Part shown: positions 1-64,000 of the stretch, in pieces
Numbering within the stretch: position 1 is the stretch's first letter
Layout: the number at the start of each line of letters is the position of its first letter
Source of the DNA: an uncultured Methanosarcinales archaeon
GTDB taxonomy: Archaea; Nanobdellota; Nanobdellia; Woesearchaeales; ARS49
Direction: 5' to 3'
NCBI GenBank assembly: GCA_964362535.1
Contig: CAYIEN010000001.1
Span: forward strand, 16,271-80,270
Length of the DNA stretch: 64,000 bases
Program-made: the position numbers and the translations under genes
The notes under the pieces: generated by a model
The model's input: only the letters and a program-made list of their open reading frames with translations
What the model was told of the DNA's origin: nothing
The model's database searches: none

Positions 1-356
1 TTGTTGTTTTCCAAAACAAAAAAACAATCTCGTTTACCCATTTGTTGCGCGCGCTCGGAAAAGCAAAAACATTCTGGACATCCTACGTCGTGTTTCGACA
101 CTTGCGCAACAAAGAATTCATCGTAAAAACTGGATTGAAATTCGGCACTGACTTCCGTGTCTACGCAAAAAATGCTGGACCCAAAGCACACTCCAAATGG
201 CTCGTCATGCCCGTCCGCGAACGAGACAACATTCGCGCAATCGATTTCGCCGCAAAAAACCGCATCGCAAACACAGCCAACAAACACATTCTCCTTGCCA
301 TTGTCGATGACGAAGATGATGTCAGCCTCTGGGACGTTACTTGGCTCAAACAATAG
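1..356 (+). CDS. endA: tRNA-splicing endonuclease EndA, C-terminal catalytic domain; 5' end cut by the window edge
   Basis: The frame is open back to nt 3. GLKFGTDFRVY...HSKWLVMPV...ANKHILLA fits the Tyr/His/Lys catalytic-domain pattern of archaeal tRNA intron endonucleases. Confidence 0.7.
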   Translation, partial: VVFQNKKTISFTHLLRALGKAKTFWTSYVVFRHLRNKEFIVKTGLKFGTDFRVYAKNAGPKAHSKWLVMPVRERDNIRAIDFAAKNRIANTANKHILLAIVDDEDDVSLWDVTWLKQ

Positions 357-398
357 CGCCCAGTAAGCTTTAAATATGCACAATCGCTCAGTTTCTCT

Positions 399-1340
399 AT
401 GAAAAGAGGAGTGTTCAGTATTCTTGCCTTACTTGCGGTATTGCTAGTGTTAGTGGGATGTACTGGCGGTTCGTCTTCAAATCAGCCTCGCGAAAACTGG
501 CGTACTGGTTCTGAAGGACTCTACATTAATTGGCTTACGAATTTACCTCCTCCACGCATTTACGACGACCAACCCGTCGAAGTCGTGCTTGACGTGGAAA
601 ACCGCGGCGCAGCACCCATCGGCGGCTCCGGAGATCGCGTTTATCTTTCCGGCTTTGACCCGAACATAATTACGGGCATCCAAACTTCAGGAGTTTTGCT
701 CCCGCAAATGGACGGCAAAACCTCCTTCGGACCTGGCGGCGTTGGAACCGTTTCTTTTAGCGGCACCATCCGCAAATTAGGATTCCGAAACGTCGACAAA
801 TACACACCTCGCTTACTCGTTACATCCTGCTACGGTTACGAAACACTCGCATCTGATAACGTCTGTGTCGACCCTGACCCCTACACCAGCGGCAACACAC
901 CTAAAGTGTGCACGCCAAATTCTGTCAGCATGGGCGGCAGTCAGGGAGCTCCAGTCACTATCGGACCGGTCGAAATCGAACCAAGCCCTGGACGAACCCG
1001 ATTCAAAATTACCGTGACGAACTCCCACGGCGGCGACCTCTTCAAACCCGGACTCCAAATCCTCGACAAGTGCAGTCCCTACTCCGACGGCGGACTCACC
1101 TACAGCGACCTGAACTCAGTCCAAGTCCAAGACGTCAGCATCGCAGGCATCAGCATCTTGCCATCGTGCAAACCGCTTGACAAAGGATTCTTGCGCTTGA
1201 ACAACGGCCGCGGAGAAATGTACTGCGAATTTGCGAACATTCCGGGCAATGCCGCGTATACAACTCCTATCACGGTCAAAGTAGCATACGGCTACAGAGA
1301 AACACTCACTCGTGACTTGACAATTCTTAGCATTACGTAA
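399..1340 (+). CDS. Secreted lipoprotein, paralog family member A (function unknown)
   Basis: Signal peptide with lipobox LLVLVGC. It shares PPPRIY, NVCVDPD...CTPNSVS..SQGAPVTI and the C-terminal ITVKVAYGY motif with 1408..2340 and 10049..10939. Confidence 0.7.
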   Translation: MKRGVFSILALLAVLLVLVGCTGGSSSNQPRENWRTGSEGLYINWLTNLPPPRIYDDQPVEVVLDVENRGAAPIGGSGDRVYLSGFDPNIITGIQTSGVLLPQMDGKTSFGPGGVGTVSFSGTIRKLGFRNVDKYTPRLLVTSCYGYETLASDNVCVDPDPYTSGNTPKVCTPNSVSMGGSQGAPVTIGPVEIEPSPGRTRFKITVTNSHGGDLFKPGLQILDKCSPYSDGGLTYSDLNSVQVQDVSIAGISILPSCKPLDKGFLRLNNGRGEMYCEFANIPGNAAYTTPITVKVAYGYRETLTRDLTILSIT

Positions 1341-1407
1341 GCAATTTCTCGCCACGAAACATTTAAATAACGCCTTCGCACAAACTTCATTACGAAAGAG
1401 GCCATAC

Positions 1408-2340
1408 ATGAAGAAAATTTCCCTGTTCACCATTCTATTCCTACTTGCAGCATGCACCCCTGGCGGAAACACCGCAGAAGTCCAACAATTTATTGGCGGC
1501 ACCGAAGGACTCACCGCATCCTTTGAAACTAATACTCCTCCAAAAGAAGCATTCGACGGCGGATACGCCCCCTTCGACGTTGTTGTCAAACTTCAAAACA
1601 AAGGCGAAGAAACCGTCAAAGCAGGCGACACAACCGTTCGCATCACTGGCATTCTTGAACCTGAATTCAATCTCAAATCCGGCGACTTGACCAAAAAAGT
1701 AACCGAAGAACTAACCGCAGTCCGCAAAGACGGCACCGGCGCAGTCTTACCTGGCAATCCCTCCTTCGTTGAATTCCTTAACTTCAATCATGTCAGCACC
1801 ATCACGGGAAACGCCCTTGACTTTCCGCTCCGCGCAGATGTCTGCTACAAATACGCAACTCGCGCAAGCACACTCCTGTGTTCGCGAGCCAACATTTTGA
1901 ATCCTGAAGCAAACGGCATCTGCGAAATCGTCGGCGACAAACCAGTCGCCAACTCCGGCGCACCCATCCAAGTTGCGAATGTCAAACAAGCAGGCCGAAG
2001 CGCAAACAGCATCACACTTTCCTTTGATATCACTCACGTTGGCAAAGGCCGAGTGTACGAACAATCCAGTACGTGCGACAAAAGCGCGCGCAAATACGAA
2101 GACAACGTCCTTGTAACCGTCGATACCAAAGTTCCTGGCTTGACTTGCTCACGCCTCGAAACCAAAGGCGATGGCAAAGCATCCGGATTCATCAAAATGT
2201 TCACCAATACTGCTACTGTGACCTGTACACAAACGTTTAGCAACCCGTCCGACGCAGTCGCGCCCATCACTATCAACGTCGGCTATGACTACGAAGAACG
2301 CGCAGAAACAACCGTTACGATCAAGCATTCGGGCGAATGA
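1408..2340 (+). CDS. Secreted lipoprotein, paralog family member B (function unknown)
   Basis: Lipobox FLLAAC. It has GGTEGL...NTPP after the signal, a central Cys-rich segment ending NSGAPIQVANV, and the C-terminal ITINVGYDY motif. Confidence 0.7.
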   Translation: MKKISLFTILFLLAACTPGGNTAEVQQFIGGTEGLTASFETNTPPKEAFDGGYAPFDVVVKLQNKGEETVKAGDTTVRITGILEPEFNLKSGDLTKKVTEELTAVRKDGTGAVLPGNPSFVEFLNFNHVSTITGNALDFPLRADVCYKYATRASTLLCSRANILNPEANGICEIVGDKPVANSGAPIQVANVKQAGRSANSITLSFDITHVGKGRVYEQSSTCDKSARKYEDNVLVTVDTKVPGLTCSRLETKGDGKASGFIKMFTNTATVTCTQTFSNPSDAVAPITINVGYDYEERAETTVTIKHSGE

Positions 2341-2879
2341 AACTTGTTTCTTTAAATGGTCCGCCCGGTGTCGGAAAACTTACGGTTGCGAAAGAACTCT
2401 CAAAACTGACTGGCTACCCCGTTCTTCACAATCATCTCACCCTTGATGTCATTCACGCCTTTCTTTCATTTAAACATCCGCAGTTCTGGAAGATTGTCAG
2501 CAAATTTCGCAAACACGTTTTCAAGATAGCATTGACCTCAGGAATACCTGGTATCATCAAAACGGGAGTGTATGCTCATGGACGCGATGACACGGAGGTC
2601 AAACGAGGGATTACACAAGCAAAAAAGCTCGGTGCCAAAATTTATTTTGTTTGGTTGCACTGCGATCACAAAACATTGCATCGTCGTATTCAAGCACCTT
2701 CGCGTAAGGGCACTAACAAAATAAATACACTTAAGGTATATCTCGAAGTCAACAAAAAACATGACCTTCACAAACCGATGCCATTCGTTCGAAGTTTTGC
2801 ACTTGATAATACACATATTTCTGCAAAAAAAGCAGCCTTACTCATCGTAAAACATTACAAATTACCACACAAAAAGTAG
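2337..2879 (+). CDS. P-loop NTPase / small kinase-like protein
   Basis: Walker A motif LNGPPGVGKLT lies at the extreme N-terminus. The protein is 180 aa. Its ATG overlaps the upstream stop (ATGA). Confidence 0.5.
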   Translation: MKLVSLNGPPGVGKLTVAKELSKLTGYPVLHNHLTLDVIHAFLSFKHPQFWKIVSKFRKHVFKIALTSGIPGIIKTGVYAHGRDDTEVKRGITQAKKLGAKIYFVWLHCDHKTLHRRIQAPSRKGTNKINTLKVYLEVNKKHDLHKPMPFVRSFALDNTHISAKKAALLIVKHYKLPHKK

Positions 2880-2881
2880 TC

Positions 2882-3850
2882 TTATTTTTCTGTCTTTGCC
2901 ATCGCAACATGCGCCAGCAACGCTTCAAGCTGAACGTATTCATCACTGCCTTCGACCATTCTGAACTCGATTTCGCCGCACTTGTCGATGAGCGAAACTC
3001 TTGCGCGGCCAGGCATATCTAACTTCCAAAACTCTGCCTGAAATTGCTTGATGATGTCTAGCCCTGAAAGACCATACTTGAGCATGGTTTCCAAGAGTTT
3101 GCCTCGCGATTCAATGAATTTGTTGTTCAGCGCGAGTTCGAGAATTTCTTTGATTTCCGTCGGATGAGCGACACTCGCCATCGAATAAACGATTGGACCA
3201 GTAATTGCACCTTCAGCAATAGCTGCGCAGCTCTGGAAAATGTTTTCGAGTCGACGACAGTCTCCGCCAGACACCTCATACAGTGCAGTCTTCGCTTCCG
3301 CGTCGACCGTAACCTTTTCCTGTTTCGCAATACCATCAATAATTGCGAATACATCTTCCTTCGGCAATGGCTGGAAACGGAACACAGCACATCTTGATTG
3401 AATAGGGTCAATAATTTTGCTTGAGTAGTTGCAACTCAAAATGAATCGGGTGGTTGCGGCGTAATTCTCCATTGTGCGACGCAACGCTTGCTGCGCATCC
3501 TTGGTCAATGCATCACATTCGTCAAGATAAATAATTTTGAACGGCACATCGCCAATCGCTCGAGTACGGGCGAAGTCCTTTACTTTAACACGAACAACGT
3601 CGATGCCGCGTTCGTCAGACGCATTGAGCTCCAGCACGTTCTCGCGCCAATGCTCGCCAAACAATTTCCTTGCTATGACAAGACTCAACGATGTTTTACC
3701 AACTCCTGCAGGACCTGTAAAGAGCAAATGAGGCATATTACGCTGCTCGATGAACGCTTTTACTTTACGCACAATTTCTTGTTGACCGCGAATGTCAGAA
3801 AATTCTTTAGGACGATACTTCTCTGTCCAAATACTTGTTTCGTCAGACAT
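2882..3850 (-). CDS. rfcS: Replication factor C small subunit
   Basis: WTEKYRP, FTGPAGVGKTS, LDECD and SRC motifs in a 322-aa protein. Confidence 0.9.
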   Translation of the reverse strand: MSDETSIWTEKYRPKEFSDIRGQQEIVRKVKAFIEQRNMPHLLFTGPAGVGKTSLSLVIARKLFGEHWRENVLELNASDERGIDVVRVKVKDFARTRAIGDVPFKIIYLDECDALTKDAQQALRRTMENYAATTRFILSCNYSSKIIDPIQSRCAVFRFQPLPKEDVFAIIDGIAKQEKVTVDAEAKTALYEVSGGDCRRLENIFQSCAAIAEGAITGPIVYSMASVAHPTEIKEILELALNNKFIESRGKLLETMLKYGLSGLDIIKQFQAEFWKLDMPGRARVSLIDKCGEIEFRMVEGSDEYVQLEALLAHVAMAKTEK

Positions 3851-3910
3851 ACGTTCCCCAAGTCAAAACGGAAAGATAAAGATATAAAAAGATTTAGCTA
3901 GTGCAGATTT

Positions 3911-4174
3911 CTACACAATGTCTTCTTCAGCCACGACGACAAAATCGCCGGACGAAATAACCGCGCTGAACGGAATCAGCGCGTTGCCTTCCTTGTCTTT
4001 CTCAAGTTCGAGCTTGTCGACATACGGAGTTCGGTTCTTCAAAACAAGGTGAATCAATTCACCGCTCTTGGTTTCAAAAACAATATCTCCAACTTCGCCA
4101 AAGCGCTTACCCGTTTTACTTACAACGGTCTTACCAATCACTGCTTTCGAGAATTTGCGATCATCTTCAGCCAT
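3911..4174 (-). CDS. PRC-barrel domain protein
   Basis: 87 aa. VIGKTVVSKTGKRFGEVGDIVFETKSGELIHLVL is the typical PRC-barrel pattern. Confidence 0.55.
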   Translation of the reverse strand: MAEDDRKFSKAVIGKTVVSKTGKRFGEVGDIVFETKSGELIHLVLKNRTPYVDKLELEKDKEGNALIPFSAVISSGDFVVVAEEDIV

Positions 4175-4286
4175 TTTACACCATCCTTGAATGTTTCTAT
4201 TATGTAATGGTCAATACTTGGAGTCGTATTTAAACTTTTTGATTGGCCAGAAAAGGTTAATAAAGCCCCGTTCAGCACGACAAGGC

Positions 4287-5318
4287 ATGCCCAAACTCAG
4301 TAAGGAAGAACGCATCCATCTCATCAAGCGAAACCTCCACGAATTAATCGGAGAAGACGAATTACGCACACTTCTTTCCGGCACCAAAACTCCTGTTGTG
4401 TACTTGGGCACAGCGATTACGGGTAAACCGCACATTGGCTATTTCGTCTGGGCAGTCAAAATGACTGATTTGATGAAGGCAGGGTTTACGGTTAAGGTCT
4501 TACTTGCCGATGTTCATGGTGCGCTTGATAATACGCCTTGGGATTTGCTCGAACACCGCTACCACTACTACGAACACGTCATCAAAGGAATGTTCGCAAG
4601 TATTGGCGCTGATTTGACTAAATTGAAGTTTGTCAAAGGAAGCTCGTTCCAATTATCTAAAAATTATCAGCTTGACATGATGAAACTCGCAACGCATGTG
4701 ACCGTCCACGACGCGACAAAGGCAGCTTCTGAAGTCGTTAAACTCGGAGACAGCCCGAAACTCGCAGGCATCATGTACCCACTCATGCAAGCGCTCGACG
4801 AAGAATACCTCGCTGTGGATGCGCAATACGGCGGGGTCGACCAACGCAAGATTCTTGTCTTTGCCCGCGAAAACCTGCCCAAAATCGGCTATAAATCCCG
4901 CATCGAAATGATGACTCCATTGATTCCCGGATTACAAGGACCCGGCGCAAAAATGTCCGCAAGTGTCTCGCACTCAAAAATTGATTTGCTGGATGACGAA
5001 AAGACTGTTAAGGACAAAATAGACAAAGCATACTGCCCCGCAGGCACCGTTGAAGGCAACGGCATCCTTTCATTCGTTAAATACGTACTCATGTCCGCCA
5101 CTGAAGAACCGTTTGTCATCAGCCGACCCGAAAAGTTCGGCGGCAACAAAACATACGGACGCTATGAGGATTTGGAACGCGACTTTGCGGAACAAAAACT
5201 GCATCCGATGGACCTCAAAAATGCCGTAACGAAGCGAATCAACGAATTATTGGTGCCTATTCGTAAAACAATGCATGACAAACAGGATTTGATTAAAGCA
5301 GCATATCCTGACGCATAA
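4287..5318 (+). CDS. tyrS: Tyrosyl-tRNA synthetase (archaeal type)
   Basis: HIGH-type motif GKPHIGY and KMSKS-type motif KMSAS. The start is moved to ATG 4287 (MPKLSKEERI); the track ORF begins at 4191 in non-conserved sequence. Confidence 0.85.
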   Translation: MPKLSKEERIHLIKRNLHELIGEDELRTLLSGTKTPVVYLGTAITGKPHIGYFVWAVKMTDLMKAGFTVKVLLADVHGALDNTPWDLLEHRYHYYEHVIKGMFASIGADLTKLKFVKGSSFQLSKNYQLDMMKLATHVTVHDATKAASEVVKLGDSPKLAGIMYPLMQALDEEYLAVDAQYGGVDQRKILVFARENLPKIGYKSRIEMMTPLIPGLQGPGAKMSASVSHSKIDLLDDEKTVKDKIDKAYCPAGTVEGNGILSFVKYVLMSATEEPFVISRPEKFGGNKTYGRYEDLERDFAEQKLHPMDLKNAVTKRINELLVPIRKTMHDKQDLIKAAYPDA

Positions 5319-5374
5319 ACACACATTCTTGCTTAACAACCTTTAAATACCCTTTTTAACCCCTTTAAACTGGT

Positions 5375-6514
5375 GTGGTAACAAAAGACAACCCCGACAA
5401 AAGCGACGCAGCATTCTATGCCTATATCAACAGTGTTTCAGGCATTGAAGACGAAAACCGCGCGCTCAAAGAACAAACAGAAACACTCGAGCGAGAGCTC
5501 GAAAAGTTCAAACGAACACCCCTTCTCGTCTGCGAAATCAAAGAACTCATCGACAACAAAGCAGTATTACGATTACAAAACGGCAACGAATTCCTCGTTG
5601 AAATCAGCAAAGAATGCGAACCCCTCAAAGCAGGTGATGGAGTTTTGGCCGAGCAGAAAAATCTCACCGTTCTCAAAAAACTCGGATCACCTAAGAAATT
5701 CGACGTCGAAAAATTCGTCGTCATCGACAAACCCACCATCACCTGGGACAACATCGGTGGATTAACCGACCAAGTACGCTCCATCAAAGAAGTCGTTGAA
5801 TTGCCACTCAAAAAACCTCAATTGTTCCGTGACATAGGTATTGTGCCGCCGAAAGGAGTCCTTCTGTTTGGACCGCCAGGCACCGGAAAAACACTTCTCG
5901 CAAAAGCAGTCGCGGCAAGCACCAAAAGCACGTTCATCGAAGTCGTCGGCTCCGAACTCGTTCAGAAATTTATTGGTGAAGGCGCAAAATTAGTCAAAGA
6001 AATGTTCCAGCTCGCCCGCGAAAAAGCACCATCCATAGTGTTTATTGACGAATTGGACTCCATTGCCGCGACTCGCGTTGATGTGGGAACAAGCGGTGAA
6101 CGAGAAGTCCAACGCACCTTCATGCAACTCCTCAGCGAAATCGACGGCTTCGAAGCACTCGACAACGTCAAAATAATTGGCTGCACCAACCGCGAAGATA
6201 TTCTTGATACTGCGATTACTCGACCCGGAAGACTTGATCGTAAAATATTTGTTCCTCTGCCTGAAGCAATCGGTCGCAAAGAAATCTTCAAAATCCACAC
6301 CAAACCCATGAAAATGGACAAGCTTGACATTGATGAACTCGTCAAAAAGACTGAGAATTTCTCTGGCGCCGACATCCAATCAGTCTGCACCGAAGCAGGC
6401 TACGTCGCCATCCGCGAAAACCGAAACAAAGTCACCCAAAAAGACTTCCTTGAAGCGATCACAATCGTCACCGGCAAAACAGCAAACAGCGACTACAAAC
6501 GCATGTTTGGCTAA
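5375..6514 (+). CDS. pan: Proteasome-activating nucleotidase (AAA+ ATPase)
   Basis: N-terminal coiled coil, Walker A GPPGTGKTLLAKAVA, Walker B VFIDELD and a GTG start. Confidence 0.85.
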   Translation: MVTKDNPDKSDAAFYAYINSVSGIEDENRALKEQTETLERELEKFKRTPLLVCEIKELIDNKAVLRLQNGNEFLVEISKECEPLKAGDGVLAEQKNLTVLKKLGSPKKFDVEKFVVIDKPTITWDNIGGLTDQVRSIKEVVELPLKKPQLFRDIGIVPPKGVLLFGPPGTGKTLLAKAVAASTKSTFIEVVGSELVQKFIGEGAKLVKEMFQLAREKAPSIVFIDELDSIAATRVDVGTSGEREVQRTFMQLLSEIDGFEALDNVKIIGCTNREDILDTAITRPGRLDRKIFVPLPEAIGRKEIFKIHTKPMKMDKLDIDELVKKTENFSGADIQSVCTEAGYVAIRENRNKVTQKDFLEAITIVTGKTANSDYKRMFG

Positions 6515-7320
6515 GAAATTCTCACATCAACACAGACACGGAACGCACGCGGCTTGTGCTGACCAACTCTGAAAACACCTTCAACTGCGCATTTTCTTTT
6601 TGCCTTTTTGCACGCTTCAAGAACGGGGTCTGCCGCGGCCGGAAGTGCGTTCTCGTCAGCAAATGCATAAAAGTGAATAGCTGCGTTCTTCTTTGCAACT
6701 TTAATCGCACCAGCAATAAATGCATTTGCGGTCATTGGCAATGGCATAATAATTCGGTCAAACTTTTCCTTTGACTTCGCAAGCCACTTCTTAGCATCGG
6801 CACGAACGGCAGTCACGTTGTTAAGTCTGTTGAGCGCAAGGTTTTCTTTTGCGTACTTGTGACCATTTGGATTGATTTCAACAGCCGTAATGTACTTTGC
6901 CTTTGTGTGCTTGGATAATACGAGCGCGTAGGGCGCAACTCCTGAAAACAAAACAAGAATGTTCTCATTCGGTTTGACTAACTTCGCGATACGCAAACGT
7001 TCCGTGCTTAATCGTGGAGAAAAGTATGCTTTCGCAACATCAACGCGCATGCGCAAACCAGACTCTTTGTGCTCGGTAACTGTTCGGCGTTCGCCCGCCA
7101 AATGAACCATCTTCTGCACGCGGTACGTTCCACCGTGACCGCCGCCTTTTTTGAGGACAACTTTGAAAAACGGATGCAATTGCAAAAATTCTTTGCCGAT
7201 TAACTTCTGCTTTTTTGACAACACTTTAGGAATTTCGAGAATAGCAATGTCACCCACCGAATCAAAGCTCCGCTTCATGAACGCACGGTCATTCTCTGTT
7301 AACGCGGGTGTTTTCGTCAT
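6511..7320 (-). CDS. trm5: tRNA (guanine37-N1)-methyltransferase, Trm5/Taw22-like (Met-10+ family)
   Basis: Class I SAM-methyltransferase core VLFSGVAPYALVLS and DRIIMPLP. Its stop overlaps the pan stop on the opposite strand (CTAA). Confidence 0.7.
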   Translation of the reverse strand: MTKTPALTENDRAFMKRSFDSVGDIAILEIPKVLSKKQKLIGKEFLQLHPFFKVVLKKGGGHGGTYRVQKMVHLAGERRTVTEHKESGLRMRVDVAKAYFSPRLSTERLRIAKLVKPNENILVLFSGVAPYALVLSKHTKAKYITAVEINPNGHKYAKENLALNRLNNVTAVRADAKKWLAKSKEKFDRIIMPLPMTANAFIAGAIKVAKKNAAIHFYAFADENALPAAADPVLEACKKAKRKCAVEGVFRVGQHKPRAFRVCVDVRIS

Positions 7321-8351
7321 TTGAAAAATGTATCCAGCCCTTTCTGGCTTCTTTGAGACGCGGTCGCGTGAAGATCTCCCAACGTCTTTGCGACACGTTC
7401 AGCGTTGAAATCATGCTTGTCAACGAGTAATTTTGTGACTGCTTCGTCATTTACGGAGCTCCATTCCAATTTGTATTTGGTATTTACCGCAGGTTCTTTG
7501 AAGAGTGCAAAAATCTCCTGCCATTCGGTCGCGCAGGAATCATCCCACTCCACCGTCTTGAATAAAGTATCCTTGTCCTTTATTTCGGTAACGAGCTTGA
7601 GTGCCTTCTTCGGCCCAATGCCCTTAATCCCGCCATAATTGTAGTCAGTGCCAACCAGCATAGCCAACGTAATGAGTTGGTCTTGAGAAAGATTGAGCGT
7701 GCTGAGAACAGATTTGAGCTCGATAAGTTCGGGCTTTACCGTAATGAACGCAAGTTGTCCGGGCTTCTTTTTCTTCCCCGTAATCGCAAGATTTCTGAGC
7801 AAACGAGGAGTGCCAAACACCAAACTATCCGCATCTTGGCTTGCTGCCGCCCATACATCACCCTCTTTCGTCAAATACGCAGCCTGCGCCTCACCCTCGC
7901 CCGTGCCTTGTACAACGGGCAAACCCAATGCCTCAACTAACTTGACTGCCTCATCAATCATGTCCTTATTGAGCCTCACCGTGCGCGCAGCATACTTACG
8001 CATAGCGTCTGTGTCTTCCTCTTTCACCGCAACTTTGTATTTTGCTTCAGCTTCTTCCTTTAGCTCAGAACGACGAATTTGTTCGGCCTTTTTCAGCACC
8101 GGAGCCTTCCCGTCAAGCACAAACGACGGCTTAATACCCAACTGCATCAGCTTCGTCGTGCGCGAAAACAGACCGATAAGGTGACTTGTGATGTTGCCTT
8201 TACTGTCCGTCAACGGCGAGCCGTCCGGCTGCCTAATCGTCGCAAGAAATTGATACAAAAAAAGACTCGTGTCAATCGCGACCCGTTTACCCGTAAGATC
8301 AGTCAGCTCAAGCTCGGTCTTCGGGACCAGCTCGAATATCTTGACGCCCAC
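7317..8351 (-). CDS. fen: Flap endonuclease 1
   Basis: MGV..ELVP...L.GKRVAIDTSLFLYQFL N-domain, GEGEAQAAYL I-domain and H3TH motif GTDYN.GIKGIGPKKA. Confidence 0.9.
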   Translation of the reverse strand: MGVKIFELVPKTELELTDLTGKRVAIDTSLFLYQFLATIRQPDGSPLTDSKGNITSHLIGLFSRTTKLMQLGIKPSFVLDGKAPVLKKAEQIRRSELKEEAEAKYKVAVKEEDTDAMRKYAARTVRLNKDMIDEAVKLVEALGLPVVQGTGEGEAQAAYLTKEGDVWAAASQDADSLVFGTPRLLRNLAITGKKKKPGQLAFITVKPELIELKSVLSTLNLSQDQLITLAMLVGTDYNYGGIKGIGPKKALKLVTEIKDKDTLFKTVEWDDSCATEWQEIFALFKEPAVNTKYKLEWSSVNDEAVTKLLVDKHDFNAERVAKTLGDLHATASQRSQKGLDTFFK

Positions 8352-8353
8352 GC

Positions 8354-8950
8354 TTAAACGACCTGAACGTTCAGCTCAATCTCGCCACTAACTGGCTGAT
8401 CGACCTGAATGTAATCTCCCTTATGGAACACGTTCAAGCTGAACACATACGTTCCCTTCGGAGGATTCGCCCCATTCGCAAACTTTGTTGCTTCAATGAC
8501 AACTTCTTGAATGCTCTGGTCATTTGGCTGTAAGACAGTCACGGATAAATCATTCTGCGCAAGCCACGGCGCAACCTGCACCGAAGTCACACCATCAATC
8601 GTGTTCGTTCCTTTATCGTATGCTTTCTTGAACTTCACATCAACCAAAAATTGATCTTTATCCGCAAATCGGTTTGTAAACGCAATACCAAACGTGTGGT
8701 GACTGCCAGGAGTTAATTGCACATACGTCTCGCTCACTGCATACTTCGTGCTTCCCGTGAACACTTCCATCAACTTGTCACGCGTCTCAGCAGTCATTGA
8801 GTAATCAATAACGGGCATAGTTTCCGGCTGCGTCGTAGCGGCAGGAGGAGATGAAAGAGGAGCAATCGGCGCTTCAGGAAGCTTTTGTAAAGCAGGCCCG
8901 CTACATGCCGCGAGCAACAACACAATGAGTAATGCAAATAGTTTTTTCAT
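8354..8950 (-). CDS. Secreted lipoprotein (function unknown)
   Basis: Lipobox LLLAACSG, a Pro-rich linker and a beta-rich C-terminal domain. Confidence 0.6.
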   Translation of the reverse strand: MKKLFALLIVLLLAACSGPALQKLPEAPIAPLSSPPAATTQPETMPVIDYSMTAETRDKLMEVFTGSTKYAVSETYVQLTPGSHHTFGIAFTNRFADKDQFLVDVKFKKAYDKGTNTIDGVTSVQVAPWLAQNDLSVTVLQPNDQSIQEVVIEATKFANGANPPKGTYVFSLNVFHKGDYIQVDQPVSGEIELNVQVV

Positions 8951-8961
8951 GGTATCTCCTC

Positions 8962-9996
8962 CTATCTTATTTGGGCATACAGCATGCCTCGCAAATCCTT
9001 CGCGAGAAGCTCATACCCTTTTTTGTTTAATTCGCCCGGCGCAATCAACGCCGCGGGCAACTTTCTTAATTGCCCCTGCACAAACGCGGCAGTAATATCC
9101 GCATCCGTCACTTTTTGCTTGTTGCGTGCCTTCGCGTAATAGACCATGCTCCCAAGCGCACTTGGAATCTCAAGCACTAAGTCATATTCGCTTTTCTTCT
9201 TTATAAGCGCACATTCGAGTATTTTAATGTTGCTCTTAGCACAGAACTGCGATAATTGCGTGAAAAATGCGTCGTCCACCACTTCAGAATGCGTTGGAAT
9301 GGGAGAGACAGGCGCAGGAGTGAATGTTTGTTGCGCAACTGGCTGCACAACCTCTTTCTTTGGCTGGACTGTACGCGGATCAGAAGGCATCACGACCTGC
9401 GCGGGAGCAATCGTTTCCGCACGCTTACGCTTTCGCTTTTCAACAGATGTTGCAAGAGGCTGTTGTACTGCGGCAATAGGCGCTTTGGGTACGGGAGGCG
9501 CGGTGGGAATTTGCACAGGAACCACTGGCTGTATTGGTGCAGGAGCAGAGCTTGTCAGCATTGACTTAATCATTGTAGACGCGTCAACGTCCGGAAGCGA
9601 ACTCCACTTCCAAAACAATTCAGTCGTTCCATCATGAGTCACATTCAACGGATGCGCAAAATCCTTCAGATTTCGTAACGACACTCGCGTCAACGCGTCT
9701 TCCGCCTGGTCACGCATAACGGTCACGTGCTTTAATCGTGCAAGCGTTGCCTGATCCTTTTCGTTCAGATGACTTGTAAATTGTAACAGTTGCGCTTCTT
9801 GCCCCGGAGCGTAGTAAAGAGGAGAGCCACCCACTTTAATGTGCGACACTTTCACCAAACCCTTGCTCGACATCTCACTCAGCATCGCGCTCGCCATCAA
9901 AATATTTGTTTTCACTTCCTTCGAAATTTGAACAGGCAAAATAGGACCTTTACTACGGATGAATGCCATAACTGTATCCCTATAATCAAGAACCAT
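8962..9996 (-). CDS. Winged-helix protein with Pro-rich linker and Mrr-like (PD-(D/E)xK) C-terminal domain
   Basis: The N-terminus FIRSKGPILPVQISKEV....MLSEMSSKGLV is wHTH-like. The C-terminus EYDLVLEI...MVYYAKARNKQKVTDADITAAFVQG resembles the Mrr catalytic-domain layout, but Tyr replaces the usual Q/E before Lys. Confidence 0.35.
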   Translation of the reverse strand: MVLDYRDTVMAFIRSKGPILPVQISKEVKTNILMASAMLSEMSSKGLVKVSHIKVGGSPLYYAPGQEAQLLQFTSHLNEKDQATLARLKHVTVMRDQAEDALTRVSLRNLKDFAHPLNVTHDGTTELFWKWSSLPDVDASTMIKSMLTSSAPAPIQPVVPVQIPTAPPVPKAPIAAVQQPLATSVEKRKRKRAETIAPAQVVMPSDPRTVQPKKEVVQPVAQQTFTPAPVSPIPTHSEVVDDAFFTQLSQFCAKSNIKILECALIKKKSEYDLVLEIPSALGSMVYYAKARNKQKVTDADITAAFVQGQLRKLPAALIAPGELNKKGYELLAKDLRGMLYAQIR

Positions 9997-10048
9997 AACT
10001 TGTTTCTTTCCAGACGTTATTTAAAGATTATTGTGGTCTACTTGCCTA

Positions 10049-10939
10049 CTAAGAAATCGACTTCACTTGCACTTGCTTCGTGATGCTTGACGTGTAACCA
10101 TAATCAACCTGCACGGTCATTGTTGTCGTGTATGTGCCCGCAGTTTTCGGCATGCCGCCCGGCAACTCGCATCGGACTGTCGCGGCCTTGTTTGTGAAAA
10201 GAACAGGTTTATTGTCATTGCATACAAGCTGATTGTCTGCCAGCATTGCTGTTACAACTGCAGTATTCCACGCGGCGCCAGTCGATTGCGCAGAACACGC
10301 TTCCAAACTCTTATCCTGCGCGTATAACTGTCCATTACCCACATTGTTAATCGTGATAAGTACTTGCACCGCAACTGTTTTTTCTTGAGGGATGAGCGTC
10401 GGTTCAATTCTCGTAACCGCAACAGGCCCACCCTGACTGCTCAACGAAACAGGACTTGGCGTACACGGCTTCTTGGCCGTGCGACCAACAACATCCGTAT
10501 CAACACACACATTTGCGCTTGCAACCGTTTGATACGGATAACACACATTCAATCCCATGGACGTAGTCAAGGTCGTTGTCTGCGGCGGAAGAGCGTTTAC
10601 TTGCAGTTGTGCCGTGAGCAACATCTGATCGCCCGCAGGATAACCAGGACTTTTACCCTGCAAACCAAACGGACGAATACGATCGCCCTGCACGTGCACA
10701 ATATCATCTTCCGTCGCAATACTCACGTATCCTTCCTCGATGCTTGTTGCGCCGAGATTCGCGAGCTCAAACGTCATCGCAGAAGGACTCTTTGCGTAAA
10801 TAACAGGAGGAGGACTCTGATCCAAAAATTTCATCGTCACGCCCGTACTTCCCGAACGAATGTTGTAATCTTTAATTTGACCCGCAGAAGTACAGCCAAC
10901 AACGAAAATTAATATGGTTAGCAAATGGAGAAGTTTCAT
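10049..10939 (-). CDS. Secreted lipoprotein, paralog family member C (function unknown)
   Basis: Lipobox FVVGC, SPPPVIY, NVCVDTD....KKPCTPSPVSLSSQGGPVAVTRIEP and C-terminal MTVQVDYGY. Overlaps the upstream gene by 4 nt. Confidence 0.7.
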   Translation of the reverse strand: MKLLHLLTILIFVVGCTSAGQIKDYNIRSGSTGVTMKFLDQSPPPVIYAKSPSAMTFELANLGATSIEEGYVSIATEDDIVHVQGDRIRPFGLQGKSPGYPAGDQMLLTAQLQVNALPPQTTTLTTSMGLNVCYPYQTVASANVCVDTDVVGRTAKKPCTPSPVSLSSQGGPVAVTRIEPTLIPQEKTVAVQVLITINNVGNGQLYAQDKSLEACSAQSTGAAWNTAVVTAMLADNQLVCNDNKPVLFTNKAATVRCELPGGMPKTAGTYTTTMTVQVDYGYTSSITKQVQVKSIS

Positions 10940-12831
10940 GAGGTCGTTTGGAATGTTTTTTCTTCATCATTTAACTTAATGCGATTGCCACAGAACGCAT
11001 TTGCCTCTAACGAGTACAATGCTCCCGGCGTGAGGTCTGTCAGGTGGAACTCGTGCGTTGTGTTGCTCGTTGGGCTTGTCAAAATCATCGGCGAACAACC
11101 CACAATACTTCCACCAATACAATATTTGATCTCGGAAGAAACTGCGCTATCTGTTGTAAACGTCACAGTTGCTGTCGTCGATTGCGGAGTGGTTGTAATA
11201 GTAGTTGCAGGCGCCAGCTTCACGTTCTTACACTCAGTATTCGTCGTTTCCGTACTCGCATCACGAATCAGTAACGTTGTTTCTTTCGGCAAAGAATACG
11301 TGTAGTCTACTGCTGCCTTGAAATATTTCGTGCTGATCGGCGTCGCGCCAAGCAGACCTTCGTAATCAGAACTCGCAATACGTACCTGCGCACGCAACGT
11401 TATCGCATCGCCCGTTGCAATTTGCCCGAGAGGAAGCGAAAGCTGCGTAATTTCATAAACATTTGAGCTGACGTCATCACACCAGTCTGTTGCCCCCATT
11501 TTATCACAACTCGAAGCAACAATTGTGCCAGTACCAGTTAATGATGTAATAGTGATGCCTTTCGGAACAATTAACACGACTTGTTTCACATCCTTTAAAA
11601 CGCCTGGCCACTCATTCTTGAGCGAAATTCCAAGCGTTCCAACAAATTCTTCTGCTGTCTGGTCAATACCAATCGGGGGAGTGCTAAACCCCATTGCAAC
11701 ACTAACGGGACCCGACGTGTAAATAGAAACAGGATTGCGGTCAGTAATTCCATACTGCGTATACGGATCGATTTTTGCATCACGCAATTCTCTTAATCGC
11801 TTTTTGTCCATGAAATAGGTTTTGAGATAGGAAAGTGTCGTCATGTCAAATTTTGCTTCAATTGTAACAGTATCGCGTCCAACGGTGAACGTGTTCGGCT
11901 CAATCTGGCAATCAATATCCTGCGATTCATCCGCAGACATATCCAACGGTTTTGTCGAGGTATCAGGAGTGACTTTGATGTTTGGAGGATCGGTCACGGC
12001 AACAGGAGTGTTACCATTCTTTGCGGAACAACCAACGGTCACAGCCAACGGCTTGTCGATTGTTGTAGCTTTTAGCGTGGTATACACTCCTACTTTGTCT
12101 GTTGTTGCGAAAGACGCTTGCGTTGTCTTTAGAGGATCAATAGTAAGCCCGAGTTTTAATTGTGCATTCGAGTCGACTTTTGCGGTGTACGCGTCGCCAG
12201 TAGCATAAGCAAGTCGTTGGTCAATCGCTTTTTGCGTCCCTGTAAATAATTTATTGTATGTTGCCTTCACACTTGTCCAAATGCTCTTCAGCGCATCACC
12301 CGGATGAATTGCGGCACTTCCCCCTTCATTATCCAGCAAAGGATTGCTCACTTGAGTTAGTACGGGAAGCGTCGACCAAATCAAGAGCCCAATCCAGCAA
12401 AATAAAATGAGAAAGGAGAACTTTCGCGTAATCGATTGCAAAGCATCTTCTGCAAAAAAAATGAAGAACACAATCCACGTCGGCGCAATAATCAATATGA
12501 GCGCTACAGTTATACCGCCCATGAACGTCGCCCAATGCGCACCTAAATAATTACCTAGCAAAGGAACAAAGTATGCAAGCAAACCGATCCCTAGAAAAAG
12601 TGAAAGCTGGGCAGACCACGGCGTTTTTGCATCTTGATTTATTTTTTTAAACGCAAAAAACGCATACAATCCGAGCCCCACATACAGTACAAGAAAAATC
12701 GTGTTAGGCCAGGTCGGAGCAGTATTCAATCGACCAAACAACACATCACAAAACTGAATAAGAACTGCAAGCCAGAAAACAATTGTTGGCCCGATAGGTC
12801 TGTTGTCGTCTCTGTTCTTCGATTCAGCCAT
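10936..12831 (-). CDS. Polytopic membrane protein with large extracellular domain and C-terminal FN3-like module
   Basis: About five N-terminal TM helices, then ~450 aa that look extracytoplasmic and end in a TATVTFTTDSAVSSEIKY...HEFHLTDLTPGALYSLEA beta-sandwich pattern. The start is set at MAESKNRD (12831); the track ORF extends to 12864. Confidence 0.6.
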   Translation of the reverse strand: MAESKNRDDNRPIGPTIVFWLAVLIQFCDVLFGRLNTAPTWPNTIFLVLYVGLGLYAFFAFKKINQDAKTPWSAQLSLFLGIGLLAYFVPLLGNYLGAHWATFMGGITVALILIIAPTWIVFFIFFAEDALQSITRKFSFLILFCWIGLLIWSTLPVLTQVSNPLLDNEGGSAAIHPGDALKSIWTSVKATYNKLFTGTQKAIDQRLAYATGDAYTAKVDSNAQLKLGLTIDPLKTTQASFATTDKVGVYTTLKATTIDKPLAVTVGCSAKNGNTPVAVTDPPNIKVTPDTSTKPLDMSADESQDIDCQIEPNTFTVGRDTVTIEAKFDMTTLSYLKTYFMDKKRLRELRDAKIDPYTQYGITDRNPVSIYTSGPVSVAMGFSTPPIGIDQTAEEFVGTLGISLKNEWPGVLKDVKQVVLIVPKGITITSLTGTGTIVASSCDKMGATDWCDDVSSNVYEITQLSLPLGQIATGDAITLRAQVRIASSDYEGLLGATPISTKYFKAAVDYTYSLPKETTLLIRDASTETTNTECKNVKLAPATTITTTPQSTTATVTFTTDSAVSSEIKYCIGGSIVGCSPMILTSPTSNTTHEFHLTDLTPGALYSLEANAFCGNRIKLNDEEKTFQTTS

Positions 12832-12835
12832 CGTT

Positions 12836-14017
12836 CTACTCGAGCACAACCTCGAGCTTGGCAATGTTCAACGTCGTTTTCGGAATAAGCTCGAGATAGT
12901 TGTTGTCTTCAACAGCGAAACTGATAAGATCACGCTCATACGTCGGCGTCTTCTGATCGATGAAGTCACGCTTGCCATTGATGTTGATCTCGGCACGCTT
13001 TTGCTCCTTATCATCGACAAAGGTAATCTTAAGCGTGAGCTTTTTGTCTTTGTCAATCACATCATCGAATTGCGTCTCATTCAATTGGAAATAGTCAATG
13101 TAGCTCGGAGCTTCCTTCAGTTCCGTCTTCACTTTAATTTGCTCAATGCGATAATTACCCTTTGAAATCTTGAATAACACCGTATTACGGCCCGCAGACA
13201 ACAATGTCGGATCGAGTTCGATTCGGTTTACTGACTGACAGTCAGGAGTGCTCTGCGACACTTGCGCGTTGTTGACCAACACAGTCAGCGCACCAACATC
13301 CTGCTGTGTGCAAATCGGGAAGAACGTCAGTGACGCCTTCTCAACATTGCGAGCTTCCGTCGGCTCGAGCGTGATAACATTCGCGCTCTCTTGCTTCTCA
13401 ATATCAGTCGTATCGCCAATAATTTGGACATTCGAAAGATCATACTCATTCACGCGCCAAAACGCAAGACCAACACCTGACGTCGAAAACGTCAACGTGT
13501 TACTGCGCTGCACATCACGCAAATCAATAGGATTCACATTTACTGAAGTGGGACGCGCCTCATATACTACTTTGTCATTTAGCGCAACATTCAAAATTCC
13601 CGTACGCACAGAAGCATCCAATACTAATTTGATGTTACTTGTTAAATCCGGTTGTGGAACGGTAAACAAAACAGTCTTGGGCTCGTTCACAAACCAACCA
13701 TTACGCACAATAAACGGATTGAACGAATCAAGCACTTGCGCATTCTTTGTTTCGACAAGATACACATTCGGAATGGTGTGATCAAACGACGTTTCCGACT
13801 GGTAATCCAACTTGCCTATGTTCGCAAGCAAGAGCGTACGGCCATCAGTATCGTCACCATCAATAGAACTCTTATTATCGTCCCCGAACAACAACTCACG
13901 TCTGTTCTCAGGAGGCAAAAATAGTATGTAGAAGATTAACAAAATAGCAATAATACCGATAACACTTGCAGCTGCACCGCCACTGGGTGGCTTGATTTGG
14001 CCTTTTCGCGACAGCAT
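12836..14017 (-). CDS. N-terminally anchored extracellular protein (possible class III signal peptide)
   Basis: MLSRKGQIKPPSGGAAASVIGIIAILLIFYILFL followed by a ~350-aa beta-rich ectodomain. It is the first gene of a three-gene minus-strand unit. Confidence 0.6.
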   Translation of the reverse strand: MLSRKGQIKPPSGGAAASVIGIIAILLIFYILFLPPENRRELLFGDDNKSSIDGDDTDGRTLLLANIGKLDYQSETSFDHTIPNVYLVETKNAQVLDSFNPFIVRNGWFVNEPKTVLFTVPQPDLTSNIKLVLDASVRTGILNVALNDKVVYEARPTSVNVNPIDLRDVQRSNTLTFSTSGVGLAFWRVNEYDLSNVQIIGDTTDIEKQESANVITLEPTEARNVEKASLTFFPICTQQDVGALTVLVNNAQVSQSTPDCQSVNRIELDPTLLSAGRNTVLFKISKGNYRIEQIKVKTELKEAPSYIDYFQLNETQFDDVIDKDKKLTLKITFVDDKEQKRAEININGKRDFIDQKTPTYERDLISFAVEDNNYLELIPKTTLNIAKLEVVLE

Positions 14018-14070
14018 AAAACACCTTTTTTCTTTATGAATTCTGGAACGAAGTATATATAAATGTTTGG

Positions 14071-15132
14071 ATGAGTGATTTCACTATGAAAATCATCAAA
14101 GATGAGCCCAAAACAGGCCTTCTCGAAGTCATACCTGAACACGCAGATGACTTATGGCTTCTCAGCCAAGTCATAGACCCACATGATGAAATCAGCGGCA
14201 AAACCATCCGCAAAATCAAACTCGAAGGCGAACGCAAAAGCGACATCATCAAAAAAACCATTTTCCTCAAACTCTCCGCCGAAAAAGTCGAATATGGAAC
14301 CGAACTTAGGATTTCTGGCAAAATATTGGAAGGACCTGAAGACGTCACGCGCGGAAGCTATCACACTTTAACTATAGAATCAGGACAGGCAGTTACGATT
14401 GTGAAACCAGCTTGGCTTCTCTTTCAACGTCAACGCATCAAAGACGCCGCCGACGCTAAACCTCCTGCCATTTTGATCTGTTGCTTTGATCGAGAAGATG
14501 CCATCATTGCCCGCATGACTGGCAAAGGACACGAAATTTTGCATTCTCTGCATGGAGACGTCGCGAACAAACGCATTCAAACAAAAACAAACAAAAACTT
14601 CTTTGCTGAACTTATAGTGCTGTTGAAAGAAGATGTTGCGCGGTTTAACGCAGAAAAACTTATTTTAGCCAGCCCCGCATTCTGGAAAGACGAACTACTG
14701 AAAGAATTGACTGACACTAACTTGCGAAAGAAAGTTGTGCTTGCCACCGTCGCCAGCGCCGACGAACAAGGAATTACTGAAGCCATGAAACGGCCTGAAA
14801 CCCAAGAAGCACTCCGACAAGAACGCGCCGCAAAAGAAGCACAATATGTTGAACAACTTCTCGCGGGCATCGCCAAAGGAAGTGCTATTGCGTACGGAAC
14901 ACACGAAGTCGAAACCGCGGCGCACTCAGGCGCAATTACTACACTCCTTGTCACTGACGGACTTATTTCTCGTACTCGCGCCGAAGGCACCTTTCCTGTT
15001 ATTGACACCATCCTCAAAACCGTTGACAATGCAAAGGGAACCATTGTCATCGTCAGTAGCACCCATGATGCAGGCAAAAAGCTCGACGGATTGGGCGGCA
15101 TTGCAGCACTTCTACGCTACCGTCTCAACTAG
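14071..15132 (+). CDS. pelA: Pelota (mRNA surveillance / ribosome rescue factor)
   Basis: MKIIKDEPKTGLLEV.PE..DDLW.L N-terminal Sm-like domain and an eRF1-like central/C-terminal layout. The alternative start 14086 is possible. Confidence 0.85.
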   Translation: MSDFTMKIIKDEPKTGLLEVIPEHADDLWLLSQVIDPHDEISGKTIRKIKLEGERKSDIIKKTIFLKLSAEKVEYGTELRISGKILEGPEDVTRGSYHTLTIESGQAVTIVKPAWLLFQRQRIKDAADAKPPAILICCFDREDAIIARMTGKGHEILHSLHGDVANKRIQTKTNKNFFAELIVLLKEDVARFNAEKLILASPAFWKDELLKELTDTNLRKKVVLATVASADEQGITEAMKRPETQEALRQERAAKEAQYVEQLLAGIAKGSAIAYGTHEVETAAHSGAITTLLVTDGLISRTRAEGTFPVIDTILKTVDNAKGTIVIVSSTHDAGKKLDGLGGIAALLRYRLN

Positions 15133-15278
15133 TGTCACTCATTCGTGCAGAAGTGTGATTGTCACTTGTTCTCAGATGAAGCGTGTCGTGTGCGTCAAAT
15201 CGTAACATTTAAGTATCGCTCGGTTTTACTCCCGTTAAATCACAAAGCAGTGTGACTAAAAAAGGGGGAGGAGAAACT

Positions 15279-16091
15279 ATGATCGTGAAAGAAGAATTTC
15301 TCAGCAAGCTACGAAGATTTTTCGCATTGAATCTCTATGAAGTCAAGATTTGGACAGCACTCTTGTCCAGAGGCGTCTCGACCGCCGGAGAATTATCCGA
15401 CATCGCAAACGTACCTCGCTCACGAAGCTACGACGTACTCGAATCACTCGAAAAGAAAGGATTTGTCGTCATGAAGCTTGGCAAACCCATCAAGTACATC
15501 GCAGTCGCGCCAACTGAGGTTGTCGAACGTGTCAAGAAAAACATGCAAGACGAAGCAATTGACCGCGTCAAACGACTTGACGAACTGAAAACAACTGACG
15601 TTCTTGGCGAATTGAACCTCTTGCACACGCAAGGCGTTGAACTTGTCGAGCCTTCGGATTTATCCGGCAGCTTACGAGGACGACACAACCTGTACTCGCA
15701 CCTTGAACTCACCATCAGAAACGCCCAGCAAAGCGTCACCATTATGACGACACCGCAGGGCTTGATGCGCAAAGTCGAAGGTCTCAAGGGTACGTTTGAA
15801 AAACTCAAGAAAAAAGGAGTAACGATTCGTATCGCGGCACCGCTCACCAAAGACACACGAGACGCAGTCAAAGACATCGGCTCAGTTGCCGAAGTCCGCA
15901 ACGCAGACAGCAAGGCGCGATTCTGCATAGTCGACGGTAAAGAACTCATTTTCATGCCGCTTGACGACACGGAAGTCCACCCGACCTACGACCTCGGTAT
16001 CTGGGTAAGCACACCCTTCTTTGCGAACGCCCTCGAAGGCTTGTTCAACACCGCATGGAAGACGATGAAACCGGCGTCATCCTTCAAGTAA
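15279..16091 (+). CDS. TrmB-family transcriptional regulator
   Basis: LYEVKIWTALLSRGVSTAGELSDIANVPRSRSYDVLESLEKKGFV matches the TrmB N-terminal wHTH. ATG 15279 is preceded by GGGGGAGGAG. Confidence 0.75.
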   Translation: MIVKEEFLSKLRRFFALNLYEVKIWTALLSRGVSTAGELSDIANVPRSRSYDVLESLEKKGFVVMKLGKPIKYIAVAPTEVVERVKKNMQDEAIDRVKRLDELKTTDVLGELNLLHTQGVELVEPSDLSGSLRGRHNLYSHLELTIRNAQQSVTIMTTPQGLMRKVEGLKGTFEKLKKKGVTIRIAAPLTKDTRDAVKDIGSVAEVRNADSKARFCIVDGKELIFMPLDDTEVHPTYDLGIWVSTPFFANALEGLFNTAWKTMKPASSFK

Positions 16092-16097
16092 CGCCGC

Positions 16098-17627
16098 ATG
16101 GACACGCGCAAAGTCGCAGCCGCACTGCACCCGCTCGAACGGAAAGTGCTCCCTGCCCTGAAATCCTCGCACACCGTTGATTCGCTCTCGCATGCGACCG
16201 CACTCAAGGAAGTAGAAGTTGTCCGAGCCTTGCAATGGCTTGAAAACAAACAACTTGTAACCATCCATGTTGAACCGCGAGAACTTGTTCTGCTGGATAG
16301 TAATGGCCGCGCGTACAAAACAAAAGGATTACCCGAACGCCACTTTCTCAAAACATTGAGCGACAAAGAAATAACCATTGAGCAAGTTGCTAAAAAATCT
16401 GGAATTTCTCGCGAAGAACTCAACGCGTGCATCGGCGTTCTGCGAGCCAAAGGACTTATTCTCTTGCGCAAAGACAAAGACCTCGTCGTGAAATTAACGC
16501 CGCAAGGAACAACCGCGCAAAGTGAAGACTGGCCTGAAGAAACATTTCTTTCGAAGACGTTTCCCGTTGCCGTTGCGGATTTGACTAAGGACGAGCGAGT
16601 TATTCTTGACCAAATGAAGCGCAGAAAACAATTCGTAACCATTGAGCTGCGCAAAGACAAAATTACTGCACTTACCGAACTGGGTGAGAAATTATTGGCA
16701 GCAGGTATCGGCGAAAGCAACGTCATTGAATCATTGACACCTGATTTGCTACGCAGCGGCAAATGGCGCGGCAAAGAATTCCGACGCTACGACGTCACTG
16801 TCCAAGTACCGAAGATTTCTGGCGGAAGAAAACACTTCGTCAACGAAGCAATGGACTACATGCGAAAAATCTGGATCGAACTCGGCTTCACCGAAATGGA
16901 AGGAAGCATGATACAAACATCCTTCTGGAATATGGACACACTGTATACCCCGCAAGACCATCCTGCTCGCGAATTACAAGACACCTTTTACGTCAAAAAC
17001 CCTGCCAACGGCACGCTGCCCGCGCTCGCTAAAAAAATCAAAACAGTCCACGAAAATGGAAACGGCACCGGAAGCACTGGCTACCAAAGCACCTGGAGTG
17101 AAGACATCGCAAAGAAAAACGTCCTTCGAACGCACACTACCGCCCTCAGCGCACAAACACTTGCTCACCTTCGACAAACAGATTTGCCCGCAAAATATTT
17201 CGCCATCGGACGTGTTTTCCGCAACGAAACCATGGACTGGAAACATTTATTCGAGTTCAACCAAGTCGAAGGAATTGTCGTTGACCCCAATGCAAACTTA
17301 CGACACTTATTCGGTTACCTCAAAGAATTCTATGCAAAACTCGGATTCACCAAAATCAAAATGGTGCCGTCCTATTTCCCGTATACTGAACCAAGCATGG
17401 AAGTCCACGTCTGGCACCCCGCCAAACAAGAATGGATTGAAACCGGCGGCGCGGGCATTTTCCGTCCTGAAGTAACAATTCCTCTCTTAGGCCACGACAT
17501 TCCTGTCCTCGCGTGGGGTCAAGGAATGGAACGCCTCATGACCGAATACTACAAAATCGCAGACCTTCGCGAATTATACCGCAACGACATCAAACAATTA
17601 CGCGACGTCAAAGCGTGGGTGCGCTAA
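16098..17627 (+). CDS. pheS: Phenylalanyl-tRNA synthetase alpha subunit (archaeal form with N-terminal wHTH repeats)
   Basis: Class II motifs GRVFRNE and GGAGIFRPEV in a 509-aa protein. Confidence 0.9.
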   Translation: MDTRKVAAALHPLERKVLPALKSSHTVDSLSHATALKEVEVVRALQWLENKQLVTIHVEPRELVLLDSNGRAYKTKGLPERHFLKTLSDKEITIEQVAKKSGISREELNACIGVLRAKGLILLRKDKDLVVKLTPQGTTAQSEDWPEETFLSKTFPVAVADLTKDERVILDQMKRRKQFVTIELRKDKITALTELGEKLLAAGIGESNVIESLTPDLLRSGKWRGKEFRRYDVTVQVPKISGGRKHFVNEAMDYMRKIWIELGFTEMEGSMIQTSFWNMDTLYTPQDHPARELQDTFYVKNPANGTLPALAKKIKTVHENGNGTGSTGYQSTWSEDIAKKNVLRTHTTALSAQTLAHLRQTDLPAKYFAIGRVFRNETMDWKHLFEFNQVEGIVVDPNANLRHLFGYLKEFYAKLGFTKIKMVPSYFPYTEPSMEVHVWHPAKQEWIETGGAGIFRPEVTIPLLGHDIPVLAWGQGMERLMTEYYKIADLRELYRNDIKQLRDVKAWVR

Positions 17628-17728
17628 TGTGTCAGAGGATTTACATGAGGAATAAGAATCTTGGCAAATCCTCTGAGCACACTCAGAGACCGCTCCAAAT
17701 TAATTATTCAGTTCGAGGCGGTCTCTGA
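17627..17728 (+). promoter_or_regulatory. Structured pheS-pheT intercistronic spacer containing a 33-codon bridging micro-ORF
   Basis: Two perfect 10-bp hairpins (17633-42/17666-75 and 17684-93/17718-27) and an alternative 7-bp central hairpin. An ORF starts at the TAATG overlap with the pheS stop and ends at the TGATG overlap with the pheT start. Confidence 0.4.
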
Positions 17729-19383
17729 TGGCGGGCGTTACTTTCAGCAAAAAAAGAATTGAGGCACTTGTCGGTAAAAAATTCACCGCCGAACAACTCG
17801 GAGAACGTTTGAGCTTCATGGGTGCTGGAGTGGATGCGATTAATGGGGATGACGTTTTTTTGGAATTGACTCCGAATCGTCCGGATTATTTGCACGAACA
17901 AGGATTAGCACGCGCATTCAAATCATTTTTGGGCGTAAAAAAAGGAATCACGAATTATTCTGCTGCCAAATCAAGTTATGAAGTTCATGTTGACAGTAGC
18001 GTTGCAAAAGTACGACCGCACACCGCCTGCGCCGTTGTAACGGGAATTAATTTCGATGACGCTGCAATCAAAAATATCATTCAATACCAAGAAAAATTGC
18101 ACACAACATTCTGCCGCAACCGCAAAAAAGCAGCCATCGGTATTTATCCACTCGAACACATCACGTGGCCTATTAGCTATCTCGCGCGCAAACCTTCCGA
18201 CATCAAATTCCACCCGCTCGAAGCCGGACGCGTCATGACTGCGCACCAAATCCTTGAAACGCATCCGACGGGAAAAACATTCAAACATTTGCTTGAAGGA
18301 CAGGACAAATATCCTCTGTTTGTTGACGCAAAAGACAACATACTCAGTATGCCTCCCGTTATCAACAGCGAACAGACCGGAAGGGTTACTGGCAAAACAA
18401 AAAATGTGTTCATTGAATGTTCAGGATTTGACCAACGCGTTCTCAATCAGTTGCTTGTACTCGTTGTAACTCCTCTCGCAGATGCAGGTGGCAAAATACA
18501 TCAAGTCACCGTAAAATACGGAACGAAGAAAGTAGTAACGCCTACGCTTACAGCAACCACTATGCCTTTCAATGTCCAGCACGCAAACAAATTGCTTGGC
18601 ACAAACTTTTCCGACGGCGAAGCCCGCAAATTGCTTGAAAAAATGGGGTATGGCAACAAAGGAACAGATGTTTTGATTCCCCCATACCGCATCGACATCA
18701 TGCACGAACGCGACTTGATTGAAGACATCGCCATCGCCGCAGGCTACCAAACTATCGATGCAACGATTCCTCACGTCGCAACCATCGCAAGCGAATCACC
18801 AAAACATTCGTTCAACAAAAAAATAGTAGAATTGCTCGTTGGACTGGGCATGCTTGAAACCAACACATTCCAACTCACCAGCATCGCAGCACAAACAACA
18901 CTCATGCAAAAAGAAAATGTCCAACTCGTTGAACTTGCGAACTCACTTAACGCAGACTACGACGCACTTCGCGCGTGGATGCTTCCGTCATTGATGGAAG
19001 TGCTCCGCAACAACCGACATCACGACTACCCCCAACGATTGTTTGGTATCGGAACTACATTCTCGCATGACAAAACCACAGAAACAGGAGTCTCCGAAAA
19101 GCAAGCCCTCAGCGTTGTCATCACGCACCCAACTGCAAACTACACCGAAATCCGACAAGTGCTAGAATACTTACTTGACAAACTCGCACTCACTTACACC
19201 GTCAAAGAAACAACACATCCCAGCTTTATCTCGGGTCGAGCGGCAACCATCGAAATTGACAAACACGTTCTTGCAACCGTTGGAGAAGTACATCCTGCCG
19301 TTGTCCGCGGATGGGAACTTGAACAACCCGTCGCAGCGCTCGAGCTCAATCTAGAACTCTTATTTTCTCTCGTAAAGAAATAA
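17728..19383 (+). CDS. pheT: Phenylalanyl-tRNA synthetase beta subunit
   Basis: 551 aa with an archaeal B3/4-B5 layout, immediately downstream of pheS. Confidence 0.85.
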   Translation: MAGVTFSKKRIEALVGKKFTAEQLGERLSFMGAGVDAINGDDVFLELTPNRPDYLHEQGLARAFKSFLGVKKGITNYSAAKSSYEVHVDSSVAKVRPHTACAVVTGINFDDAAIKNIIQYQEKLHTTFCRNRKKAAIGIYPLEHITWPISYLARKPSDIKFHPLEAGRVMTAHQILETHPTGKTFKHLLEGQDKYPLFVDAKDNILSMPPVINSEQTGRVTGKTKNVFIECSGFDQRVLNQLLVLVVTPLADAGGKIHQVTVKYGTKKVVTPTLTATTMPFNVQHANKLLGTNFSDGEARKLLEKMGYGNKGTDVLIPPYRIDIMHERDLIEDIAIAAGYQTIDATIPHVATIASESPKHSFNKKIVELLVGLGMLETNTFQLTSIAAQTTLMQKENVQLVELANSLNADYDALRAWMLPSLMEVLRNNRHHDYPQRLFGIGTTFSHDKTTETGVSEKQALSVVITHPTANYTEIRQVLEYLLDKLALTYTVKETTHPSFISGRAATIEIDKHVLATVGEVHPAVVRGWELEQPVAALELNLELLFSLVKK

Positions 19384-19794
19384 TTATTTCTTCGCTTTCG
19401 CAACAGCGGGTTTTGCCGACTTGACGCCAGCTTTTCGCGCTGCTGTCTTGTCTTCCGCAACCTTTGCCTTCGCAGCCGCACGCTTCGCAGGAGCCTTCGA
19501 CGCAACATAACTTCGCGCAACCGGCTTCTTCTGATTCGTCGACTTTGCCTTCGGCTTGCGATCAACAACCGCGATTTCCAAAGCCTTCAACGCGTGAACA
19601 ACATCTGCATGTGAAGCGTTCTTCTTGACTTCAACTGATTTCGAGGTCGGCTCCAAATGCGCAATATTGCACTTTCGGCGGCGAACCTGACCATCAATCA
19701 TGACAAGATTCTTGTCGAGAACATCAATAATAACAGCCATCTGACCAGCATCTCGGCCAGCAGTCTTAACACAAACTTTTCCGATAGTTAACAT
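19384..19794 (-). CDS. rpl14e: Ribosomal protein L14e with Lys/Ala-rich C-terminal extension
   Basis: KOW-like GKVCVKTAGRDAGQMAVIIDVLD..VMIDG followed by a ~55-aa K/A-rich tail. GGAGGAAAA lies upstream of the ATG. Confidence 0.8.
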   Translation of the reverse strand: MLTIGKVCVKTAGRDAGQMAVIIDVLDKNLVMIDGQVRRRKCNIAHLEPTSKSVEVKKNASHADVVHALKALEIAVVDRKPKAKSTNQKKPVARSYVASKAPAKRAAAKAKVAEDKTAARKAGVKSAKPAVAKAKK

Positions 19795-19856
19795 AGTTTT
19801 TTTCCTCCGTATCTCAAGGCGCCGTCACCGAACGCCCAGGAAGCTTCTTTAAAAAA

Positions 19857-20126
19857 TTATAATGAACGAGCGATATTCTTGAAATGCATTCGCGTGCACT
19901 TCGAACACAAAACGCCGCCAAACGGACGTTCTGGACGTCTGCCTGTCTTCGGGAATTGTTTCATCGTCGCAGGATGCGCTCGAGGAACTGCAGGAAGCAC
20001 AACGCCACACGTACCACAGTGCGCATGCTGCGGCTTACGACGAGCGTAATGCATAACATGTCTTGCGCCCGGCGTCAGTGTCTTTCTGCGTCGGAACGTT
20101 CGTGTTCTGTGCTTCGGTGCTACCAT
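19857..20126 (-). CDS. rpl34e: Ribosomal protein L34e
   Basis: RTRTFRRRKTLTPG....CGTCG...PAVPR...CSKC pattern in an 89-aa protein. Confidence 0.85.
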   Translation of the reverse strand: MVAPKHRTRTFRRRKTLTPGARHVMHYARRKPQHAHCGTCGVVLPAVPRAHPATMKQFPKTGRRPERPFGGVLCSKCTRMHFKNIARSL

Positions 20127-20148
20127 ACGACGAAGGTCACGAGGGGGG

Positions 20149-20156
20149 TTTATAAA
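20149..20156 (-). promoter_or_regulatory. TATA box (TTTATAAA) centred ~26 nt upstream of the rpl34e ATG; implies a leaderless mRNA
   Basis: Palindromic TTTATAAA at the spacing typical of archaeal promoters. No Shine-Dalgarno sequence lies between it and the ATG. Confidence 0.5.
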
Positions 20157-20193
20157 GCTAATGGTTGGAAAACCAGAGAATACTCAAATACTA

Positions 20194-20898
20194 TTACTTG
20201 GTCATTTTTAACGCGATTTTCAACTCTTTCACTTCTTCCGGACGTAAAATACGCCAATCGCCAGGCTTCAAATTGCCCAATTCTAAAGGACCAAGTCTTG
20301 AACGCTCAAGACCATCAACGTGCGTACCCAGCTTTACGAATAATTTCTTTACGATGTGCTTTCTTCCTTCATGAATCGTGATTTCAACACGGTTTGTCGC
20401 AATCTTTTTCGGATTATGCACGGCAACAAGACGCTCCTCAACAAGAACTCCTTTTTCCAAACGCGTGATGAGCTGCGGATGCACTGGGCTTGATAGTGTC
20501 GCGACATACGTCTTTGTCGTCTCATATCTTGGATGCATCATTCGATTTGCCAAATCACCGTCATTTGTTAACAGAACAAGACCTGTCGCGTTTCTGTCGA
20601 GTCTTCCAACGGGAAATACTCGCTCGGGAACATCAACCAACTCTCGAACCGTTTCGCGACCCTGATTATCTTCAAGAGTTGTTACCACTTTCAACGGTTT
20701 GTTTAGAATAATGTAGACATGTTTTTCCGTCTGAATCTGCTGGCCGTCAACCATAATTTTATCTTTCAACGGGTCAGCGCATTGCCCGATTTTGATGACC
20801 TTTCCATTCATCGTAACACGACCTTCCTGAATCAGTAATTCAGCATTTCTACGAGAAGCAATCCCTGCATGGGCAATGATTTTTTGCACGCGGTCCAT
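20194..20898 (-). CDS. RsuA/RluB-family pseudouridine synthase (bacterial type) with S4 domain
   Basis: S4 motif RVQKIIAHAGIASRRNAELLIQEGRV and catalytic motif VGRLDRNATGLVLLTNDG. The start is set at MDRVQK (20898). Confidence 0.8.
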   Translation of the reverse strand: MDRVQKIIAHAGIASRRNAELLIQEGRVTMNGKVIKIGQCADPLKDKIMVDGQQIQTEKHVYIILNKPLKVVTTLEDNQGRETVRELVDVPERVFPVGRLDRNATGLVLLTNDGDLANRMMHPRYETTKTYVATLSSPVHPQLITRLEKGVLVEERLVAVHNPKKIATNRVEITIHEGRKHIVKKLFVKLGTHVDGLERSRLGPLELGNLKPGDWRILRPEEVKELKIALKMTK

Positions 20899-20950
20899 AC
20901 GACGAGAACGAGCACAAACGTTTAAATAACTATCCCCGAACAATCACAGC

Positions 20951-21523
20951 ATGGTCATCGACATCGTTCTTCCCAATGGCAACGAAAAAGAGCTTTTCGC
21001 CCGCGCAAAACAGCTCGGCATAACATCACTCGTTTGCCTTTCTTCACAGCCAAGCACTGCAGACGGATGCGTTATGGGAATTATTGCTCAGCCAGGAAGC
21101 GTTGAAAAATCCCGCAAAAAAGCAGCGATTACTGCTGTTTTCAGCACTGAAAGTGATTTGCACGTGGTAGAACATGAACATCCGAATTTACTCATTAATT
21201 TTGAATACGACCTTCGTGCTGACTCACTGCACCAACGCGCATCAGGTATGAATCACATTCTTGCACGTGCCTGCGCAAAAAATAATGTTGCCGTCTGTTT
21301 TTCTGTCGCGCCGTTACTGAAATTACCTCCCCAAAAACGCGCGCAAGTTCTTGGCAGAATCAGCCAAAACATCTCCATCTGCAGACAATTCAAAGTGTCT
21401 ATGCGCATCGCGACGCTCGCGACAACTCCTGCCGAACTACGCAACCCTGCGGACTTAGTTTCCCTGTTTGTGACTCTGGGCATGCATCCTTCTGAAGCCA
21501 AAAAAGCAATCGGACCTTTATAA
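20951..21523 (+). CDS. rnp3: RNase P protein component 3 (Rpp30-like)
   Basis: C-terminal half NVAVCFSVAPLL...RISQNISICRQFKV.MRIATLATTPAELRNPADLVSLFVTLGMHPSEAKKAI follows the Rpp30 TIM-barrel pattern. Confidence 0.6.
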   Translation: MVIDIVLPNGNEKELFARAKQLGITSLVCLSSQPSTADGCVMGIIAQPGSVEKSRKKAAITAVFSTESDLHVVEHEHPNLLINFEYDLRADSLHQRASGMNHILARACAKNNVAVCFSVAPLLKLPPQKRAQVLGRISQNISICRQFKVSMRIATLATTPAELRNPADLVSLFVTLGMHPSEAKKAIGPL

Positions 21524-21600
21524 ATTATTTAAATACTCTTTGACAGTCTATATATAGCCAACCATAACCTTTTTATAGCTTCTTAAACAAGGACTTCCCT

Positions 21601-24174
21601 ATGAAAAAGAGGTTGGTGGCTTTAGTCATACTTAGCATACTTCTCTTACTTCCACTTGTTCGCGCGGACTTCAACGTACTCATTCCTGTCATTGAACACT
21701 TCCAGGAAGGATCATGGGAAGCACCCACCAGCGATCGCACCATCACCGTTGAAGCTTCCAAACCCATCGGCGAAATCGACTATTCCACCAGCGACGGCAG
21801 CACGACAACCGTCAAACTATACATGAACGGAACGCTGAAATTCACCACCTCCGGAAGCGACGGTGCAGTCGATGTTCCCGCAATCCTCACCAACAAAATG
21901 GAATGGGACCACAGCAACAGCGGCATCAGCGTCTGCACAACACCCACCACCAATATCTCCCGAGTCAACCGCTTTGCAAAAAACGACCTTGGCCCCATCT
22001 CAAACTTTTTACCCATAACCACAACTGACTCCGACCTCGACAACCACAACCTCGGCATCGGCGGCGCCGGCTGCAACCACGAAGTCGCACTCCCCCCGAA
22101 AGCAATGGTCTGGTTAGGAACCGAAGACGAAGACTACGGCACTATCGACGCCGACTTCGACACGCACATCTGGGCATGCATCGACGGAGATGAGGACGGA
22201 AACTGCGACTCTGATAACACTGACTGCGCTGCTGCTGGCGGAGAATTCTACGCAGACAGATGCTGCGGCGGAACCGAAGGAGATTACACTTGCACATGGG
22301 ACGCTGAAATCAACGCATACTGCGGTACTGCAGCAGACGGACCACACTGGGCAATACCTGAAGACGCAGGCACCATCAGCCAATTCACCACCTGCCCCGG
22401 AACAACACTACTCTCCACTGGCACCGCGCTTTACTCCTGTGGCGGTTCTGCTCCGACTGGAACAACCGCATTCCCTCCCGGAGCTGTTCCCGTCGTTCTC
22501 GGAGGACAAACGCATGATTTCATTTGCAACAGTGGTGTACTTACTGAATGCGCAGGAACACAAGAACCATTCTCCGACAACTGGGACGTTCTTGGTGACC
22601 TTGTTAACATTAGCGGCACCACCAACTATTGCACAAGCGACGGCGACTACACCCCTAACCTCGACGGCAAAAACAAAGAATCTTGCGAAACATACGGATT
22701 CACTTGGACCGGAACAAAATGCTGCTCCGAAGCAGATGACATCAATGAAACTTACGAAGACCCCGGAACCATCGGGGCATGCTGGGAAAAAACATTTGTC
22801 GCTAATGGCGCATTCGTCGCAAACCAAACCATCGCAGCCGTAACAGGACTGCTTCAAGGCTGCAAAACAAGTCCTGTCCCTCCATCACCTTTCCCCCGCT
22901 ACAATCCCGTCTGCACCGTCTTAACTGGAGCTTCACCATTCGGTCAATTGTTCTGCTCAAATACCTTCCAATGGAAAATAGATCCCACTAATAGTAACCG
23001 TAGCGTCAACAAATCCATCATCTGGGAAGCGAATGCAACTACCGTAGTCAGTGATTGCTGTGGAGCAACCGCGTGCTGGACCGGCGACAAATGCCAAGCA
23101 AACCAAATCGGTAGCGCACTCCCTATCAACTATCACGGAAACCGTTGCGAAGACGGACTCTGGGTCCCGCGAGAACTCCGATACAACTGGGACCACACTA
23201 GTAGCGGGTATTGCCCCAGCAACAATCAATGCCTCGTCGACCCGAACGGACTTTTCGCAAACAACAACGACACTTCCGCATATTACGATCCCGCAAAAAT
23301 TCGACCGCAATGCGTCGCACCAGGGCAATACCTCGCCGACCACTACTGCGAAAACGGAACTTGGACAACGCGCACCAAACTCATCGGACTCGAACTCCTT
23401 GACTACGCAGACGCCGTCTCGCCCACCAACTATCAACTCTTCTGCGGAACCTCCGCTGAAGCACTCAACTCGCCCGAAGCAGTTGACGGATTAGTGGGAG
23501 CTGCAAGTTGCTCTATTACTGGAACAAGCGTTCCCTGCATCAACAACTTCTGCGTATTATCAACACCAAGCGGCATCGCGTGGGGAGTTTCACTCAACAA
23601 ACCCATCGACGACACTAAGAGCGTTTTGCCCGCAATTGGTAAAGATGCAGACCTTTGTGACAGCGCAAGCGGAACCGGATACAGCTCCTGCGGAGAAACC
23701 ATCTGGTACAACACCGAACTCAACAGCGTCATCAGCATTCCTAGCGGCTCGCTCGGAAGCGCATCATTCCTCGACCTGTTCATCGCATTTATCAAATCAC
23801 CCATGGACACTTTGAAAACATTTGTCTTTACCTACCTACATAAACCTTTGAATGATTATACTTTCTTCAACAGCACACACACGTTCAACAAAATGTACGC
23901 CGCGCGCAACGACGACAAACACGCCTTCGCATTCCTCGAAGAAGGAATCTTTGAAAACAGCATCCGACGCGATTATTTGGGAGCGGACTATGGCAGCCTC
24001 AGCCTCGGCGTAAACCCCTGCAACGACTTGATTCTCCGCTATGACAACCTCGCATCATGCAACAGCACAACAGGATCCCTGGAAATCGTCCGACAACGAA
24101 CTGGCTCACCCACCGGATCCGGACCCTTACTCAAAGCATGGCGAGACATCACCGCAAAATTGAGGCTTAACTAA
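21601..24174 (+). CDS. Large secreted Cys-rich, sequon-rich surface protein (857 aa)
   Basis: Sec-type signal MKKRLVALVILSILLLLPLVRA, many Cys and many N-x-S/T sequons. First gene of the 21.6-32.9 kb operon. Confidence 0.7.
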   Translation: MKKRLVALVILSILLLLPLVRADFNVLIPVIEHFQEGSWEAPTSDRTITVEASKPIGEIDYSTSDGSTTTVKLYMNGTLKFTTSGSDGAVDVPAILTNKMEWDHSNSGISVCTTPTTNISRVNRFAKNDLGPISNFLPITTTDSDLDNHNLGIGGAGCNHEVALPPKAMVWLGTEDEDYGTIDADFDTHIWACIDGDEDGNCDSDNTDCAAAGGEFYADRCCGGTEGDYTCTWDAEINAYCGTAADGPHWAIPEDAGTISQFTTCPGTTLLSTGTALYSCGGSAPTGTTAFPPGAVPVVLGGQTHDFICNSGVLTECAGTQEPFSDNWDVLGDLVNISGTTNYCTSDGDYTPNLDGKNKESCETYGFTWTGTKCCSEADDINETYEDPGTIGACWEKTFVANGAFVANQTIAAVTGLLQGCKTSPVPPSPFPRYNPVCTVLTGASPFGQLFCSNTFQWKIDPTNSNRSVNKSIIWEANATTVVSDCCGATACWTGDKCQANQIGSALPINYHGNRCEDGLWVPRELRYNWDHTSSGYCPSNNQCLVDPNGLFANNNDTSAYYDPAKIRPQCVAPGQYLADHYCENGTWTTRTKLIGLELLDYADAVSPTNYQLFCGTSAEALNSPEAVDGLVGAASCSITGTSVPCINNFCVLSTPSGIAWGVSLNKPIDDTKSVLPAIGKDADLCDSASGTGYSSCGETIWYNTELNSVISIPSGSLGSASFLDLFIAFIKSPMDTLKTFVFTYLHKPLNDYTFFNSTHTFNKMYAARNDDKHAFAFLEEGIFENSIRRDYLGADYGSLSLGVNPCNDLILRYDNLASCNSTTGSLEIVRQRTGSPTGSGPLLKAWRDITAKLRLN

Positions 24175-24175
24175 C

Positions 24176-25420
24176 ATGCGCGGTCAGCTCACTTTGTTGA
24201 TTATCGTTGGAATTTTGATTGCGATTATGGTCGGGATTGTTTTGTATGCCGCCCGGTCAACCTCCGCAAAAAAAGGCGAATCAAACATCAACACCCAACA
24301 ACAAACAAGTGAACTCCTCAAACCCGTTGAAGAATTCACCCGACAATGCCTTGATCTCGCGGCACGAACCTCACTCAACCAACTCGGCGCACAAGCAGGA
24401 ACACTCTACGAAAGCCAAGGCGGATTAACTCCGGACCCGTATAGTAGTACTGATTACGTTTTACACAATAGCGTCAAAGTTCCGTTCGCAATACTTCCCC
24501 CACAAGGAGATGTAGGAACACTTTTCTTTGCAGACACTCCAAAATATCCCTGGGAAACATTCCCTGTCATTTACGACAACGGCAGCGTCATCATCACGGA
24601 ATACTTACAAGGATATTACGGCATTAACACACTCCCGCAACTGATCGGACCACAGTCAGTTCAAGAACAACTCGAAAACGCAGTGTTAGCTGCAACAACA
24701 ACCTGTCTTGACTGGACTATTTTCGAACCGCAAGGAATCACCGTCATTCCGCAAACTCCGCATCTCCGCGTCATTTTCGGAGAACGCAGCACATCCTTCC
24801 TCTTATCGTATCCTCTCGACGTAACCAGCACTGTTACTGGAACAACGTCGCACATCGACGCATTCGCCGTTGATATTCCCGTCCGCACCAAATCAATCCT
24901 GCAAGCAGCAAGAGCCACCATTGACAAAGACGTTAACGACATAACCTTTGATCCGTCCTCCGTTCTGTACGGTACCATCGGCATCTCAACATCCCGTGAA
25001 CTTTTCGATGACATTCTCACTGTTACCGACCCGAGCTCGACCGTTGGCGGCAAACCTTACCTCTTTCAATTTGCTCGCAAAAACCGCGCGCCTGCGATTC
25101 TCTGGATACAAAATGCAACGGACAAAGTCTGCGATTCAGGAACCGTCCACGCAAGCACATCTGTATTATTCGTCGATGCAACAGGATGTGGCACCGGTTT
25201 TGATTCAACAACTCTTCCTGTTCGCGCGTACGATCCTGACGAAGACGCAGTAACATTCTCGTTCCAAATCAGAACGGAACCAGTTATGCCATCAGCAACC
25301 TACACCGTCACGACCGCTGATGCGAGCTTCACTATTCTGCCCGTCACTGCACGCGCAACCGACGGACAATATACGGACGAACAAACCATCATCATTCCCA
25401 CTGATTACAAAACAACATGA
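24176..25420 (+). CDS. Class III signal-peptide (pilin-like) protein, 414 aa
   Basis: MRGQ-LTLLIIVGILIAIMVGIVLY N-terminus. It starts 1 nt after the upstream stop. Confidence 0.65.
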   Translation: MRGQLTLLIIVGILIAIMVGIVLYAARSTSAKKGESNINTQQQTSELLKPVEEFTRQCLDLAARTSLNQLGAQAGTLYESQGGLTPDPYSSTDYVLHNSVKVPFAILPPQGDVGTLFFADTPKYPWETFPVIYDNGSVIITEYLQGYYGINTLPQLIGPQSVQEQLENAVLAATTTCLDWTIFEPQGITVIPQTPHLRVIFGERSTSFLLSYPLDVTSTVTGTTSHIDAFAVDIPVRTKSILQAARATIDKDVNDITFDPSSVLYGTIGISTSRELFDDILTVTDPSSTVGGKPYLFQFARKNRAPAILWIQNATDKVCDSGTVHASTSVLFVDATGCGTGFDSTTLPVRAYDPDEDAVTFSFQIRTEPVMPSATYTVTTADASFTILPVTARATDGQYTDEQTIIIPTDYKTT

Positions 25421-28400
25421 GAAAAATATTCCTTATCGGGTTCATCGTTCTTCTCGCCATAGTTATCGGAGTCAACGCACAAACATCTGGCTGTTGCTGC
25501 AATCTCGCAAACGCAACCACCCAAGCAGACTCGTATTTGCCAAGCACTAGCTGCCTGCCCGCATTCCCTGACTTTGTTGTGCCAACCTCGACCGACATTA
25601 TTCTCAATAAAACGTGTTCAACAAAATGCGGAGAAGTCGCAGGATTACCACCCGTTCCTTCAGGTTCGTGCGGGTCTGCCGACTACAAACCACCCCCTGC
25701 AAATTTCAGCGCAAGCCCCCTTAAAGGAACCCACGCAATGCAGCTTACATGGATTGCGCCCTGCGCAGCTGATGCGTACATCATCAGCAGATGCACTGGA
25801 AGCGCGTGTTCCAGCTTTGCCGCGATCGGCGTTATTGGTGCTGGCACGAGTTTCATCGACGGCTCACCCGAATTGAAGTGGAACACTGATTATACCTACC
25901 GCATTATTGCAAAATACAGCATTCCCGGAGACAGCGCACCCGCAACAACCGTCGGCAACACAGGTGATATTGAGTGCGACTCACAATTTACCACCGACAG
26001 CTTCTGCATCTCTTCTTACTATTATGAAGGCTTCAAAACATATCTTCAAGCAAACGGATATGCAGGAAGCCCCTCAACAGCATCATCCGCATTTACCTCT
26101 GATTTTGCAACCGCGGTCAATACTGCCTTTTTCACCAAATTTAACAAAGGATATTCTTGCGACGCAAAAAACAAATTAATTTCTTTGAAAACGTGCGGCG
26201 TTGGCGAAATTTGCGTCGCAAAAGGAACAACACCCGCATGCATCACGCCCAGCAATTGCACACTCTCAACAGGAATATTCGGACTTGGCTCCACCACCAC
26301 CACTTGCGAAGGAACTTCCGAAGATACAAAATACTGCTTTATGGACAAAAGCGCAACACCCGTCGATGCGTGCTACACCTGCAGCCAAGCACTCACCTGT
26401 TACGATTACAAAAGTAAATCCTCCTGTGAACGCAACAACTGCTTCGTTGGCGCGTGCTCGTGGCGTGACACCTACACCGACATTGGAGGTGGCGTTTGCA
26501 TCGATGACCGATTCAATAGCTGTCCCCTCTGTAACAAAACCAGCACAACAGGAGCGCCCAACAGCCAAGCATACAACGCCGTCTTCGACCAATGCTCCCC
26601 TGAAAAAGCAAGCGCGCTCAGCACCCCTGCATATCCGTGCTTTTACAGCAACGGACAAGCACTCGACTGCAGCAAAGCCACCTGCAAAGACTATACCCCT
26701 GGACAATGTGGCTCACCCTCTGGCGGAATAACTCTCGCGGCAGATAACAGCATTTTGACTCCCAGCACAGACCCTTGTGGAATAAAAGTCTGCCAATATG
26801 ACCCAACACCAACCATTCAATGCCGTAAAAACGCGGACGCAACACCCTCAGACACATTCTGGCTTGACTGTGCGCTTACCGATGCCGGCTGCGAAAAAGA
26901 CTACTTTACTCCTGTAACGACGCTCATCCCCGTCGGCAGCGCAGGCAAGTACGATTTCCTGAACATCCGTATCTGGGAAAAGAGCAACTCCAGTGATTAC
27001 GGACATCTGGCATTACCCCCCGGAGAATTTACGTTAACCATCGGCGCACCCAACACGACAACCGGTGATCGCAAAGAACTCAAAAACTTCCTGACATACT
27101 TCTGCGCCAATGCATTGAATGCCACTGCATGCACCAGCTTTGTAGGCGTTAACAGTACTCAACTCAATATTAATGATTTAGCATTACAAGACGGAACCAA
27201 AGTTCTGTTTAACTTTACGCCCGGATGGAACACACTGCGATATTACACTCGCGACCCCGCGAATAACCTCGAAATCATCAAGAGCACCAGCATCTTCGCC
27301 TGCACCGCATGCCAAGGACCCAAAGTATTGAACTACACATTCACCCCTGGCAACCAAATCAACGGAACAGTCTATACTCGTTCAACAACCCCCATCGCAA
27401 GCGTATTGTTTAACGAAGCAGCACAACTCGTTTTCTCAGGCTACATCAAAGGACTCCTCACCCAAAATATCACCGCGACACCCAGCTCAGGATTTAATTA
27501 CGCATATACTTTTGGAATGCCTACTCCTGCACTCGTTGAAGGAAGCTACATCTTCTCCGTCAACTCGCGTGACACGAATGACGTCTACATGGGCGCACCG
27601 TTAAGCATTCCTGTCGTCGTTGACACAACAGCACCCATCGCAACGTACAGTCCAATTGACGGCACCATTTTCAAAACCGGAACCGTACCTGTCGTTATTA
27701 CTTTCAGCGAACCCATCCTCGTCAAAAACTTCACCATCATTGAATATCTCGTCATGAACACCACTGCCGGTCCCGTGCGATACCCTGTCACGCGTGACAT
27801 CACAAAACTTTTTGTCGGCAGCAAAAATACCACGTTCACTGCGAGTTTAACACTCACCGAAGGAAAGAAAACCATTGCGCCCATCGTAACTGATTACGCA
27901 GGAAATCCCTACGCAGGCAATAGCTCATTTGTCATCAACGCATTGCCGCCCGTGGTCACTATCAAAGAACCAGCATACGGCGTCAGCAGTACCTTCTCGT
28001 TCCCCCTCACCTTCGAAACGGACAGCCCATCTGAGTGTCGCTATTGGAGCAGTCAAACACTGCCGCCACCTGGAACATTCACCTCGCTCAACCCCTTCGA
28101 CAGCACTGGAACATACGAACACAAAAAAACAACGTTCAGCGAAATCACCAAAGAAGGAGTGCCCTTCAAATTCTACGTCCGCTGTGAAGACACCGAAACG
28201 GGAATCGGAAGCTCCACCTTCTGGCTCAGCGTCGACACCAGCGCACCCAAGATACTTACTGCCTACGCATCACCTAACCCTATTGTTCAATACCCGCTCC
28301 AGACCACACTCAAAGTATCCACTGACGATTTGACCGTCTGCAAATACAGCCCCACAACATCTTCTTACGATGCGATGGAATATACCTTCCCCTACTTCGG

Positions 28401-30432
28401 CATCCTCGGATTACCCACCCACCTCGTTAACGTCACCGTACCAACTGCAAGCTCCTACACCTACAACATTGCCTGCAAAAACGTCGCCGGACTCGGACCT
28501 GTCAGCGCAACAATTCCCTTCGTTGTTGACTTGACTATTCCGTTGAATATTACGAGCACCACTCCTGCATTTAACGGCAATGTTACCGTACCACTCAGCA
28601 TTGAAACAAACAAAGACACCTACTGCTATTACTCCCTCGGCGGAACGCTGAAACCTTTGGGTGACGTCAACAAATCAGCCATGGCACACGTCGCTTACGT
28701 GCCGATGCCCGGACCCGGACCATACAGCATCCCCGTCTATTGCAGCACTGGCGCGGATACTTCGCCCTTCGGAGTCGAAGAACGCAACATCACCGTCAGC
28801 TTCTTCATCGATTTGACGCCTCCGTGGATGACGTACGCCGACGACACCAGCAACAACCCCGAATATCCGCAATACTCCTACTTCCTTGACCGATTACGAG
28901 TCGCGTTCCTCGGAGCAGACAACGAATCAAGCGTCTCTCGATACCACTACCGCATCGAACAAAAAACAACCGGCGTCGTCATCAAAGACTGGACACCCAG
29001 CGTTGTGTTAACAGGATTGCCATTCTACGTAACGCCGCTCAATGTCAGCAACGGAGCCTCATACTTCTTCCGCGTTGTTTCCGAAAACCGCGCACGATTG
29101 ACCAGCAGCGAAATGCTCAGCGACGGTGTAACAATTGACATCACCAAGATACCGCCCCACTGCGTCAACGGCGAATTCGACCCAGGCAACGAAACCGACA
29201 TCGACTGCGGACTTGCTTGCCCACCATGTGGAGACTACCTCAACTGCATCGACAACATTGACTGCATCTCACGCATCTGCGAAAACGAAACCTGCCAACC
29301 CACCTACTGCGATGACAAACGTATCGGCGGCAACGAAACAGACATCGACTGCGGTGGCGGAACCTGCGACACCTGCGCCAACGGCCAACTCTGCGCAGCA
29401 AATACCGATTGCACAAGTCATTACTGCGACGCAGGCGTCTGCGGAGACAACCCCTGTTTCAACACAGTCCTCGATGGATTGGAAAGCGATGTTGACTGCG
29501 GCGGCTCATGCATTACAAAGTGCAACCCCGGACAAACCTGCAACACCGACTCTGACTGCGTCGCAGACAGCGACTGTGTAGATCACCTGTGCAGTGTTAT
29601 CGCTGACGAAGACGTTGATGGAGTGCCCGACGCGCGCGACAACTGCCCCTTCACTCCGATTGGTGAACCCGTCGACGAATTCGGATGCAGCGCAAGCCAA
29701 CGATACTCCTGTGGCGACGAAATTGATGACGCCTGGCGCATACGCTACTTCGGCGACGTCCTATGCGACGGAGACGGCATGGGGGTCGCGAACCCAGATA
29801 ACGACAACCGCAACAACCTCAAAGAATACCGCAAAGGCTCCAGCCCCATCGTCCCCGACGGCGGACTGTTCGGATGGATATTGCTGCTATTGCTCATCAT
29901 ACTCCTCGTTGCAGGATACATTTACCACCGCAAACACCCCGGATACTTCGCCGCACGCTGGAAAGAATTCACAAGCAGATTTGCAAAACAACAAAAAACA
30001 ACACCCACGCAACCCACAGCACATGTCTTGCCTGCATCTGTACGACCTTCCTTGCCTGACTGGCTCACTGTCGACGAACTCAAAAAACTCGGTCCCGAAG
30101 ACGTCAGCGCAAAAACATTCACTCAACTGGACACCTTTGTCAAAGGACAATTGCCCGCAAAACACCACGGCAAACTCCTCAAACAACTTGAACAAGGACC
30201 CCTCGATAAACTCCGAACACTCGCATTGGCCGGATTGTCCGCCAACGAACGCAAATTGTTGCTGAAACAATTACAACTTCTCCGACAAGGAAAACTCAGT
30301 AAAAAAGAAATGGAAGACCTCTTCCGCAAACTTAGAATCACCGCAGAATACTACAAGACGCATAAACTCGAACTCGAACACGAACTTGCTGCGTATTTGC
30401 GCGGAGAACGAGTCCGCAAGAGGAAAGCATGA
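25417..30432 (+). CDS. Giant (1671 aa) Cys-rich type I membrane surface protein / putative adhesin
   Basis: Signal peptide, FN3-like module, Cys-rich region and repeated Ig-like modules (VDTTAP, VDTSAP, VDLTIP, IDLTPP). Three tandem NETDIDCGG Cys modules, a thrombospondin-type-3-like DEDVDGVPDARDNCP, TM helix LFGWILLLLLIILLVAGYIY and a ~170-aa charged coiled-coil tail follow. ATGA overlaps at both ends. Confidence 0.8.
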   Translation: MRKIFLIGFIVLLAIVIGVNAQTSGCCCNLANATTQADSYLPSTSCLPAFPDFVVPTSTDIILNKTCSTKCGEVAGLPPVPSGSCGSADYKPPPANFSASPLKGTHAMQLTWIAPCAADAYIISRCTGSACSSFAAIGVIGAGTSFIDGSPELKWNTDYTYRIIAKYSIPGDSAPATTVGNTGDIECDSQFTTDSFCISSYYYEGFKTYLQANGYAGSPSTASSAFTSDFATAVNTAFFTKFNKGYSCDAKNKLISLKTCGVGEICVAKGTTPACITPSNCTLSTGIFGLGSTTTTCEGTSEDTKYCFMDKSATPVDACYTCSQALTCYDYKSKSSCERNNCFVGACSWRDTYTDIGGGVCIDDRFNSCPLCNKTSTTGAPNSQAYNAVFDQCSPEKASALSTPAYPCFYSNGQALDCSKATCKDYTPGQCGSPSGGITLAADNSILTPSTDPCGIKVCQYDPTPTIQCRKNADATPSDTFWLDCALTDAGCEKDYFTPVTTLIPVGSAGKYDFLNIRIWEKSNSSDYGHLALPPGEFTLTIGAPNTTTGDRKELKNFLTYFCANALNATACTSFVGVNSTQLNINDLALQDGTKVLFNFTPGWNTLRYYTRDPANNLEIIKSTSIFACTACQGPKVLNYTFTPGNQINGTVYTRSTTPIASVLFNEAAQLVFSGYIKGLLTQNITATPSSGFNYAYTFGMPTPALVEGSYIFSVNSRDTNDVYMGAPLSIPVVVDTTAPIATYSPIDGTIFKTGTVPVVITFSEPILVKNFTIIEYLVMNTTAGPVRYPVTRDITKLFVGSKNTTFTASLTLTEGKKTIAPIVTDYAGNPYAGNSSFVINALPPVVTIKEPAYGVSSTFSFPLTFETDSPSECRYWSSQTLPPPGTFTSLNPFDSTGTYEHKKTTFSEITKEGVPFKFYVRCEDTETGIGSSTFWLSVDTSAPKILTAYASPNPIVQYPLQTTLKVSTDDLTVCKYSPTTSSYDAMEYTFPYFGILGLPTHLVNVTVPTASSYTYNIACKNVAGLGPVSATIPFVVDLTIPLNITSTTPAFNGNVTVPLSIETNKDTYCYYSLGGTLKPLGDVNKSAMAHVAYVPMPGPGPYSIPVYCSTGADTSPFGVEERNITVSFFIDLTPPWMTYADDTSNNPEYPQYSYFLDRLRVAFLGADNESSVSRYHYRIEQKTTGVVIKDWTPSVVLTGLPFYVTPLNVSNGASYFFRVVSENRARLTSSEMLSDGVTIDITKIPPHCVNGEFDPGNETDIDCGLACPPCGDYLNCIDNIDCISRICENETCQPTYCDDKRIGGNETDIDCGGGTCDTCANGQLCAANTDCTSHYCDAGVCGDNPCFNTVLDGLESDVDCGGSCITKCNPGQTCNTDSDCVADSDCVDHLCSVIADEDVDGVPDARDNCPFTPIGEPVDEFGCSASQRYSCGDEIDDAWRIRYFGDVLCDGDGMGVANPDNDNRNNLKEYRKGSSPIVPDGGLFGWILLLLLIILLVAGYIYHRKHPGYFAARWKEFTSRFAKQQKTTPTQPTAHVLPASVRPSLPDWLTVDELKKLGPEDVSAKTFTQLDTFVKGQLPAKHHGKLLKQLEQGPLDKLRTLALAGLSANERKLLLKQLQLLRQGKLSKKEMEDLFRKLRITAEYYKTHKLELEHELAAYLRGERVRKRKA
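29155..29595 (+). repeat. Three tandem ~47-codon Cys-rich modules inside the giant gene
   Basis: HCVNGEFDPGNETDIDCGLACPPCGDYLNCIDNIDCISRICENETCQ / YCDDKRIGGNETDIDCGGGTCDTCANGQLCAANTDCTSHYCDAGVCG / PCFNTVLDGLESDVDCGGSCITKCNPGQTCNTDSDCVADSDCVDHLCS. Confidence 0.8.
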
Positions 30433-30911
30433 ACCGCGGACAAATCCTCGGACAAGTTTTCATTTTAATTTTGGCATCACTCATTTTTATCTTGATACTC
30501 GTTTATGGATACAAAGCGATTGGCCAATTTTCCAATAGGTCTGAACAAATCGCACTCATTGACTTCCAAAATAACCTCGCAAACGCAGTTAAGGCCATCA
30601 GTTTGGATTTCGGCAGCGTTAAACGACTCGACTTAACGGTTCCCTCTCGTTATCAACAACTCTGCGTGCTGTGCACAAACAGCCAAATCTGCGCGCCATC
30701 CGACACCTTTGCGCAAGCACACCCTCTCCTTGTCGAATCATGGCAAGGAGGCTCGCAAAACGTCTTTTTAGTTCCACTCTCCGAAACACCCATTCTACTT
30801 GAACGCGTCGAAGCAAAAGACGGAGCGTTCTGCACACCGTTCATTCAAGGCAAAGTATCACTGCGACTCGAAGGCAAAGGAGACCACACCTACATCGGAC
30901 CCTGGACATGA
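30429..30911 (+). CDS. Class III signal-peptide (pilin-like) protein, 160 aa
   Basis: MNRGQ-ILGQVFILILASLIFILILVYG with ATGA overlaps on both sides. Confidence 0.65.
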   Translation: MNRGQILGQVFILILASLIFILILVYGYKAIGQFSNRSEQIALIDFQNNLANAVKAISLDFGSVKRLDLTVPSRYQQLCVLCTNSQICAPSDTFAQAHPLLVESWQGGSQNVFLVPLSETPILLERVEAKDGAFCTPFIQGKVSLRLEGKGDHTYIGPWT

Positions 30912-31951
30912 AAGGACAATTCGAAGTACAATTCAACTGGGTATTCGTTCTGATCGCCGGCGCGGTTATTCTCGCATTCTTCTTCAGCATCGTCCTCAAA
31001 CAACGAGCCATCAGCGAACAACGCCTTGAATTGACACTCGCAGGCGAACTTGATGCAATAACGACCAGTGCAAGCGTCGCAAAAGGAGCAGCACAACGAA
31101 TCTCATTGCCCAAAGCAGGACTTGACTTTACTTGCTCCGATGAATGCTCGTGCACCTTCAGCGTCGGCTCTGTCACCAAAGATTATCGCGATAAACTTAT
31201 TTTTGCACCCAGCCACATTGAGGGAGATACCGTTGTCTTTTGGAGTCTTGATTGGCAAATCCCTTTCCGAGCAACAAATTTGCTGTTTGTCACCAATGAC
31301 CGCATCAAATACTTCTTTGTCCACGACGACAGCGCAGAGTCAGAACAACTCGTCGGCAAAGTCAAAGCATTACTACCCGAACAAGCCAATTCCGCATTTG
31401 TCACACTATCAGATGTCGATTGCAGGACAAACCCCAACTGCATCAAAAATGAAAACTACATCCGCGTTAAATTCGTTTTCCTGAATACTGACCCAGCATT
31501 TGGCGATTTACAACTTGATGATTCATTTAGTGATACGGAACTCGCGGCTGTTCACATTACTCCTGACGCCTTAACTTTCTTTAAGCGTGATAGCAAAACC
31601 GCAACCACATTCACTCCTGCATCCGCATACTACGCAGGCGACGCAACACTTTTCGCAGCAATTTTTTCCGCAGACGAACCCATGTACCGATGCAACATAC
31701 AAGCAGCATCACGACGACTCGGATACGTTGCACGCATTATTCAAAGCAGAATGGAAACCTTCCGCGCAGATGCAGCAATCATTGAACGAGGATGCGCATA
31801 CAACCCCGAAACTATCGCCCGCGTCGCGACCGTCGGCGACGAACAAGGCACATCACTTTCTTCCGGACTTACCGAATTACGCGGATTATCTCTGACACTC
31901 AACGACGAAAATGAAGCATTGCTCCGCCAAAGTTGCCCCACACTTTACTAA
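30908..31951 (+). CDS. Class III signal-peptide (pilin-like) protein, 347 aa
   Basis: MKGQ-FEVQFNWVFVLIAGAVILAFFF. Confidence 0.65.
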   Translation: MKGQFEVQFNWVFVLIAGAVILAFFFSIVLKQRAISEQRLELTLAGELDAITTSASVAKGAAQRISLPKAGLDFTCSDECSCTFSVGSVTKDYRDKLIFAPSHIEGDTVVFWSLDWQIPFRATNLLFVTNDRIKYFFVHDDSAESEQLVGKVKALLPEQANSAFVTLSDVDCRTNPNCIKNENYIRVKFVFLNTDPAFGDLQLDDSFSDTELAAVHITPDALTFFKRDSKTATTFTPASAYYAGDATLFAAIFSADEPMYRCNIQAASRRLGYVARIIQSRMETFRADAAIIERGCAYNPETIARVATVGDEQGTSLSSGLTELRGLSLTLNDENEALLRQSCPTLY

Positions 31952-31952
31952 C

Positions 31953-32438
31953 ATGAACACCTTACAAAAGAGAGCGCAAGTCAAAATGTTCGAAACACTC
32001 GCTGTACTGGTCGTGTTCTTTTTCTTCCTCATATTCGGCGCAAGCTTTTACTTCAAACTTCAGGAAAATGCCTTACATCGCGACCTTGACAAAAATACTC
32101 AGATACGGGCGGTACAAATTGCGCAAAAATCCGTACACTTGCCCGAACTCGATTGTTCATTCGTTGGTGTGCAGCGCGAAAACTGCATTGATTTTGACAA
32201 AATTACGGCGTTAACAGCACTCTTAATGTCAAGTGATGCTGCAAAAATAGAATATTTCAAATCATTTGAATATAGCACACTTCGATTCCACCAAGTCTAC
32301 CCTGAATCCGTGGACTACACTATTTACGATCGCAAACAAGGAGACAGTACAACGGCGTTGCAATTGCCCGTCGTTGTCTACCACGCCATCGACGGCAGTT
32401 ACGGCTTTGGGTATTTAGAGGTACTCGTGTATGCGTAA
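31953..32438 (+). CDS. Class III signal-peptide (pilin-like) protein, 161 aa
   Basis: MNTLQKRAQ-VKMFETLAVLVVFFFFLIFG. ATG 31953 lies 1 nt after the upstream stop; the track ORF starts at 31911 inside the previous gene. Confidence 0.6.
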   Translation: MNTLQKRAQVKMFETLAVLVVFFFFLIFGASFYFKLQENALHRDLDKNTQIRAVQIAQKSVHLPELDCSFVGVQRENCIDFDKITALTALLMSSDAAKIEYFKSFEYSTLRFHQVYPESVDYTIYDRKQGDSTTALQLPVVVYHAIDGSYGFGYLEVLVYA

Positions 32439-32898
32439 AGGACAAATGGAAATTTTAGGATTGGCGGTTATCGTTGTACTCATTATGCTTGGCGTTCTTT
32501 TCGCCGTGTTCTTTGTTTTGCGCGCGCCCGCATCCAACATCGCCCAAACCTACAAAGAATCACAACTTGCGTCAAGTTTGCTCACCACTATGTTGGCTAC
32601 GACGACACCTTGTCGGGGCGCGACCGTTACTGAACTTTTGCAAGACTGCGCATCAGCCGGACAACTCACCTGCCCCTACGGCACATCCTGCGATGAAGCC
32701 TCAAACGCTATCGGCACCATGCTTGAAGGAACACTCGGAGTTTGGAAACGCAGCTATCAATTCAGCATTACGGGCGCGTCAAACACTGAAGCAATCACGT
32801 TTGCTTCTGGCGACTGTACTGGCGAACGCGAAAGCCACACAAATCCTATTCCAACCGCTTCTGGAGCGCTCCAAGTCACGCTCAACCTTTGCGCGTGA
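32431..32898 (+). CDS. Class III signal-peptide (pilin-like) protein, 155 aa
   Basis: MRKGQ-MEILGLAVIVVLIMLGVLFAVFF. The start overlaps the upstream gene by 8 nt. Confidence 0.65.
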   Translation: MRKGQMEILGLAVIVVLIMLGVLFAVFFVLRAPASNIAQTYKESQLASSLLTTMLATTTPCRGATVTELLQDCASAGQLTCPYGTSCDEASNAIGTMLEGTLGVWKRSYQFSITGASNTEAITFASGDCTGERESHTNPIPTASGALQVTLNLCA

Positions 32899-32951
32899 TG
32901 TTGTGTCCAGGACAACACAACCTTAAATGCACATTCTGTTGTATTCTTTTT

Positions 32952-33443
32952 ATGGATTTTACCAAAAGAGATTTGATGATACTCAGTTGTTTGCGCGCAG
33001 ACGGACGTTGCAAACTCGCCCAAGTCAGCAGAACAACAAACGTCCCCATCAGCACCCTCTTCGAACGATTACGCGCCTATAAAGGAACAGTATTGGCCAA
33101 AACAACAAGCCTGCTTAATTTTAACGAAATCGGTTTTGCTACTCGAGCACACCTCCTTATCCGCTGTCAACGACAACGCGAAGAAGTTAAACAAAAACTT
33201 CTGGAATATGCAAACGTCAATTCGCTGTACCGCGTCAACAACGGCTACGACTACCTTGCAGAATGCGTCTTTCGCACCCTGCAGGATGCCGAAATATTCT
33301 CAGAACAGTTACGAACCACATTTGACGCTATTGTTCGCGTCCAATACATATTAGCAGACCTCAAACGCGAAACATTCCTCTCCGATCCCAATCTCGTTCA
33401 TCATGTCTACCCCACAAGACATTCCTCAGGACAACCTTTTTAA
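32952..33443 (+). CDS. Lrp/AsnC-family transcriptional regulator
   Basis: The HTH DLMILSCLRADGRCKLAQVSRTTNVPISTLFERL is followed by an alpha-beta (RAM-like) domain. The start is set at MDFTKRD. Confidence 0.55.
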   Translation: MDFTKRDLMILSCLRADGRCKLAQVSRTTNVPISTLFERLRAYKGTVLAKTTSLLNFNEIGFATRAHLLIRCQRQREEVKQKLLEYANVNSLYRVNNGYDYLAECVFRTLQDAEIFSEQLRTTFDAIVRVQYILADLKRETFLSDPNLVHHVYPTRHSSGQPF

Positions 33444-33466
33444 ACCGCTTACCTTCCTATTCCCCT

Positions 33467-34024
33467 ATGGAACACAAGGTTCGCGCACGAGTCATCATCG
33501 AAATGCTTGGAAGTCCCAAAGCACACGTACTTGACACACTGAAAGACTACGTTTCAAAGCTCAAAGAAGACAAAACACTCAAATTTGTCTCTGAAGAACT
33601 ATCTACTCCTGAACAACGAGATGGTGGCTTGTTTGCTGTCTTCACAGAAATTGACATTTGGTTCAAAGACGTTAGCCACTTGCTTGGATTCTGCTTTGAT
33701 GCATTACCCAGTAGCGTCGAAATACTCGAACCCGATACTATTTCGCTTCCGTCCAAAGAATTTGAGGGCGTTCTTAACGATCTACAAGCTAAACTCCACA
33801 CCGTTGATTTGGCACTCAAAAAAATGCGCGCGACCGCAAGCGTACTCGATAACAACGCCATGAACACCCTCCGCAACTTTATCATTTACGCACTCAAAGA
33901 ACCCAAAACGTCTCTCGAACTGTCCAAACTTGTTGGATTGCCCGCGGACAAAGTCGAACAGTTTATAGAGCCGCTCATCAAAGAAAAAAAGGTTAAAAAG
34001 ACAGGCAGCACATACAGCAGCTAA
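33467..34024 (+). CDS. Hypothetical protein with C-terminal wHTH-like segment, at the position usually held by scpA
   Basis: 185 aa. The C-terminus is LRNFIIYALKEPKTSLELSKLVGLPADKVEQFIEPLIKEKKV. It lacks the kleisin N-terminal FeGPLDLLL-type motif. Confidence 0.45.
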   Translation: MEHKVRARVIIEMLGSPKAHVLDTLKDYVSKLKEDKTLKFVSEELSTPEQRDGGLFAVFTEIDIWFKDVSHLLGFCFDALPSSVEILEPDTISLPSKEFEGVLNDLQAKLHTVDLALKKMRATASVLDNNAMNTLRNFIIYALKEPKTSLELSKLVGLPADKVEQFIEPLIKEKKVKKTGSTYSS

Positions 34025-35232
34025 TGGACGAACTCAAAAAGCAGGTGGAAAGCGTCCTGTTCTCGGTCGGTAAAAAGATCGAGCTGCAGGAAATCGCAAA
34101 ACTCGTACGCGAAAAAGACCTCGACCTTGTACTTCGCGTGCTCGAACAACTCCGCGGCGAATACGAATCACACTCAGGCTCATTAATGATTGTGCAAGAC
34201 GGAACTGCTTGGAAGCTGACGGTGCGCGAAGCGTATCTTTCTACCGTCCGCAAAATAGTCACGCAAACAGAACTGCCCAAAAGCGTCATGGAAACGCTTG
34301 CGATTATCGCGTACAAGAACCCCGTCCTGCAAAGCAACATTATCAAAGTACGCACCAACAAAGCATATGACCACCTCGCACTTTTGGAATCTGACGGATT
34401 TTTGACACGCACAAAGAAAGGACGCACTAAACTTATTCGCTTGTCTCAAAAATTCTTTGATTATTTTGACATTCCTGAAGAACAATTGAAACAAAAATTC
34501 TCCAACGTTCTTGCTCTCGAAAAAGCAATCGAAGAAAAAGAAACAGAAATCGAAGCCTCCACCAAAAACGTTCTAGCAAACCAAGAAACCATCAAAAAAC
34601 ACGACGACGCGCACAAATTGTTTGTTGCCGCAGAACATAAACGCATCGACGAAGAACTCTCTAAGATGCCTGAAGTCGATTTGGTTGACGATGAAGGAAA
34701 TGCGCAAAAACTCGAAACGTATCCCACTACTCCCGCTCCCGAACTGCCCGAGAAACACAAACTCGGCGCAGGCGTTGAAGTTATTAGCTCCACTGGACTC
34801 GATACTTACGGTGAGGATGAAGTAGACCCCGCACCCATGCCTGGCGGCAAAAAAAGAGAAAAACAAAAAGCGCAAAAATCAAAGATGCCTCCCGAAATGA
34901 TTGCACAACTCACCGCAGAAGCATCTGAAAAACCACAAACTCCTGAAACACTTGAAGACGCAACCATTGTTGAAGCACGCAAAGCAGCCGCCGAAGAAAT
35001 GGCCGCAGCAAACCAAGAAGATGAAACTCCTGCAATCACCGATGAACAAATCGATGAAATCGCCCAAGACATCGCGTCTGGTAAAAAAACACGCGAATTC
35101 GGCGGCAAAGGAATGTTCCCGAAAGGAGTGCCTGAATCAGTTGAGAAAAAGATTGATGAGCGAGTTGACGCAATTGTGCATGGCGAACCCGCAGAAAAAG
35201 AACAAGATTCTCAAGAAGGAAAAGCAAAATGA
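34024..35232 (+). CDS. scpB: Segregation and condensation protein B (ScpB) with ~230-aa acidic/charged C-terminal extension
   Basis: VESVLFSVGKKIELQEIAKLV plus a tandem wHTH layout in the first ~170 aa, then a low-complexity E/K/A/P-rich tail. Confidence 0.7.
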   Translation: MDELKKQVESVLFSVGKKIELQEIAKLVREKDLDLVLRVLEQLRGEYESHSGSLMIVQDGTAWKLTVREAYLSTVRKIVTQTELPKSVMETLAIIAYKNPVLQSNIIKVRTNKAYDHLALLESDGFLTRTKKGRTKLIRLSQKFFDYFDIPEEQLKQKFSNVLALEKAIEEKETEIEASTKNVLANQETIKKHDDAHKLFVAAEHKRIDEELSKMPEVDLVDDEGNAQKLETYPTTPAPELPEKHKLGAGVEVISSTGLDTYGEDEVDPAPMPGGKKREKQKAQKSKMPPEMIAQLTAEASEKPQTPETLEDATIVEARKAAAEEMAAANQEDETPAITDEQIDEIAQDIASGKKTREFGGKGMFPKGVPESVEKKIDERVDAIVHGEPAEKEQDSQEGKAK

Positions 35233-35378
35233 TTTTTTTGTTGCGTTGTCCCGGTTGCCATAATACTATGAAGTACCACACTGATGACCGCATCTTAACT
35301 GATAAACGCAAGCAATGCGTGTACTGCCCGAAAAGCTTCGGTGTGCGCAAAAACATCGTTTCTACGTCGAGCCAATAA
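35229..35378 (+). CDS. Small zinc-ribbon protein (49 aa), absent from the ORF track
   Basis: My translation is MIFLLRCPGCHNTMKYHTDDRILTDKRKQCVYCPKSFGVRKNIVSTSSQ, with CPGC...CVYC. Its ATG overlaps the scpB stop (ATGA). Confidence 0.5.
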   Translation: MIFLLRCPGCHNTMKYHTDDRILTDKRKQCVYCPKSFGVRKNIVSTSSQ

Positions 35379-35490
35379 TGCATTTAAATGCCGTATTGGG
35401 CTTTATAAACGCATTTTAGGAAGCAAAACCTTATAAAGCGGCCGCGGTTTTTTAGCAGTGAGAGTAGGGGTTTTTCGAGCTCTCCATTCC

Positions 35491-37944
35491 ATGCCAAACG
35501 CAACTGAACCTAGTCCAACCCAGAGAATCATCCCTCGCATCATTGAAGAGGAAATGAAGACTTCTTACCTCGCATATTCCATGAGCGTCATTGTTGGACG
35601 AGCGTTGCCTGACGCACGTGACGGCTTAAAACCCGTTCACCGCAGAGTTCTTTTCTCCATGCAGGAATTAGGCCTATTGCACAACAAATCTTTCCGTAAA
35701 AGCGCCAAAATCGTTGGAGAAGTCATGGGCAACTACCACCCGCACGGAGACTCTGCAATTTATGACACTCTCGTTCGTATGGCTCAAGAATTCTCCTTAC
35801 GATACCCTTTGGTTAATGGTCAAGGAAACTTCGGTTCTGTTGATGGGGATGGCGCCGCAGCAATGCGATACACCGAAGCACGCCTCACTGCGATTGCTGA
35901 AGAATTATTGGCAGATATTGACAAAGAAACTGTTCCTTTTGTTCCTAACTATGATAGCTCACGCAAAGAACCAAGCGTGTTGCCTTCTAAGTTGCCTAAC
36001 CTTTTGATTAATGGAAGCTCGGGCATCGCGGTCGGCATGGCAACCAACATTCCTCCGCACAACCTGCACGAAATTTGTGATGCGGTTATTTATTTGATTA
36101 AGAAACCTGCTGCTGATGCACTTGAATTGTTGCCACTTGTACACGGCCCGGACTTCCCTACTGGCGGAATAATTCTTGGCAAAAGTGGCATCCGTGATGC
36201 ATACGCAACCGGACGCGGCAAAATCACTGTGCGCGCAAAAGCAGTCATCGAAGAAGTCAAAAATAGAACACGCATTATAATTAACGAATTACCGTACCAA
36301 GTTAACAAAGCAGAATTGGTCGAAGAAATTGCCGACCTTGTTCGCGACAAAAAAGTCCAAGGCGTCACCGACCTTCGCGACGAAAGCGACCGCGACGGCA
36401 TGCGCGTCGTACTCGAACTTAAGCAGGGTGCGAACTCGGATGTTGTTCTCAATCAACTGTTCGCGCACACTCGAATGCAAACAACATTCGGCATCATCCA
36501 ACTCGCACTCGTCAAAAACCAACCCAAAGTATTGACACTCAAAGAACTCATTGTCGAATTCATTCTCCACCGCAAAGACGTCGTTCGCAAACGAACAACG
36601 TACGACTTGAAAGAAGCAGAAGCCAAGAACCACATTTTGGAAGGTCTCATTATTGCGTTGGACGATATTGACAACGCAATTGCCCTCATTAAAGCGAGCA
36701 AGTCCACCGAAATTGCCCGCAATGGCTTGATGAGCAAGTACAAACTTTCCGAATTACAGGCACAAGCAATCCTCGACATGAAGTTGCAAAAGCTTACGAG
36801 TCTCGAACAAAACAAAATCCGCGAAGAACAAGCAGAATTGCTGAAATTAATTATTGATTTGAAAGACATTCTTGCAAAAGAATCACGCATTCTCGCAATC
36901 ATCACAGACGAATTGACTGCGCTCAAGGAGAAATATGGTGACGAACGACGCACTCAAATCCTTGACAGCGAAGCAGGCGCAATTGATGATGAATCGTTGA
37001 TCAAGCCCGAAGACATGGTTGTTACCGTCACGCACGCAGGCTACGTCAAGCGTTTGCCCGTTGATACGTATAAACAACAGAACCGAGGCGGCAAAGGAAT
37101 CATCGCCACCGGCACCAAAGAAGAAGACTTTGTTGAAGATTTGTTTATTGCAAACACACGTTCGAGCATCCTGTTCTTCACCAACAAAGGAAAAGTCCAC
37201 TGGATCAAAGTCTACCAAGTCCCTGAAGCCTCACGCCAAGCAAAAGGAACAGCAATCGTCAACGTCTTACAGCTCGAAGAAGGCGAAAAAGTACAAACAT
37301 TCATTCCTATTCCTGAATTCGATGACAAAAAATATTTGTTCTTTGTCACACAAAAAGGAACCGTCAAGAAAACATCGCTTGCTGAATTTAGCAATCCTCG
37401 TAAAGGCGGAATCATTGCTCTCGGCATTGACGAAGGAGACAGCCTCGTTAGCGTGTTGTTGACCGATGGCAAACAAGACATCATTATTGCCACTCGCGAA
37501 GGAATGGCCATCAGATTCAATGAAGACGACGTACGTTCGATGGGTCGTACTGCGTTCGGCGTCATCGGTATCAAGCTCAAGGATGACATTGTTATTGAGG
37601 CAGTGCTCGCAGACCCCAAGAAAACACTCCTCAGCATCACCGAAAAAGGATACGGCAAACGAACACCCGTCGACGACTACCGATTGATCGGTCGCGGTGG
37701 CGTGGGCGTTATCAACTTCAACATCACTGATAAGACTGGCAAAGTCGTTGCTGTCAAGAGTGTTGATTTGGCAAACGAAATCATGCTGATTAGCAAGAAC
37801 GGAATTATTATTCGAACAACAGTCCAAGAAATTTCTGAAATCGGCAGAAATACGCAAGGCGTCCGAGTCATGCGATTGGATGACGGCGACGAAGTCATGA
37901 GCGCAGCACTCGTAGTCGAGAACGGCGAACCGAATGGCGAATAA
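35491..37944 (+). CDS. gyrA: DNA gyrase subunit A
   Basis: [20 protein letters not shown], active-site [10 protein letters not shown] and a C-terminal beta-pinwheel repeat region. The start is set at ATG 35491. No gyrB is in the window. Confidence 0.9.
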
Positions 37945-39058
37945 ACTGCCCGGATTAGCCATCCCCCACAAAGGATGCGAAGACATCTGCGCAGCAGAAG
38001 CCAAAGATATTCTCGGCAACGGAACCGTCCAGCACGGTCTTGTCACCTTTGACTCAACACTTCTAGATATGTGTGCTTATACCTACCGAGCGCAAACACC
38101 CATTAAAGTTCTCCAATTGCTCTTTGACTTTCACATCACCGGCGACGTCCTTGCGGACTTCAAAAAACACGTCAAGCTTGAATTGATGTCTCGTGACGCA
38201 ACGTTTATCGTCCGCGCCATGAGCGACGCCGAAGAAGTCGAACGACAAGCACTCGAACAAGATGTCGGAGCTGTGCTTGCATCAACAGGCGCAAAAGTCC
38301 ACTTCAAACAACCCGACGTCACATACTACGCAATCATCCACCAAGGACACTTCTGGTTCTGCATCGATTTGACGGGCGAGGAGTTAGGACGACGAGACTA
38401 TCGTATCTTCCTTGGACAAAACGCATTGAAGGGAACACTTGCGGCGTCACTCGTGCGACTTTCGAATTATACTGCAGACCATTTGTTTCTTGATCCATTT
38501 TGCCGCGACGGCATTATTCCGATTGAGGCGGCGTTATTGATTAACAAGCAATCACCGCATATTTATGGCAAAGACAAATTTTTGTTCCGCAGATTGCCTC
38601 AATTGAAAACTACTGACTGGGAAAAGTTCTTTGACGCAATAGATAAAGACCGCGTTGAACGTGACGTGCGCATTCTTGCCATGGATCCCAATTTCGGAAG
38701 CATCAGTGGAGCCAAGAAAAATGCCAAGATTGCAGGCGTAACCAAGACAATCACTTTTTCACGCACAGATTTGGATTTTCTTGATGCAAAGTTCGGAAAG
38801 AAAGCCATCGATACGGTTGTGACGTATGTGCCCCAAGTTACTTCGGCATTACCGCAGATTAAAGCGGATGCCGTTATCAAAAACGTATTTTACCAAGCAG
38901 AATTCGTGATGAAAACCGGCGGAACTGCACTGTTCATTACGCAAACCTGCGTTGACGCCATCAAGAAATACGCTACCGAATTTAAGTTTGAATTAATCCA
39001 TGAACGCGTTGTTTACCAAGGACAGGCGATGCTGACCGTGTTTATTTTTAAGAGATAA
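37934..39058 (+). CDS. THUMP-domain RNA methyltransferase (Trm14/RlmL-like)
   Basis: An N-terminal THUMP-like region is followed by LDPFCRDGIIPIEAAL at the position of the SAM-binding motif I. Confidence 0.55.
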   Translation: MANKLPGLAIPHKGCEDICAAEAKDILGNGTVQHGLVTFDSTLLDMCAYTYRAQTPIKVLQLLFDFHITGDVLADFKKHVKLELMSRDATFIVRAMSDAEEVERQALEQDVGAVLASTGAKVHFKQPDVTYYAIIHQGHFWFCIDLTGEELGRRDYRIFLGQNALKGTLAASLVRLSNYTADHLFLDPFCRDGIIPIEAALLINKQSPHIYGKDKFLFRRLPQLKTTDWEKFFDAIDKDRVERDVRILAMDPNFGSISGAKKNAKIAGVTKTITFSRTDLDFLDAKFGKKAIDTVVTYVPQVTSALPQIKADAVIKNVFYQAEFVMKTGGTALFITQTCVDAIKKYATEFKFELIHERVVYQGQAMLTVFIFKR

Positions 39059-39091
39059 GTCAATCAATTCTGGTGCCTAACTATCGGAAGG

Positions 39092-39099
39092 TTTATAAA
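39092..39099 (+). promoter_or_regulatory. TATA box (TTTATAAA) for the downstream structured RNA
   Basis: Centred ~26 nt upstream of the first base of the terminal helix at 39122. Confidence 0.55.
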
Positions 39100-39121
39100 G
39101 GGCAAAAACTCGATTTTTATT

Positions 39122-39462
39122 GGTTGGGTGGGTAGTCTGCCGTCGGTGACGCAAGTCGCTGAGGAACGTCTTCCCTCCCTAGAAAAGGCCGCTCTCCGAG
39201 ATTCAGTAATGGATGGCAACGTCACAGAAACGACACGGCCCGCAACGCGCAAACCATGATGTCCCGAAGCAATCCGCGAGGATTTGTGAGTCCGGACTGA
39301 CGAGTGTTGTGGGAAACGATGAAACGGACAGCCCCGGCCGGTGCAAGGCTTCGAGCCGCTCAGTGGAATGCAGACACAGTCTATCCGTCCGTTAAACTCG
39401 GACAACGCTGGATATCAGCAAACGGAGACTGACAAAAGGAAGCGTACGCTCACCCAACCACC
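39122..39462 (+). ncRNA. rnpB: Structured ~340-nt RNA, most likely RNase P RNA
   Basis: Terminal helix GGUUGGGUG/CACCCAACC, a GCAA-capped hairpin (GUGAC GCAA GUCGC), then GAGGAACGUC (CR-I-like). ACAGAAA is at 39224 and GGUGCAAGGC at 39340. Own TATA box and T8 terminator. The only ORF is an antisense 113-aa shadow. Confidence 0.65.
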
Positions 39463-39470
39463 TTTTTTTT
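39463..39470 (+). terminator. T8 tract terminating the structured RNA
   Basis: TTTTTTTT lies directly after the 3' strand of the terminal helix. Confidence 0.6.
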
Positions 39471-39475
39471 CAGAA

Positions 39476-40000
39476 TTATCCTGTGCCGTGAAAATGTCCC
39501 TTATTTCTTTTCCACTTCAGAATAAAATGGGGCAAAATGAATCCGCACACATACATGATGCTGACCACCCACGGATTGTGCGTTGGCAAACCAACGCCAA
39601 CCGCGAATTTATTGCTCAATTGCACAATCATGTAAATATTGATTAAAGCAATTGCGGGAATAAACAGTTCAGGAATAATCAAGTGCGCTCGGCGCAAATG
39701 TTCGATTTCTCTGATGACGACATCCATCAATGTGCCGAACGCAACCGCGAGAACCGCAACCGTGACAACTAAAGACAAATCATCAAACGCTAACAAAATA
39801 GGAATAAACACAAGACTCAAAATAAAATTGCCGATGATGGCAGACAAAAGAATGCCCCAGTAGACGACTTCATCCAAGAACTTAATCGCGTCGCTCTTGA
39901 CTGCGTTTGCCGACTGCAGAATTGCAGCAGCCTTATTGACTTGGTGCGGTTGCCAGCCCTGCGCAGCCATTGAACTACGTATTTCTTGAACGGTTGCCAT
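39476..40000 (-). CDS. Small polytopic membrane protein (4 TM), last gene of the MinD-type operon
   Basis: 174 aa with a ~40-aa cytoplasmic N-terminus and four hydrophobic helices. Its start overlaps the MinD-like stop (TAATG). Confidence 0.55.
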   Translation of the reverse strand: MATVQEIRSSMAAQGWQPHQVNKAAAILQSANAVKSDAIKFLDEVVYWGILLSAIIGNFILSLVFIPILLAFDDLSLVVTVAVLAVAFGTLMDVVIREIEHLRRAHLIIPELFIPAIALINIYMIVQLSNKFAVGVGLPTHNPWVVSIMYVCGFILPHFILKWKRNKGHFHGTG

Positions 40001-40704
40001 TAGTTAATCCACAACGCAGCAAGCTTCTTCATTGCTTGCGACGCTTTACAATCAGGATGACTATACGTAAACGGGTGACGAACAGCTTGGGCTTCGCTGA
40101 CATGCGCATCATTCGGAATGCTCGCCAGCACCGGAACTTCAAGAAGTGCTTGAATGTTTGAAGCGGCGATTTCATGCGAGTGCTGACCAATTCGGTTGAT
40201 GATGACCCCTTTGACTGGCGTTTTGAGTGCTTGACAACGCTTGATAAGTTTCAACGCATCAATAATTGCGGGTAATTCTGGAGTCGTCACAACAACAACT
40301 TCGTCCGCAATGGCTAATGCAGCAAGCGTTTCCTGAGAAATACCTGACGCGCAATCCAGAACAATCTGCGGCGATAACGATGCGACCAACGAAGGAATCT
40401 TCAGCAAATCTCGTTGTTTGCCTTGCGTCGCGTGCTTCAGCGCAAGAAGTCCCGGAATAACTTTCAACCCACTCGGCGCGTGATGATACACCGCGTCATT
40501 CAACTTCGTCGGATCGTCAAGAGCGTCCTGCAAACCAACAGGAACATTCGGCGTACCGAGATGTATTCCCACGTTCGGCAAGGACATATGTGCGTCGATC
40601 AATGTTGTATCAAGCCCGTGCTCAACAAAACTTGCCCCTAAAGAAATCGCGAGCGTCGTAACGCCTGTGCCGCCCTTCCCTGACGCGATTGCGAGAATGC
40701 TCAT
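40000..40704 (-). CDS. MinD/ParA-family P-loop ATPase (archaeal MinD-like)
   Basis: Deviant Walker A motif ASGKGGTGVTT in a 234-aa protein. Confidence 0.8.
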   Translation of the reverse strand: MSILAIASGKGGTGVTTLAISLGASFVEHGLDTTLIDAHMSLPNVGIHLGTPNVPVGLQDALDDPTKLNDAVYHHAPSGLKVIPGLLALKHATQGKQRDLLKIPSLVASLSPQIVLDCASGISQETLAALAIADEVVVVTTPELPAIIDALKLIKRCQALKTPVKGVIINRIGQHSHEIAASNIQALLEVPVLASIPNDAHVSEAQAVRHPFTYSHPDCKASQAMKKLAALWIN

Positions 40705-41186
40705 GGTTCTTCTTTGCCGAGTGTTTCCCTAATAATCTTGTCAATGAGCACCATGCATTCCTTCATGCGCTCAAAATAATCCGTAATGATATCAATATCA
40801 ATCTCAACTTCTTCCTTCGTGTCCAGCGTCGCGGTCATCGTAACGTGTCGACGGAATTCCTGACTGCGCTTGAACTTTGCCTTGTCAACCTTCTTGAGGA
40901 ACGTGTAGAGCTCGAGATAATTCAGGAGTTCTTGATTGTCCTTGAACAATGCCTTTGTCTGCTCAAGTTTGATACGCGGCAATGTCGGGACAACTTCAAT
41001 TTTCTTTTTGTCCTTCGCATACTTCATCAAAGATTCCATGCCGAAATCCATCGCGTCAATCAATCTCTGGACGACATGCTTGATGACATCGACTGTACGC
41101 GTATACTTCAAGCTCACGCTAATCAGATGGTCAGCGCGCTTCATTTCCGCTCTCGCGTTAAACAGGGATTCGTGCATGGTCTTCAC
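40701..41186 (-). CDS. Helical protein of unknown function, paralog 2 (161 aa)
   Basis: ADHLISVSLKYTRTVDVIKHVVQRLIDAMDFGMESL aligns with ANHLLGRTYPMVNDSRILLAVAKEIHAAAISGMSAL of the upstream gene. ATGA overlap with the MinD-like gene. Confidence 0.55.
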   Translation of the reverse strand: MKTMHESLFNARAEMKRADHLISVSLKYTRTVDVIKHVVQRLIDAMDFGMESLMKYAKDKKKIEVVPTLPRIKLEQTKALFKDNQELLNYLELYTFLKKVDKAKFKRSQEFRRHVTMTATLDTKEEVEIDIDIITDYFERMKECMVLIDKIIRETLGKEEP

Positions 41187-41643
41187 TCACAACTTTCTCG
41201 ACATCCGCAACAAATCCGCGGACACCACTCATGAATTTCTTCAAACTATCAACCGTGACACTTGTTAACTTGTAATCCTTATCACACAACACAAAACGAT
41301 CCGGCTTCGAAAACTCGACCGGAGCCTTTTCATGCAACACCATCAATTCCTGCAACTGTGCCACCGTTTTGTGGTGCGCTGCGGAAATCTTGTGCTGTTC
41401 CAACGATTCTTCCAACAATTCCAAACGACTATCCATATCTTTCACTAATGCAGGAATGCGTCGCGCTTTCAAATCCTGCTCCAACAACGCGGACATGCCT
41501 GAAATTGCCGCCGCATGGATTTCCTTCGCAACCGCGAGCAAAATCCGTGAATCATTCACCATCGGATATGTGCGCCCCAATAGGTGATTTGCCACGCCTA
41601 ATCGCTGCTGAGCATCCGCAAGGTAGTTTGGAGTGGCGCGCAT
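41158..41643 (-). CDS. Helical protein of unknown function, paralog 1 (161 aa)
   Basis: Same length and the same N- and C-terminal pattern as 40701..41186. First gene of the operon. Confidence 0.55.
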   Translation of the reverse strand: MRATPNYLADAQQRLGVANHLLGRTYPMVNDSRILLAVAKEIHAAAISGMSALLEQDLKARRIPALVKDMDSRLELLEESLEQHKISAAHHKTVAQLQELMVLHEKAPVEFSKPDRFVLCDKDYKLTSVTVDSLKKFMSGVRGFVADVEKVVSEDHARIPV

Positions 41644-41691
41644 ACACCTCGAAAGAAGTGAGAACTATATAAATACTACACAGAATTCTCG

Positions 41692-42030
41692 TTATTCCTG
41701 CAATTCCAGAATGGCAGCCGCCAAATCGCCATGATGCTTCTGAATCGCCTCAGTCACGATTTCACGGCTCTTGCCTGTCTGTTCCATGACCGTTTTTACA
41801 TCATCCAAGGTCAGTTCGGGAGCGTTGTTCAGGGCGCGTTCAACGATTTCGCCGCTGATTTGGAACGTTTCTTGACCCATCATGTTGACCTTCGCAACAC
41901 TCGGGTTTTGGATGACCAATTCTTTATCCTGCAATTTGATAATGACTTCCGTCGCGTCAAGATCGACCTGCGTCATGCCAAGACGCTTCATCGCCTTTTG
42001 CATATCCCTCGGGTTAATACCAGGAATCAT
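41692..42030 (-). CDS. nac: Nascent polypeptide-associated complex protein (NAC domain + UBA)
   Basis: MIPGINPRDMQKAMKRLGM...EVIIKL...LVI..P.V..V.MMGQETFQI.G plus a C-terminal UBA-like ...AIQKHHGDLAAAILEL. The track ORF (to 42324) over-extends. Confidence 0.85.
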   Translation of the reverse strand: MIPGINPRDMQKAMKRLGMTQVDLDATEVIIKLQDKELVIQNPSVAKVNMMGQETFQISGEIVERALNNAPELTLDDVKTVMEQTGKSREIVTEAIQKHHGDLAAAILELQE

Positions 42031-42203
42031 GAGAAACCGAGCAATGTCTTGCCGTAAATATTCAACAGAATAATGACAATTGCGATAACAACCGCGAGCA
42101 CAACCACATGACCCGGACGCAACGTAATCTTGCTCGTCTGTTCGTCCGAAAATCGCATCAATCCAGCACCGCTGGACGGCATACGCGTTTGAGATTGGGC
42201 CAT
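42027..42203 (-). CDS. secG: Preprotein translocase subunit Sec61beta (58 aa), absent from the ORF track
   Basis: My translation is MAQSQTRMPSSGAGLMRFSDEQTSKITLRPGHVVVLAVVIAIVIILLNIYGKTLLGFS. SSGAGLMRF plus a C-terminal TM is the Sec61beta signature. Its stop overlaps the nac ATG (ATGA). Confidence 0.75.
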   Translation of the reverse strand: MAQSQTRMPSSGAGLMRFSDEQTSKITLRPGHVVVLAVVIAIVIILLNIYGKTLLGFS

Positions 42204-42225
42204 ACACTGAAGTTATGATGAAGGG

Positions 42226-42233
42226 TATAAAAA
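42226..42233 (-). promoter_or_regulatory. TATA-like box (minus strand TTTTTATA) ~26 nt upstream of the Sec61beta ATG; leaderless geometry
   Basis: The spacing matches that seen at rpl34e and at the two mini-pilin genes. Confidence 0.45.
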
Positions 42234-42270
42234 GGTTAGGGGCATTCGCTGATACGTTTGTGTTTATCGT

Positions 42271-42352
42271 GGCAACCTCCGCAGCGCGACGGCTGATGCC
42301 TACTCGCCACCCCGAATGGGGCAACCCCCGGCTCGCCGCGCGCGGAGTTGCC
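42271..42352. other. 82-nt G+C-rich imperfect long hairpin between divergent promoters (candidate small RNA, strand unresolved)
   Basis: 61 of 82 nt are G or C. Stems are GGCAAC/GTTGCC, TCCGC/GCGGA, GCGCG/CGCGC and CGG/TCG, with an apical CCCC-GAAT-GGGG mini-hairpin. TATA boxes and T5 tracts lie on both sides. Confidence 0.3.
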
Positions 42353-42480
42353 GTTTCTCATTCCTTTTTCCATAACCTTTATAAAGGGCCTGAAGGAAAC
42401 CACTAGTATAACCAAACGTTAACACCAGCTCGGGGTTGACAAATGCCACTTGAGGTTAGAAACATAGTGGCGGAGAACAC

Positions 42481-43080
42481 ATGAACGATAATCCATTGCT
42501 CGTCGCACAAGACCAATACTTGAAAGCAGGCATCCATATCGGAACCAAATTCCGAACCAAATACATGGAACCCTTCATCTACAAAACACGACCTGACGGT
42601 CTCAGCGTTTTGAACCTGCAAAAAATCGATGAACGACTTCGATTGGCAGCAAAATTCCTTTCCCAATACTCGCCGCAAGACGTTCTCGTCGTTTCTCGAC
42701 GCGAAAACGGTTGGAAAGCAGTTAAAGCATTCGGCAAACACACCGGCGTCAAAACATTCGCAGGCAGATATCCCCCTGGAATCTTGACCAACTCCGCACT
42801 TGACACCTTCATGGAAGTCAAATGCATCTTGGTCACCGACGCATGGCCCGACCGAAACGCCATCAAAGACGCACTCCTTATCGGAGTGCCCGTCATTGCA
42901 TTGTGTGACACGAACAACCAAGCAAACGAAATTGACTTGGTCGTCCCGTGTAACAACAAAGGCAAAAAGTCCTTGGGACTGTTGTTCTACATCCTCGCAC
43001 GAGAATACCTGCGCAACAGAAGCGCACTCGGCGCAGACCAAGAACCCCCGTTCACCATCGAAGAATTCACGGAAGAATAA
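42481..43080 (+). CDS. rps2: Ribosomal protein S2 (uS2)
   Basis: YLKAGIHIGTKFRTKYMEPFIYKTRPDGLSVLNLQKIDERL in a 199-aa protein. Confidence 0.9.
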   Translation: MNDNPLLVAQDQYLKAGIHIGTKFRTKYMEPFIYKTRPDGLSVLNLQKIDERLRLAAKFLSQYSPQDVLVVSRRENGWKAVKAFGKHTGVKTFAGRYPPGILTNSALDTFMEVKCILVTDAWPDRNAIKDALLIGVPVIALCDTNNQANEIDLVVPCNNKGKKSLGLLFYILAREYLRNRSALGADQEPPFTIEEFTEE

Positions 43081-43085
43081 ATCTG

Positions 43086-43124
43086 TTATTTTTCTTTTTT
43101 ATTTTCTTGTTCAGTTTTTTTTTA
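43086..43124. terminator. T-rich bidirectional terminator region between convergent rps2 and radB
   Basis: Runs TTATTTTTCTTTTTTATTTTC and GTTTTTTTTT lie in the 53-nt convergent spacer. Confidence 0.5.
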
Positions 43125-43133
43125 AATAAAGAA

Positions 43134-43817
43134 TCAAAACAACGAAAACCGTTTTTCTTTGACTTCGACAATTCCAGAATTAACAATAGCATAATTCGTG
43201 ATTTTTTCCGCAGGCATGCTTCTGTGCTTTTTCAGGACGGCTCTACGGGCGTTCGGTGTGATTTGCAACTCGATTAAGCACTTGCTTGCGTATCGCAACA
43301 AATCGCCACCCACCATCTGGATTTTGTCTCGTGAATCGAACAACGCATACACCTGATTCGTGATTAAAATAGGAATGTCTTTTTTCCGCGCAATTTCTGT
43401 CAGCAATGCGAGCTGCTTCCCCATCGCACGATTTACTTCAGGAGCGTCCTTCGGATTCAACTCAAGACGGTACAGCATCGCGACGCTATCCACCACAATC
43501 AGCCCCACATTTGTTCCGCTACGCAACTTTGAGAATGCTTCTTCCTGCTCTTTAAACGTCGTCGGCTTGTAAAAAATAACGTCTTTCAAAATATGCTCGT
43601 GATCTGGAGCGATCTGGGTGAGTCGTTCAACACTCATGCCTCCCTCCGTATCGATATAAATCACTTTTTTCCCCGAACGAACAACCCCAACTGTTGAGAG
43701 AAGCGCAATATTTGTCTTGCCCGCACCCGCCGGACCATACACCGTTGTTATGCAGCCCGAATCGAGACCCCCATCAAGAAACGCATCAAGAACCGCATTC
43801 CCCGTAGCCACCCTCAT
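43134..43817 (-). CDS. radB: RadB (RecA-superfamily ATPase)
   Basis: LD..L.GG...G.ITTVYGPAGAGKTN Walker A motif and LIVVDS Walker B motif in 227 aa. The start is set at MRVATGN. Confidence 0.75.
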   Translation of the reverse strand: MRVATGNAVLDAFLDGGLDSGCITTVYGPAGAGKTNIALLSTVGVVRSGKKVIYIDTEGGMSVERLTQIAPDHEHILKDVIFYKPTTFKEQEEAFSKLRSGTNVGLIVVDSVAMLYRLELNPKDAPEVNRAMGKQLALLTEIARKKDIPILITNQVYALFDSRDKIQMVGGDLLRYASKCLIELQITPNARRAVLKKHRSMPAEKITNYAIVNSGIVEVKEKRFSLF

Positions 43818-43897
43818 ATTTATTTCCGACCTCCGCACACTTTTATGTCTTTCGAGGCTACAGAAGCTATTTATAGTCACTTTTTGTTTTCAGCAGT

Positions 43898-45379
43898 ATG
43901 AACAAATGGCTCGGAGTCATCATCGCCTGCGTCGTGATTATCTTACGCCTTGCCACTACGCACAACGAAGGCCTGACTGTTGAGTCATACGCTCACGTTA
44001 ACCAAGCAGTCCACATTCAAGCAACGGGATTCCCCTTACTTACCTACACTCTCAGCGGAACTACCACTCGCGCACTGTTCTCGCCCGTTTACGACTATCT
44101 TTTAGCTATCACTGGTTCGATTTTTGGCAACACCCACGCAATTCATCTCATCGGCGCGTTCATCGCAGGACTTCTTGTGTTGGGCGTTTTCACATTCATT
44201 TTGCATTCCACAAAAAATTCAACGGCAGCAGTCCTCGCAAGTCTCGCCGCAGCCCTCATCCCTATCGGCTGGTCTGATATACTCACCGCGTCCAGTGCAA
44301 ACCTCGGCATTCTCATCGGACTCTGGATACTCATTTGTTTTTTGCATATTGACAATAACATTTGGCGCATCTTTTTTCTCATTCTCCTTGTCTTAGGAGT
44401 GCTTACGAGTTCAGTCATCCTGCTTTTTCTCCTCGGACTCGTCGCATACCTCGCCCTCGCAGAAATGGCGCGCATCAACCGACCGCACGGCGAACACGAA
44501 TTTGTCTTTTTCGGACTCTTATTCCTCCTCTGGGTCTACATCGTCCTTTACAAAGACGTCTTTGTCTTACACGGCTGGCAAGCAATCTGGCAAAATACAC
44601 CAACACTTTTCCGCAACTCTTATTTTTCAGACCTGCACACCCTTGACGTCATCGTCTCCATAGGCATATTCCCGTTCATCGGAGGCATGTACGTCATGTA
44701 TCGCCATCTTTTTGTCGAACACGAACGACCTGTGTATCTTATCATGAGCCTCGTGCTTTCAACGGGCATCCTCACATGGGCACAAATTGTTACTCCCACT
44801 ATCGGACTCCGTGTGCTCAGTATTGGACTTGTGGTACTGTTCGGCTTTGCCGCACGCGACATTTTACACTACCTCCGAACAACCAAACTCGGACTCTTAC
44901 GACACGGCGTTCCATTGGTTGCAGTATTGCTTTTGCTCGTCAGCAGCATTCCCGCAACTGACGAAGTGCACGACGCAAAAACAAACACCGTAACTCCCGA
45001 TGAACTCGCAGCAATGCACTGGATCCGAGAAAACACCCCCGAACACGCAGTCATCGCAGCATCCTGGACTGAAGGAATACTCCTTTCCAGCCAAACAGGA
45101 CGCACACCCATCATGAACGACCAGTTTTTACTCCAACCCGAAAGCACCACTCGCATTGAAGACATCCACACCATTCTTGCCGCACCATTCCAGTCTGACG
45201 TCATTGATGCACTCAACAAATACCACGCAGACTTTGTTCTGTGGACCGAGGTCAGCCGCGCCATCACTGGTAGAGACAGCCCTATTTTTGCAACAGACCT
45301 CATCTGTTTCACCCCCCTCTTCACAAAAGGAAGCGTTATCGTTTACGGAATTGCCTGCGGACTCGAGCGTGATGCCTGA
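43898..45379 (+). CDS. Polytopic GT-C-like membrane glycosyltransferase (PMT/ArnT-like)
   Basis: At least 10 predicted TM helices followed by a ~130-aa soluble C-terminal domain. No WWDYG-type STT3 motif was seen. Confidence 0.45.
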   Translation: MNKWLGVIIACVVIILRLATTHNEGLTVESYAHVNQAVHIQATGFPLLTYTLSGTTTRALFSPVYDYLLAITGSIFGNTHAIHLIGAFIAGLLVLGVFTFILHSTKNSTAAVLASLAAALIPIGWSDILTASSANLGILIGLWILICFLHIDNNIWRIFFLILLVLGVLTSSVILLFLLGLVAYLALAEMARINRPHGEHEFVFFGLLFLLWVYIVLYKDVFVLHGWQAIWQNTPTLFRNSYFSDLHTLDVIVSIGIFPFIGGMYVMYRHLFVEHERPVYLIMSLVLSTGILTWAQIVTPTIGLRVLSIGLVVLFGFAARDILHYLRTTKLGLLRHGVPLVAVLLLLVSSIPATDEVHDAKTNTVTPDELAAMHWIRENTPEHAVIAASWTEGILLSSQTGRTPIMNDQFLLQPESTTRIEDIHTILAAPFQSDVIDALNKYHADFVLWTEVSRAITGRDSPIFATDLICFTPLFTKGSVIVYGIACGLERDA

Positions 45380-46500
45380 TGTGGTGGGTTATCACGGCAA
45401 TCATTCTCGGACTCCTCCCATTTATCATCCGATGGGTCATAGGAAACCCACTCCTGCCAGGAACAGAAACATACCTCTTCGCCAACTGGCTCCACCAACT
45501 CGGATTCTCCTCGACACTTTCCATCAGTATCATACTCGTTACTACTCTATCCATTCTCGCAGGAGTAATTGCAAGTCTCCCTCGCTTCTTCCGAACAAAC
45601 AAATCGTTATGGCAGGTAAGCGACGCAACTCGATTACTGCTCCTTCTTTCACCAAGTTGGATTGCCAGCGCAACTGTCTTTCCCTCTCACGCATTTTTGT
45701 TGGGCATTCTTACTGGCTCGCTTGTTCTTTGGAAAAAAAATAAATTATTCGGAGCAGCACTCTTCGCCATATTTCTGGCAGGAGTATCACTCCTCTTTTG
45801 TCTCCCTTCCGCACCCGCAGGCATCATCGAATTCGGCGTCCTCAACGGATACGGCCTTTTTGGATTGATTGTCGCATTTTTGGGCGGCTGCGTTTTGTGG
45901 GAAAACAAAGCAAAAACCTATTTTATCGCACTCGGAATAGCAGCCCTCATCATTCTTTCATTTTTTATTCCCGAACTCGTCGTCATTGGCGCAACAGCAG
46001 TCGCAATCATTGGAGGAATAGGAGTTGTGCGACTTTTGCACAGAAAATGGGCATTTCCACTCCTTCGCGGACCAAGCATCCTCCTCTGCGCATGCGGATT
46101 GCTCTTTTCAACACTTGCCTGCATTTCGCTTATCAGCCACGTTGGACCCGATGGCGGAACTGCTTCCGACCTTGCCGCATTACAATCAGCCATTCCTGAT
46201 GGACTTGTCCTGACAGAACTTTCACCTGAATGGGTCACGTGGTGGGGTCACGCAAACACCATCACCATGCCCGAAACAATCCGCACAGAAATTTGGCAGT
46301 CACGCAACATCTACCGCACCCGAGACATACTCGAAGCCTGGAATGTTACCACCATACTTATCACCCCTGAAATGAAAGCATCACTTTGGAATGACCACGA
46401 AGATGGACTGCTCTTCCTCCTGCACCAGAGCAAAACATTTAAAAGTCTAGGACAGGGAAAATTCGTCGAAGCATGGGTCTACGACCCCCCGCAACAATGA
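45379..46500 (+). CDS. Polytopic membrane protein, GT-C-like, related in layout to 43898..45379
   Basis: Multi-TM N-terminal region and a soluble C-terminal domain. Its start overlaps the upstream stop by 1 nt. Confidence 0.4.
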   Translation: MWWVITAIILGLLPFIIRWVIGNPLLPGTETYLFANWLHQLGFSSTLSISIILVTTLSILAGVIASLPRFFRTNKSLWQVSDATRLLLLLSPSWIASATVFPSHAFLLGILTGSLVLWKKNKLFGAALFAIFLAGVSLLFCLPSAPAGIIEFGVLNGYGLFGLIVAFLGGCVLWENKAKTYFIALGIAALIILSFFIPELVVIGATAVAIIGGIGVVRLLHRKWAFPLLRGPSILLCACGLLFSTLACISLISHVGPDGGTASDLAALQSAIPDGLVLTELSPEWVTWWGHANTITMPETIRTEIWQSRNIYRTRDILEAWNVTTILITPEMKASLWNDHEDGLLFLLHQSKTFKSLGQGKFVEAWVYDPPQQ

Positions 46501-47750
46501 TACCGCTCCAACAAATCATCCTCTGGATTGCCGCCGCCATTTCCACCTACTTCGCAATTTTTTGGTTCCTTGTCCTTATCGACGTTCCTTCAGAAGTACG
46601 CCGCAAAAAATGGACAACCTGGCCAACACTCACTGTTGCCATCCCTGCATGGAACGAAGAAGACTGCATCCGAGACACCATGGAAAGCGTTCTTGCGGCG
46701 GATTATCCCTCTTCCAAACTGCAACTCATCGTTGTTGACAATGCAAGTAAAGATAATACCTCCATAATTGCGAAACAAGTCATGGCCGAACATCCTTCCC
46801 GCAACATCAAACTCATCTATGAATCACGACCGGGCAAAGGAATTGCGGTCAACAACGCGCTCGCGCAAGCCACCGGCACATTTTTCGCCACCATGGACTC
46901 GGACAGTCGCGTTTTTCCCGACGCGCCCAAAAAACTTCTTTCCTATTTTACTGCGAATAAGATAGCTGCCGTCGTACCCGCAATGAAAGTCCGCGAACCA
47001 AAAACATTTTTGCAAAAACTCCAATGGTACGAATACAACGTAAACATGTTCTACAAAGACCTCATGGGACGCGTTGACGCGTTGCACGTCATTCCCGGTC
47101 CATTTCCCGTCTATCGCACAAACGTTCTCCGCACCATAGGAGGATTCGCCGAACAAGGCAACCTCACCGAAGACCTCGAAATTACTTTGCGTTTACAGCG
47201 AGAACAATACAAAATCGTCCAATCCATGGACGCATTTGTCGACACCATTACACCATCCACCTGGAAAGCATTTTACCTGCAACGCAACCGCTGGTTCAAA
47301 GGCGCATTCCTCAACGCATTCGCCTACCGCAAACTCGCATTCAACAACAAATATGGCGACTTCGGCATGATACAAATGCCCACACTCCTCATATCAGGTT
47401 TACTTGCGCTTGTCCTCATTGGAATAACCGTTTATTCAGCATTTCCTCCGTTTATGCAAGCGTTTCAGAATCTTCTTAACATACGATTTGACCTTTGGAC
47501 ATTGCTTACGAATTTATCTTGGAACCTGTCCGTTTTTGATTTAGACTTTATGACTCTCACGTTAACCGCCTGCATGCTTGGCATCAGCATTTACATCTTC
47601 ATCCAAGCCCACCGTGTCGTCAAAGAACCTCTACTGCAACAGGGATGGTTTAGCTTTGCGTTCTTCATGCTTGTTTATTATTTACTGCTTGGCGTTGTCT
47701 GGGCAGGCGTCGCCCGTGATTTGGTGCTTGGCAAGCACCAGAGGTGGTAA
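46497..47750 (+). CDS. Processive family-2 glycosyltransferase (cellulose/chitin/hyaluronan-synthase-like)
   Basis: AIPAWNEE, DNASKDNT, MDSDS, TEDLE and QRNRW (the QxxRW motif), with TM helices at both ends. ATGA overlap with the upstream gene. Confidence 0.75.
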   Translation: MIPLQQIILWIAAAISTYFAIFWFLVLIDVPSEVRRKKWTTWPTLTVAIPAWNEEDCIRDTMESVLAADYPSSKLQLIVVDNASKDNTSIIAKQVMAEHPSRNIKLIYESRPGKGIAVNNALAQATGTFFATMDSDSRVFPDAPKKLLSYFTANKIAAVVPAMKVREPKTFLQKLQWYEYNVNMFYKDLMGRVDALHVIPGPFPVYRTNVLRTIGGFAEQGNLTEDLEITLRLQREQYKIVQSMDAFVDTITPSTWKAFYLQRNRWFKGAFLNAFAYRKLAFNNKYGDFGMIQMPTLLISGLLALVLIGITVYSAFPPFMQAFQNLLNIRFDLWTLLTNLSWNLSVFDLDFMTLTLTACMLGISIYIFIQAHRVVKEPLLQQGWFSFAFFMLVYYLLLGVVWAGVARDLVLGKHQRW

Positions 47751-47751
47751 C

Positions 47752-48438
47752 ATGCGAGATTATAGAAAGACACGTTACCTTTTTGCAGGTCTTATCACCA
47801 TCGCCATCTTCGCGCTCGGACTCATGCTCGGATTTGTTGTCGAAGGCAAACGAGTCACCACCGTCCAAACACTCTTTGATACCCAACGCACCGAATTTGC
47901 AAGCTCACAACTACAATACTCTTACGTCTCTTCGCTGAATTCGCAAGAAGCCTGCCCCGCAATCTACACCATTTTTTTCAACAACATCAAAAACCTCGAT
48001 GAAACAGCGCACAGATTGGAAAGTTACGTTAAAGACAGCAAACTCAACGACGAAAATTTTGCCGTCCTCAAACGAGAATACACCATCGAACAATTACGTT
48101 ATTGGTTATTGAGTAAGCAAGCCCGCGATCTCTGCAACCAAGACGTCGTGCGCGTTTTGTACTTCTTTTCCACCGACGACCAATGCACGACTTGTACTGA
48201 ACAAGCATTTGTTCTTGACTATTTGAAAAAATCGTTCGGCGAACGACTCCTTATCTTTTCCCTCGATGCAACCTTCGAACAAGAACCCATGATTGGTATC
48301 CTCAAACAACAGTATAACATCACAGCCTACCCCACACTCATCATCGAAAACACACCATTTTCTGGCTTTTCTTCCCGCGAAGACCTGCAAGCCAACATTT
48401 GCTCGCTCTACCGCGACCCACCCGAAGCATGCGTATAA
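47752..48438 (+). CDS. Membrane-anchored thioredoxin-fold protein with CxxC motif
   Basis: N-terminal TM helix YLFAGLITIAIFALGLMLGFVV, then VLYFFSTDDQCTTCTEQAFVLDYLKK...YNITAYPTLII, which has the thioredoxin-like active-site layout. Confidence 0.55.
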   Translation: MRDYRKTRYLFAGLITIAIFALGLMLGFVVEGKRVTTVQTLFDTQRTEFASSQLQYSYVSSLNSQEACPAIYTIFFNNIKNLDETAHRLESYVKDSKLNDENFAVLKREYTIEQLRYWLLSKQARDLCNQDVVRVLYFFSTDDQCTTCTEQAFVLDYLKKSFGERLLIFSLDATFEQEPMIGILKQQYNITAYPTLIIENTPFSGFSSREDLQANICSLYRDPPEACV

Positions 48439-49781
48439 AAATAGTTTTGTTGGTGCTCGCAGGATTCTTACGATTGCTCTTTCACGTTTTACCTCGTCCA
48501 CTCACGTGGGATGGTTCCGTTTACATAGGCATGGCAAAAGCCATTGTGACCGTTGGAGCAGGAGGATTATGGGAACCCTTGCGCCCACTTGTCTGGCCAT
48601 TGTTTCTTACGCCTGCCGCGCTCACCCCGTTACTCTTTGTGTGGGCGCATTTACTCCAATTCCTGTTTGGCATGGGCATCGTTGTACTCGTTTATTTATT
48701 GGCACGCGACGCATTCGGTGAACGCGCAGGACTCTGGGCACTTGGCTTTGCTGCGCTTATTCCTCTGCTTGCGTTTTACGAACACCAATTGTTAACAGAA
48801 CAGCCCGCAACGTTCTTTGCTTTGCTCGCAATCTGGTTCGCAACAAAACACAAATGCCAAGCATTCTTCGCAGGACTCTTTGCAGGACTATCTTTTCTCA
48901 CTAAATTTCCCCAAGGGCTCATTTTCGCAGGAATTTTATTTACGTTCGCATTCGAAAAACGCTGGAAACATTTGTTTGAGCTTTGCTGCGGATTTACTGT
49001 ACCGGTGTTCGTTTTTATCGCCTACAACTCCTTCATGTATCACAATCCTCTTGCGTCTGTTATTGCAGCAAATGACGTTATTCAGACATCAGGACTCTGG
49101 CTGTATCACGAACCCTTCTTTTTTTACGCAATCACTCTTGTCACACTCAACATTTTCTTTGCATTCACCATTCCAGGAATGATTCCCATGTTCAAAAAGA
49201 ATAAATCGCTTTTGTTTTCATTTCTTCTTGTCTTTGCGTACTGGTCACTTTTGCCGCACAAAGAATTCAGATTCATTCCATTGCTTTTGCCATTCGTTGC
49301 CGTGCTGGCAGCGGGAGGTTGGAACCTGCTTGCTGAACGAGCGCATAAGAATCATTACCGTACAGCTTTTCTCTTTTTAACCTGCGTACTACTTGCAGTG
49401 GCAGGAACGCAAGCAATCTTTTGGACACAACGCATGCTGTATGATGAAGGAACGATTGATGTCGAGATGGAACAACTCTATAAACAAACAGCGTCAGGAA
49501 CAGACATCGTCACCAGCGACCCTCGCGTTGCGTGGTTCACGAACAAACAACTCGTGCCGCTCTACTACCCCTTATTCCCGCAGAATCTATCCCTCGGACT
49601 CGCCGCGCTCGAAGACAGAAAAACATTATTGTTTAATCCCTGCGACACACCGTGTTCTGCTGATGATGTATTGTGTTTGAGCAACGTTGCAACGTTTGAA
49701 AAAGAAGTTCGTGCCACGTGGACACTCCACAAAGAAATTACGCGTGGCTCGTGCCGCGTAATGCTATTTAGCCGCCCTTAA
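48429..49781 (+). CDS. Polytopic GT-C-like membrane glycosyltransferase (PMT_2/ArnT-like)
   Basis: About 12 TM helices with a short soluble C-terminus. The start MRIKIVLLVLAGFLRLLF overlaps the upstream gene by 10 nt. Confidence 0.5.
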   Translation: MRIKIVLLVLAGFLRLLFHVLPRPLTWDGSVYIGMAKAIVTVGAGGLWEPLRPLVWPLFLTPAALTPLLFVWAHLLQFLFGMGIVVLVYLLARDAFGERAGLWALGFAALIPLLAFYEHQLLTEQPATFFALLAIWFATKHKCQAFFAGLFAGLSFLTKFPQGLIFAGILFTFAFEKRWKHLFELCCGFTVPVFVFIAYNSFMYHNPLASVIAANDVIQTSGLWLYHEPFFFYAITLVTLNIFFAFTIPGMIPMFKKNKSLLFSFLLVFAYWSLLPHKEFRFIPLLLPFVAVLAAGGWNLLAERAHKNHYRTAFLFLTCVLLAVAGTQAIFWTQRMLYDEGTIDVEMEQLYKQTASGTDIVTSDPRVAWFTNKQLVPLYYPLFPQNLSLGLAALEDRKTLLFNPCDTPCSADDVLCLSNVATFEKEVRATWTLHKEITRGSCRVMLFSRP

Positions 49782-50199
49782 TCTTTATCATGTCACCGAT
49801 TGTCATCGCAACGTTCTTCGTTTTTTCATTCGTGACTTGAACAGGCGTCGATTCTTCGACTAGTGTCAGACGCAATGCCTTTTCCAACTTTCTCGCAAGC
49901 TCAATCGAAACAGGTTTGCCAATTTCGATGTGATGAATAACGCTTTGATGTTCATTCAGTTTCAGCGCAAAATCTTTTTGGCTCACTCCGCTTTTTTCAC
50001 GCGCTTGACGAACAAGCGTATGCACGTTTGTAACAACAGTAAGAACGGGTTCGGCAGGCTTTGCATAACTGATTGTTTGCTTTACTGCGGGTGGTGCGAG
50101 TCGGTTACCAAACTGGACACACTTTGCACATACGGTTAAGGTCGCCCCTTCAATGATGGCACGTTCGGTCGCAGGTTTGCCACACAATTCACAGTTCAT
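49768..50199 (-). CDS. mbf1: Archaeal MBF1-type transcription factor (zinc ribbon + XRE HTH)
   Basis: MNCELCGK....CAKC zinc ribbon and HTH REKSGVSQKDFALKLNEHQSVIHHIEIGK. The start is set at 50199. Confidence 0.75.
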   Translation of the reverse strand: MNCELCGKPATERAIIEGATLTVCAKCVQFGNRLAPPAVKQTISYAKPAEPVLTVVTNVHTLVRQAREKSGVSQKDFALKLNEHQSVIHHIEIGKPVSIELARKLEKALRLTLVEESTPVQVTNEKTKNVAMTIGDMIKIKGG

Positions 50200-50308
50200 A
50201 CACTGGTTTGGGCTTTTGCGATTTAAATAGGTTGTGAAGGTAATAAACAAAATTACTTCTTTCAAAGAGTAACATCAATTTAAAAAGCATTTTCGCTGTT
50301 TTTCCCCT

Positions 50309-51403
50309 ATGACAGACCCGCTACAGCGGTTTGTCCAGCAAAGTGTCTCCCGCGGCATGCCTAAACAGGATTTGCAAGAGACATTAGTCAAAGCTGGCTG
50401 GCCCCGCGACCTCGTGTTACAATACTTGGGAAAGACAATCGCTGTAACAAGCACTCCTGGCAAACCCATTCTCCGCGTCCAAGGCGTCACCAAAACATTT
50501 CATGGCCGTAAGGTGTTGGACAACGTTAATCTTGACATTACTCAAGGCGAAGTGTTTGGCATCATCGGCCAAAGCGGCTCGGGCAAAACAACACTGCTTA
50601 ATTTACTCGTGGGATTTCTTCAGCCTGATGCAGGAAGCGTTAGCGTGTGGTTGCCCAAAGGCCCGCAATCAGTTACGTCTGACCCCGAAGCAACTAAATC
50701 GTTTATTGGTTTCGCCGCGCAATCACCCTCTGTCCAACCTGATTTAACCATCGCGGAAAACATCAATTACTTTTCACAACTCCACGGCAAAAGCGAACGC
50801 CAAGCACAACAAGCAGCACAAACACTTTCCAAACTTGTTGGACTGCACGACTACAAAGACGTTCGTGCATCCGAATTGTCCGGCGGAATGCAAAAAAGAC
50901 TTGACCTCGCGTGCGCACTTGTTCACGACCCAAAATTATTGATTCTCGACGAGCCAGTGGCTGACCTTGACGTGGTGTTACGAGCACAACTCTGGGATGT
51001 TTTGCGTGCTATCAATAAACAGGGAACCACCATTCTTATCGCCTCACACTTCCTTGCCGAATTAGAACAAGTCTGCGATCGCATCGGCATCATGCGCAAC
51101 AACCGAGTCGCGGAAATCGGCACACCCGAAGAACTTCGCGTCATTTATTCCCGCAACCAAGAAATCAGACTTGAGTTGGCTTCTCATGCTTACGAAAACG
51201 TGCTCGCTGTGCTTAAGAAAGACGCAACCTTACAAGTTTCTAAAACAATCAAAGACGGCAATCGACTCAAAATTCAAACAGCGCAACCCACCGCAACACT
51301 TGACGCTATTTTGAAAGACGCACGACAACGAAAAGACTCCATTGTCCACGTTGAAATGGGACGCCCCACCGTCCGCGAATTATTCGAGGAACTACTCACA
51401 TGA
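50309..51403 (+). CDS. ABC transporter ATP-binding protein with ~50-aa N-terminal extension
   Basis: Walker A GQSGSGKTT, signature LSGGMQKR and Walker B LLILDEP. Confidence 0.85.
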   Translation: MTDPLQRFVQQSVSRGMPKQDLQETLVKAGWPRDLVLQYLGKTIAVTSTPGKPILRVQGVTKTFHGRKVLDNVNLDITQGEVFGIIGQSGSGKTTLLNLLVGFLQPDAGSVSVWLPKGPQSVTSDPEATKSFIGFAAQSPSVQPDLTIAENINYFSQLHGKSERQAQQAAQTLSKLVGLHDYKDVRASELSGGMQKRLDLACALVHDPKLLILDEPVADLDVVLRAQLWDVLRAINKQGTTILIASHFLAELEQVCDRIGIMRNNRVAEIGTPEELRVIYSRNQEIRLELASHAYENVLAVLKKDATLQVSKTIKDGNRLKIQTAQPTATLDAILKDARQRKDSIVHVEMGRPTVRELFEELLT

Positions 51404-53145
51404 TTTCCACTATTGTCAAGAATCAATTGCACGTTCTCTTCCGCTCGCGCGCGACTCTTATTGCCATGATTGTCGCTCCACTCCTTTTGTTGTTTATCGG
51501 CGGACTTGTCTTTGACACCACTAACTTGTATCGCGTCCGCGTTGGCGTGTGGTCAGAATCACCTGCAGACTTAAGCGAATCGGTCATCGGCGCGCTTGAA
51601 ACATCCAAATTCAGCGTGCAACAATACGACACTGAAGACGCTTGCGCAAACAGCGTCAAACGCGGAGACCAACACGCTTGCCTTGCGTTTCCAGGACATT
51701 TTGCTGTTGGAACTTCTAACACATTACGTTTTTATGTCGATCCGTCTCGAGCGACACTCGTCAGTGCGGTACTTGACACGATTTCTGCACGCATCGCAAA
51801 CGAATCCAGCGATGTCAGCAAACAACTCGCGCAATCACTCGTCAGCGCGCTCCAATCCATTCGCAATACCGTTGATTTACGCAAAGATACTATGGTAACA
51901 TTGACAACACAAGTAAATACGGCAGGACAAAGCGTTACACAGCTTTCCGAATCCGTCAACGCGCCAAACACCACGCTTGATTTTACCTCTGTCGGACTCA
52001 CAAACGCATCTAACAACGTCGCAATATTGGAAGCAGAAAGCATTAACCTCGTTAATGACACCGTTGACTTGATTGATGAACTCCAAGACTATCTTACTGC
52101 CGCCGACGCAGCTATCGTCGCCACAAACTTATCCAACACCACCAAACAAGCAATCCGTTCCAGCATTACAAATGCCAGCGATGTCGCAGACGATGTGCTT
52201 GCTGTCGCAAACACTACCTCTACGGTTATCTCCGCAGCCAACATTACTGCAACCATGGAATTACTTGAATCACGCTTGCTGTCCATCAAAACAAACATCG
52301 ATCAAGTCGCAGCCACACAACTCACTCTCGGCGCGAATTTGAACACTATCGGCAACAAACTTGATTCAGCATTACTCTCCATTGTCAGCATACAAAAAGG
52401 GTTTAGTGAAATCGAAACCGCACTCAACAGCATAACCGTTGTTGACGCTGACGCAGTTGTTTCACCCATCAAAACAACTATTGTGCCTGTAACTCGAGAT
52501 GTAACATACGTTAACTACGCATTCCCCTTCCTCATGGTCATTGTTTTGTTGTTTTCAGGATTACTTGTCGCGCCGATACTTTTGTTGACTGAACGACATT
52601 CGCAAGCGGCGTTCCGAACGTTCCTCGCACCCATCAAAGAAAGCGTTTTCGCCCAAGCAACATTCCTTTCCTGCCTGATTGTCCTCGGAGCACAAGCACT
52701 GATTATGTTGATTGTCGCAGGATTCTTCTTCAACTACTGGATAGGATTGCCTGTGCTGATTCTCACCCTTCTCCTTGCGTCATCACTCTTCATTCTCATC
52801 GGCATGATTATCGGCGCACTTGTGCAACGAGAATTGACTGCGGTCATTGTTTCTGTGCTTGTGGGACTCGTGTTGTTGTTCGCTTCCGACTTCATCGTGC
52901 CGCTTGACGTGTTGCCTCATTGGCTTTCACTTATTGCGCAACTCAACCCCGTCGTTATCGCGGGATCGCTTGTTCGAAACGCTTTACTCTTTGGCGGGAC
53001 TGGATTAAGCGCAAACATCCTCGACCTAGCAGGACTTGTCGTTATCGGAGTTGTACTTGCCTTCTTCGCATTGTTCGCGTACCGCACTGGCAGACAACTA
53101 TCCTTGCAATCTATTTTGTCCCAATTCAACAAAAAGAAACAATAA
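51400..53145 (+). CDS. ABC-2-type permease with large extracytoplasmic helical insert (YhgE/Pip-like layout)
   Basis: One N-terminal TM helix, a ~330-aa Ser/Thr/Ala/Asn-rich helical ectodomain and five C-terminal TM helices. ATGA overlap with the ATPase gene. Confidence 0.65.
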   Translation: MISTIVKNQLHVLFRSRATLIAMIVAPLLLLFIGGLVFDTTNLYRVRVGVWSESPADLSESVIGALETSKFSVQQYDTEDACANSVKRGDQHACLAFPGHFAVGTSNTLRFYVDPSRATLVSAVLDTISARIANESSDVSKQLAQSLVSALQSIRNTVDLRKDTMVTLTTQVNTAGQSVTQLSESVNAPNTTLDFTSVGLTNASNNVAILEAESINLVNDTVDLIDELQDYLTAADAAIVATNLSNTTKQAIRSSITNASDVADDVLAVANTTSTVISAANITATMELLESRLLSIKTNIDQVAATQLTLGANLNTIGNKLDSALLSIVSIQKGFSEIETALNSITVVDADAVVSPIKTTIVPVTRDVTYVNYAFPFLMVIVLLFSGLLVAPILLLTERHSQAAFRTFLAPIKESVFAQATFLSCLIVLGAQALIMLIVAGFFFNYWIGLPVLILTLLLASSLFILIGMIIGALVQRELTAVIVSVLVGLVLLFASDFIVPLDVLPHWLSLIAQLNPVVIAGSLVRNALLFGGTGLSANILDLAGLVVIGVVLAFFALFAYRTGRQLSLQSILSQFNKKKQ

Positions 53146-53256
53146 TTCTTTGATATTTCCTACTTATCAGATACCACTTTTCGTATGCAGTCACTACAGT
53201 ATAATAATGCTTAAATATCTCGCGTCAACCAATTTTGATTACAAGGGGGCATATGC

Positions 53257-54006
53257 ATGGTAAAATTAGTATTGTCGGACGCAACATATCTCAAAGACAG
53301 CGTTTCTGTTCTTTCCGAGCTTGTCAACGAAGCACGCTTCAAGATGACAAAGGACGGTCTTGAACTCGTCGCCATGGACCCCGCAAACGTCGCCATGGTC
53401 ATTTTTAAGTTACTCTCCAGCTGCTTTACCGAATATGATGTGCAAACCGAACAAGTCATGGCTATCAACTTGCAAAACTTCAAGCAAGTATTGAAACGAG
53501 CAAGTCCCAGCGATGTATTGACTCTTGAAACAGGCCCTGAGAATAAACTTGTTATTCAGCTCAAGGGTGCGACCACACGAACGTTCTCACTTCCGATTTT
53601 GGAATTGGAAGAAAAAGAACAGCGAGTGCCTAATTTGACATTCCCTGTCACGATTTCAACACCCAGCGCAATGCTGAATGACGCAATCTCTGACGTTGAC
53701 ATCATTGCCGAAAGCGTTTCCTTTGCAGCCGAACCCGAACATTTTTCTGTTTTGGCTGAAGGCGACTTGAGCAAAGCACAAATCGACATCAAACAAAGCG
53801 ACGAAACACATATTCGAGCCGATTCAAAAGCCAAAGTCAAGGCCAAATATTCAATCGAGTATTTGAAAAAAATGATTCAGGCAGCCAAACTCTCAGACAG
53901 AGTTGACATCCACTTCAATCAAGACTACCCCCTGCGACTCGACTACAAAGTCATTGATAAGTTGTCAATGAGCTTTATTCTTGCACCTCGTGTTGAAAAT
54001 GATTGA
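53257..54006 (+). CDS. pcn: DNA polymerase sliding clamp PCNA
   Basis: 249 aa. L.DA..LKDSV..LSELVNEA.FK..KDGLELVAMDPANVAMV, a two-domain repeat layout and an acidic C-terminus. Confidence 0.8.
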   Translation: MVKLVLSDATYLKDSVSVLSELVNEARFKMTKDGLELVAMDPANVAMVIFKLLSSCFTEYDVQTEQVMAINLQNFKQVLKRASPSDVLTLETGPENKLVIQLKGATTRTFSLPILELEEKEQRVPNLTFPVTISTPSAMLNDAISDVDIIAESVSFAAEPEHFSVLAEGDLSKAQIDIKQSDETHIRADSKAKVKAKYSIEYLKKMIQAAKLSDRVDIHFNQDYPLRLDYKVIDKLSMSFILAPRVEND

Positions 54007-54364
54007 TCCCAAACTGAAAAATCCTGCAGCTTTAGACATTCTTTTGAAAAACCTTTGCGAAGGTAGACTTGTTTCAATTTATGGTACGTTTGCAGTCGAA
54101 CGTTCTCGTGTTGCAGATGATCATGTGGTGCCTGTTTTATCATATGAAGGGATTCTTGAGATGTCCTATAATGCCAAGGATAAACTTGTTATTGCGGAAG
54201 CATATGGTGGTAAAACATTTTCTTTCTCGGCAGAAGCACCAATGATGCCCGAACGTAGCAATAATGATATTCGCGTTTCATTACCGCTGTTGCGGTACGT
54301 GAATGGGAGTTTCAATCCTCAGCCACATTGGATCCGCATCACCCCTAAATTAGTAAACGAATAA
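53999..54364 (+). CDS. Hypothetical protein (121 aa)
   Basis: The ORF overlaps the pcn stop by 8 nt. No motif was recognised. Confidence 0.35.
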   Translation: MIDPKLKNPAALDILLKNLCEGRLVSIYGTFAVERSRVADDHVVPVLSYEGILEMSYNAKDKLVIAEAYGGKTFSFSAEAPMMPERSNNDIRVSLPLLRYVNGSFNPQPHWIRITPKLVNE

Positions 54365-54436
54365 GCAACCGTGTTCAGCTCTGCGTGTGGAAAATAATCA
54401 AGCTATCCCGAAACGTTCCGCATTCTTCTTAATGTT

Positions 54437-55180
54437 TTATCGCAGTGACTCAATCGTTGTGAGCAACAATTTCTTCATTTTGTCAGCGTTCTGATGGAAA
54501 ATGTGCAGAATTTCATCCCACGAAACAGGCTTTTCATCCGTCTTCCAACAGTCATAGTCAGTCGACATTGCTATCGCCGCGTACTCAAGACCTGCTTCGC
54601 GCGCAAGTGTGGCTTCCGGCGCAATGCTCATATTGATTACATCAGCGCCCCAGGAACGGAACATGTGCGATTCTGCACGCGTGCTGAACCTCGGACCCTC
54701 AATTGTCACCACCGTCCCTTTCGGATGATGTTTAATTGCAAGACGCTCACACGCGTTAATGAGCGCTGCCCGCAACGATGCCGAAAACGGATCTGCAAGA
54801 CTAACGTGCACCGGACCCGAAGAAAATGTTTCGTGAAACGTAATGCTCCGATGGCGTGTAAAATCAATGAATTGGTCAAGAATCACGAAATCTCCGCGAC
54901 CTATTTCCTCTCTTAATGATCCGACAGCGGTCGTGGCAAGCACGTGCGTGCAGCCTTCTGATTTCAGTGCGTGAATGTTTGCGCGGTAATTCACTTGCGT
55001 CGGTGGCAATTCGTGTTTTTTTCCGTGACGCGCAAGAATACAAACCTCCACCCCCGCAAGCGTGCCGCAGGTAAGCGTAGACGAAGGCATGCCAAACTGT
55101 GTGGTCACGGCCTTTTCTGTGTGATTTTGCAACAGTTTCGGGTCATCCAAACCAGAACCACCAATAATGCCGATTTTCAT
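54437..55180 (-). CDS. mtnP: S-methyl-5'-thioadenosine phosphorylase / purine nucleoside phosphorylase
   Basis: MKIGIIGGSGL...ARHG..H..PP..VNYRANI.AL...G....L...AVGSL pattern in a 247-aa protein. Confidence 0.8.
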   Translation of the reverse strand: MKIGIIGGSGLDDPKLLQNHTEKAVTTQFGMPSSTLTCGTLAGVEVCILARHGKKHELPPTQVNYRANIHALKSEGCTHVLATTAVGSLREEIGRGDFVILDQFIDFTRHRSITFHETFSSGPVHVSLADPFSASLRAALINACERLAIKHHPKGTVVTIEGPRFSTRAESHMFRSWGADVINMSIAPEATLAREAGLEYAAIAMSTDYDCWKTDEKPVSWDEILHIFHQNADKMKKLLLTTIESLR

Positions 55181-56163
55181 GCAATCACCTTTTTAGCGTT
55201 TTTTTGAATATTCTGGTCATTCGGGAACTTCTTCATCGCGATTTCTAGTAGATTTTTTGCGTCTTGCTTTCGTCCCGCATTCGCATACAATACTGCGAGA
55301 TTATTAATTGCCTGCGGCGCGTTCGGAGAATCAGGATTGTTTGTAATGCTTTGTTCATACGCAATTATTGCGTCATCACTCTTTCTCAGTTCTAACAAAA
55401 CACCTGCAATCACGAACCAGACATTTTTGTATTTCGGATCAATATCTGCAGCCTTTTTGAAATAGAAAAAAGATTCTTCTAATTTACGTTGGTCGTGTCT
55501 AAATTGGCCTGCGAGGTATAATGAACGAACGTTTTTCGGATCTTCTTGCACCTGCTTGAACACCAGCCACGCGTAATATCTCTGCTTGTGCTTCAGATTT
55601 GTCGTCGTGAGAATGCCATAATGATGCACTGGAATATTTGCGTCTTCCAGTTTGCCTTTACCTGCTTCAACACTCGGCTCAATCATTTCGTGAACACGAT
55701 GTTGGTATCGGTAGCCTTTATTTTTAAACAACCGTGCAAGTTTAATCGGTCTGTATGCGGTCGCGCCCATTGTTGCTTCATTTGCGGCGCATGAGACTGC
55801 CCCAGGTTCGAGCGCTTTCACATAATTTCTCAATTCGAGTTTGTATGCGTCAGCACTACCTTTCTCTATCAGTTGTTTGAGTTTTTTGAAATCTTCCGGC
55901 AGAATGACCTCATCAGCATCAAGCACTACAATCCAATCTTTCGATGCTTTTTCTAACGCTAAGTTTTTTGCTTTGGAGAAATGATGATCCCATGGCTGGT
56001 GCAATATGATGGCTCCGAACGATTCAGCAATCTTTACGCTGTCATCTGTGCTTCCAGTATCAACAATAATGATTTCGTCAACAAACGGCTGTGCCGCAGC
56101 CAATGAGATGGGAAGCCAACGAGCTTCATCACGAACAATCATGCATAAGGACAGTGTGGCCAC
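55177..56163 (-). CDS. Family-2 glycosyltransferase fused to C-terminal TPR repeats
   Basis: LSLCMIVRDEA..L......A.PFVDEIIIVDTGSTD and DADE motifs, with TPR-like repeats in the last ~120 aa. Confidence 0.7.
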   Translation of the reverse strand: MATLSLCMIVRDEARWLPISLAAAQPFVDEIIIVDTGSTDDSVKIAESFGAIILHQPWDHHFSKAKNLALEKASKDWIVVLDADEVILPEDFKKLKQLIEKGSADAYKLELRNYVKALEPGAVSCAANEATMGATAYRPIKLARLFKNKGYRYQHRVHEMIEPSVEAGKGKLEDANIPVHHYGILTTTNLKHKQRYYAWLVFKQVQEDPKNVRSLYLAGQFRHDQRKLEESFFYFKKAADIDPKYKNVWFVIAGVLLELRKSDDAIIAYEQSITNNPDSPNAPQAINNLAVLYANAGRKQDAKNLLEIAMKKFPNDQNIQKNAKKVIA

Positions 56164-56224
56164 AAAATTGCAGGTCTGTATTCTGTTTAAAAAGATTGCT
56201 AAGAAAACAGATAAGAAAAAACAA

Positions 56225-56593
56225 TCACTCTAGCGACGTCAACTTGCCTTCAATCTTCGCCAATTCATCTTCCAACACTTGAATTTTGGTTTTTCTTTGT
56301 TGGGCTTCCTTCTTCATCGGCTTGGAAACAGGCTGATCAGAGTGTTCCGGTCGTTCTACGCGCGCTTTGATAGCGTGCGCAGGCATCAAACTCTTGACCT
56401 TGTTCATAATCATCTTAATCGCGAGAAGACGTTTCTTCAATTCCATCAAACGCATTTCCTTTTCTGCGCGAATGTTTTTGACGTGCTCATGGCGCTTCAT
56501 GCAGTCGAGCACATCCTTCTGGCACATTAACAAATCTCGACGCAACTCTTTTGGCGAGTGAATGCCTGCATAAAAGGGATGGTCAGTTTTCAT
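56225..56593 (-). CDS. Coiled-coil protein (122 aa), third of three
   Basis: Heptad-rich, basic central region. ATGA overlap with the upstream gene. Confidence 0.5.
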   Translation of the reverse strand: MKTDHPFYAGIHSPKELRRDLLMCQKDVLDCMKRHEHVKNIRAEKEMRLMELKKRLLAIKMIMNKVKSLMPAHAIKARVERPEHSDQPVSKPMKKEAQQRKTKIQVLEDELAKIEGKLTSLE

Positions 56594-56814
56594 ACATCAG
56601 GTTCCAACAACAACTTGTCTGCTTCATCGAGCTTGCTTTCCATCTCGCCCAAGCTGTTCTGCCAAGCCTCAAGCTCGGCATCTTCTTGTGCTTTGAGGTC
56701 ATGCACTCTGTTGAGCACGGCTTTTGCTTTCTGAATTTCTTCTCGTGCCAAGTTCATCACATCAGTGATTTCTCGGTACTCATCGAGTTTGACAAATACA
56801 GGCATATCTCCCAT
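56590..56814 (-). CDS. Coiled-coil protein (74 aa), second of three; paralog of the C-terminal domain of 56819..57232
   Basis: MPVFVKLDEYREI......L..V.DLKAQEDAELEAWQNSL.....KLDEADKLLLEP parallels PLFVGVQDYQQL......L.DIKTAQDKALEDWHAVL.....KLSYVDDVLFE. The start at MGDM (56814) is preceded by GAGAGGT. Confidence 0.5.
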   Translation of the reverse strand: MGDMPVFVKLDEYREITDVMNLAREEIQKAKAVLNRVHDLKAQEDAELEAWQNSLGEMESKLDEADKLLLEPDV

Positions 56815-56818
56815 TGTT

Positions 56819-57232
56819 TTACCTCTCAAACAGCACATCATCGACATAGGAAAGCTTTTTCTGCACATTACCGAGCACGGCATGCCAGTCTTCAAGCGCC
56901 TTGTCCTGAGCTGTTTTGATATCGCTTAATTTTTTGAACGAATCATCTGTTTCTGCAAGCTTGCCTTTGATGGAGGCAACGCTGTTGAGCAATTGTTGAT
57001 AGTCTTGAACGCCAACAAACAACGGACCCTTTCGTGCAGGTCGGTGGTGTTCTTCTTCGTGTTCTTCCGGCATCGGTTCGAAATCGTGATGCTGTTCCAT
57101 CTGCGGCTCCTCAATCTCTTGAGGCTGTTCGTCAAACGGTTCCGGCATTGGCGGAAGCTCCGGCATTTCGGGCATCGGAGGCGGTGGCAAGTCCATCCCT
57201 GTGTCTTTTTTCTTAAAAGAGAATAATCCCAT
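56819..57232 (-). CDS. Coiled-coil protein (137 aa) with amphipathic N-terminus and Pro/Glu-rich linker, first of three
   Basis: MGLFSFKKKD, then PPPPMPEMPELPPMPEPFDEQPQEIEEPQMEQHH, then the conserved helical domain. Confidence 0.55.
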   Translation of the reverse strand: MGLFSFKKKDTGMDLPPPPMPEMPELPPMPEPFDEQPQEIEEPQMEQHHDFEPMPEEHEEEHHRPARKGPLFVGVQDYQQLLNSVASIKGKLAETDDSFKKLSDIKTAQDKALEDWHAVLGNVQKKLSYVDDVLFER

Positions 57233-57338
57233 GTTCGCGGTAACCCCCTGTTACCTAAATCTCTCTTAAAGTGCATTAAAAACTTTGTTTCGCATTTGCG
57301 AGTAGTGAAAGCGCAAAATTTCCGGAATTTCTTAGGTA

Positions 57339-57545
57339 ATGCTTATGAACGATTCTAACTCTTATTCATGCATGAGCATTGTGATTCCTTTGACGTTAGA
57401 AGTGCTTGGAGATACTCCGACCGGCATGAGTGTTATTGACTCCAGTCCTGTGCCTTTGAAATGGATTCTTTTGGTTACTGTGGGCATTGCACTCGTTGTG
57501 TTCATCTGGCGCAAGCGAGATAGTTTTATATATCACCAAACCTGA
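57339..57545 (+). CDS. Possible small membrane protein (68 aa)
   Basis: The single C-terminal TM helix WILLVTVGIALVVFIW is the only support. Confidence 0.25.
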   Translation: MLMNDSNSYSCMSIVIPLTLEVLGDTPTGMSVIDSSPVPLKWILLVTVGIALVVFIWRKRDSFIYHQT

Positions 57546-57571
57546 AACTTTACCATTCAAAGAGGTGTTTT

Positions 57572-57820
57572 ATGCGAGCGCAAGGAATCTCAATCAATGT
57601 CATCGTTGTCGCGGCAATCGCGCTACTCGTTTTAGTCGTATTGTCCGTTGTGTTCTTGGGCCGCTTCGGCGTCTTCACCGCACAATCAGCTGACTGTTCG
57701 AACAAAGGCGGTTCCTGTACCACGGGTGCGTGTCCTACTGGAACCTCAGAATATTCTGCCTGGAATTGTGCTGACACTGCAGGCGGCGCACGACAAGCAT
57801 GCTGTATCGCGGTGCAATAA
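57572..57820 (+). CDS. Small six-Cys pilin-like protein 1 (82 aa)
   Basis: MRAQ-GISINVIVVAAIALLVLVVLSVVFLGRFGVF followed by C-x6-C-x4-C-x11-C-x10-CC. AGAGGTG lies upstream of the ATG. Confidence 0.7.
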   Translation: MRAQGISINVIVVAAIALLVLVVLSVVFLGRFGVFTAQSADCSNKGGSCTTGACPTGTSEYSAWNCADTAGGARQACCIAVQ

Positions 57821-57821
57821 C

Positions 57822-58079
57822 ATGCATACGCGTGGACAAAGTATGTCTATTAACGTCATCGTTATTACCGCGATAGCTTTGATTGTACTGATTGTTCTCG
57901 TTGTTGTATTGACTGGCCGCGTTCAGATATTCGGCAAAGGACTCGGCACGTGTAGAGGCACTTGCATGACCTCGCCTGCCTCTTGCACCGGTTCTGCGAT
58001 TCCAACACCGCACTGCGACGACGGCGGCAAAACGGCAGTCATCCCTGGCGACGGCTATTGTTGCGTCGCTACATCATGA
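57822..58079 (+). CDS. Small six-Cys pilin-like protein 2 (85 aa)
   Basis: MHTRGQ-SMSINVIVITAIALIVLIVLVVVLTGRVQIF followed by C-x3-C-x6-C-x9-C-x14-CC. It starts 1 nt after the previous stop. Confidence 0.7.
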   Translation: MHTRGQSMSINVIVITAIALIVLIVLVVVLTGRVQIFGKGLGTCRGTCMTSPASCTGSAIPTPHCDDGGKTAVIPGDGYCCVATS

Positions 58080-58336
58080 CACGCGGCGAAATGTCCATTG
58101 GGATAGTAGTTGCTCTGGCTCTCGGACTGATAATTCTCTTGATTCTGTTAGGCGTCGTGGTTAGTCGTGTCGGCATCTTCGGTAAAAGTAGCGAGAATGT
58201 CGCCGCCGACGCAAACGCAGGACTCTGTTTTGGCAAAGGACAATGCATCGCAAAAGAACTTCCCTGCACAACACCCGTTTCAGGCATGCCCATCAGCGGC
58301 TGGACTGACTGTTCCGGCACCTGCTGCAAACCATAA
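58076..58336 (+). CDS. Small six-Cys pilin-like protein 3 (86 aa)
   Basis: MTRGE-MSIGIVVALALGLIILLILLGVVVSRVGIF followed by C-x5-C-x6-C-x14-C-x3-CC. ATGA overlap. Confidence 0.7.
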   Translation: MTRGEMSIGIVVALALGLIILLILLGVVVSRVGIFGKSSENVAADANAGLCFGKGQCIAKELPCTTPVSGMPISGWTDCSGTCCKP

Positions 58337-58367
58337 GTATTTATAGCAAATTCTGATAGGTTTACTC

Positions 58368-58484
58368 ATGAAAAGAGGGCAGGCAACAGAACACCTGGTG
58401 AATATACTGCTTCCACTCATCTTTTTTTTAGGGCTCCTTGCACTCGTTGCCTACATCATTTTCTCGCATAGAGGTGCTCCTTGA
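58368..58484 (+). CDS. Mini-pilin-like peptide (38 aa), absent from the ORF track
   Basis: My translation is MKRGQATEHLVNILLPLIFFLGLLALVAYIIFSHRGAP. ATTTATAG is centred ~26 nt upstream of the ATG. Its stop overlaps the next start (TTGA). Confidence 0.45.
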   Translation: MKRGQATEHLVNILLPLIFFLGLLALVAYIIFSHRGAP

Positions 58485-59212
58485 AAGGCATGGCCGAAGC
58501 GGCGCTTGTAGCGGTTATCTTAGCGGTGGCTGCAGGCTTAATTATTGGAGGCGTTGCTGTTTCTTTTGTTGCGAACTCAAAAAATGTAATTAACAAAGAA
58601 GCGTGTCGAGCGAACGTGTTTGCAGCAGCCAAAGACCCAACCAGAACATTTCAAGTCAATCAATGTTATACCAAAGAAGCAGGCACTTTATCAAAATCAG
58701 ACGACCCCGATAACGTCATTTTGAAAAACGTTGCAGATTTAGTGCAAGAATGCAAGTATCAGTTTGATGACGGTTCTCCTGACAGTATGCCTTGGAGCAG
58801 AGATTTTGCAACAGAGTCTCGCATTTGTTTTGTTTGTTCCACATTTCAACCACAACGGGCCGTTGTGAAAACAGCACTTGCCACCTGGATGGAAAATAAT
58901 GTTCTCGGTGCGAAATCATATATGGAATATGTGAAGCCAAGTTTATTCCTTACTGATCCAAACGCATTATTTTTGAGCGCAGACAGAAAATCAGAAACAG
59001 TATCAGCATTACCTTATCTTTACCCCGAAATACCCTACTCCGTTATTAGCATTACACATTCGGATTCAACACTAAGTTATGCCGTCGGTAAAACTGATAT
59101 GTTCATAGGAACAAGCGATAAATCAGATGCTCGTGACTATACTCATATCTCCATAATGAAAAGTTCTGAACTTGGAGAGTTCTGCGACATCACTTTCTTG
59201 AGGTATCCGTAA
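58481..59212 (+). CDS. Class III signal-peptide (pilin-like) protein, 243 aa
   Basis: The TTG start gives MKG-MAEAALVAVILAVAAGLIIGGVAV. The Cys-containing globular domain is paralogous to 59213..59821. Confidence 0.6.
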   Translation: MKGMAEAALVAVILAVAAGLIIGGVAVSFVANSKNVINKEACRANVFAAAKDPTRTFQVNQCYTKEAGTLSKSDDPDNVILKNVADLVQECKYQFDDGSPDSMPWSRDFATESRICFVCSTFQPQRAVVKTALATWMENNVLGAKSYMEYVKPSLFLTDPNALFLSADRKSETVSALPYLYPEIPYSVISITHSDSTLSYAVGKTDMFIGTSDKSDARDYTHISIMKSSELGEFCDITFLRYP

Positions 59213-59821
59213 ATGGAAAAAATGATTGTAGAAATCGCGCTGATGCTCTCCATTATTGTTGTTTTCGCGTTTGTTGGACCAATTCTTGTTGAAAAAGGAA
59301 AAGCATACTTTGATGGCCAAGACTGCCAAACAAGCATTGACCGTGCAATACAGTTGCACCAAGCCGCAACCGTCTTCAGTAGCAAAATCACGTGTCCCAC
59401 CCAAGAATATTCTTTTGCAGGAACTGATGACCAAATAAAAGCATCTGTTGCCGATGCACTTGAAAAATGCTGGTCACGATGGCACGAAGGAACTACATCT
59501 GCGTTTTCCGGCGATGGCGTGTTTTGCGATGTCTGCGCTCGCTTTGCCGCTTCAGGAAACAAAAAAATAACGGGCATGCATCAATACCTTCGAGATACAC
59601 CTGCTAAAAAAGGCGGATCACTTTACGATTATTTGTCCACTCCTGCTGGTGAAATAAAAACGGCAGTTCCCGATACATTTACAACAGATAAGCAGCAAGC
59701 CGTTGTTTTCACCTATCTGCAATACGTTGATTCAGGCGTATCAGGCGCAGGAGTCCGTTTTTCACGTCATGATGAAGGTTGGAGTACAAGTTGCACCGCA
59801 TACCCGATCAGCCAACAATAA
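59213..59821 (+). CDS. N-terminally anchored protein (202 aa), paralog of 58481..59212
   Basis: MEKMIVEIALMLSIIVVFAFVGPILV. It shares the C(K/W)...(I/F)C.VC..F pattern with the upstream gene and abuts the upstream stop. Confidence 0.6.
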   Translation: MEKMIVEIALMLSIIVVFAFVGPILVEKGKAYFDGQDCQTSIDRAIQLHQAATVFSSKITCPTQEYSFAGTDDQIKASVADALEKCWSRWHEGTTSAFSGDGVFCDVCARFAASGNKKITGMHQYLRDTPAKKGGSLYDYLSTPAGEIKTAVPDTFTTDKQQAVVFTYLQYVDSGVSGAGVRFSRHDEGWSTSCTAYPISQQ

Positions 59822-59873
59822 GCATTCATTTTCCAACCATAGAGTTTATAAATAAAAAGGAGCATAAAACAGC

Positions 59874-60008
59874 ATGAACAAAAGAGGGATGGATTTTAAC
59901 CAGCTGATGATGCTCGTGCTCGCTTTGGTTGCACTTGTTGTTGGCATTCTGCTTTTGACCGGCTGGGGCAAAGATATCATGATGTCCATCGGAGGAGTCT
60001 TCGGATGA
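59874..60008 (+). CDS. Mini-pilin-like peptide (44 aa), absent from the ORF track
   Basis: My translation is MNKRGMDFNQLMMLVLALVALVVGILLLTGWGKDIMMSIGGVFG. TTTATAAA is centred ~26 nt upstream of the ATG. ATGA overlap with the next gene. Confidence 0.45.
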   Translation: MNKRGMDFNQLMMLVLALVALVVGILLLTGWGKDIMMSIGGVFG

Positions 60009-60253
60009 AAGGAGCCTCTTTCTTAATGCAAATGGTCGTCTTCGCGGTTATTGCGCTTGTCGGAGCGTCAGTTTACATTCTTGTCATTCATCCGCGCATC
60101 TTTCAAGCAGCGGACTTAGTCAAAGCATCATGCGAAAAAAATCAGGCAATCACCGAATCCTGTATCTGCTTCGGTAGTCGAGTTGACGCGCGTAGTCCGC
60201 CGCTCTATTGTTGCTCAAATGGCATCAAAGTAAACCCCTGCGTGACCCCATGA
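60005..60253 (+). CDS. Small six-Cys pilin-like protein 4 (82 aa, divergent Cys spacing)
   Basis: MKG-ASFLMQMVVFAVIALVGASVYILV with six Cys, including a CC pair. Confidence 0.6.
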   Translation: MKGASFLMQMVVFAVIALVGASVYILVIHPRIFQAADLVKASCEKNQAITESCICFGSRVDARSPPLYCCSNGIKVNPCVTP

Positions 60254-60486
60254 AACGAGGAATGGAAACAATACAACTTGTTGTAAGTTTAGTCATTGGT
60301 TTAGTTGTTCTTCTCTTAGTTATTGGTATCATTTCAGGCAAACTCGGCGGATTCGCAAAAGCAACCACGTGCACCGGACAAGGAAGTACCTGCATCGCGC
60401 GCACCGAAGAATGCCCAGAAAATACCTTAGCTCCCATTAGCACATCAGACTGCCAAGGAACAAACCATTGCTGTCTCGCACGGTGA
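60250..60486 (+). CDS. Small six-Cys pilin-like protein 5 (78 aa)
   Basis: MKRGM-ETIQLVVSLVIGLVVLLLVIGIISGKLGGF followed by C-x6-C-x6-C-x12-C-x5-CC. ATGA overlap. Confidence 0.7.
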   Translation: MKRGMETIQLVVSLVIGLVVLLLVIGIISGKLGGFAKATTCTGQGSTCIARTEECPENTLAPISTSDCQGTNHCCLAR

Positions 60487-60491
60487 ACAAC

Positions 60492-60941
60492 ATGAACAAA
60501 AGAGGAATGAGTCTCGGACTTGAATTAACAGTTGTAGCCATCGCAGCGCTCGTTGTCGTCGCAATCTACTTCATCATCATCGGCAACACCAGCTCAAGTT
60601 TTCAGTCAGGCATTAGCCAAGTCATACCAAACGCAATGGAATTACAAGTCAAGCGTTGCACGGATTTACAAATTACTACAGCGATACCAGACACGGACAA
60701 AGACGGCCTTGCCGACATTTGCGACCTGTGCATTTCACCAAGCACTGCAGATACAGATGGCGACTACATGCCTGATGTTTGCGACAGACACATCGACTCA
60801 AAAACACGCGAACACGTACCTGACACGTCACCCGTTACTGCCTGTTGCGGAAAAGGCAAATCAACCTGTGATGACATCCTGCGCAATGGCCGCAACTTCC
60901 AATGCAGTTCAACCGAACCAACTCCCGTGCCTGTAAAATGA
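60492..60941 (+). CDS. Class III signal-peptide protein with thrombospondin-type-3-like Ca-binding repeats (149 aa)
   Basis: MNKRGM-SLGLELTVVAIAALVVVAIYFIIIG, then DTDKDGLADICDLC and DTDGDYMPDVCD. Confidence 0.65.
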   Translation: MNKRGMSLGLELTVVAIAALVVVAIYFIIIGNTSSSFQSGISQVIPNAMELQVKRCTDLQITTAIPDTDKDGLADICDLCISPSTADTDGDYMPDVCDRHIDSKTREHVPDTSPVTACCGKGKSTCDDILRNGRNFQCSSTEPTPVPVK

Positions 60942-62245
60942 GCCGCGGACAATCCATCGTCGCAATGCCGTTATCGGAATTGCTTAGCATCATTCTTGTC
61001 GCCGTGCTTGTTATCGGTATAGGAATCTTTCTTGTTCGCGCGGTTTTTGTTAGCAATTCCAACGCCGAGACAGCATCCGTTTATAGTATGGTTTCCCTCG
61101 CGCACAGCATCAAAACATTAACAAGCAACCCACTTCCTTTTCAGCGTTCTTCAACAACAGTCTACATCGATTCAGGTATGGTTCTTGTAGGCTTTCCCCC
61201 CGGAAAACAAGGAGTGTCATATAATATTGAAGAATGGAATGCGGATGTTGTAACGGTAACACCTACCTATTTAGGAACGCCTGAGCTCTGCGGTAATACT
61301 GCTTGCTTATGTCTATTTTCTTCACTTGCCGAAAAACCTGTTTCTTGCGTGAATATGCAAGGCATTGGAAATTTTGTGACTTTTTCAAATACGGTAAATT
61401 CTGAACTCGGAGGGTTGTACAAGCCTCAGGTTAAAGAATTGGCAGAAACAACTTTCCAAGGCACGTGCTACCCCTATTCAAAGGATGCCTTCAAAAAAGT
61501 TCCTCCCCTGTACCCACTTGATTCAACAAAAGGTTGCGGATACACTCAAAAAGAACCAGCAAATCAATACGCCTCACTTGTTATTTTTAGTAACGGCAAT
61601 TTTAAAACACAAACGCTTGAAATTGAAAAGTCCATTCTTGCAGGCGAAACAAACATTCTCGTTTCTTTGCCATTATCTCCAATAATTATCGGTTTCCGCG
61701 ATAGCGCATTCCTAGACTATGCTCAAACGGATCTGCTAAAACTAGGGGATGATTCCTTTGCTCAAAAAGACTTTACTACTGCAATCAATCTGTATTCAGA
61801 ATACCTTGCAGTTGCAGAAACAAACCACTGGGACGACCAGGTAAAAATACCCATCTTTGAAAAAGTTTATTTCGCGCATGATGGCAACGCACGCGATGAA
61901 AAAGCAAATAGTGCTAGTAGAATAGAATCACTTCAATATGTTCTTGCAAACTATGAACAACTTATTGTTCGATTGCCCGCTTACAACTATGCAAACACCG
62001 AACTCGCCGTCCTGTGCGTAAAAAGCGTTCCAGGAGATACTGCATGTGCAGGTGTTCCTAAATTGTCCGCAACATTTAATGCGGTTGAAAATGGCGTCTG
62101 CGATGGTGTTGTCGAGCTCGAACGCTGCACAGCAGACCCGAAAACAAAACTTGCCTGCGTCAACAACGTGTGGACAAAAGCACCGTGCGGTTACGACTGC
62201 CAAAACAGCTATACTTCTGACGGCAAGTTGCAGGTGCTCTGTTGA
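60938..62245 (+). CDS. Class III signal-peptide (pilin-like) protein, 435 aa
   Basis: MSRGQ-SIVAMPLSELLSIILVAVLVIGIGIFLV with a Cys-rich C-terminus. ATGA overlap. Confidence 0.65.
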   Translation: MSRGQSIVAMPLSELLSIILVAVLVIGIGIFLVRAVFVSNSNAETASVYSMVSLAHSIKTLTSNPLPFQRSSTTVYIDSGMVLVGFPPGKQGVSYNIEEWNADVVTVTPTYLGTPELCGNTACLCLFSSLAEKPVSCVNMQGIGNFVTFSNTVNSELGGLYKPQVKELAETTFQGTCYPYSKDAFKKVPPLYPLDSTKGCGYTQKEPANQYASLVIFSNGNFKTQTLEIEKSILAGETNILVSLPLSPIIIGFRDSAFLDYAQTDLLKLGDDSFAQKDFTTAINLYSEYLAVAETNHWDDQVKIPIFEKVYFAHDGNARDEKANSASRIESLQYVLANYEQLIVRLPAYNYANTELAVLCVKSVPGDTACAGVPKLSATFNAVENGVCDGVVELERCTADPKTKLACVNNVWTKAPCGYDCQNSYTSDGKLQVLC

Positions 62246-63054
62246 ACCGACGCGGACAACAGCAGATGGTGTTGTTTGTGATAATGGAAATTGTTCTGGT
62301 GATTATAGCGACGACAGGCATGTTTGCTTTAGTTAATCGCGCGTCAACCAATTACACTCCTGAAAAAAATTATGCCGCCCGGGATTTAGCATTAACGCAC
62401 GACGCTATTGAAACAACAACTAACATTTATTACGAATTCTACGGTCCTGTTTTGAGCTATCTTCCGAAATCTAATCTAGGATTTACTAATGACGCTGCTC
62501 AAGTTGACGAGTTTACCAGTCCTATTTTACGCAACCTATTCCTTGCCGAACTCCCAACGTATTCTCCCATTGATAGAGTGCCTTTACAAACAGCAGCACG
62601 CGAATTTTCAAACGGTGCTTCAGTAAGAACTGCCAGCAAAGACAACGCCGTACCTTGTGCAGCAATCTCGTTCCATCCTGCGACTATTGCACTTATTCCC
62701 GTCACTGAAGCCAGCGTCGCATTCACCAACCTCATTGCGTCGACGGACAAACGCTTTATCCCCTCTACCGAAGAAAGAAAAGCACTCATTACTGATAACG
62801 GTCTCGCGCTTGCATCTTCAGCAAAAGCAGATCTGACAGTGTATGTCTTTGTCGCAGATACTCCTGGAATCAAAGTGTACGGAAGCAATGATGGTTATCT
62901 TGGCTGCAACATTGTCAATGCAGTGCTCGGCACGCAAAAAGTCGATGCAGCATACGTGCCATCCTTTGAAGACAAACCCTTACTCACCATAGGCATTAAT
63001 GCAGCGCTCACCATTCCAGCCAACGCCGACGCTGTCCGCAAGGTGCTCTCATGA
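62242..63054 (+). CDS. Class III signal-peptide (pilin-like) protein, 270 aa
   Basis: The TTG start gives MNRRGQ-QQMVLFVIMEIVLVIIATTGMFALV. TTGA overlap. Confidence 0.6.
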   Translation: MNRRGQQQMVLFVIMEIVLVIIATTGMFALVNRASTNYTPEKNYAARDLALTHDAIETTTNIYYEFYGPVLSYLPKSNLGFTNDAAQVDEFTSPILRNLFLAELPTYSPIDRVPLQTAAREFSNGASVRTASKDNAVPCAAISFHPATIALIPVTEASVAFTNLIASTDKRFIPSTEERKALITDNGLALASSAKADLTVYVFVADTPGIKVYGSNDGYLGCNIVNAVLGTQKVDAAYVPSFEDKPLLTIGINAALTIPANADAVRKVLS

Positions 63055-63539
63055 GAGGCCAAGTCTCCACCGGATACATGCTCTCCTGGATTATTTTCAC
63101 AGGAGCCATGCTCATTATTATTTTCGGAAGCTTACTTTTTTGGCTTGATGCAAAGTTAACCATTCATGCGGATACATTCCCCGCAGAAGCAGGACTGTAC
63201 GCCGATAGAGTGCTCTTTTCCAGCGATGGACTCGCTGCAGTAGATATCACTGGACGAACCCTCCCTGGCATCATTGACGCGAAAAAGTTATCAGACCCAC
63301 TTATCAGCGACCAGCTCAAACAAACCGCATCCGGCAAAGGCTTCGCCGCAAAAATACAAATAGGTGATGCCACAATCTATTCGGACGAAAAAAGATATGA
63401 TGCACTCATCCCCCAAACTGGCGGAACCGGTCCGGGTTCAACACAACAGCAAGCATTTACCTTTATGGTTTTGAAGAGAGAAGGAGAAAAAGACACGCCG
63501 GTCCTTGCCACTATTAACGTCGTCGGAGCTGCATCATGA
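63051..63539 (+). CDS. Class III signal-peptide (pilin-like) protein, 162 aa
   Basis: MRGQ-VSTGYMLSWIIFTGAMLIIIFGSLLF. ATGA overlap. Confidence 0.6.
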   Translation: MRGQVSTGYMLSWIIFTGAMLIIIFGSLLFWLDAKLTIHADTFPAEAGLYADRVLFSSDGLAAVDITGRTLPGIIDAKKLSDPLISDQLKQTASGKGFAAKIQIGDATIYSDEKRYDALIPQTGGTGPGSTQQQAFTFMVLKREGEKDTPVLATINVVGAAS

Positions 63540-64000
63540 GAGGACAACTCACGGGACGACTTTTGGTTATTATCTTCTCATGGGTAGGACTCATCGCCAT
63601 ACTTTTGCTCGGAATATTATTTTCTTACCTTTCAGGTCATCCCGCAACACCCACCGCAAGCGGAGTTACTTTGCCGTTTATGCAAACCACAATCCACTCA
63701 TATTTGTATCAAACCGTTGATGCAGGTTATGGAAACAACATTCCCTTTGCCGAATACATTGTTGGAGAATATCTGCAAGGCCGCACCGCGAATGTCGAAA
63801 CACAAACCAACACCTTCTTGTCAAAACTACCCGCAACAAAAGAAAAAGCCATCTTCATTTTTGTCGATAACGCAGTATTAAACGCAGACAAGCAAGGAGG
63901 AATCTTTTCCTGGCTGCATGTTGGATCAAACGCTTTCTTCACTCCTGAACAAACAGCCACCGCGTCATTTTCACTCCCTGACGGCCGCACTATCCGTGTA
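63536..64000 (+). CDS. Class III signal-peptide (pilin-like) protein, 3' end cut by the window edge; absent from the ORF track
   Basis: My translation is MRGQ-LTGRLLVIIFSWVGLIAILLLGILFSYLSGHPATP... It stays open for 155 codons to nt 64000. ATGA overlap with the upstream gene. Confidence 0.55.
   Translation, partial: MRGQLTGRLLVIIFSWVGLIAILLLGILFSYLSGHPATPTASGVTLPFMQTTIHSYLYQTVDAGYGNNIPFAEYIVGEYLQGRTANVETQTNTFLSKLPATKEKAIFIFVDNAVLNADKQGGIFSWLHVGSNAFFTPEQTATASFSLPDGRTIRV

Follow-up and report, generated by a model that had tools for sequence, protein, structure and literature searches.

A gene block conserved in Woesearchaeales and related Nanoarchaeia probably belongs to a pilus-type surface attachment apparatus

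Archaeal type IV pilus (T4P) loci have been modelled as containing at least five minor pilins together with PilY-like adhesins and large Cys-rich proteins anchored at the C-terminus (Makarova, Koonin, Albers 2016, PMC4858521). Among these, clade 1 (Epd-type) of Methanococci combines at least five minor pilins with PilY-like adhesins, and Thermoproteales clade 4E combines two large proteins with small Cys-containing minor pilins (PMC4858521). T4P machinery has been reported in Nanoarchaeota (PMC6142677) and T4P machinery/System 1 in some DPANN (2026 TFF preprint), a widely cited groundwater study described T4P components as missing in DPANN genomes, and competence and pilin genes have been mentioned for ultra-small cells. 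The initial annotation of the locus examined here proposed an archaeal counterpart of bacterial minor-pilin tip complexes; the idea is not new, such a counterpart having been modelled by Makarova et al. in 2016 (PMC4858521). The architecture of the locus, with about five putative minor pilins, a signal-peptide adhesin candidate, and an anchored Cys-rich protein, matches those models.

The locus lies in a 64-kb window, the whole stretch of DNA that was analysed, which derives from the 0.1 um fraction of Hainich groundwater. The organism is a DPANN archaeon, a condition raised in the initial annotation, and homologues of the encoded proteins are named Woesearchaeota/Nanoarchaeia. Seven packed genes occupy positions 21601-32898 of the + strand, and the ORF list agrees with the junctions first described: a 1-nt gap, three ATGA junctions, a 1-nt gap, and an 8-nt overlap. 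O1 (21601-24174, 857 aa) is Sec-exported and Cys-rich, and O3 (25417-30432, 1671 aa) is a Sec-exported type I membrane protein. The remaining genes encode the pilin-like proteins O2 (24176-25420, 414 aa, MRG-QLTLLIIVG), O4 (30429-30911, 160 aa, MNRG-QILGQVF), O5 (30908-31951, 347 aa, MKG-QFEVQFNW), O6 (31953-32438, 161 aa, KRA-QVKMFET), and O7 (32431-32898, 155 aa, MRKG-QMEILGLA), where the hyphen marks the predicted cleavage site. The first ATG of the O6 ORF, at 31911, would give a protein of 175 aa; the 161-aa start is preferred because homologues begin 2-6 residues ahead of [KR][AG]Q. O4, O6, and O7 are of major-pilin size, which counts against reading them as minor pilins.

An A/T-rich, promoter-like stretch (21549-21577, + strand) read from the sequence precedes O1, with TATATATA at 21549-21556 and TTTTTATA at 21570-21577. 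The latter lies about 27 nt 5' of the O1 ATG, a position compatible with an archaeal TATA box and a very short or absent leader. Between O7 and the next gene (32899-32951, + strand), an 8-bp hairpin, TGTTGTGT / ACAACACA, is followed by a T-rich tract and may act as a terminator-like element. The next gene (32952-33443, + strand) encodes an Lrp/AsnC-family regulator, in agreement with its first description (Pfam AsnC_trans_reg 7e-8, HTH_24). An Lrp/AsnC gene is found downstream of the block in 22 loci; relatives carry a protein kinase and an AbrB/PhoU-like gene between O7 and Lrp, both of which are absent here. The neighbours of the block are housekeeping genes, namely RNase P p30, Lrp, and ScpB.

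Gene order, on which the initial annotation depended, proved to be strongly kept among relatives. The O5 family, the signature family of the locus, comprises 2164 representatives of 50%-identity clusters and was located at 140 genomic places, in species-representative genomes that all belong to Woesearchaeota/Nanoarchaeia. In all 64 loci with enough downstream flank O5 is followed by O6 and O7; among the 45 loci with both flanks O3-O7 were present in 41 and all seven genes in 28. The block was always colinear and on a single strand, and its order was retained at O5 identities as low as 26%. Five different pilin-like genes, each in a single copy, share this operon with the genes for the large non-pilin proteins O1 and O3. 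Given this fixed order across many related species, the block probably contributes to a surface attachment apparatus of the pilus type.

All five pilin-like proteins carry at the N-terminus a class III (prepilin-type) signal of short basic leader, K/R, G/A/S, and hydrophobic stretch (defined as a basic leader with K/R before G/A/S at -1, then about 20 hydrophobic residues). These signals, noted from the start, are conserved within the families, with variable -1/+1 positions in O5. Gln occupies +1 in 34/34 O2, 54/63 O4, 75/75 O6, and 70/71 O7 family members, and the motif [KR][GAS]Q is near-invariant in three of the families (O2, O6, and O7) and common in a fourth, O4 (54/63). In the O5 family K/R is found at -2 in 74 of 81 members and Glu in 63 of 81, and -1/+1 are variable (Gln in 26/81). 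Glu is likewise conserved at +6 of O6 (75/75) and +3 of O7 (70/71); a conserved Glu in the N-terminal helix is a trait of bacterial filament-forming pilins. Cleavage had originally been placed after the Gln, a position not upheld here: by analogy with archaeal prepilins, O2 and O4-O7 are expected to be cut between G/A/S and Gln, making Gln +1. A crude six-frame scan of the window for the class III motif yielded 17 matches, of which five belong to the block, nine fall in two other pilin-like clusters, and three are likely false.

The five family profiles were alike in the N-terminal segment only, as pilins are. Conserved Cys numbers are even in each (two in O2, O4, and O6, four in O5, and six in O7), consistent with putative extracellular disulfides. 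O2 has a large head with its two invariant Cys, a C-terminal region with a D-P-D-E-D motif, and a weak, sub-threshold match to DUF7947 in Pfam. Both conserved Cys of O4 are invariant, and one locus (L027) encodes a fusion of an O4-type pilin N-terminus with a 1366-aa protein that contains 102 Cys. An AlphaFold2 model of O5 (pLDDT 90.6, pTM 0.84) predicted a helix at 3-57 and, beyond it, beta, alpha/beta, and helical domains; that of O7 (pLDDT 84) predicted helices at 3-30 and 35-56 and a small alpha/beta head with four strands at 108-154. A pilin fold was taken to be an extended N-terminal alpha-helix of about 50 residues followed by a globular head with beta-sheet. The expectation that the small proteins would model as pilin-like was therefore borne out for the two modelled, O5 and O7, in their predicted long N-terminal helix and globular head, and not in the heads themselves, which match no solved pilin. 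No match below E=1e-3 was obtained for either model against the PDB (Foldseek). Profile searches of the PDB with the O1 C-terminal domain, O2, O5, and O7 gave no significant match and no GspK/PilX/PilY1-type homology, the best pilin match being 6w8u (E=1.2, helix only). Furthermore, no pilin family in Pfam or NCBIfam matched any of the seven proteins at E<=1, nor did the Class_IIIsignal/DUF361 Pfam model match the block proteins at that threshold. This missing similarity weakens the pilin claim but is not fatal to it, because pilin heads are notoriously diverse.

O1 and O3 bear Sec-type signal peptides and contain 4.4% and 4.5% Cys, respectively, the figure for 11 housekeeping proteins from the same window being 0.53%. 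O1, for which Pfam, NCBIfam, and the PDB gave no match, consists of a variable N-terminal half and a conserved C-terminal region of about 350 aa with 11 conserved Cys; in most genomes its homologues are about 370-400 aa and correspond to the C-terminal domain alone. The conserved C-terminal domain and variable, Cys-rich N-terminal half make O1 the best candidate for a filament-borne adhesin. In O3 the Sec signal peptide is followed by a GCCC motif and a Cys-rich N-terminal region, then by Ig-like domains (with a weak OmpL47-type Ig match), three repeats of 'GNETDIDCGGxC', and a TSP3-like segment. A TM helix at 1484-1502 leads into a Lys/Glu-rich cytoplasmic tail of 169 aa, and the sequence contains many N-x-S/T sequons. 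Homologues of O3 carry PF19077 Big_13 and PF18884 TSP3_bac, and most full-length homologues have an N-terminal signal peptide. A C-terminal TM helix and a cytoplasmic tail of 117-338 aa were found in 57 of 59 O3-family sequences, the two exceptions (L002 and L067) both falling under the hydropathy threshold. O3 and its homologues thus share the layout of an S-layer protein, in which a signal peptide precedes a large ectodomain and the C-terminal part anchors it in the membrane, but with a tail of atypical length. The initial annotation had tentatively regarded both proteins as giant Cys-rich adhesins; Cys-richness and export hold for both, but O3 is not a free adhesin, being a type I membrane protein with a cytoplasmic tail. 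This topology makes O3 the counterpart of what known archaeal T4P loci have as an 'S-layer-like' component, not of a PilY1-type tip protein. Judging by synteny, O1 and O3 may associate with the pilin-like proteins.

A second cluster of pilin-like genes, cluster B, lies in this window 25 kb from the block, at 57.5-64 kb (57572-64000, + strand). It contains five small (about 80 aa), Cys-rich pilin-like genes (57572-57820, 57822-58079, 58076-58336, 60005-60253, and 60250-60486) along with larger class III proteins and neighbours (58481-59212, 59213-59821, 60492-60941, 60938-62245, 62242-63054, 63051-63539, and 63536 onward), all on the + strand. Homologues of the small genes (about 80-130 aa) occur on the same strand downstream of O7 in 51 loci, directly after O7 (less than 1 kb from it) in 28 loci and 1-6 kb away in 21 others, in one to five copies per locus. 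In two loci (L082 and L084) the block and cluster B are contiguous. This linkage between the block and small pilin-like genes is new. From their size, copy number, and position, the small Cys-rich proteins are candidate major pilins, and cluster B is proposed to be the detached second half of the system to which the block belongs. In L084 the cluster ends with a gene for an NlpC/P60 cell-wall hydrolase, and in some lineages the host-contact device considered below would be linked to such hydrolases.

The block is best interpreted, with a probability somewhat above even, as the accessory half, comprising minor pilins and an adhesin, of a T4P-like type IV filament surface system specific to Woesearchaeales and related Nanoarchaeia. 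The seven genes would be transcribed as a single operon, and Sec would export O1 and O3, the latter held by its C-terminal TM helix with its tail in the cytoplasm. O2 and O4-O7 would enter the membrane and be processed at the G/A/S-Gln bond by a prepilin-type (class III) peptidase encoded elsewhere. Their five structurally unrelated heads could then co-assemble through the shared hydrophobic N-terminal helices into a complex of fixed stoichiometry, which might prime, or cap as a tip complex, a filament formed by the small Cys-rich pilins of cluster B. O1 would mediate adhesion from the filament, and O3 would serve as an 'S-layer-like' partner embedded in the envelope.

The assembly machinery for such a filament would be encoded away from the block. 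As first noted, the locus contains no ATPase, platform, or peptidase gene, and a Pfam scan found no PilB/FlaI-type ATPase, TadC/FlaJ platform, or A24 peptidase among about 50 long-ORF proteins of the window, a set exclusive of a few ORFs at 53-57 kb. The sole secretion-ATPase Walker-A motif in six frames of the window is that of an ABC ATPase at 50.5 kb, and 80 loci revealed no secretion-ATPase Walker motif at a distance of up to 10 kb from the block. This absence of an ATPase or platform gene near the block (0/80 loci) favours a non-filamentous envelope complex, in which the five class III proteins would remain in the membrane as short pseudopilin-like stalks or anchors, much as the bindosome idea has it for Sulfolobus, and would organise O3 and O1 into a surface coat without an extended pilus. 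The coat would be a scaffold of S-layer type or one that serves for anchoring. The housekeeping context and near-universal presence in the clade, as for a core envelope function, are in keeping with it, as is the resemblance of O3 to the 'S-layer-like' layout of Makarova et al. Nevertheless, the tightly linked, multi-copy small pilin-like genes suggest a polymerising subunit, the O3 tail is atypical for S-layer proteins, and Glu is conserved in the N-terminal helices of O5-O7, as in bacterial filament-forming pilins. An envelope complex is accordingly considered unlikely, though a serious competitor.

O1-O7 and the small pilins could also form a DPANN-specific host-contact organelle that operates with no conventional T4P motor in the locus. 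Here a five-protein pilin-like stalk would be coupled to O3, whose tail would transmit or gate contact in a trans-envelope attachment or exchange device; this reading is viewed as speculative and distinctly improbable.

A Com-like or T2SS-like pseudopilus for uptake or secretion of DNA or macromolecules, rather than adhesion, is more doubtful again. The five proteins would then be one major and four minor pseudopilins, and five pilin-like genes in one operon are indeed the arrangement of ComGC-GG and GspG-K. DPANN archaea, moreover, are missing many biosynthetic pathways and must import building blocks. However, no ComEC/ComEA-like or secretin-like gene was found in the window or the examined flanks, the two very large multi-domain proteins of the operon, rich in Ig/TSP3 domains, point to binding, and with small pilins encoded separately the five proteins resemble accessories. 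Finally, the proposal that the N-termini are ordinary uncleaved signal anchors of co-expressed but functionally independent surface proteins would suit the lack of any pilin family or fold match and of a peptidase gene in the window, yet it is the least probable of all, since anchors are not expected to share a motif directly ahead of the helix across five otherwise unrelated families of 35-81 sequences ([KR][GAS]Q in O2, O4, O6, and O7, K/R plus Glu in O5), gene order and single-copy stoichiometry have stayed constant across deep divergence, and the N-terminal helices modelled for O5 and O7, at about 55 residues, far exceed TM anchor length.

The favoured reading, an accessory half of a T4P-like system, bears on partner attachment in uncultivated Woesearchaeota and other DPANN archaea. 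A large, unannotated set of class III-signal and giant adhesin-like proteins is conserved across Woesearchaeales and their Nanoarchaeia relatives, with at least 16 class III candidates within this one 64-kb window, and the block may account for the 'missing pilins' of nanoarchaeal T4P ATPases noted in 2016. The locus yields marker families (O5, about 2,100 50%-identity cluster representatives) and candidate major pilins, and supplies targets for proteomics, cryo-ET, and heterologous cleavage assays.

Compared with archaeal T4P loci (PMC4858521), the block differs in having no ATPase, TadC, or peptidase gene in the locus (none within 10 kb in 80 genomes), in families lacking a pilin match in Pfam, NCBIfam, and PDB profiles, in the long cytoplasmic tail of O3, and in very small candidate major pilins (precursor about 80 aa). 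It resembles them in several distinct class III-signal proteins per operon, one adhesin-like large protein with a signal peptide only, one large 'S-layer-like' protein anchored by a C-terminal TM helix and bearing conserved Cys, conserved Cys in nearly every component, and major pilins that are sometimes encoded elsewhere. Unlike the bacterial tip complexes FimU-PilVWX/PilY1 (T4aP), GspH-I-J-K (T2SS), and ComGD-GG, with which no sequence or fold homology was found, the block belongs to a monoderm archaeon and encodes archaeal-type signals with Gln at +1, lacking F/M at +1 and E at +5. Its similarity to them lies in a fixed set of four to five different pilin-like proteins encoded jointly, an operon-borne large non-pilin protein with a conserved C-terminal and variable N-terminal part (O1), and a separate major pilin, here a candidate. 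Szabo et al. are said to have described in 2007 Gln at +1 of mature pilin-like proteins in Methanococcus maripaludis (EppA substrates). The block has no EppA, ATPase, or platform gene nearby and its head domains are unrelated to those of the M. maripaludis Epd pili, but it shares with Epd pili and EppA substrates the Gln at +1, multiple putative minor pilins, and a candidate major pilin away from the main locus.

Comparison of homologous loci showed that an operon encoding pilin-like and giant surface proteins is conserved in a DPANN lineage. Synteny was assessed by probing species-representative genomes with the O5 family, which gave 140 places encoding a relative; 80 of these loci were retrieved with 10-kb flanks, and their ORF sets, which are crude, were searched by phmmer and then with family HMMs. 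O6 and O7 were present in 64/64 loci with 1.2 kb or more of sequence 3' of O5, and among the 53 loci with at least 9.5 kb upstream, O4, O3, O2, and O1 were found in 45, 46, 35, and 30, respectively. Where both flanks were available, 41/45 loci contained O3-O7 and 28/45 contained all seven genes, with the limitation that O1 and O2 may drop beyond the flank where O3 reaches 2000-3000 aa. The order O1-O7 was constant and always on a single strand. Four loci flagged as non-colinear were rejected as order changes, having been produced by secondary HMM hits. Colinear synteny persisted at O5 identities as low as ~26%, and the gene order is therefore clearly conserved. Median identity to the window protein was 29-38% across all seven families. 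Certain lineages retain only O5-O6-O7 and a small pilin. An O5 profile searched against 1.84 billion cluster representatives recovered 2164 members of the family (E<=1e-3), nearly all of 330-390 aa, and the family is large, uniform, and without annotation.

In the ORF map, the operon comprises seven plus-strand genes: O1 (21601-24174, 857 aa), O2 (24176-25420, 414 aa), O3 (25417-30432, 1671 aa), O4 (30429-30911, 160 aa), O5 (30908-31951, 347 aa), O6 (31953-32438, 161 aa), and O7 (32431-32898, 155 aa). Successive junctions were +1, -4 (ATGA), -4, -4, +1, and -8 nt, the arrangement described in the initial annotation, and the Lrp/AsnC-like regulator it placed 3' of the operon begins at 32952. 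The O6 ORF has a further ATG upstream at 31911, and its homologues begin right before [KR][AG]Q. An A/T-rich, promoter-like stretch including TTTTTATA is located ~27 nt 5' of the O1 ATG, and O7 is followed by an 8-bp hairpin and then a T-tract; given these features and the tight junctions, the block looks like one transcription unit. The GC skew of the plus strand was negative throughout the window (1-64000; -0.05 to -0.24) and most extreme over the operon (-0.17 to -0.24, strongest at 22000-32000), where GC content reached 0.50-0.53, probably reflecting Thr/Pro/Ala/Cys-rich plus-strand coding.

The window is archaeal housekeeping DNA, with Pfam scans identifying RFC, TyrRS, PAN, FEN1, aRF1, PheRS, GyrA, ScpB, a RadA-like protein, glycosyltransferases, and an ABC transporter; PCNA was identified by reading its translated sequence, outside the Pfam scan. 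The initial annotation had made its interpretation conditional upon a DPANN host, and this affiliation is supported since all named homologues belong to Candidatus Woesearchaeota or Nanoarchaeia and an identical O5 protein originates from the 0.1 um fraction of Hainich groundwater well H43. The ENA contig from this sample (Hain_H43_01um_R1_28841, 2956 bp) encodes O4 and O5 identical to those of the window. Its O7 (2396-2955) diverges past approximately residue 37 and is broken into ORFs of 90 and 92 aa, reflecting strain variation or misassembly.

All five pilin-like families (O2 and O4-O7) retain K/R at -2 of the class III motif, followed by a hydrophobic helix, and all except O5 retain G/A/S at -1. 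Gln occupies +1 in O2 (34/34), O4 (54/63), O6 (75/75), and O7 (70/71), and the -1/+1 positions of O5 are variable. A Glu early in the helix was found in O5 (63/81), O6 (75/75), and O7 (70/71). Szabo et al. in 2007 reportedly found Gln at +1 to be a hallmark of EppA substrates in Methanococcus. The number of conserved Cys residues is even in every family (2, 2, 4, 2, and 6 for O2, O4, O5, O6, and O7, respectively). A crude six-frame motif scan of the window returned 17 hits, 14 of them in three gene clusters. Profile-profile comparison (hhalign) found the five families to be alike only across the N-terminal 30-80 residues, and paralogy was rejected on account of this confinement. Similarity limited to the N-terminus is usual for pilins.

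Confident AlphaFold2 models of O5 and O7, generated with homologue alignments, have a pilin-like overall architecture. In the O5 model (pLDDT 90.6, pTM 0.84), a helix spanning residues 3-57 leads into beta, alpha/beta, and helical-bundle parts; the O7 model (pLDDT 84) contains two helices (3-30 and 35-56) with a kink at Pro33, a small alpha/beta head, and four strands. Foldseek searches of the PDB with both models returned nothing below 1e-3; weak hits (TM <= 0.38) to the uS3 C-domain and flavodoxin-like folds were treated as topology coincidences. Profile searches of the PDB with O5, O7, O2, and the O1 C-terminal domain gave no significant match, Pfam and NCBIfam yielded none above threshold for the seven proteins or for those of two further groups, clusters B and C, and 17 O2 homologues scanned against Pfam likewise returned nothing. 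We conclude that O2 and O4-O7 are class III-signal proteins, pilin-like by architecture judging from the O5 and O7 models, that match no known pilin family. The earlier description of five pilin-like proteins thus stands for the signal in all five and the architecture in the two modelled, without assignment to a known pilin family.

The large proteins O1 and O3 carry signal peptides of the Sec type, and their Cys content is 4.4% and 4.5%, respectively, compared with 0.53% in 11 housekeeping proteins of the window, in agreement with their previous description as Cys-rich surface proteins. O3 homologues uncut by a contig end range from 967 to 3090 aa and are built in the same way as O3: the signal peptide and ectodomain are followed by a single TM helix and a 117-338 aa cytoplasmic tail, and these last two elements were detected in 57/59 sequences examined. 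This common layout indicates that O3 is an integral type I membrane protein and not a released adhesin. The initial reading is partly supported, as regards a conserved operon of pilin-like and giant proteins in DPANN. Bacterial Ig-like (PF19077) and TSP3 (PF18884) domains occur in some O3 homologues, and the window O3 has three 'GNETDIDCGGxC' repeats and a TSP3-like segment ahead of the TM helix. A 'GCCC' or 'GCC' motif directly follows the signal peptide in the window O3 (25486-25500, residues 24-28) and in homologues (e.g. TSGCCCNL, TAGCCCDL, SVGCCCDP, PFGCCTNS).

Unlike O3, O1 has a signal peptide only and lacks the TM anchor layout. Its conserved part is the C-terminal ~350 aa with 11 conserved Cys, and in most genomes O1 consists of this domain alone (~370-400 aa); the Cys-rich N-terminal half in the window is lineage-specific. 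This combination of a conserved dock and a variable head would be expected of a filament-borne adhesin. No homology to PilY1 or any other protein was detected in the PDB profile search with the C-terminal domain. One relative (locus L027) encodes a 1366-aa protein (198-4298, minus strand) with 102 cysteines and an O4-like class III start (MKKRGQIQGEFF..), a predicted fusion that gives a direct connection between a giant Cys-rich protein and a pilin anchor; in this genome the O5-O7 trio lacks an adjacent O3/O4.

Cluster B (57572-64000), the second cluster of class III-signal genes, whose link to the block was not part of the initial annotation, includes five small Cys-rich genes of ~80 aa on the plus strand (57572-57820, 57822-58079, 58076-58336, 60005-60253, and 60250-60486), tandem or near-tandem, every one combining a class III motif with a hydrophobic helix and a small Cys knot. 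Larger plus-strand class III-signal genes are located at 58481-59212, 59213-59821, 60492-60941, 60938-62245, 62242-63054, and 63051-63539, and a final one starting at 63536 runs off the window end. In relatives, cluster B lies directly 3' of the seven-gene block. In 51 loci, homologues of the small genes lie 3' of O7 in the same orientation, within 1 kb in 28 (usually as the next gene) and at 1-6 kb in 21, in 1-5 copies. The seven-gene block is therefore half of what was ancestrally a single supercluster. Close relatives carry genes for a protein kinase, an AbrB/PhoU-like protein, and Lrp inserted between the two clusters. In L002 and L082 (11965-14770; similar sites in L003, L004, L005, L013, L017, L022, and L028), a ~620-980 aa protein, identified in L082 as Pkinase (PF00069), and a ~300-aa AbrB/PhoU-like protein starting 'MKRKVIKLA..' sit between O7 and Lrp; the window has neither gene, and Lrp follows O7 by 53 nt. 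In a distant Nanoarchaeia genome, the gene for the giant protein is followed by a run of ~20 same-strand genes, none with a Pfam hit. This supercluster (L084) ends in a >709-aa protein with an NlpC/P60 peptidase domain (19781-21110), possibly a cell-wall hydrolase linked to the pilin-like system.

Being small, multi-copy, and variable in number, the small cluster B genes are the best candidates for the polymerising major subunit. The single-copy, order-fixed O2 and O4-O7 are as would be expected of stoichiometric accessory (minor) pilins.

A third gene group without Pfam hits, cluster C, occupies 8354-14017 on the minus strand. One of its products, of 393 aa (12836-14017), begins in a class III-like manner (MLSRKG|QIK..). 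The others are a multi-TM protein of 642 aa whose ectodomain is large (10936-12864), a lipobox protein of 296 aa (10049-10939), and further members of 344 and 198 aa. The 296-aa protein resembles two other lipobox proteins (399-1340 and 1408-2340); it and the first of these match one ORF in a relative (L063, 3292+), and the second matches the neighbouring ORF (4315+).

As initially annotated, the locus lacks ATPase, platform, and peptidase genes: Pfam detected no T2SSE/FlaI, TadC/FlaJ, or A24 peptidase family in the long ORFs of the window (a few ORFs at 53-57 kb excepted), and no secretion-ATPase Walker-A motif was found in ORFs within 10 kb of the block across 80 loci. At 39476-40704, 7 kb from the block on the opposite strand, the gene for a MinD/ParA-type ATPase (Pfam hits to CbiA/ParA) precedes one for a 174-aa multi-TM protein without family. 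The accessory genes listed for archaeal clade 1 type IV pilus (T4P) loci include FleN/MinD ATPases. The literature on T4P in DPANN is mixed: He et al. reported T4P components to be missing, Jarett et al. (PMC6142677) described two T4P systems and four FlaJ/TadC homologues in Nanoarchaeota, Makarova et al. 2016 (PMC4858521) noted a nanoarchaeal T4P ATPase with pilins not findable, and a 2026 type IV filament preprint assigned system 1 (Epd/EppA type) and Aap-like systems to some DPANN.

O1-O7 are best explained as an accessory or adhesin module of a type IV filament, a reading that we hold with moderate confidence. The main rival, in which the proteins form a non-filamentous envelope scaffold, is considered rather unlikely. 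The MoxR/vWA 'novel secretion system' (Makarova et al. 2015; NEQ255/arCOG02487 family) was rejected because the locus contains no MoxR, vWA, or DUF4350 genes.

The filament-module reading has precedent as a concept, and the locus offers an entry point into DPANN surface biology. Clade 1 archaeal T4P loci were modelled with at least five minor pilins and PilY-like adhesins (Makarova et al. 2016, PMC4858521). In Thermoproteales, the same study described 'two large proteins': the 'S-layer-like' one has a C-terminal TM domain, and the 'adhesin or minor pilin' has a signal peptide only. Its models also include small minor pilins, and conserved cysteines occur in nearly all components. The locus studied here shares this layout exactly but is detached from any motor genes; in addition, none of its families is detectable by current profiles, the cytoplasmic tail of O3 is long, and the candidate major pilins are of very small size. 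Given the shared layout and these four differences, the locus is a variant of a known system and not a new kind.

Follow-up and report, generated by a model that had tools for sequence, protein, structure and literature searches.

The gene at 25417..30432 (+) encodes a Sec-exported, probably disulfide-rich membrane protein of 1671 residues with a predicted type I topology, and lies third in a conserved run of seven genes. The host is a groundwater DPANN (Woesearchaeota-type) archaeon. This membrane-anchored, Cys-rich surface protein is real: the open reading frame was confirmed, and its start ATG overlaps the preceding gene's stop codon. Judging from its sequence and those of its neighbors, we lean toward the view that it supplies the membrane-anchored stalk and head of a surface apparatus associated with pilins in Woesearchaeota, with its tail docking an intracellular partner. 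Nearly all of the features listed in an earlier note on this DNA are present, except that its coiled-coil, heptad-like tail did not hold up and its Cys knots were not confirmed. That note also missed the operon context, which includes five class-III-signal proteins and a second large Cys-rich secreted protein. Coordinates are those of the window, the whole 64-kb stretch of DNA analyzed.

A conserved seven-gene operon

21601..24174 (+), gene 1: 857 residues, Cys-rich, Sec-type signal, no transmembrane anchor; lectin-bearing orthologues (Laminin_G_3) in other species
24176..25420 (+), gene 2: 414 residues, class-III-like N-terminus MRG/QLTLLIIVGILIAIMVGIV, motif kept in at least 20 loci
25417..30432 (+), gene 3: the 1671-residue type I membrane protein
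30429..30911 (+), gene 4: 160-residue pilin-like protein, MNRG/QILGQVFILILA..., best conserved of the five
30908..31951 (+), gene 5: 347-residue pilin-like protein by its N-terminal motif, MKG/QFEVQFNWVFVLIAGA...
31953..32438 (+), gene 6: 161-residue pilin-like protein by its N-terminal motif, MNTLQKRA/QVKMFETLAVLVVFFF
32431..32898 (+), gene 7: 155-residue pilin-like protein by its N-terminal motif, MRKG/QMEILGLAVIVV...

The seven genes are tightly packed, with overlapping start and stop codons, and a single TATA-like element ('ctttttatag') was found 5' of gene 1. For gene 6, the start is likely the ATG at 31953 rather than 31911. Species-level Woesearchaeota genomes that keep all seven genes in this order number at least 20, with identities of 23-77%. 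As functional context for the protein, the operon is the clear choice over the MinD gene, which lies 7 kb off, and over the small ORFs at 56 kb.

Each of the five pilin-like families has a short basic leader, [KR][GAS]Q and a hydrophobic helix of ~20 residues, conserved across loci. None of the five matched the pilin families of Pfam or NCBIfam and all of their relatives are annotated as 'hypothetical', so that 'pilin-like' refers here to the N-terminal motif alone. The window's annotated ORFs include no assembly ATPase, platform protein (TadC/FlaJ-like) or prepilin peptidase, and none appears in the gene calls and Pfam labels that cover 10 kb on either side of the operon in loci L001-L003, L083 and L084. 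The ATPase and platform genes may be located elsewhere in the genome.

Topology of the 1671-residue protein

25417..25479 (+), Sec-type signal peptide, residues 1-21, ending VNA/Q
29860..29925 (+), single transmembrane helix, residues 1482-1503
29926..30429 (+), cytoplasmic tail, residues 1504-1671, without Cys or sequons

By hydropathy, the first 21 residues form a Sec signal, and the mature chain of the homologues begins Q..GCCC in all cases. The sole other hydrophobic segment is residues 1482-1503, corresponding to a helix at 1483-1506 in the AlphaFold2 (AF2) model. The 76 Cys and 27 N-x-S/T sequons all sit N-terminal to this helix, and the net charge is -58 in the ectodomain versus +17 in the tail. 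The same asymmetry is repeated in 35 relatives, whose tails of 69-382 residues carry charges of +5 to +53 and, in 33 of the 35, no Cys. These sequence features lend strong, if indirect, support to a type I (N-out, C-in) topology, and nothing was found that places the tail outside the cell. The type I arrangement proposed earlier stands in its signal, lone transmembrane helix, residue biases, large modular ectodomain and conserved tail, but not in its coiled coil. The protein is probably glycosylated.

A large, sequon-rich, C-terminally anchored protein could also be an S-layer or S-layer-like envelope protein, that is, a core structural component of the wall held by its transmembrane helix, with the pilin-like genes merely co-located or using it as a conduit. 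The gene is single-copy and sits in conserved synteny amid housekeeping genes (PheRS, RNase P p30, ScpB, gyrA), and its head is conserved rather than variable, all of which would suit a wall protein. However, neither archaeal S-layer families nor PGF-CTERM were matched at E<=1 in Pfam or NCBIfam, and the tail far exceeds the length of a sorting signal. In addition, S-layer proteins do not typically have as many as 76 Cys or small knottin-like modules, and anchoring does not require a conserved cytoplasmic tail of 168 residues. We consider this explanation unlikely.

Head and stalk

25492..25500 (+), CCC motif, C26-C28, almost invariant in homologues
25693..25959 (+), N-terminal FN3, residues 93-181 (AF2, Foldseek; Pfam fn3 sub-threshold in homologue P0011, 105-188)
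25975..26892 (+), head: alpha/beta subdomain (about 196-276) and Cys-rich core (280-492) (AF2, conservation)
26914..27951 (+), three BIg-like beta-sandwich modules, B1 500-640, B2 641-735 and M1 736-845 (AF2, Foldseek, SiiE, hhalign)
27952..28803 (+), M2-M4, three related modules of ~95 residues (hhalign; invariant Cys)
28804..29136 (+), FN3-like module M5, residues 1130-1240 (titin FN3 PDB profile match)
29161..29595 (+), three tandem 8-Cys modules, E[TS]D[IV]DCGG... (motif, homologues, AF2)
29605..29850 (+), TSP3 region, canonical DEDVDGVPDARDNC and degenerate ANPDNDNRNNLKEYRKGSSP (motif scan, homologues)

A Pfam search of the protein returned zero matches above threshold, so the domain calls depend on structure prediction and on homologues. 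The CCC motif at residues 26-28 is almost invariant across 16 homologues. It is followed by the FN3 fold noted earlier (residues ~93-181), which AF2 models at a pLDDT of about 85-92 over model residues 74-160; in Foldseek it matches single-domain FN3 structures with TM scores of 0.65-0.81 and probability 1.0. Pfam fn3 is not found on the protein at E<=1 and reaches only sub-threshold scores of 17-21 bits in homologues. The Cys-rich region, also recognized earlier, has accumulated 38 Cys by residue 492. AF2 is confident in the alpha/beta subdomain of the head and gives low confidence to the Cys-rich core. Of all ectodomain regions, this membrane-distal head is the one best conserved in distant homologues, which is easier to reconcile with a conserved partner than with a rapidly evolving host receptor.

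Downstream of the head, the VDTTAP-type linker [VI]D[TL][TS][AIP]P occurs exactly four times, at residues 735, 939, 1037 and 1131. The beta-sandwich character of the modules is borne out by the AF2 model (500-735), by hhalign between modules (90% for B2 with M1; 72-96% among M2, M3 and M4) and by PDB profile matches to the BIg domains of SiiE and to titin FN3. SiiE was matched by the family profile at E 2.7e-4, and by Foldseek with probability 1.0 over about 255 columns. Pfam BIg families, none of which is matched by the protein itself, were found in homologues (Big_13 in P0011, scoring 52 bits where the two proteins align, and Big_12 in P0004), and an OmpL47-type domain matched the BIg-like region below threshold. 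M2-M4 each hold one conserved Cys pair (874/923, 975/1020 and 1070/1109). Module M5 matches titin FN3 in the PDB profile search, at E 7.6e-4 (single domain) and 5e-11 (multi-domain chain), and homologue P0012 gives a sub-threshold Pfam fn3 match.

The three tandem NETDIDCGG modules begin at residues 1258, 1306 and 1355 and contain eight Cys each. They are the Cys-knot repeats of the earlier proposal, of which the modules themselves are present and the knot is not confirmed: AF2 models them at a pLDDT of 57-76, the best structural resemblance, to knottins and conotoxins, is weak (probability <=0.41, E>3), and matches to EB and DUF7107 are sub-threshold. The 8-Cys module is common in proteins of Myxococcota and Altiarchaeota. 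Next comes one canonical TSP3 motif, DxDxDGxxDxxDxC, at 1399-1412 (DEDVDGVPDARDNC), and a second, bacterial-type copy at about 1459-1478 (ANPDNDNRNNLKEYRKGSSP), which is degenerate; thrombospondin type 3 and bacterial TSP3 proteins thus differ from this one, with its single canonical copy. Pfam calls neither copy on the protein, and finds TSP3_bac in five homologues (42 bits in P0011) and TSP_3 in two. As predicted from these matches, some seven beta-sandwich modules, the three 8-Cys modules and a TSP3 segment of Ca-binding type make up the stalk.

The FN3/BIg/TSP3 modularity resembles that of giant bacterial adhesins, as the SiiE match illustrates, and DPANN archaea depend on cell contact. 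Both points favor the earlier proposal of a stand-alone adhesin for host or substrate, acting independently of the neighboring genes. Although Salmonella SiiE likewise has tandem BIg-type beta-sandwiches, it is type I-secreted, with 53 repeats and neither transmembrane helix nor tail, whereas only about three BIg modules occur here, within a mosaic. Strict seven-gene synteny, maintained down to about 25% identity, argues instead for joint function with the neighbors, and the distal head, far from being the most variable part, is the best conserved. We regard a stand-alone adhesin as distinctly unlikely.

The cytoplasmic tail

30313..30345 (+), tail motif [DE][IVLM]FxxL, here EDLFRKLRITA, residues 1633-1643, common to most relatives

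The tail runs from a basic juxtamembrane helix through a Pro-rich linker, which is variable, to a helical core (1594-1661), and ends in poly-basic sequence. The last ~170 residues had been described as charged and heptad-like; the charge is evident (168 residues, net +17), and the heptads are not. AF2 predicts six short helices at low confidence (pLDDT 50-65), of 7-15 residues and broken by Gly or Pro, with one of 33. Hydrophobic periodicity at 3.5 residues is indistinguishable from that of shuffled sequence, with 18-57% of shuffles equaling the observed value. Taking unbroken heptads over at least 28 residues as the mark of a coiled coil, we found none in the tail, and that assignment is not supported.

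The tail core is nevertheless conserved on par with the folded ectodomain modules, with identities of 0.68 and 0.32 to close and distant homologues, respectively. Searching 1.84 billion representative proteins with a tail profile matched 52 representatives, all of them C-termini of long proteins of the same family or short fragments; the core is restricted to the C-terminus of this family. The strict pattern [DE][IVLM]FxxL occurs 34 times in 35 tails, versus 0.75 expected from shuffles, and at 27 times its density in the ectodomains. One subclade (for example, P0010 and P0013) has no tail core, so the element is dispensable there. Comparison of the tail with Pfam, NCBIfam, PDB sequences and PDB folds revealed no known signalling or DNA-binding domain.

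A transmembrane signalling receptor, in which the ectodomain senses a ligand or contact and the basic helical tail relays this to a regulator, nucleic acid or the division/segregation machinery, would draw on the conserved motif and poly-basic end, on an AsnC-family regulator gene immediately downstream in many loci and on a Ser/Thr-kinase-like gene inserted beside the operon in some species, but is highly improbable given that the tail matches no such domain, that the kinase gene is absent from the 64-kb window and that a subclade does without the tail core.

Relation to known surface systems

The best reading is that the protein joins a kind already noted, the large C-terminally anchored proteins of archaeal type IV pilus loci. 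In Thermoproteales, such a locus encodes a large protein with a C-terminal anchor, a second large protein that is secreted, and several minor pilins (PMC4858521), and nearly all components have multiple conserved cysteines (Makarova, Koonin & Albers 2016, PMC4858521). The operon follows the same plan as these loci, in which the anchored proteins are 'S-layer-like', the secreted ones adhesin-like and the small class-III-signal proteins taken as minor pilins. Unlike them, it belongs to a DPANN/Woesearchaeota lineage, with no detectable sequence relationship, has no adjacent ATPase or TadC-like platform gene, and encodes a protein whose family adds a long cytoplasmic tail, conserved and bearing a distinct motif. 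Because large anchored, Cys-containing proteins beside minor pilins have been described (PMC4858521), the architecture is less unusual for archaeal surface proteins than the earlier note held.

Large Ig-rich adhesin-like proteins have also been reported in archaeal type 4 filament (TFF) loci (bioRxiv 10.64898/2026.04.22.720090). Going by their descriptions, these proteins (for example, arCOG05616 and arCOG07037) and the bacterial grappling-hook protein GhpA resemble the 1671-residue protein in having strings of Ig/FN3 folds and adjoining pilin genes; a Cys-rich head, 8-Cys modules and a transmembrane helix plus tail are not described for them. Foldseek returned a weak match to a GhpA fragment at rank 29. 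Of the hallmarks of a TFF locus, an operon shared with several class-III-signal proteins is present here at the level of motifs, and a secretion ATPase and TadC/FlaJ-like platform are not found at the locus.

The bacterial fimU-pilVWXY1E operon is similar in uniting some five pilin-like genes with one for a large, Sec-exported surface protein that is not a pilin. PilY1 has neither membrane anchor nor cytoplasmic tail; the resemblance is organizational only. An adhesin of PilY1/PilC type was rejected for the 1671-residue protein, which has no beta-propeller match in Pfam and ends in a transmembrane helix and helical tail.

A proposed pilin-associated surface apparatus

In the explanation we favor, the protein would extend from a membrane-distal head through the stalk and transmembrane helix to a basic helical tail in the cytoplasm, as part of a Woesearchaeota-specific apparatus encoded by the single conserved operon. 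The five pilin-like and two large proteins may assemble into one surface structure for contact or adhesion. The conserved head would bind a conserved partner, for which other operon products are the simplest candidates, and the amphipathic [DE][IVLM]FxxL element of the tail could dock the complex to a putative cytoplasmic or inner-leaflet partner. Several points count against the proposed apparatus: a transmembrane-anchored protein cannot ride an extended pilus, the tail model is of low confidence, no assembly genes were found in the window or within 10 kb in the loci covered and the tail core has been lost in a subclade. The main significance of the protein is that it forms the centerpiece of a deeply conserved, unannotated seven-gene operon and carries a conserved putative cytoplasmic docking motif.

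A conserved operon of pilin-like genes

Seven closely spaced genes occupy window positions 21601-32898, preceded by one TATA-like element, and the third of them encodes the 1671-aa protein; this operon context is the main point that the earlier note missed. The reading frame (25417..30432, + strand) is open for 1671 codons, with a 4-nt overlap between its ATG and the stop of the preceding gene. It is certainly coding, since public data hold 17 full-length relatives of similar length that are 33-75% identical; nearly all of those with a name are called 'hypothetical protein, Candidatus Woesearchaeota'.

Gene 1 is predicted to encode an 857-aa Cys-rich secreted protein, which in other species carries a Laminin_G_3 (lectin-type) domain. 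The possibility that it is a paralog of the 1671-aa protein was rejected (BLASTP E 0.33). Genes 2, 4, 5, 6 and 7 encode proteins of 414, 160, 347, 161 and 155 aa, each beginning with a short basic leader followed by [KR][GAS]Q and a hydrophobic helix of ~20 residues. Judged by sequence, these N-termini have the form of class III (prepilin) signals, and the pattern is kept across species in each of the five genes. None of the five products matched a pilin family in Pfam or NCBIfam, and a homolog search with the 160-aa protein returned unannotated relatives only, so 'pilin-like' refers here solely to the N-terminal motif. No assembly ATPase, platform protein or peptidase was found among the annotated ORFs of the window or within 10 kb of the operon at the related loci L001, L003, L083 and L084. 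For gene 6, the mechanically called ORF starts at 31911; the true start is likely the ATG at 31953, 2 nt after the TAA stop of gene 5 (31949-31951), because homologs align only from this position.

The order of the seven genes was the same in every species examined, at least 20 species-level genomes in which identities fall to about 25%; RNase P p30 often lies upstream and an AsnC regulator downstream. An origin of the operon in a mobile element or provirus was rejected because this housekeeping synteny is conserved. Some species (L001, 17187-19862; L083, 17605-20437) have two additional genes, both absent from the window, that separate the operon from the AsnC regulator: one of kinase fold (APH or Pkinase, about 600-650 aa) and one of 304 aa. 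Several genomes with the full operon (those of loci L004, L006, L015, L017 and L019, among others) are titled 'uncultured Methanosarcinales archaeon' or 'Candidatus Binatia bacterium'; judged by the operon and its neighbors, these titles look like automatic mislabels of Woesearchaeota-type bins. The host of the window itself is a groundwater archaeon whose gene set is DPANN-like, and the sequencing runs listed are all of groundwater DNA, with no RNA-seq run among them.

A modular ectodomain

The sequence features listed in the earlier note were largely correct, and were located as follows.

Features of the 1671-aa protein (residues)
1-21: hydrophobic segment ending VNA/Q (Kyte-Doolittle scan)
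735, 939, 1037, 1131: four [VI]D[TL][TS][AIP]P linkers
1258, 1306, 1355: starts of three 8-Cys modules, E[TS]D[IV]DCG
1399-1412: TSP3 motif, DEDVDGVPDARDNC
1482-1503: second and last hydrophobic segment (same scan)

Neither Pfam nor NCBIfam gave a match above threshold on the protein itself, so domains were called through homologs and structure prediction. An AF2 model of residues 22-735, built from an 18-sequence alignment (mean pLDDT 71), was confident for the N-terminal segment with the CCC motif, an FN3 sandwich (about 95-181), an alpha/beta subdomain (about 196-276) and two beta-sandwiches at 500-735; the Cys-rich core at 280-393 was poorly modeled. Foldseek searches of the PDB with this model returned single FN3 domains (TM 0.65-0.81, probability 1.0) and also BIg repeats, those of SiiE, an adhesin from Salmonella. 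When compared with PDB sequences, the whole-family profile matched SiiE at positions 667-831 (E 2.7e-4) and titin FN3 domains at 1142-1234. Profile-profile comparison related module B2 (641-735) to M1 (736-845) with 90% probability, and identified M2, M3 and M4 (846-1129) as one repeated module (72-96%) with one invariant Cys pair apiece. At aligned positions, homologs matched Pfam Big_13 (52 bits), TSP3_bac (42 bits) and, below threshold, fn3. On these homolog calls and on the structure and profile matches, the 'FN3/Ig-like' and 'TSP3' assignments hold.

The modules that had been called Cys-knots were modeled at pLDDT 57-76, with weak knottin-like matches only. This 8-Cys E[TS]D[IV]DCGG module (window 29161-29595) is 40-50% identical to segments of many proteins of Myxococcota (Polyangiaceae, Nannocystales) and Altiarchaeota (loci L034-L082), and its only Pfam matches, to EB and DUF7107, are below threshold. 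Its presence in so many proteins of these groups suggests a widely exchanged extracellular module, poorly captured by current Pfam models. The CCC motif (window 25492-25500, residues 26-28) lies five residues past the predicted signal cleavage site and is nearly invariant in the family; it was modeled in a beta-strand (pLDDT about 80), and a triple disulfide staple or a metal site are candidate roles.

With about eight beta-sandwiches and three small Cys modules, the stalk, if extended, may measure perhaps ~40 nm, a rough estimate from module count and typical Ig-domain lengths. The best-conserved part of the ectodomain in distant homologs is the distal head. This fits binding to a conserved partner (other operon products, for instance) better than binding to a host receptor that changes rapidly.

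Topology and the cytoplasmic tail

All 76 cysteines precede the second hydrophobic segment, as do 27 N-x-S/T sequons and a net charge of -58, whereas the 168-residue tail has no Cys, no sequons and a net charge of +17. The same bias was found across 35 members of the family, taken from different species: behind the last TM helix there is, without exception, a tail 69-382 residues long whose net charge is +5 to +53, and 33 of these 35 tails are Cys-free. This indirect evidence is strong support for the predicted type I topology, as the earlier note had proposed.

Its description of the tail as a coiled coil fails, and is corrected here. An AF2 model of residues 1240-1671 (pLDDT 63 overall, 50-65 in the tail) showed a juxtamembrane helix and a Pro-rich, disordered linker, together with five short helices (7-15 residues, with G/P between them) and one 33-residue helix; the strongest 3.5-residue hydrophobic periodicity was equaled or exceeded by 18-57% of shuffles.

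The idea of a functional tail with an intracellular partner did gain support. The tail core (1594-1661) is conserved to the same degree as the folded ectodomain modules (identity 0.68 in close and 0.32 in distant homologs), and the TM helix and proximal linker show no sequence conservation among homologs. A profile of the tail found 52 sequences among 1.84 billion representative proteins, every one of them either a short fragment or the very C-terminal end of a long member of the same family. Among the variants are one of 2692 aa, which carries about 25 Cys modules, and one of 1162 aa that lacks the central beta-sandwich modules; the ectodomain is therefore modular, and the head, TM helix and tail are the constant components. 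The tail core had no match in Pfam, NCBIfam, PDB sequences or PDB folds: the best PDB sequence match of the profile was a designed protein (E 0.024), and the best Foldseek match of the C-terminal model had an E of 0.77.

The alignable core is confined to about a third of the wider family, and a short motif, [DE][IVLM]FxxL (here EDLFRKLRITA, 1633-1643), recurs in tails that are otherwise unalignable. It occurs 34 times in 35 tails, where shuffling predicts 0.75 (and gave no more than 6 in any of 200 shuffles), at 27 times the density seen in the ectodomains. We read it as a candidate short amphipathic docking helix on a basic tail.

Two likenesses noted by eye were set aside. A LuxR/GerE helix-turn-helix in the core (LSxxERxxLL...GKLSxKE...L..ITxxYYxxH) was rejected: its spacings are off by 3-4 residues, and profile searches of Pfam and the PDB returned no HTH there. 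The [DE][IVLM]FxxL helix resembles the MIM1 motif (ESCRT-III, MIT-interacting), but its hydrophobic positions are spaced differently and the window showed no gene of Vps4/CdvC type; the AAA ATPase encoded at 5375-6514 carries a proteasomal OB domain. As for tail partners suggested in the earlier note, Pfam gave no match for the two small ORFs at 56225-57232, and the MinD/ParA gene (40000-40704) lies 7 kb from the operon on the other strand, beyond ScpB and gyrA.

Other putative surface genes in the window

A second cluster with class-III-like N-termini, several of its products Cys-rich and none matching Pfam, lies towards the window end (58481-63539, + strand). It may be a second pilin set with its machinery beyond the window.

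Class-III-like N-termini of the second cluster (start, strand, sequence motif)
58481, +, KG/MAEAALVAVILAV
60468, +, KRG/MSLGLELTVVAIAALVV
60902, +, SRG/QSIVAMPLSELLSIILVAVLV
62242, +, RRG/QQQMVLFVIMEIVLVII
63051, +, MRG/QVSTGYMLSWIIF

A 393-aa ORF (12836-14017, - strand) also has such an N-terminus (MLSRKG/QIKPP...IGIIAILLIFYILF) and overlaps a 642-aa ORF (10936-12864, - strand) with weak fn3 and purple-acid-phosphatase-N matches near its C-terminus. Three paralogous proteins of ~300 aa (399-1340, +; 1408-2340, +; 10049-10939, -) have lipoprotein-like N-termini (..LVGC, ..LAAC and ..VVGC), similar C-termini (..V.YGY....T) and no Pfam match; the ORF at 8354-8950 (-) has a lipobox-like start too, LLAAC.

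Relation to known systems and possible function

The archaeal type IV pilus loci described by Makarova et al. (PMC4858521) encode one large protein with a C-terminal membrane anchor, one large secreted protein and several small presumed minor pilins, with conserved cysteines in almost all components, and large Ig-rich adhesin-like proteins have been noted in many archaeal type 4 filament (TFF) loci (2026 preprint, bioRxiv 10.64898/2026.04.22.720090). The seven-gene operon has the same plan but belongs to a different lineage, shows no sequence relationship to these loci, lacks an adjacent ATPase or platform gene, and adds the long conserved cytoplasmic tail. The 1671-aa protein can thus be placed in a recognized class, that of large accessory proteins encoded in type IV pilus loci of archaea, but not in any named family.

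We consider it somewhat better than an even bet that the 1671-aa protein serves a conserved, pilin-associated apparatus of the cell surface as its anchored stalk-and-head subunit. That it is instead an S-layer-like wall protein is unlikely, and that it acts as an independent adhesin slightly more so. A role as a signaling receptor appears the least probable of these. A further reading, which we regard as speculative and rather improbable, is that the operon specifies a machine for cell contact that evolved from type IV filaments and is peculiar to Woesearchaeota, in which the 1671-aa protein would act like an integrin: its conserved head would engage either a partner cell or the pilin-like/lectin complex, and the conserved [DE][IVLM]FxxL helix on its basic tail would couple contact, in either direction, to an intracellular protein. 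If true, this would be a kind of transmembrane adhesion-signaling link of which no archaeal case has yet been described.

Woesearchaeota, an abundant and uncultivated group of DPANN archaea, are believed to depend on cell contact for their living, and we know of nothing established about their surface machinery. The products of the operon are all currently annotated as 'hypothetical', without a Pfam family. The conserved head offers a handle for antibodies or cryo-ET labeling, and the 10-residue cytoplasmic motif one for pull-downs (tail peptide KKEMEDLFRKLRITAEYYK). The operon is an unannotated, lineage-wide surface module of an uncultivated group, though of a kind already recognized; because its gene order is kept in all species examined and core housekeeping genes adjoin it, it is a strong candidate for the principal surface or contact apparatus of Woesearchaeota.

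Follow-up and report, generated by a model that had tools for sequence, protein, structure and literature searches.

The last part of the window, the 64,000-nucleotide stretch of DNA analysed here, consists of 14 consecutive + strand genes that run from g1 at position 57572 to the window edge. ORF listing and translation reproduce all gene coordinates and N-termini quoted for this island in an earlier note, as well as protein sizes of 38 to 435 aa and exactly eight 4-nt ATGA/TTGA overlaps (g2/3, g4/5, g7/8, g8/9, g10/11, g11/12, g12/13 and g13/14). The earlier figure of at least 14 genes holds as a count but not as an open-ended one, as the block of relatives ends at 15 genes, one gene beyond the window edge. 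In relatives, g15 encodes a pilin-like protein of 268-322 aa whose orthologs start MKRG/Y or KRG/FFIFEP (slashes mark the putative processing site), and it is expected just past the edge here too. In hhalign comparisons, the 15 families have only their first ~30 residues in common, save the g1/2/3/9 and g5/6 paralogs; pilins in general are likewise alike in the N-terminus only. The Cys counts of g1 to g15 (6, 6, 6, 0, 6, 6, 0, 6, 6, 8, 14-16, 2, 0, 0 and 4) are even and mostly kept across genomes, which is consistent with extracellular disulfides. N-glycosylation sequons, present in most characterised archaeal pilins, are almost entirely absent from the block subunits.

Three TATA-like boxes, probably promoters, can be read on the + strand. 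The first, TTTATATA (57525..57532), lies ~40 nt upstream of g1, a distance kept in the related contigs L009, L003, L011 and L012, and g1 is also preceded by a Shine-Dalgarno-like site, AAGAGGTG (AAGAGG, 57560-57567). The second, TATTTATAG (58338..58346), is ~25 nt upstream of g4 and conserved in position in all five genomes compared. The third, TTTATAAATA (59845..59854), is ~25 nt upstream of g7, where an AGGAG site also occurs (59858-59862); it is kept in L009, L003 and L011 and absent in L012. Boxes at matching places in 4-5 related genomes support the proposed division of the block into three putative sub-operons (g1-3, g4-6 and g7-15).

The g1 gene (57572..57820) encodes 82 aa: a leader (MRA), a mature N-terminus (QGISINVIVVAAIALLVLVVLSVVFLGR) and a 45-aa six-Cys head. 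No other island gene is as well conserved (81-89% identity between genomes). Its 76 homologs share six conserved Cys and a near-invariant mature N-terminus (QGISINVI.VAAIALLVLVVLS), with almost no variation for 30 residues from Q+1, while their leaders range from MRA and MKKA up to MARRARKRGRKRA. A processing site followed by a filament-core helix would be expected to give just such a varying leader and near-invariant stretch. From the 76-sequence alignment, AlphaFold (pLDDT 82) predicts a helix at residues 6-39 (34 residues) and a small head of three strands; this long N-terminal helix with a small beta head fits the suggested pilin-like structure. The Foldseek matches of the model include no pilin and cover the small head only. 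The g2 protein (57822..58079, 85 aa, leader MHTRG, six Cys) is a g1 paralog (hhalign probability 99.1% over the full length) and is 75% identical to its L003 ortholog. The same small six-Cys family includes g3 (58076..58336, 86 aa, leader MTRG; hhalign 98.0% with g9 and 97.7% with g2), with orthologs in L003, L011 and L012 and none in L009, and g9 (60250..60486, 78 aa, leader MKRG; 97.0% with g1). The g8 protein (60005..60253, 82 aa, leader MKG, six Cys) is weakly related to the g1/g9 family by hhalign.

Two headless mini-pilin-like proteins are encoded by g4 (58368..58484, 38 aa), comprising the leader MKRG and one hydrophobic helix, and g7 (59874..60008, 44 aa, leader MNKRG). ORFs of 35-37 aa corresponding to g4 exist, though uncalled, in L009, L011 and L012, and g7 orthologs of 43-45 aa occur in 4/4 related genomes. 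The larger g5 (58481..59212, 243 aa, leader MKG) and g6 (59213..59821, 202 aa) are six-Cys paralogs (hhalign 97.7%). The TTG start of g5 is supported by its orthologs, which retain M[KR]G then [MIV]AE[AT]; that of g12 (62242..63054, 270 aa, leader MNRRG) is supported by orthologs beginning MNRR[GA] then QQ. Leader MRG is found in both g13 (63051..63539, 162 aa, no Cys) and g14 (63536..64000, cut by the window edge), the latter measuring 162 aa at full length in the near-identical contig L001. The g10 protein (60492..60941, 149 aa, leader MNKRG, eight Cys) carries two Asp-rich thrombospondin-type-3-like motifs, DTDKDGLADICD and DTDGDYMPDVCD, which suggest that it may bind calcium. Its match to Pfam TSP_3 is weak (E 0.16), and one member of a 20-protein set, presumably g10, matches NCBIfam throspo3_MtsC (E 9e-4).

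The largest protein, g11 (60938..62245, 435 aa, leader MSRG), is pilin-like and modular, with an N-terminal module (~1-160, four conserved Cys), a TPR-like helical region (~248-362) and a Cys-rich C-terminal domain. Only the N-terminal module is common to the 140 representatives found by profile search, and the C-terminal parts vary among TPR, NlpC/P60, M23 and Amidase_5. A low-confidence AlphaFold model (pLDDT 55) places a helix at 13-62 (50 residues) before strands at 69-148, with only weak TPR matches in Foldseek. One distant family member matches Pfam Pilin_N (E 2.8e-4), which points to a link with known pilins. Such a conserved pilin-like module with interchangeable C-terminal modules resembles the modular type IV pilins PilB/PilC of Streptococcus sanguinis and the adaptable-tip Tad pili of Myxococcus (PMC8179133, PMC12075869). 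However, the g11 module is of archaeal type and shows no sequence relation to them, and the g11 of the window, with its TPR-like region and Cys-rich domain, contains no recognisable enzyme.

N-terminal signature and search for assembly genes

Thirteen of the 14 island genes start with a basic leader of 3-5 residues ending in [KR][GA], followed by a hydrophobic helix of ~20 residues. Under a relaxed rule, which requires [KR][GA] in the first 12 residues and an 18-residue window of mean Kyte-Doolittle hydropathy >=1.8 starting within 9 residues, the signature is found in 13/14 island genes versus 6/53 other genes of the window, and a chance origin is thus excluded; the six comprise one lipoprotein signal and five members of other pilin-like clusters. 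The sole exception in the island is g6, as the earlier note stated. What that note overlooked is that three of the four g6 orthologs examined do have a leader (L003, MRG/Q; L011, MSRG/M; L012, MKRA/Q), the one without being that of L009, so the leader appears to have been lost in the lineage of the window. As g8 of L009 also lacks it, cleavage would not be obligatory for every subunit. The proposed [KR]G[QM] junction is only partly retained in homologs: a basic residue and Gly or Ala persist, but the +1 position varies among block orthologs of five genomes and is not conserved as Q/M/E. In the island, +1 is Gln in 7/13 motif-bearing genes, and the acidic residue of the mature N-termini is variable in position (+1 to +11) or missing.

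Both searches for assembly machinery in the window are empty, in line with the claim that the 64 kb hold none: Pfam scans of essentially all ORFs >=100 aa return no match to T2SSE, T2SSF or Peptidase_A24, and a six-frame motif scan reveals neither GxGD-K nor a Walker A motif of the T2SSE type. In L003, L009, L010, L012, L014 and L016, too, no ATPase, platform or A24 peptidase gene lies closer than 10 kb to the block. The suggested membership of Pfam Class_IIIsignal does not hold, since 0/14 island proteins match this model, Pilin_N or any curated Pfam/NCBIfam pilin, archaellin or class III model; nor does any match a solved pilin by sequence. The missing peptidase and the lack of model matches would suit ordinary uncleaved signal anchors, that is, type II membrane proteins that follow the positive-inside rule and in which [KR][GA] has no role in processing, as would a g6 that is taken as functional in the lineage of the window despite lacking the motif. 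This explanation is nevertheless very unlikely. The -1 residue is Gly or Ala, preceded by Lys or Arg, in 69/72 orthologs from five genomes, although their leaders vary from 3 to 20 residues, and conservation in the 76-sequence g1 alignment begins exactly at +1, as prepilin-type (class III) processing would predict. Moreover, the Sec and lipoprotein signals of the same window differ, running from MKK directly into the hydrophobic core without a conserved Gly or Ala.

Gene order in related genomes and the partner cluster

At least six other archaeal contigs retain the block gene for gene. Gene order matches one-to-one at 27-81% identity (versus 90% for ribosomal protein S2), and the identical order recurs in contigs of 39-50% GC. 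The block is thus a real conserved module of ~15 adjoining genes that encode pilin-like surface proteins, carried here by a tiny groundwater archaeon of the DPANN/Woesearchaeota type.

A second pilin-like cluster (21601-32898), overlooked in the earlier note, encodes giant adhesin-like proteins and five further pilin-like proteins; in most relatives, a cluster of this type is the direct upstream neighbour of the block. Its first part (21601..30432, + strand) consists of Sec-signal giants of 857 and 1671 aa around a 414-aa pilin-like protein (24176-25420, MRG/QLTLL), with no Pfam matches. Equivalent giants in relatives (1676-4782 aa) match CarboxypepD_reg, Big_13 and TSP3_bac, and adjoin the block on its upstream side in L010, L012, L014, L015 and L016. 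The second part (30429..32898, + strand) contains four pilin-like genes (30429-30911, MNRG/Q; 30908-31951, MKG/Q; about 31953-32438, MNTLQKRA/Q; 32431-32898, MRKG/Q), which are 59-74% identical to genes just upstream of the L003 block. An AsnC/Lrp-type regulator gene follows (32952..33443, + strand; 48% identical to L003_5766); its counterpart in relatives directly precedes g1, and the equivalents in L010-L014 carry PF01037 (AsnC_trans_reg).

The 3' flank of the block in relatives holds RPA-like, YdjM and RadA genes. The RPA-like single-strand-DNA-binding protein follows wherever this flank is seen, and RadA recombinase comes next, usually with YdjM, a membrane hydrolase, plus one or two small genes in between (the complete order occurs in L003 and L009). 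DPANN archaea are presumed to rely on nucleotides from outside, and these neighbours could indicate a filament used mainly for DNA uptake, as a competence-type pilus rather than an adhesin. Such a role is most improbable: RPA and RadA have housekeeping functions and may adjoin the block merely through inherited gene order, neither a DNA-binding domain nor a ComEC-like channel is seen, and the giants of the partner cluster are adhesin-like.

Probable type IV filament subunits and related systems

The proteins of the block are probably the structural components of a type IV filament, either a pilus or a short pseudopilus. The N-terminal signature, the predicted g1 fold and the conserved module argue for this reading; Pfam membership and a fixed Q/M/E at +1, both once expected, do not hold. 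The block would most likely supply the parts of a hair-like filament, with the assembly motor encoded at another place in the genome. Each preprotein would carry a short basic leader with a terminal Gly or Ala. Its hydrophobic N-terminal helix would insert it into the membrane, and a prepilin (class III signal) peptidase would cleave it after the Gly/Ala. An ATPase of the PilB/FlaI type and a platform of the PilC/FlaJ/TadC type, both from elsewhere in the genome, would then build a helical fibre via this helix. The likely major subunit is g1, a protein of 80 residues whose helix is extremely conserved and whose 45-residue head has three presumed disulfides; its paralogs g2 and g3 perhaps also contribute to the shaft. 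The headless g4 and g7 and ten larger, faster-evolving subunits would be minor pilins that prime assembly and make up a tip or decoration complex, including the calcium-binding-like g10 and modular g11. The block may function jointly with the 21601-32898 cluster, probably in attachment to surfaces or host cells.

The proteins could instead use the class III route for export and membrane anchoring only and form a surface assembly other than an extended pilus, such as a bindosome-like complex, an envelope layer or a very short pseudopilus, but this appears rather unlikely. In its favour, the 15-20 different subunits are well above the need of any characterised pilus, most are Cys-rich globular proteins, and no assembly ATPase is linked in the loci examined. 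The Sulfolobus bindosome provides a precedent, as class III signal peptides occur there on many non-shaft surface proteins (PMC4858521), but the bindosome substrates bind sugars, have recognisable domains, which the block lacks, and are linked to the BasEF assembly genes. Against such an assembly, the g1 mature helix is near-invariant in 76 homologs, as is typical of filament-core packing and unnecessary for an anchor, and headless proteins of 35-45 aa (g4, g7) are implausible as displayed proteins.

Among the closest known systems are bacterial minor-pilin/pseudopilin operons (fimU-pilVWXY1E, gspGHIJK, comGC-GG), which share the run of pilin-like genes, graded sizes, stop/start overlaps, and one abundant small subunit with several poorly conserved ones, the latter presumed to initiate assembly and cap the fibre. 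However, bacterial leaders end G/F and are followed by Glu5, in contrast to [KR][GA]/x with an acidic residue at +1 to +11 or none; the operons usually adjoin ATPase and platform genes, and a sequence relationship is undetectable. Methanococcus maripaludis has Epd pili, built by system 1 of the archaeal type IV filaments (EpdA-E pilins, EppA peptidase), a system also reported from DPANN archaea (bioRxiv 10.64898/2026.04.22.720090; PMC3875500). They share short basic leaders with terminal Gly and often Gln at +1, several minor pilins, and a very short major pilin (candidate g1 here) whose gene lies apart from those for assembly. Unlike Epd pilins, the block proteins do not match the Class_IIIsignal/DUF361 model, have Cys-rich heads and are encoded by 15 consecutive subunit genes rather than a mixed machinery-plus-pilin operon, with the peptidase and ATPase not found in the window or near related loci. 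The Thermoproteal subsystem 4E (Pyrobaculum) belongs to another phylum and other protein families and has just one or two stand-alone pilin genes, but it likewise splits machinery genes from distant pilin genes, and its pilins have conserved cysteines in presumed disulfides (PMC4858521; bioRxiv 10.64898/2026.04.22.720090). Together with Epd, it provides an archaeal precedent for pilin genes that lie apart from the assembly genes.

Gene layout and the N-terminal junction

The island consists of 14 genes on the + strand, numbered g1 to g14, that run from 57572 to the window edge. The eight 4-nt ATGA/TTGA overlaps reported in an earlier note on this DNA are all recovered; g1/g2, g5/g6 and g9/g10 are spaced by 0-5 nt, and larger gaps occur only before g4 and g7. 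TATA-like boxes lie 5' of g1 (with an AAGAGG site), g4 and g7. As the host is archaeal, promoters were assessed by comparing TATA-like boxes across genomes instead of by a sigma-70 scan, and the three positions are kept in four or five genomes, which supports a division of the block into three putative transcription units, matching the three sub-operons proposed earlier. The ORF immediately 5' of g1 (57339-57545; 68 aa) has a hydrophobic segment in its C-terminal part, and the g1 TATA-like box falls inside its 3' end. The TTG starts of g5 (58481) and g12 (62242) are backed by orthology. Automatic gene calls on a near-identical contig (L001) shorten these two proteins to 240 and 256 aa, removing the TTG-start leaders. 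An equivalent of g4 (35-38 aa) is present but uncalled in three related genomes (L009, ~10610; L011, ~3952; L012, 10856), and g4 is regarded as a real gene because the same small ORF recurs there. With TTG leaders cut off and g4 missed, standard annotation under-reports the class III-type signature.

This signature opens 13 of the 14 genes: Met and up to three further residues precede Lys/Arg-Gly (Arg-Ala in g1), and 3-8 mostly polar residues separate this junction from a strongly hydrophobic stretch of ~20 residues. The exception is g6 (59213), which has no basic leader. A relaxed class III rule is passed by these 13 genes versus 6 of the 53 remaining genes of the window, the six being one lipoprotein signal (MKRGVFSILALLAVLLVLVGC) and five pilin-like genes. 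The earlier gene-by-gene description of the island proved accurate in every detail that could be checked, and [KR][GA] is retained in 69 of 72 proteins in an ortholog table of 15 families and five genomes. Leader length ranges from 3 to 20 residues among orthologs (in g13, for example, MRG versus MVVFEVAERQQANIFSKKA). Gln occupies +1, the first mature residue, in seven of the 13 window genes and is near-invariant within the g1 family. The +1 position is not confined to Q, M or E, however: 13 different residues (Q, M, E, I, V, G, D, A, S, F, Y, L and T) are found there among orthologs. In the alignment of 76 g1 family members the leaders are dissimilar, and from Q+1 the segment QGISINVI(I/V)VAAIALLVLVVLS(V)(V/I)FLGR is invariant or more than 90% conserved. 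A variable leader, fixed residues at -2 and -1 and conservation from +1 onwards are consistent with a class III signal peptide that precedes a filament-core helix, and thus with a junction that appears to behave like a processing site. The Sec and lipoprotein signals of the window differ, with MKK directly before the hydrophobic core and no conserved Gly; that the island N-termini are uncleaved signal anchors is very unlikely. The leader of g6 is missing in the window and in its closest relative, L009, and is present in L003, L011 and L012, while g8 has lost it in L009 (12225-12479). Both leaderless proteins retain the hydrophobic helix, and such losses in single lineages suggest that cleavage is dispensable for some subunits.

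The proposed membership of Pfam Class_IIIsignal (PF04021, DUF361) did not stand, as an HMM search of the 14 proteins returned no match even at E up to 1. Pfam Pilin_N (PF07790) and the NCBIfam archaeal pilin and archaellin N-terminal models match no island or partner-cluster protein, Pilin_N being found only in one distant representative of the g11 family (E 2.8e-4). Sequence and profile searches of solved structures with the island proteins gave TM-helix or chance matches only. That the proteins take the class III route into a surface complex other than a filament is a reading we consider unlikely. Several marks of known pilins are present: the leader of the TFF pilin superfamily (basic up to Gly/Ala, then ~20 or more hydrophobic residues) in 13 of the 14 genes, its 'lollipop' form (long N-terminal helix and beta-sheet head) in the g1 model, and the fusion of a pilin module to a separate functional module, as in modular pilins, in the g11 family. 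Epd-type pilins (TFF system 1) combine Gln at +1 with a DUF361 core and a dedicated EppA; the island has the Gln in 7/13 genes but no DUF361 match, and EppA was not found in the window. The best explanation is that the block works like a type IV pilin set, no membership of the Class_IIIsignal or Pilin_N families being claimed.

Subunit architecture

The AlphaFold model of g1, built from the 76-sequence alignment (pLDDT 82), has a helix at residues 6-39 and three short strands, a predicted minimal lollipop that resembles short type IV pilins. Foldseek searches with this model retrieved no pilin. Beta-defensins top the list of matches to the head, at weak scores (human beta-defensin-1: E 0.47, probability 0.82, target TM-score 0.66, 30% identity). 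The head (57695-57817) carries a GGxCxxxxCP motif and a beta-defensin-like Cys spacing. Compared with the beta-defensin framework C-x6-C-x4-C-x9-C-x6-CC, in which the disulfides C1-C5/C2-C4/C3-C6 are formed on a three-strand sheet, 37 of 75 g1 homologs show the spacing C-x6-C-x4-C-x11-C-x10-CC. Pfam Defensin_beta (PF00711) scores g1 at 15.9 bits, under its cut-off of 21, and matches 38 of the 76 homologs at E <= 0.1 (best 3e-5). An hhalign comparison of g1 with eight beta-defensins aligns all six Cys (P 8e-4, probability 24.5%); its reversed control gave nothing, and a reverse search of PDB sequences with the g1-family profile found no defensin. The resemblance is therefore recurrent, with single matches that are not individually significant. 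Small Cys frameworks are prone to convergence, and for this reason the likeness is kept as unproven. Bacterial defensins reported so far are cis-defensins (PMC11561630), and our literature search found no report of a beta-defensin-type (trans-defensin) fold in prokaryotes.

Profile-profile comparison places g1, g2, g3 and g9 in one family of ~80 residues, with a weaker case for g8, each consisting of the helix and a six-Cys head ending in CC. The paralogous g5 and g6 share a CxxC motif and a count of six Cys each. No head is present in g4 and g7, which are essentially the bare helix, and the remaining pairs of subunits are alike only over their first ~30 residues. Cys counts are even and mostly kept between genomes, as expected of extracellular disulfides. 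Two Asp-rich motifs of thrombospondin-type-3-like character occur in g10, with weak matches only.

Full-length relatives of g11 are few (three by word-indexed search, six at E < 1e-70 by exhaustive profile search); one of them is encoded on contig L003. The latter search yields 140 representatives at E <= 1e-3, whose common part is only the N-terminal ~160 residues, made up of the leader, the helix and a domain with four Cys in which the motif VGF...C...ACLCLY...C occurs. The C-terminal parts vary and include TPR repeats, NlpC/P60 (E 6e-16), peptidase M23 (E 1.5e-7) and Amidase_5; the hydrolase-bearing relatives are P0024, P0043 and P0055 (NlpC/P60, Amidase_5 or peptidase M23). A weak Amidase_3 match is found in the L016 gene at the g12 position (15695-16768). 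Judging by these domain matches, g11- and g12-type relatives may carry wall hydrolases mounted on a pilin-like module. The AlphaFold model of g11 from four sequences is poor (pLDDT 55), with a helix at 13-62 and strands within 69-148; residues 248-362, which are better predicted, form a TPR-like helical region, and the protein ends in a small, beta-rich part. With this low-confidence model Foldseek returned weak TPR matches only, and a pilin fold of the N-terminal module is unproven.

Characterised archaeal pilins are usually N-glycosylated. The island proteins contain two N-glycosylation sequons versus 11.8 expected, a number as low being reached in none of 2000 shuffles, whereas the Sec-dependent giant proteins of the window are enriched (39 in two proteins). 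The depletion extends to the closest genomes (L009, L003 and L011) but not to the more distant L012, so sequons seem to have been purged from the subunits in the clade of the window, L009, L003 and L011.

Conserved block, partner cluster and machinery not found nearby

On the related 25.7-kb NCBI contig L003, g1 to g15 stand in identical order (81, 83, 95, 35, 283, 261, 45, 80, 76, 135, 465, 286, 170, 154 and 291 aa). All 14 window genes have an L003 ortholog in register, and their identities of 27-81%, against 90% for ribosomal protein S2, mark the island proteins as fast-evolving. The g1 homologs number 76, and the block is present around the six examined (among L009-L016), on contigs of 39-50% GC. 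It comprises 13-15 genes in relatives, the last always a pilin-like gene of 268-322 aa (g15), so the window edge falls one and a half genes short of the end of the block. A horizontally acquired island was considered and rejected: the GC of the block, 0.445-0.469, is close to the 0.445-0.534 (mostly 0.45-0.50) found elsewhere in the window, and the block has been conserved vertically between flanks that are rearranged. On the 3' side, each of the six loci compared (L003, L009, L010, L011, L012 and L013) has a gene for an RPA-like OB-fold protein after the block. The full order of RPA-like gene, YdjM-family membrane hydrolase (~150 aa), small gene and RadA is found in L003 (14146-18103) and L009 (17302-20242); L010 and L011 have YdjM and no RadA within the fetched flank, and L012 and L013 have RadA and no YdjM. 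The conserved RPA/RadA neighbours hint at a role of the filament in DNA uptake, a reading that we hold to be most improbable. YdjM itself is a polytopic membrane hydrolase beside a pilin block that lacks a peptidase.

A second set of genes at 21601-32898, the partner cluster, encodes giant adhesin-like proteins of 857 and 1671 aa with Sec-type signals and contains five genes with class III-type N-termini (24176, 30429, 30908, ~31953 and 32431); an AsnC-type regulator (32952-33443) lies directly downstream. Equivalents of this cluster are located just upstream of the block in L003, L010, L012 and L014, with only a few genes in between: a Ser/Thr kinase in L010 and L012 or, in L003 and L014, an unannotated protein of 582-628 aa, together with a minus-strand gene of 274-305 aa (weak MazE/PhoU matches in L012) and an AsnC regulator. 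In L015 and L016 they abut the block directly. The giants of relatives reach 4782 aa and match CarboxypepD_reg, Big_13 and TSP3_bac. Cluster and block are ~24 kb apart in the window lineage and L009, the result of a rearrangement that left the block intact. Since the two adjoin in relatives, the functional unit would consist of ~20 pilin-like genes and giant adhesin-like proteins.

The earlier note had recognised no ATPase, platform protein or prepilin peptidase in the 64 kb, and two scans agree: T2SSE, T2SSF and Peptidase_A24 have no Pfam match among essentially all window ORFs of at least 100 aa, and neither a GxGD-K motif nor a T2SSE-type Walker A turned up in a six-frame scan of the window. 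The same families are absent from precomputed Pfam lists for genes up to 10 kb on each side of the block in L003, L009, L010, L012, L014 and L016. Separation of subunit and assembly genes is thus a constant feature of the system in all loci examined, and split loci are known from other archaeal type IV filament systems (PMC4858521; bioRxiv 10.64898/2026.04.22.720090). Two candidates for a divergent platform or peptidase, multi-pass membrane proteins of 642 aa (10936-12864) and 373 aa (45379-46500), gained no support, having neither a Pfam match nor a GxGD motif. The former belongs to a third small cluster on the minus strand (10049-14017), which also encodes a 296-aa lipoprotein and a 393-aa protein whose start is class III-like (MLSRKG-QIKPP...); none of the three products has a Pfam match. 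We favour as probable the reading that the block encodes the subunit set of a type IV filament, processed and assembled in trans. Its shaft would be formed by g1, with or without g2 and g3, and the remaining products would be minor or tip subunits acting with the adhesin cluster.

Host lineage and a possible contact filament

The housekeeping genes of the window are archaeal (RFC, proteasome-activating AAA ATPase, FEN1, PheRS, PCNA, eRF1-like and gyrase A). The g1 homologs come from sources named 'Candidatus Woesearchaeota archaeon' and 'Nanoarchaeota archaeon', and the DNA of the window accordingly belongs, most likely, to a Woesearchaeota-type DPANN archaeon. The L003/L004 record (GCA_964360075.1, CAYHVU010000005.1) is titled 'uncultured Methanosarcinales archaeon', which is likely a taxonomic mislabel, gene content and homologs pointing to a Woesearchaeota-type DPANN archaeon. 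Proteins identical to those of the island occur on contigs named Hain_H43_01um, names that point to a 0.1-um filter fraction of groundwater.

Woesearchaeota and similar DPANN archaea are abundant, uncultivated organisms and are thought to live attached to other cells. Block and partner cluster might together encode a dedicated host-contact filament of episymbiotic Woesearchaeota, with a shaft of mini-pilins whose three-disulfide heads would be true beta-defensin-type domains and a tip of many exchangeable minor pilins, among them a modular family that bears cell-wall hydrolases in relatives. We judge this full picture to be quite improbable; if true, such a filament would both attach to and breach the host envelope. 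Multi-pilin loci, split loci, Cys-rich pilins and modular pilins are already known singly, as are type IV filament genes in DPANN. In the literature we found no report of 15 pilin-like genes from families without a database match that are conserved as one unbroken block (~20 genes when the partner cluster is counted), of a near-invariant mini-pilin with a defensin-like disulfide head, of headless subunits, of sequon depletion or of a modular subunit family with wall hydrolases in relatives. The locus offers a conserved set of ~20 candidate contact genes, none of them annotated, that could be targeted by cryo-tomography, metaproteomics and heterologous expression. It is overlooked or cut short by current gene callers and family databases, with tiny genes uncalled, TTG leaders lost and Pfam matches lacking. 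A truly defensin-like g1 head would bear on the origin of defensin folds, and delivery of hydrolases by modular subunits on how episymbionts breach their hosts; if neither applies, the locus is still a clean example of a pilin repertoire expanded apart from its assembly machinery.

Two further loci of the window may bear on surface functions. MinD-like proteins position surface machinery in some archaea, and a MinD/ParA-type ATPase (234 aa), which is not a type IV filament ATPase, is encoded with a following 174-aa membrane protein on the minus strand at 39476-40704. Amid glycosyltransferase genes, an ORF at 47578-48438 gives weak thioredoxin/TraF-like matches (E 0.002-0.02), and its product is possibly a thiol-disulfide oxidoreductase of relevance to Cys-rich surface proteins.
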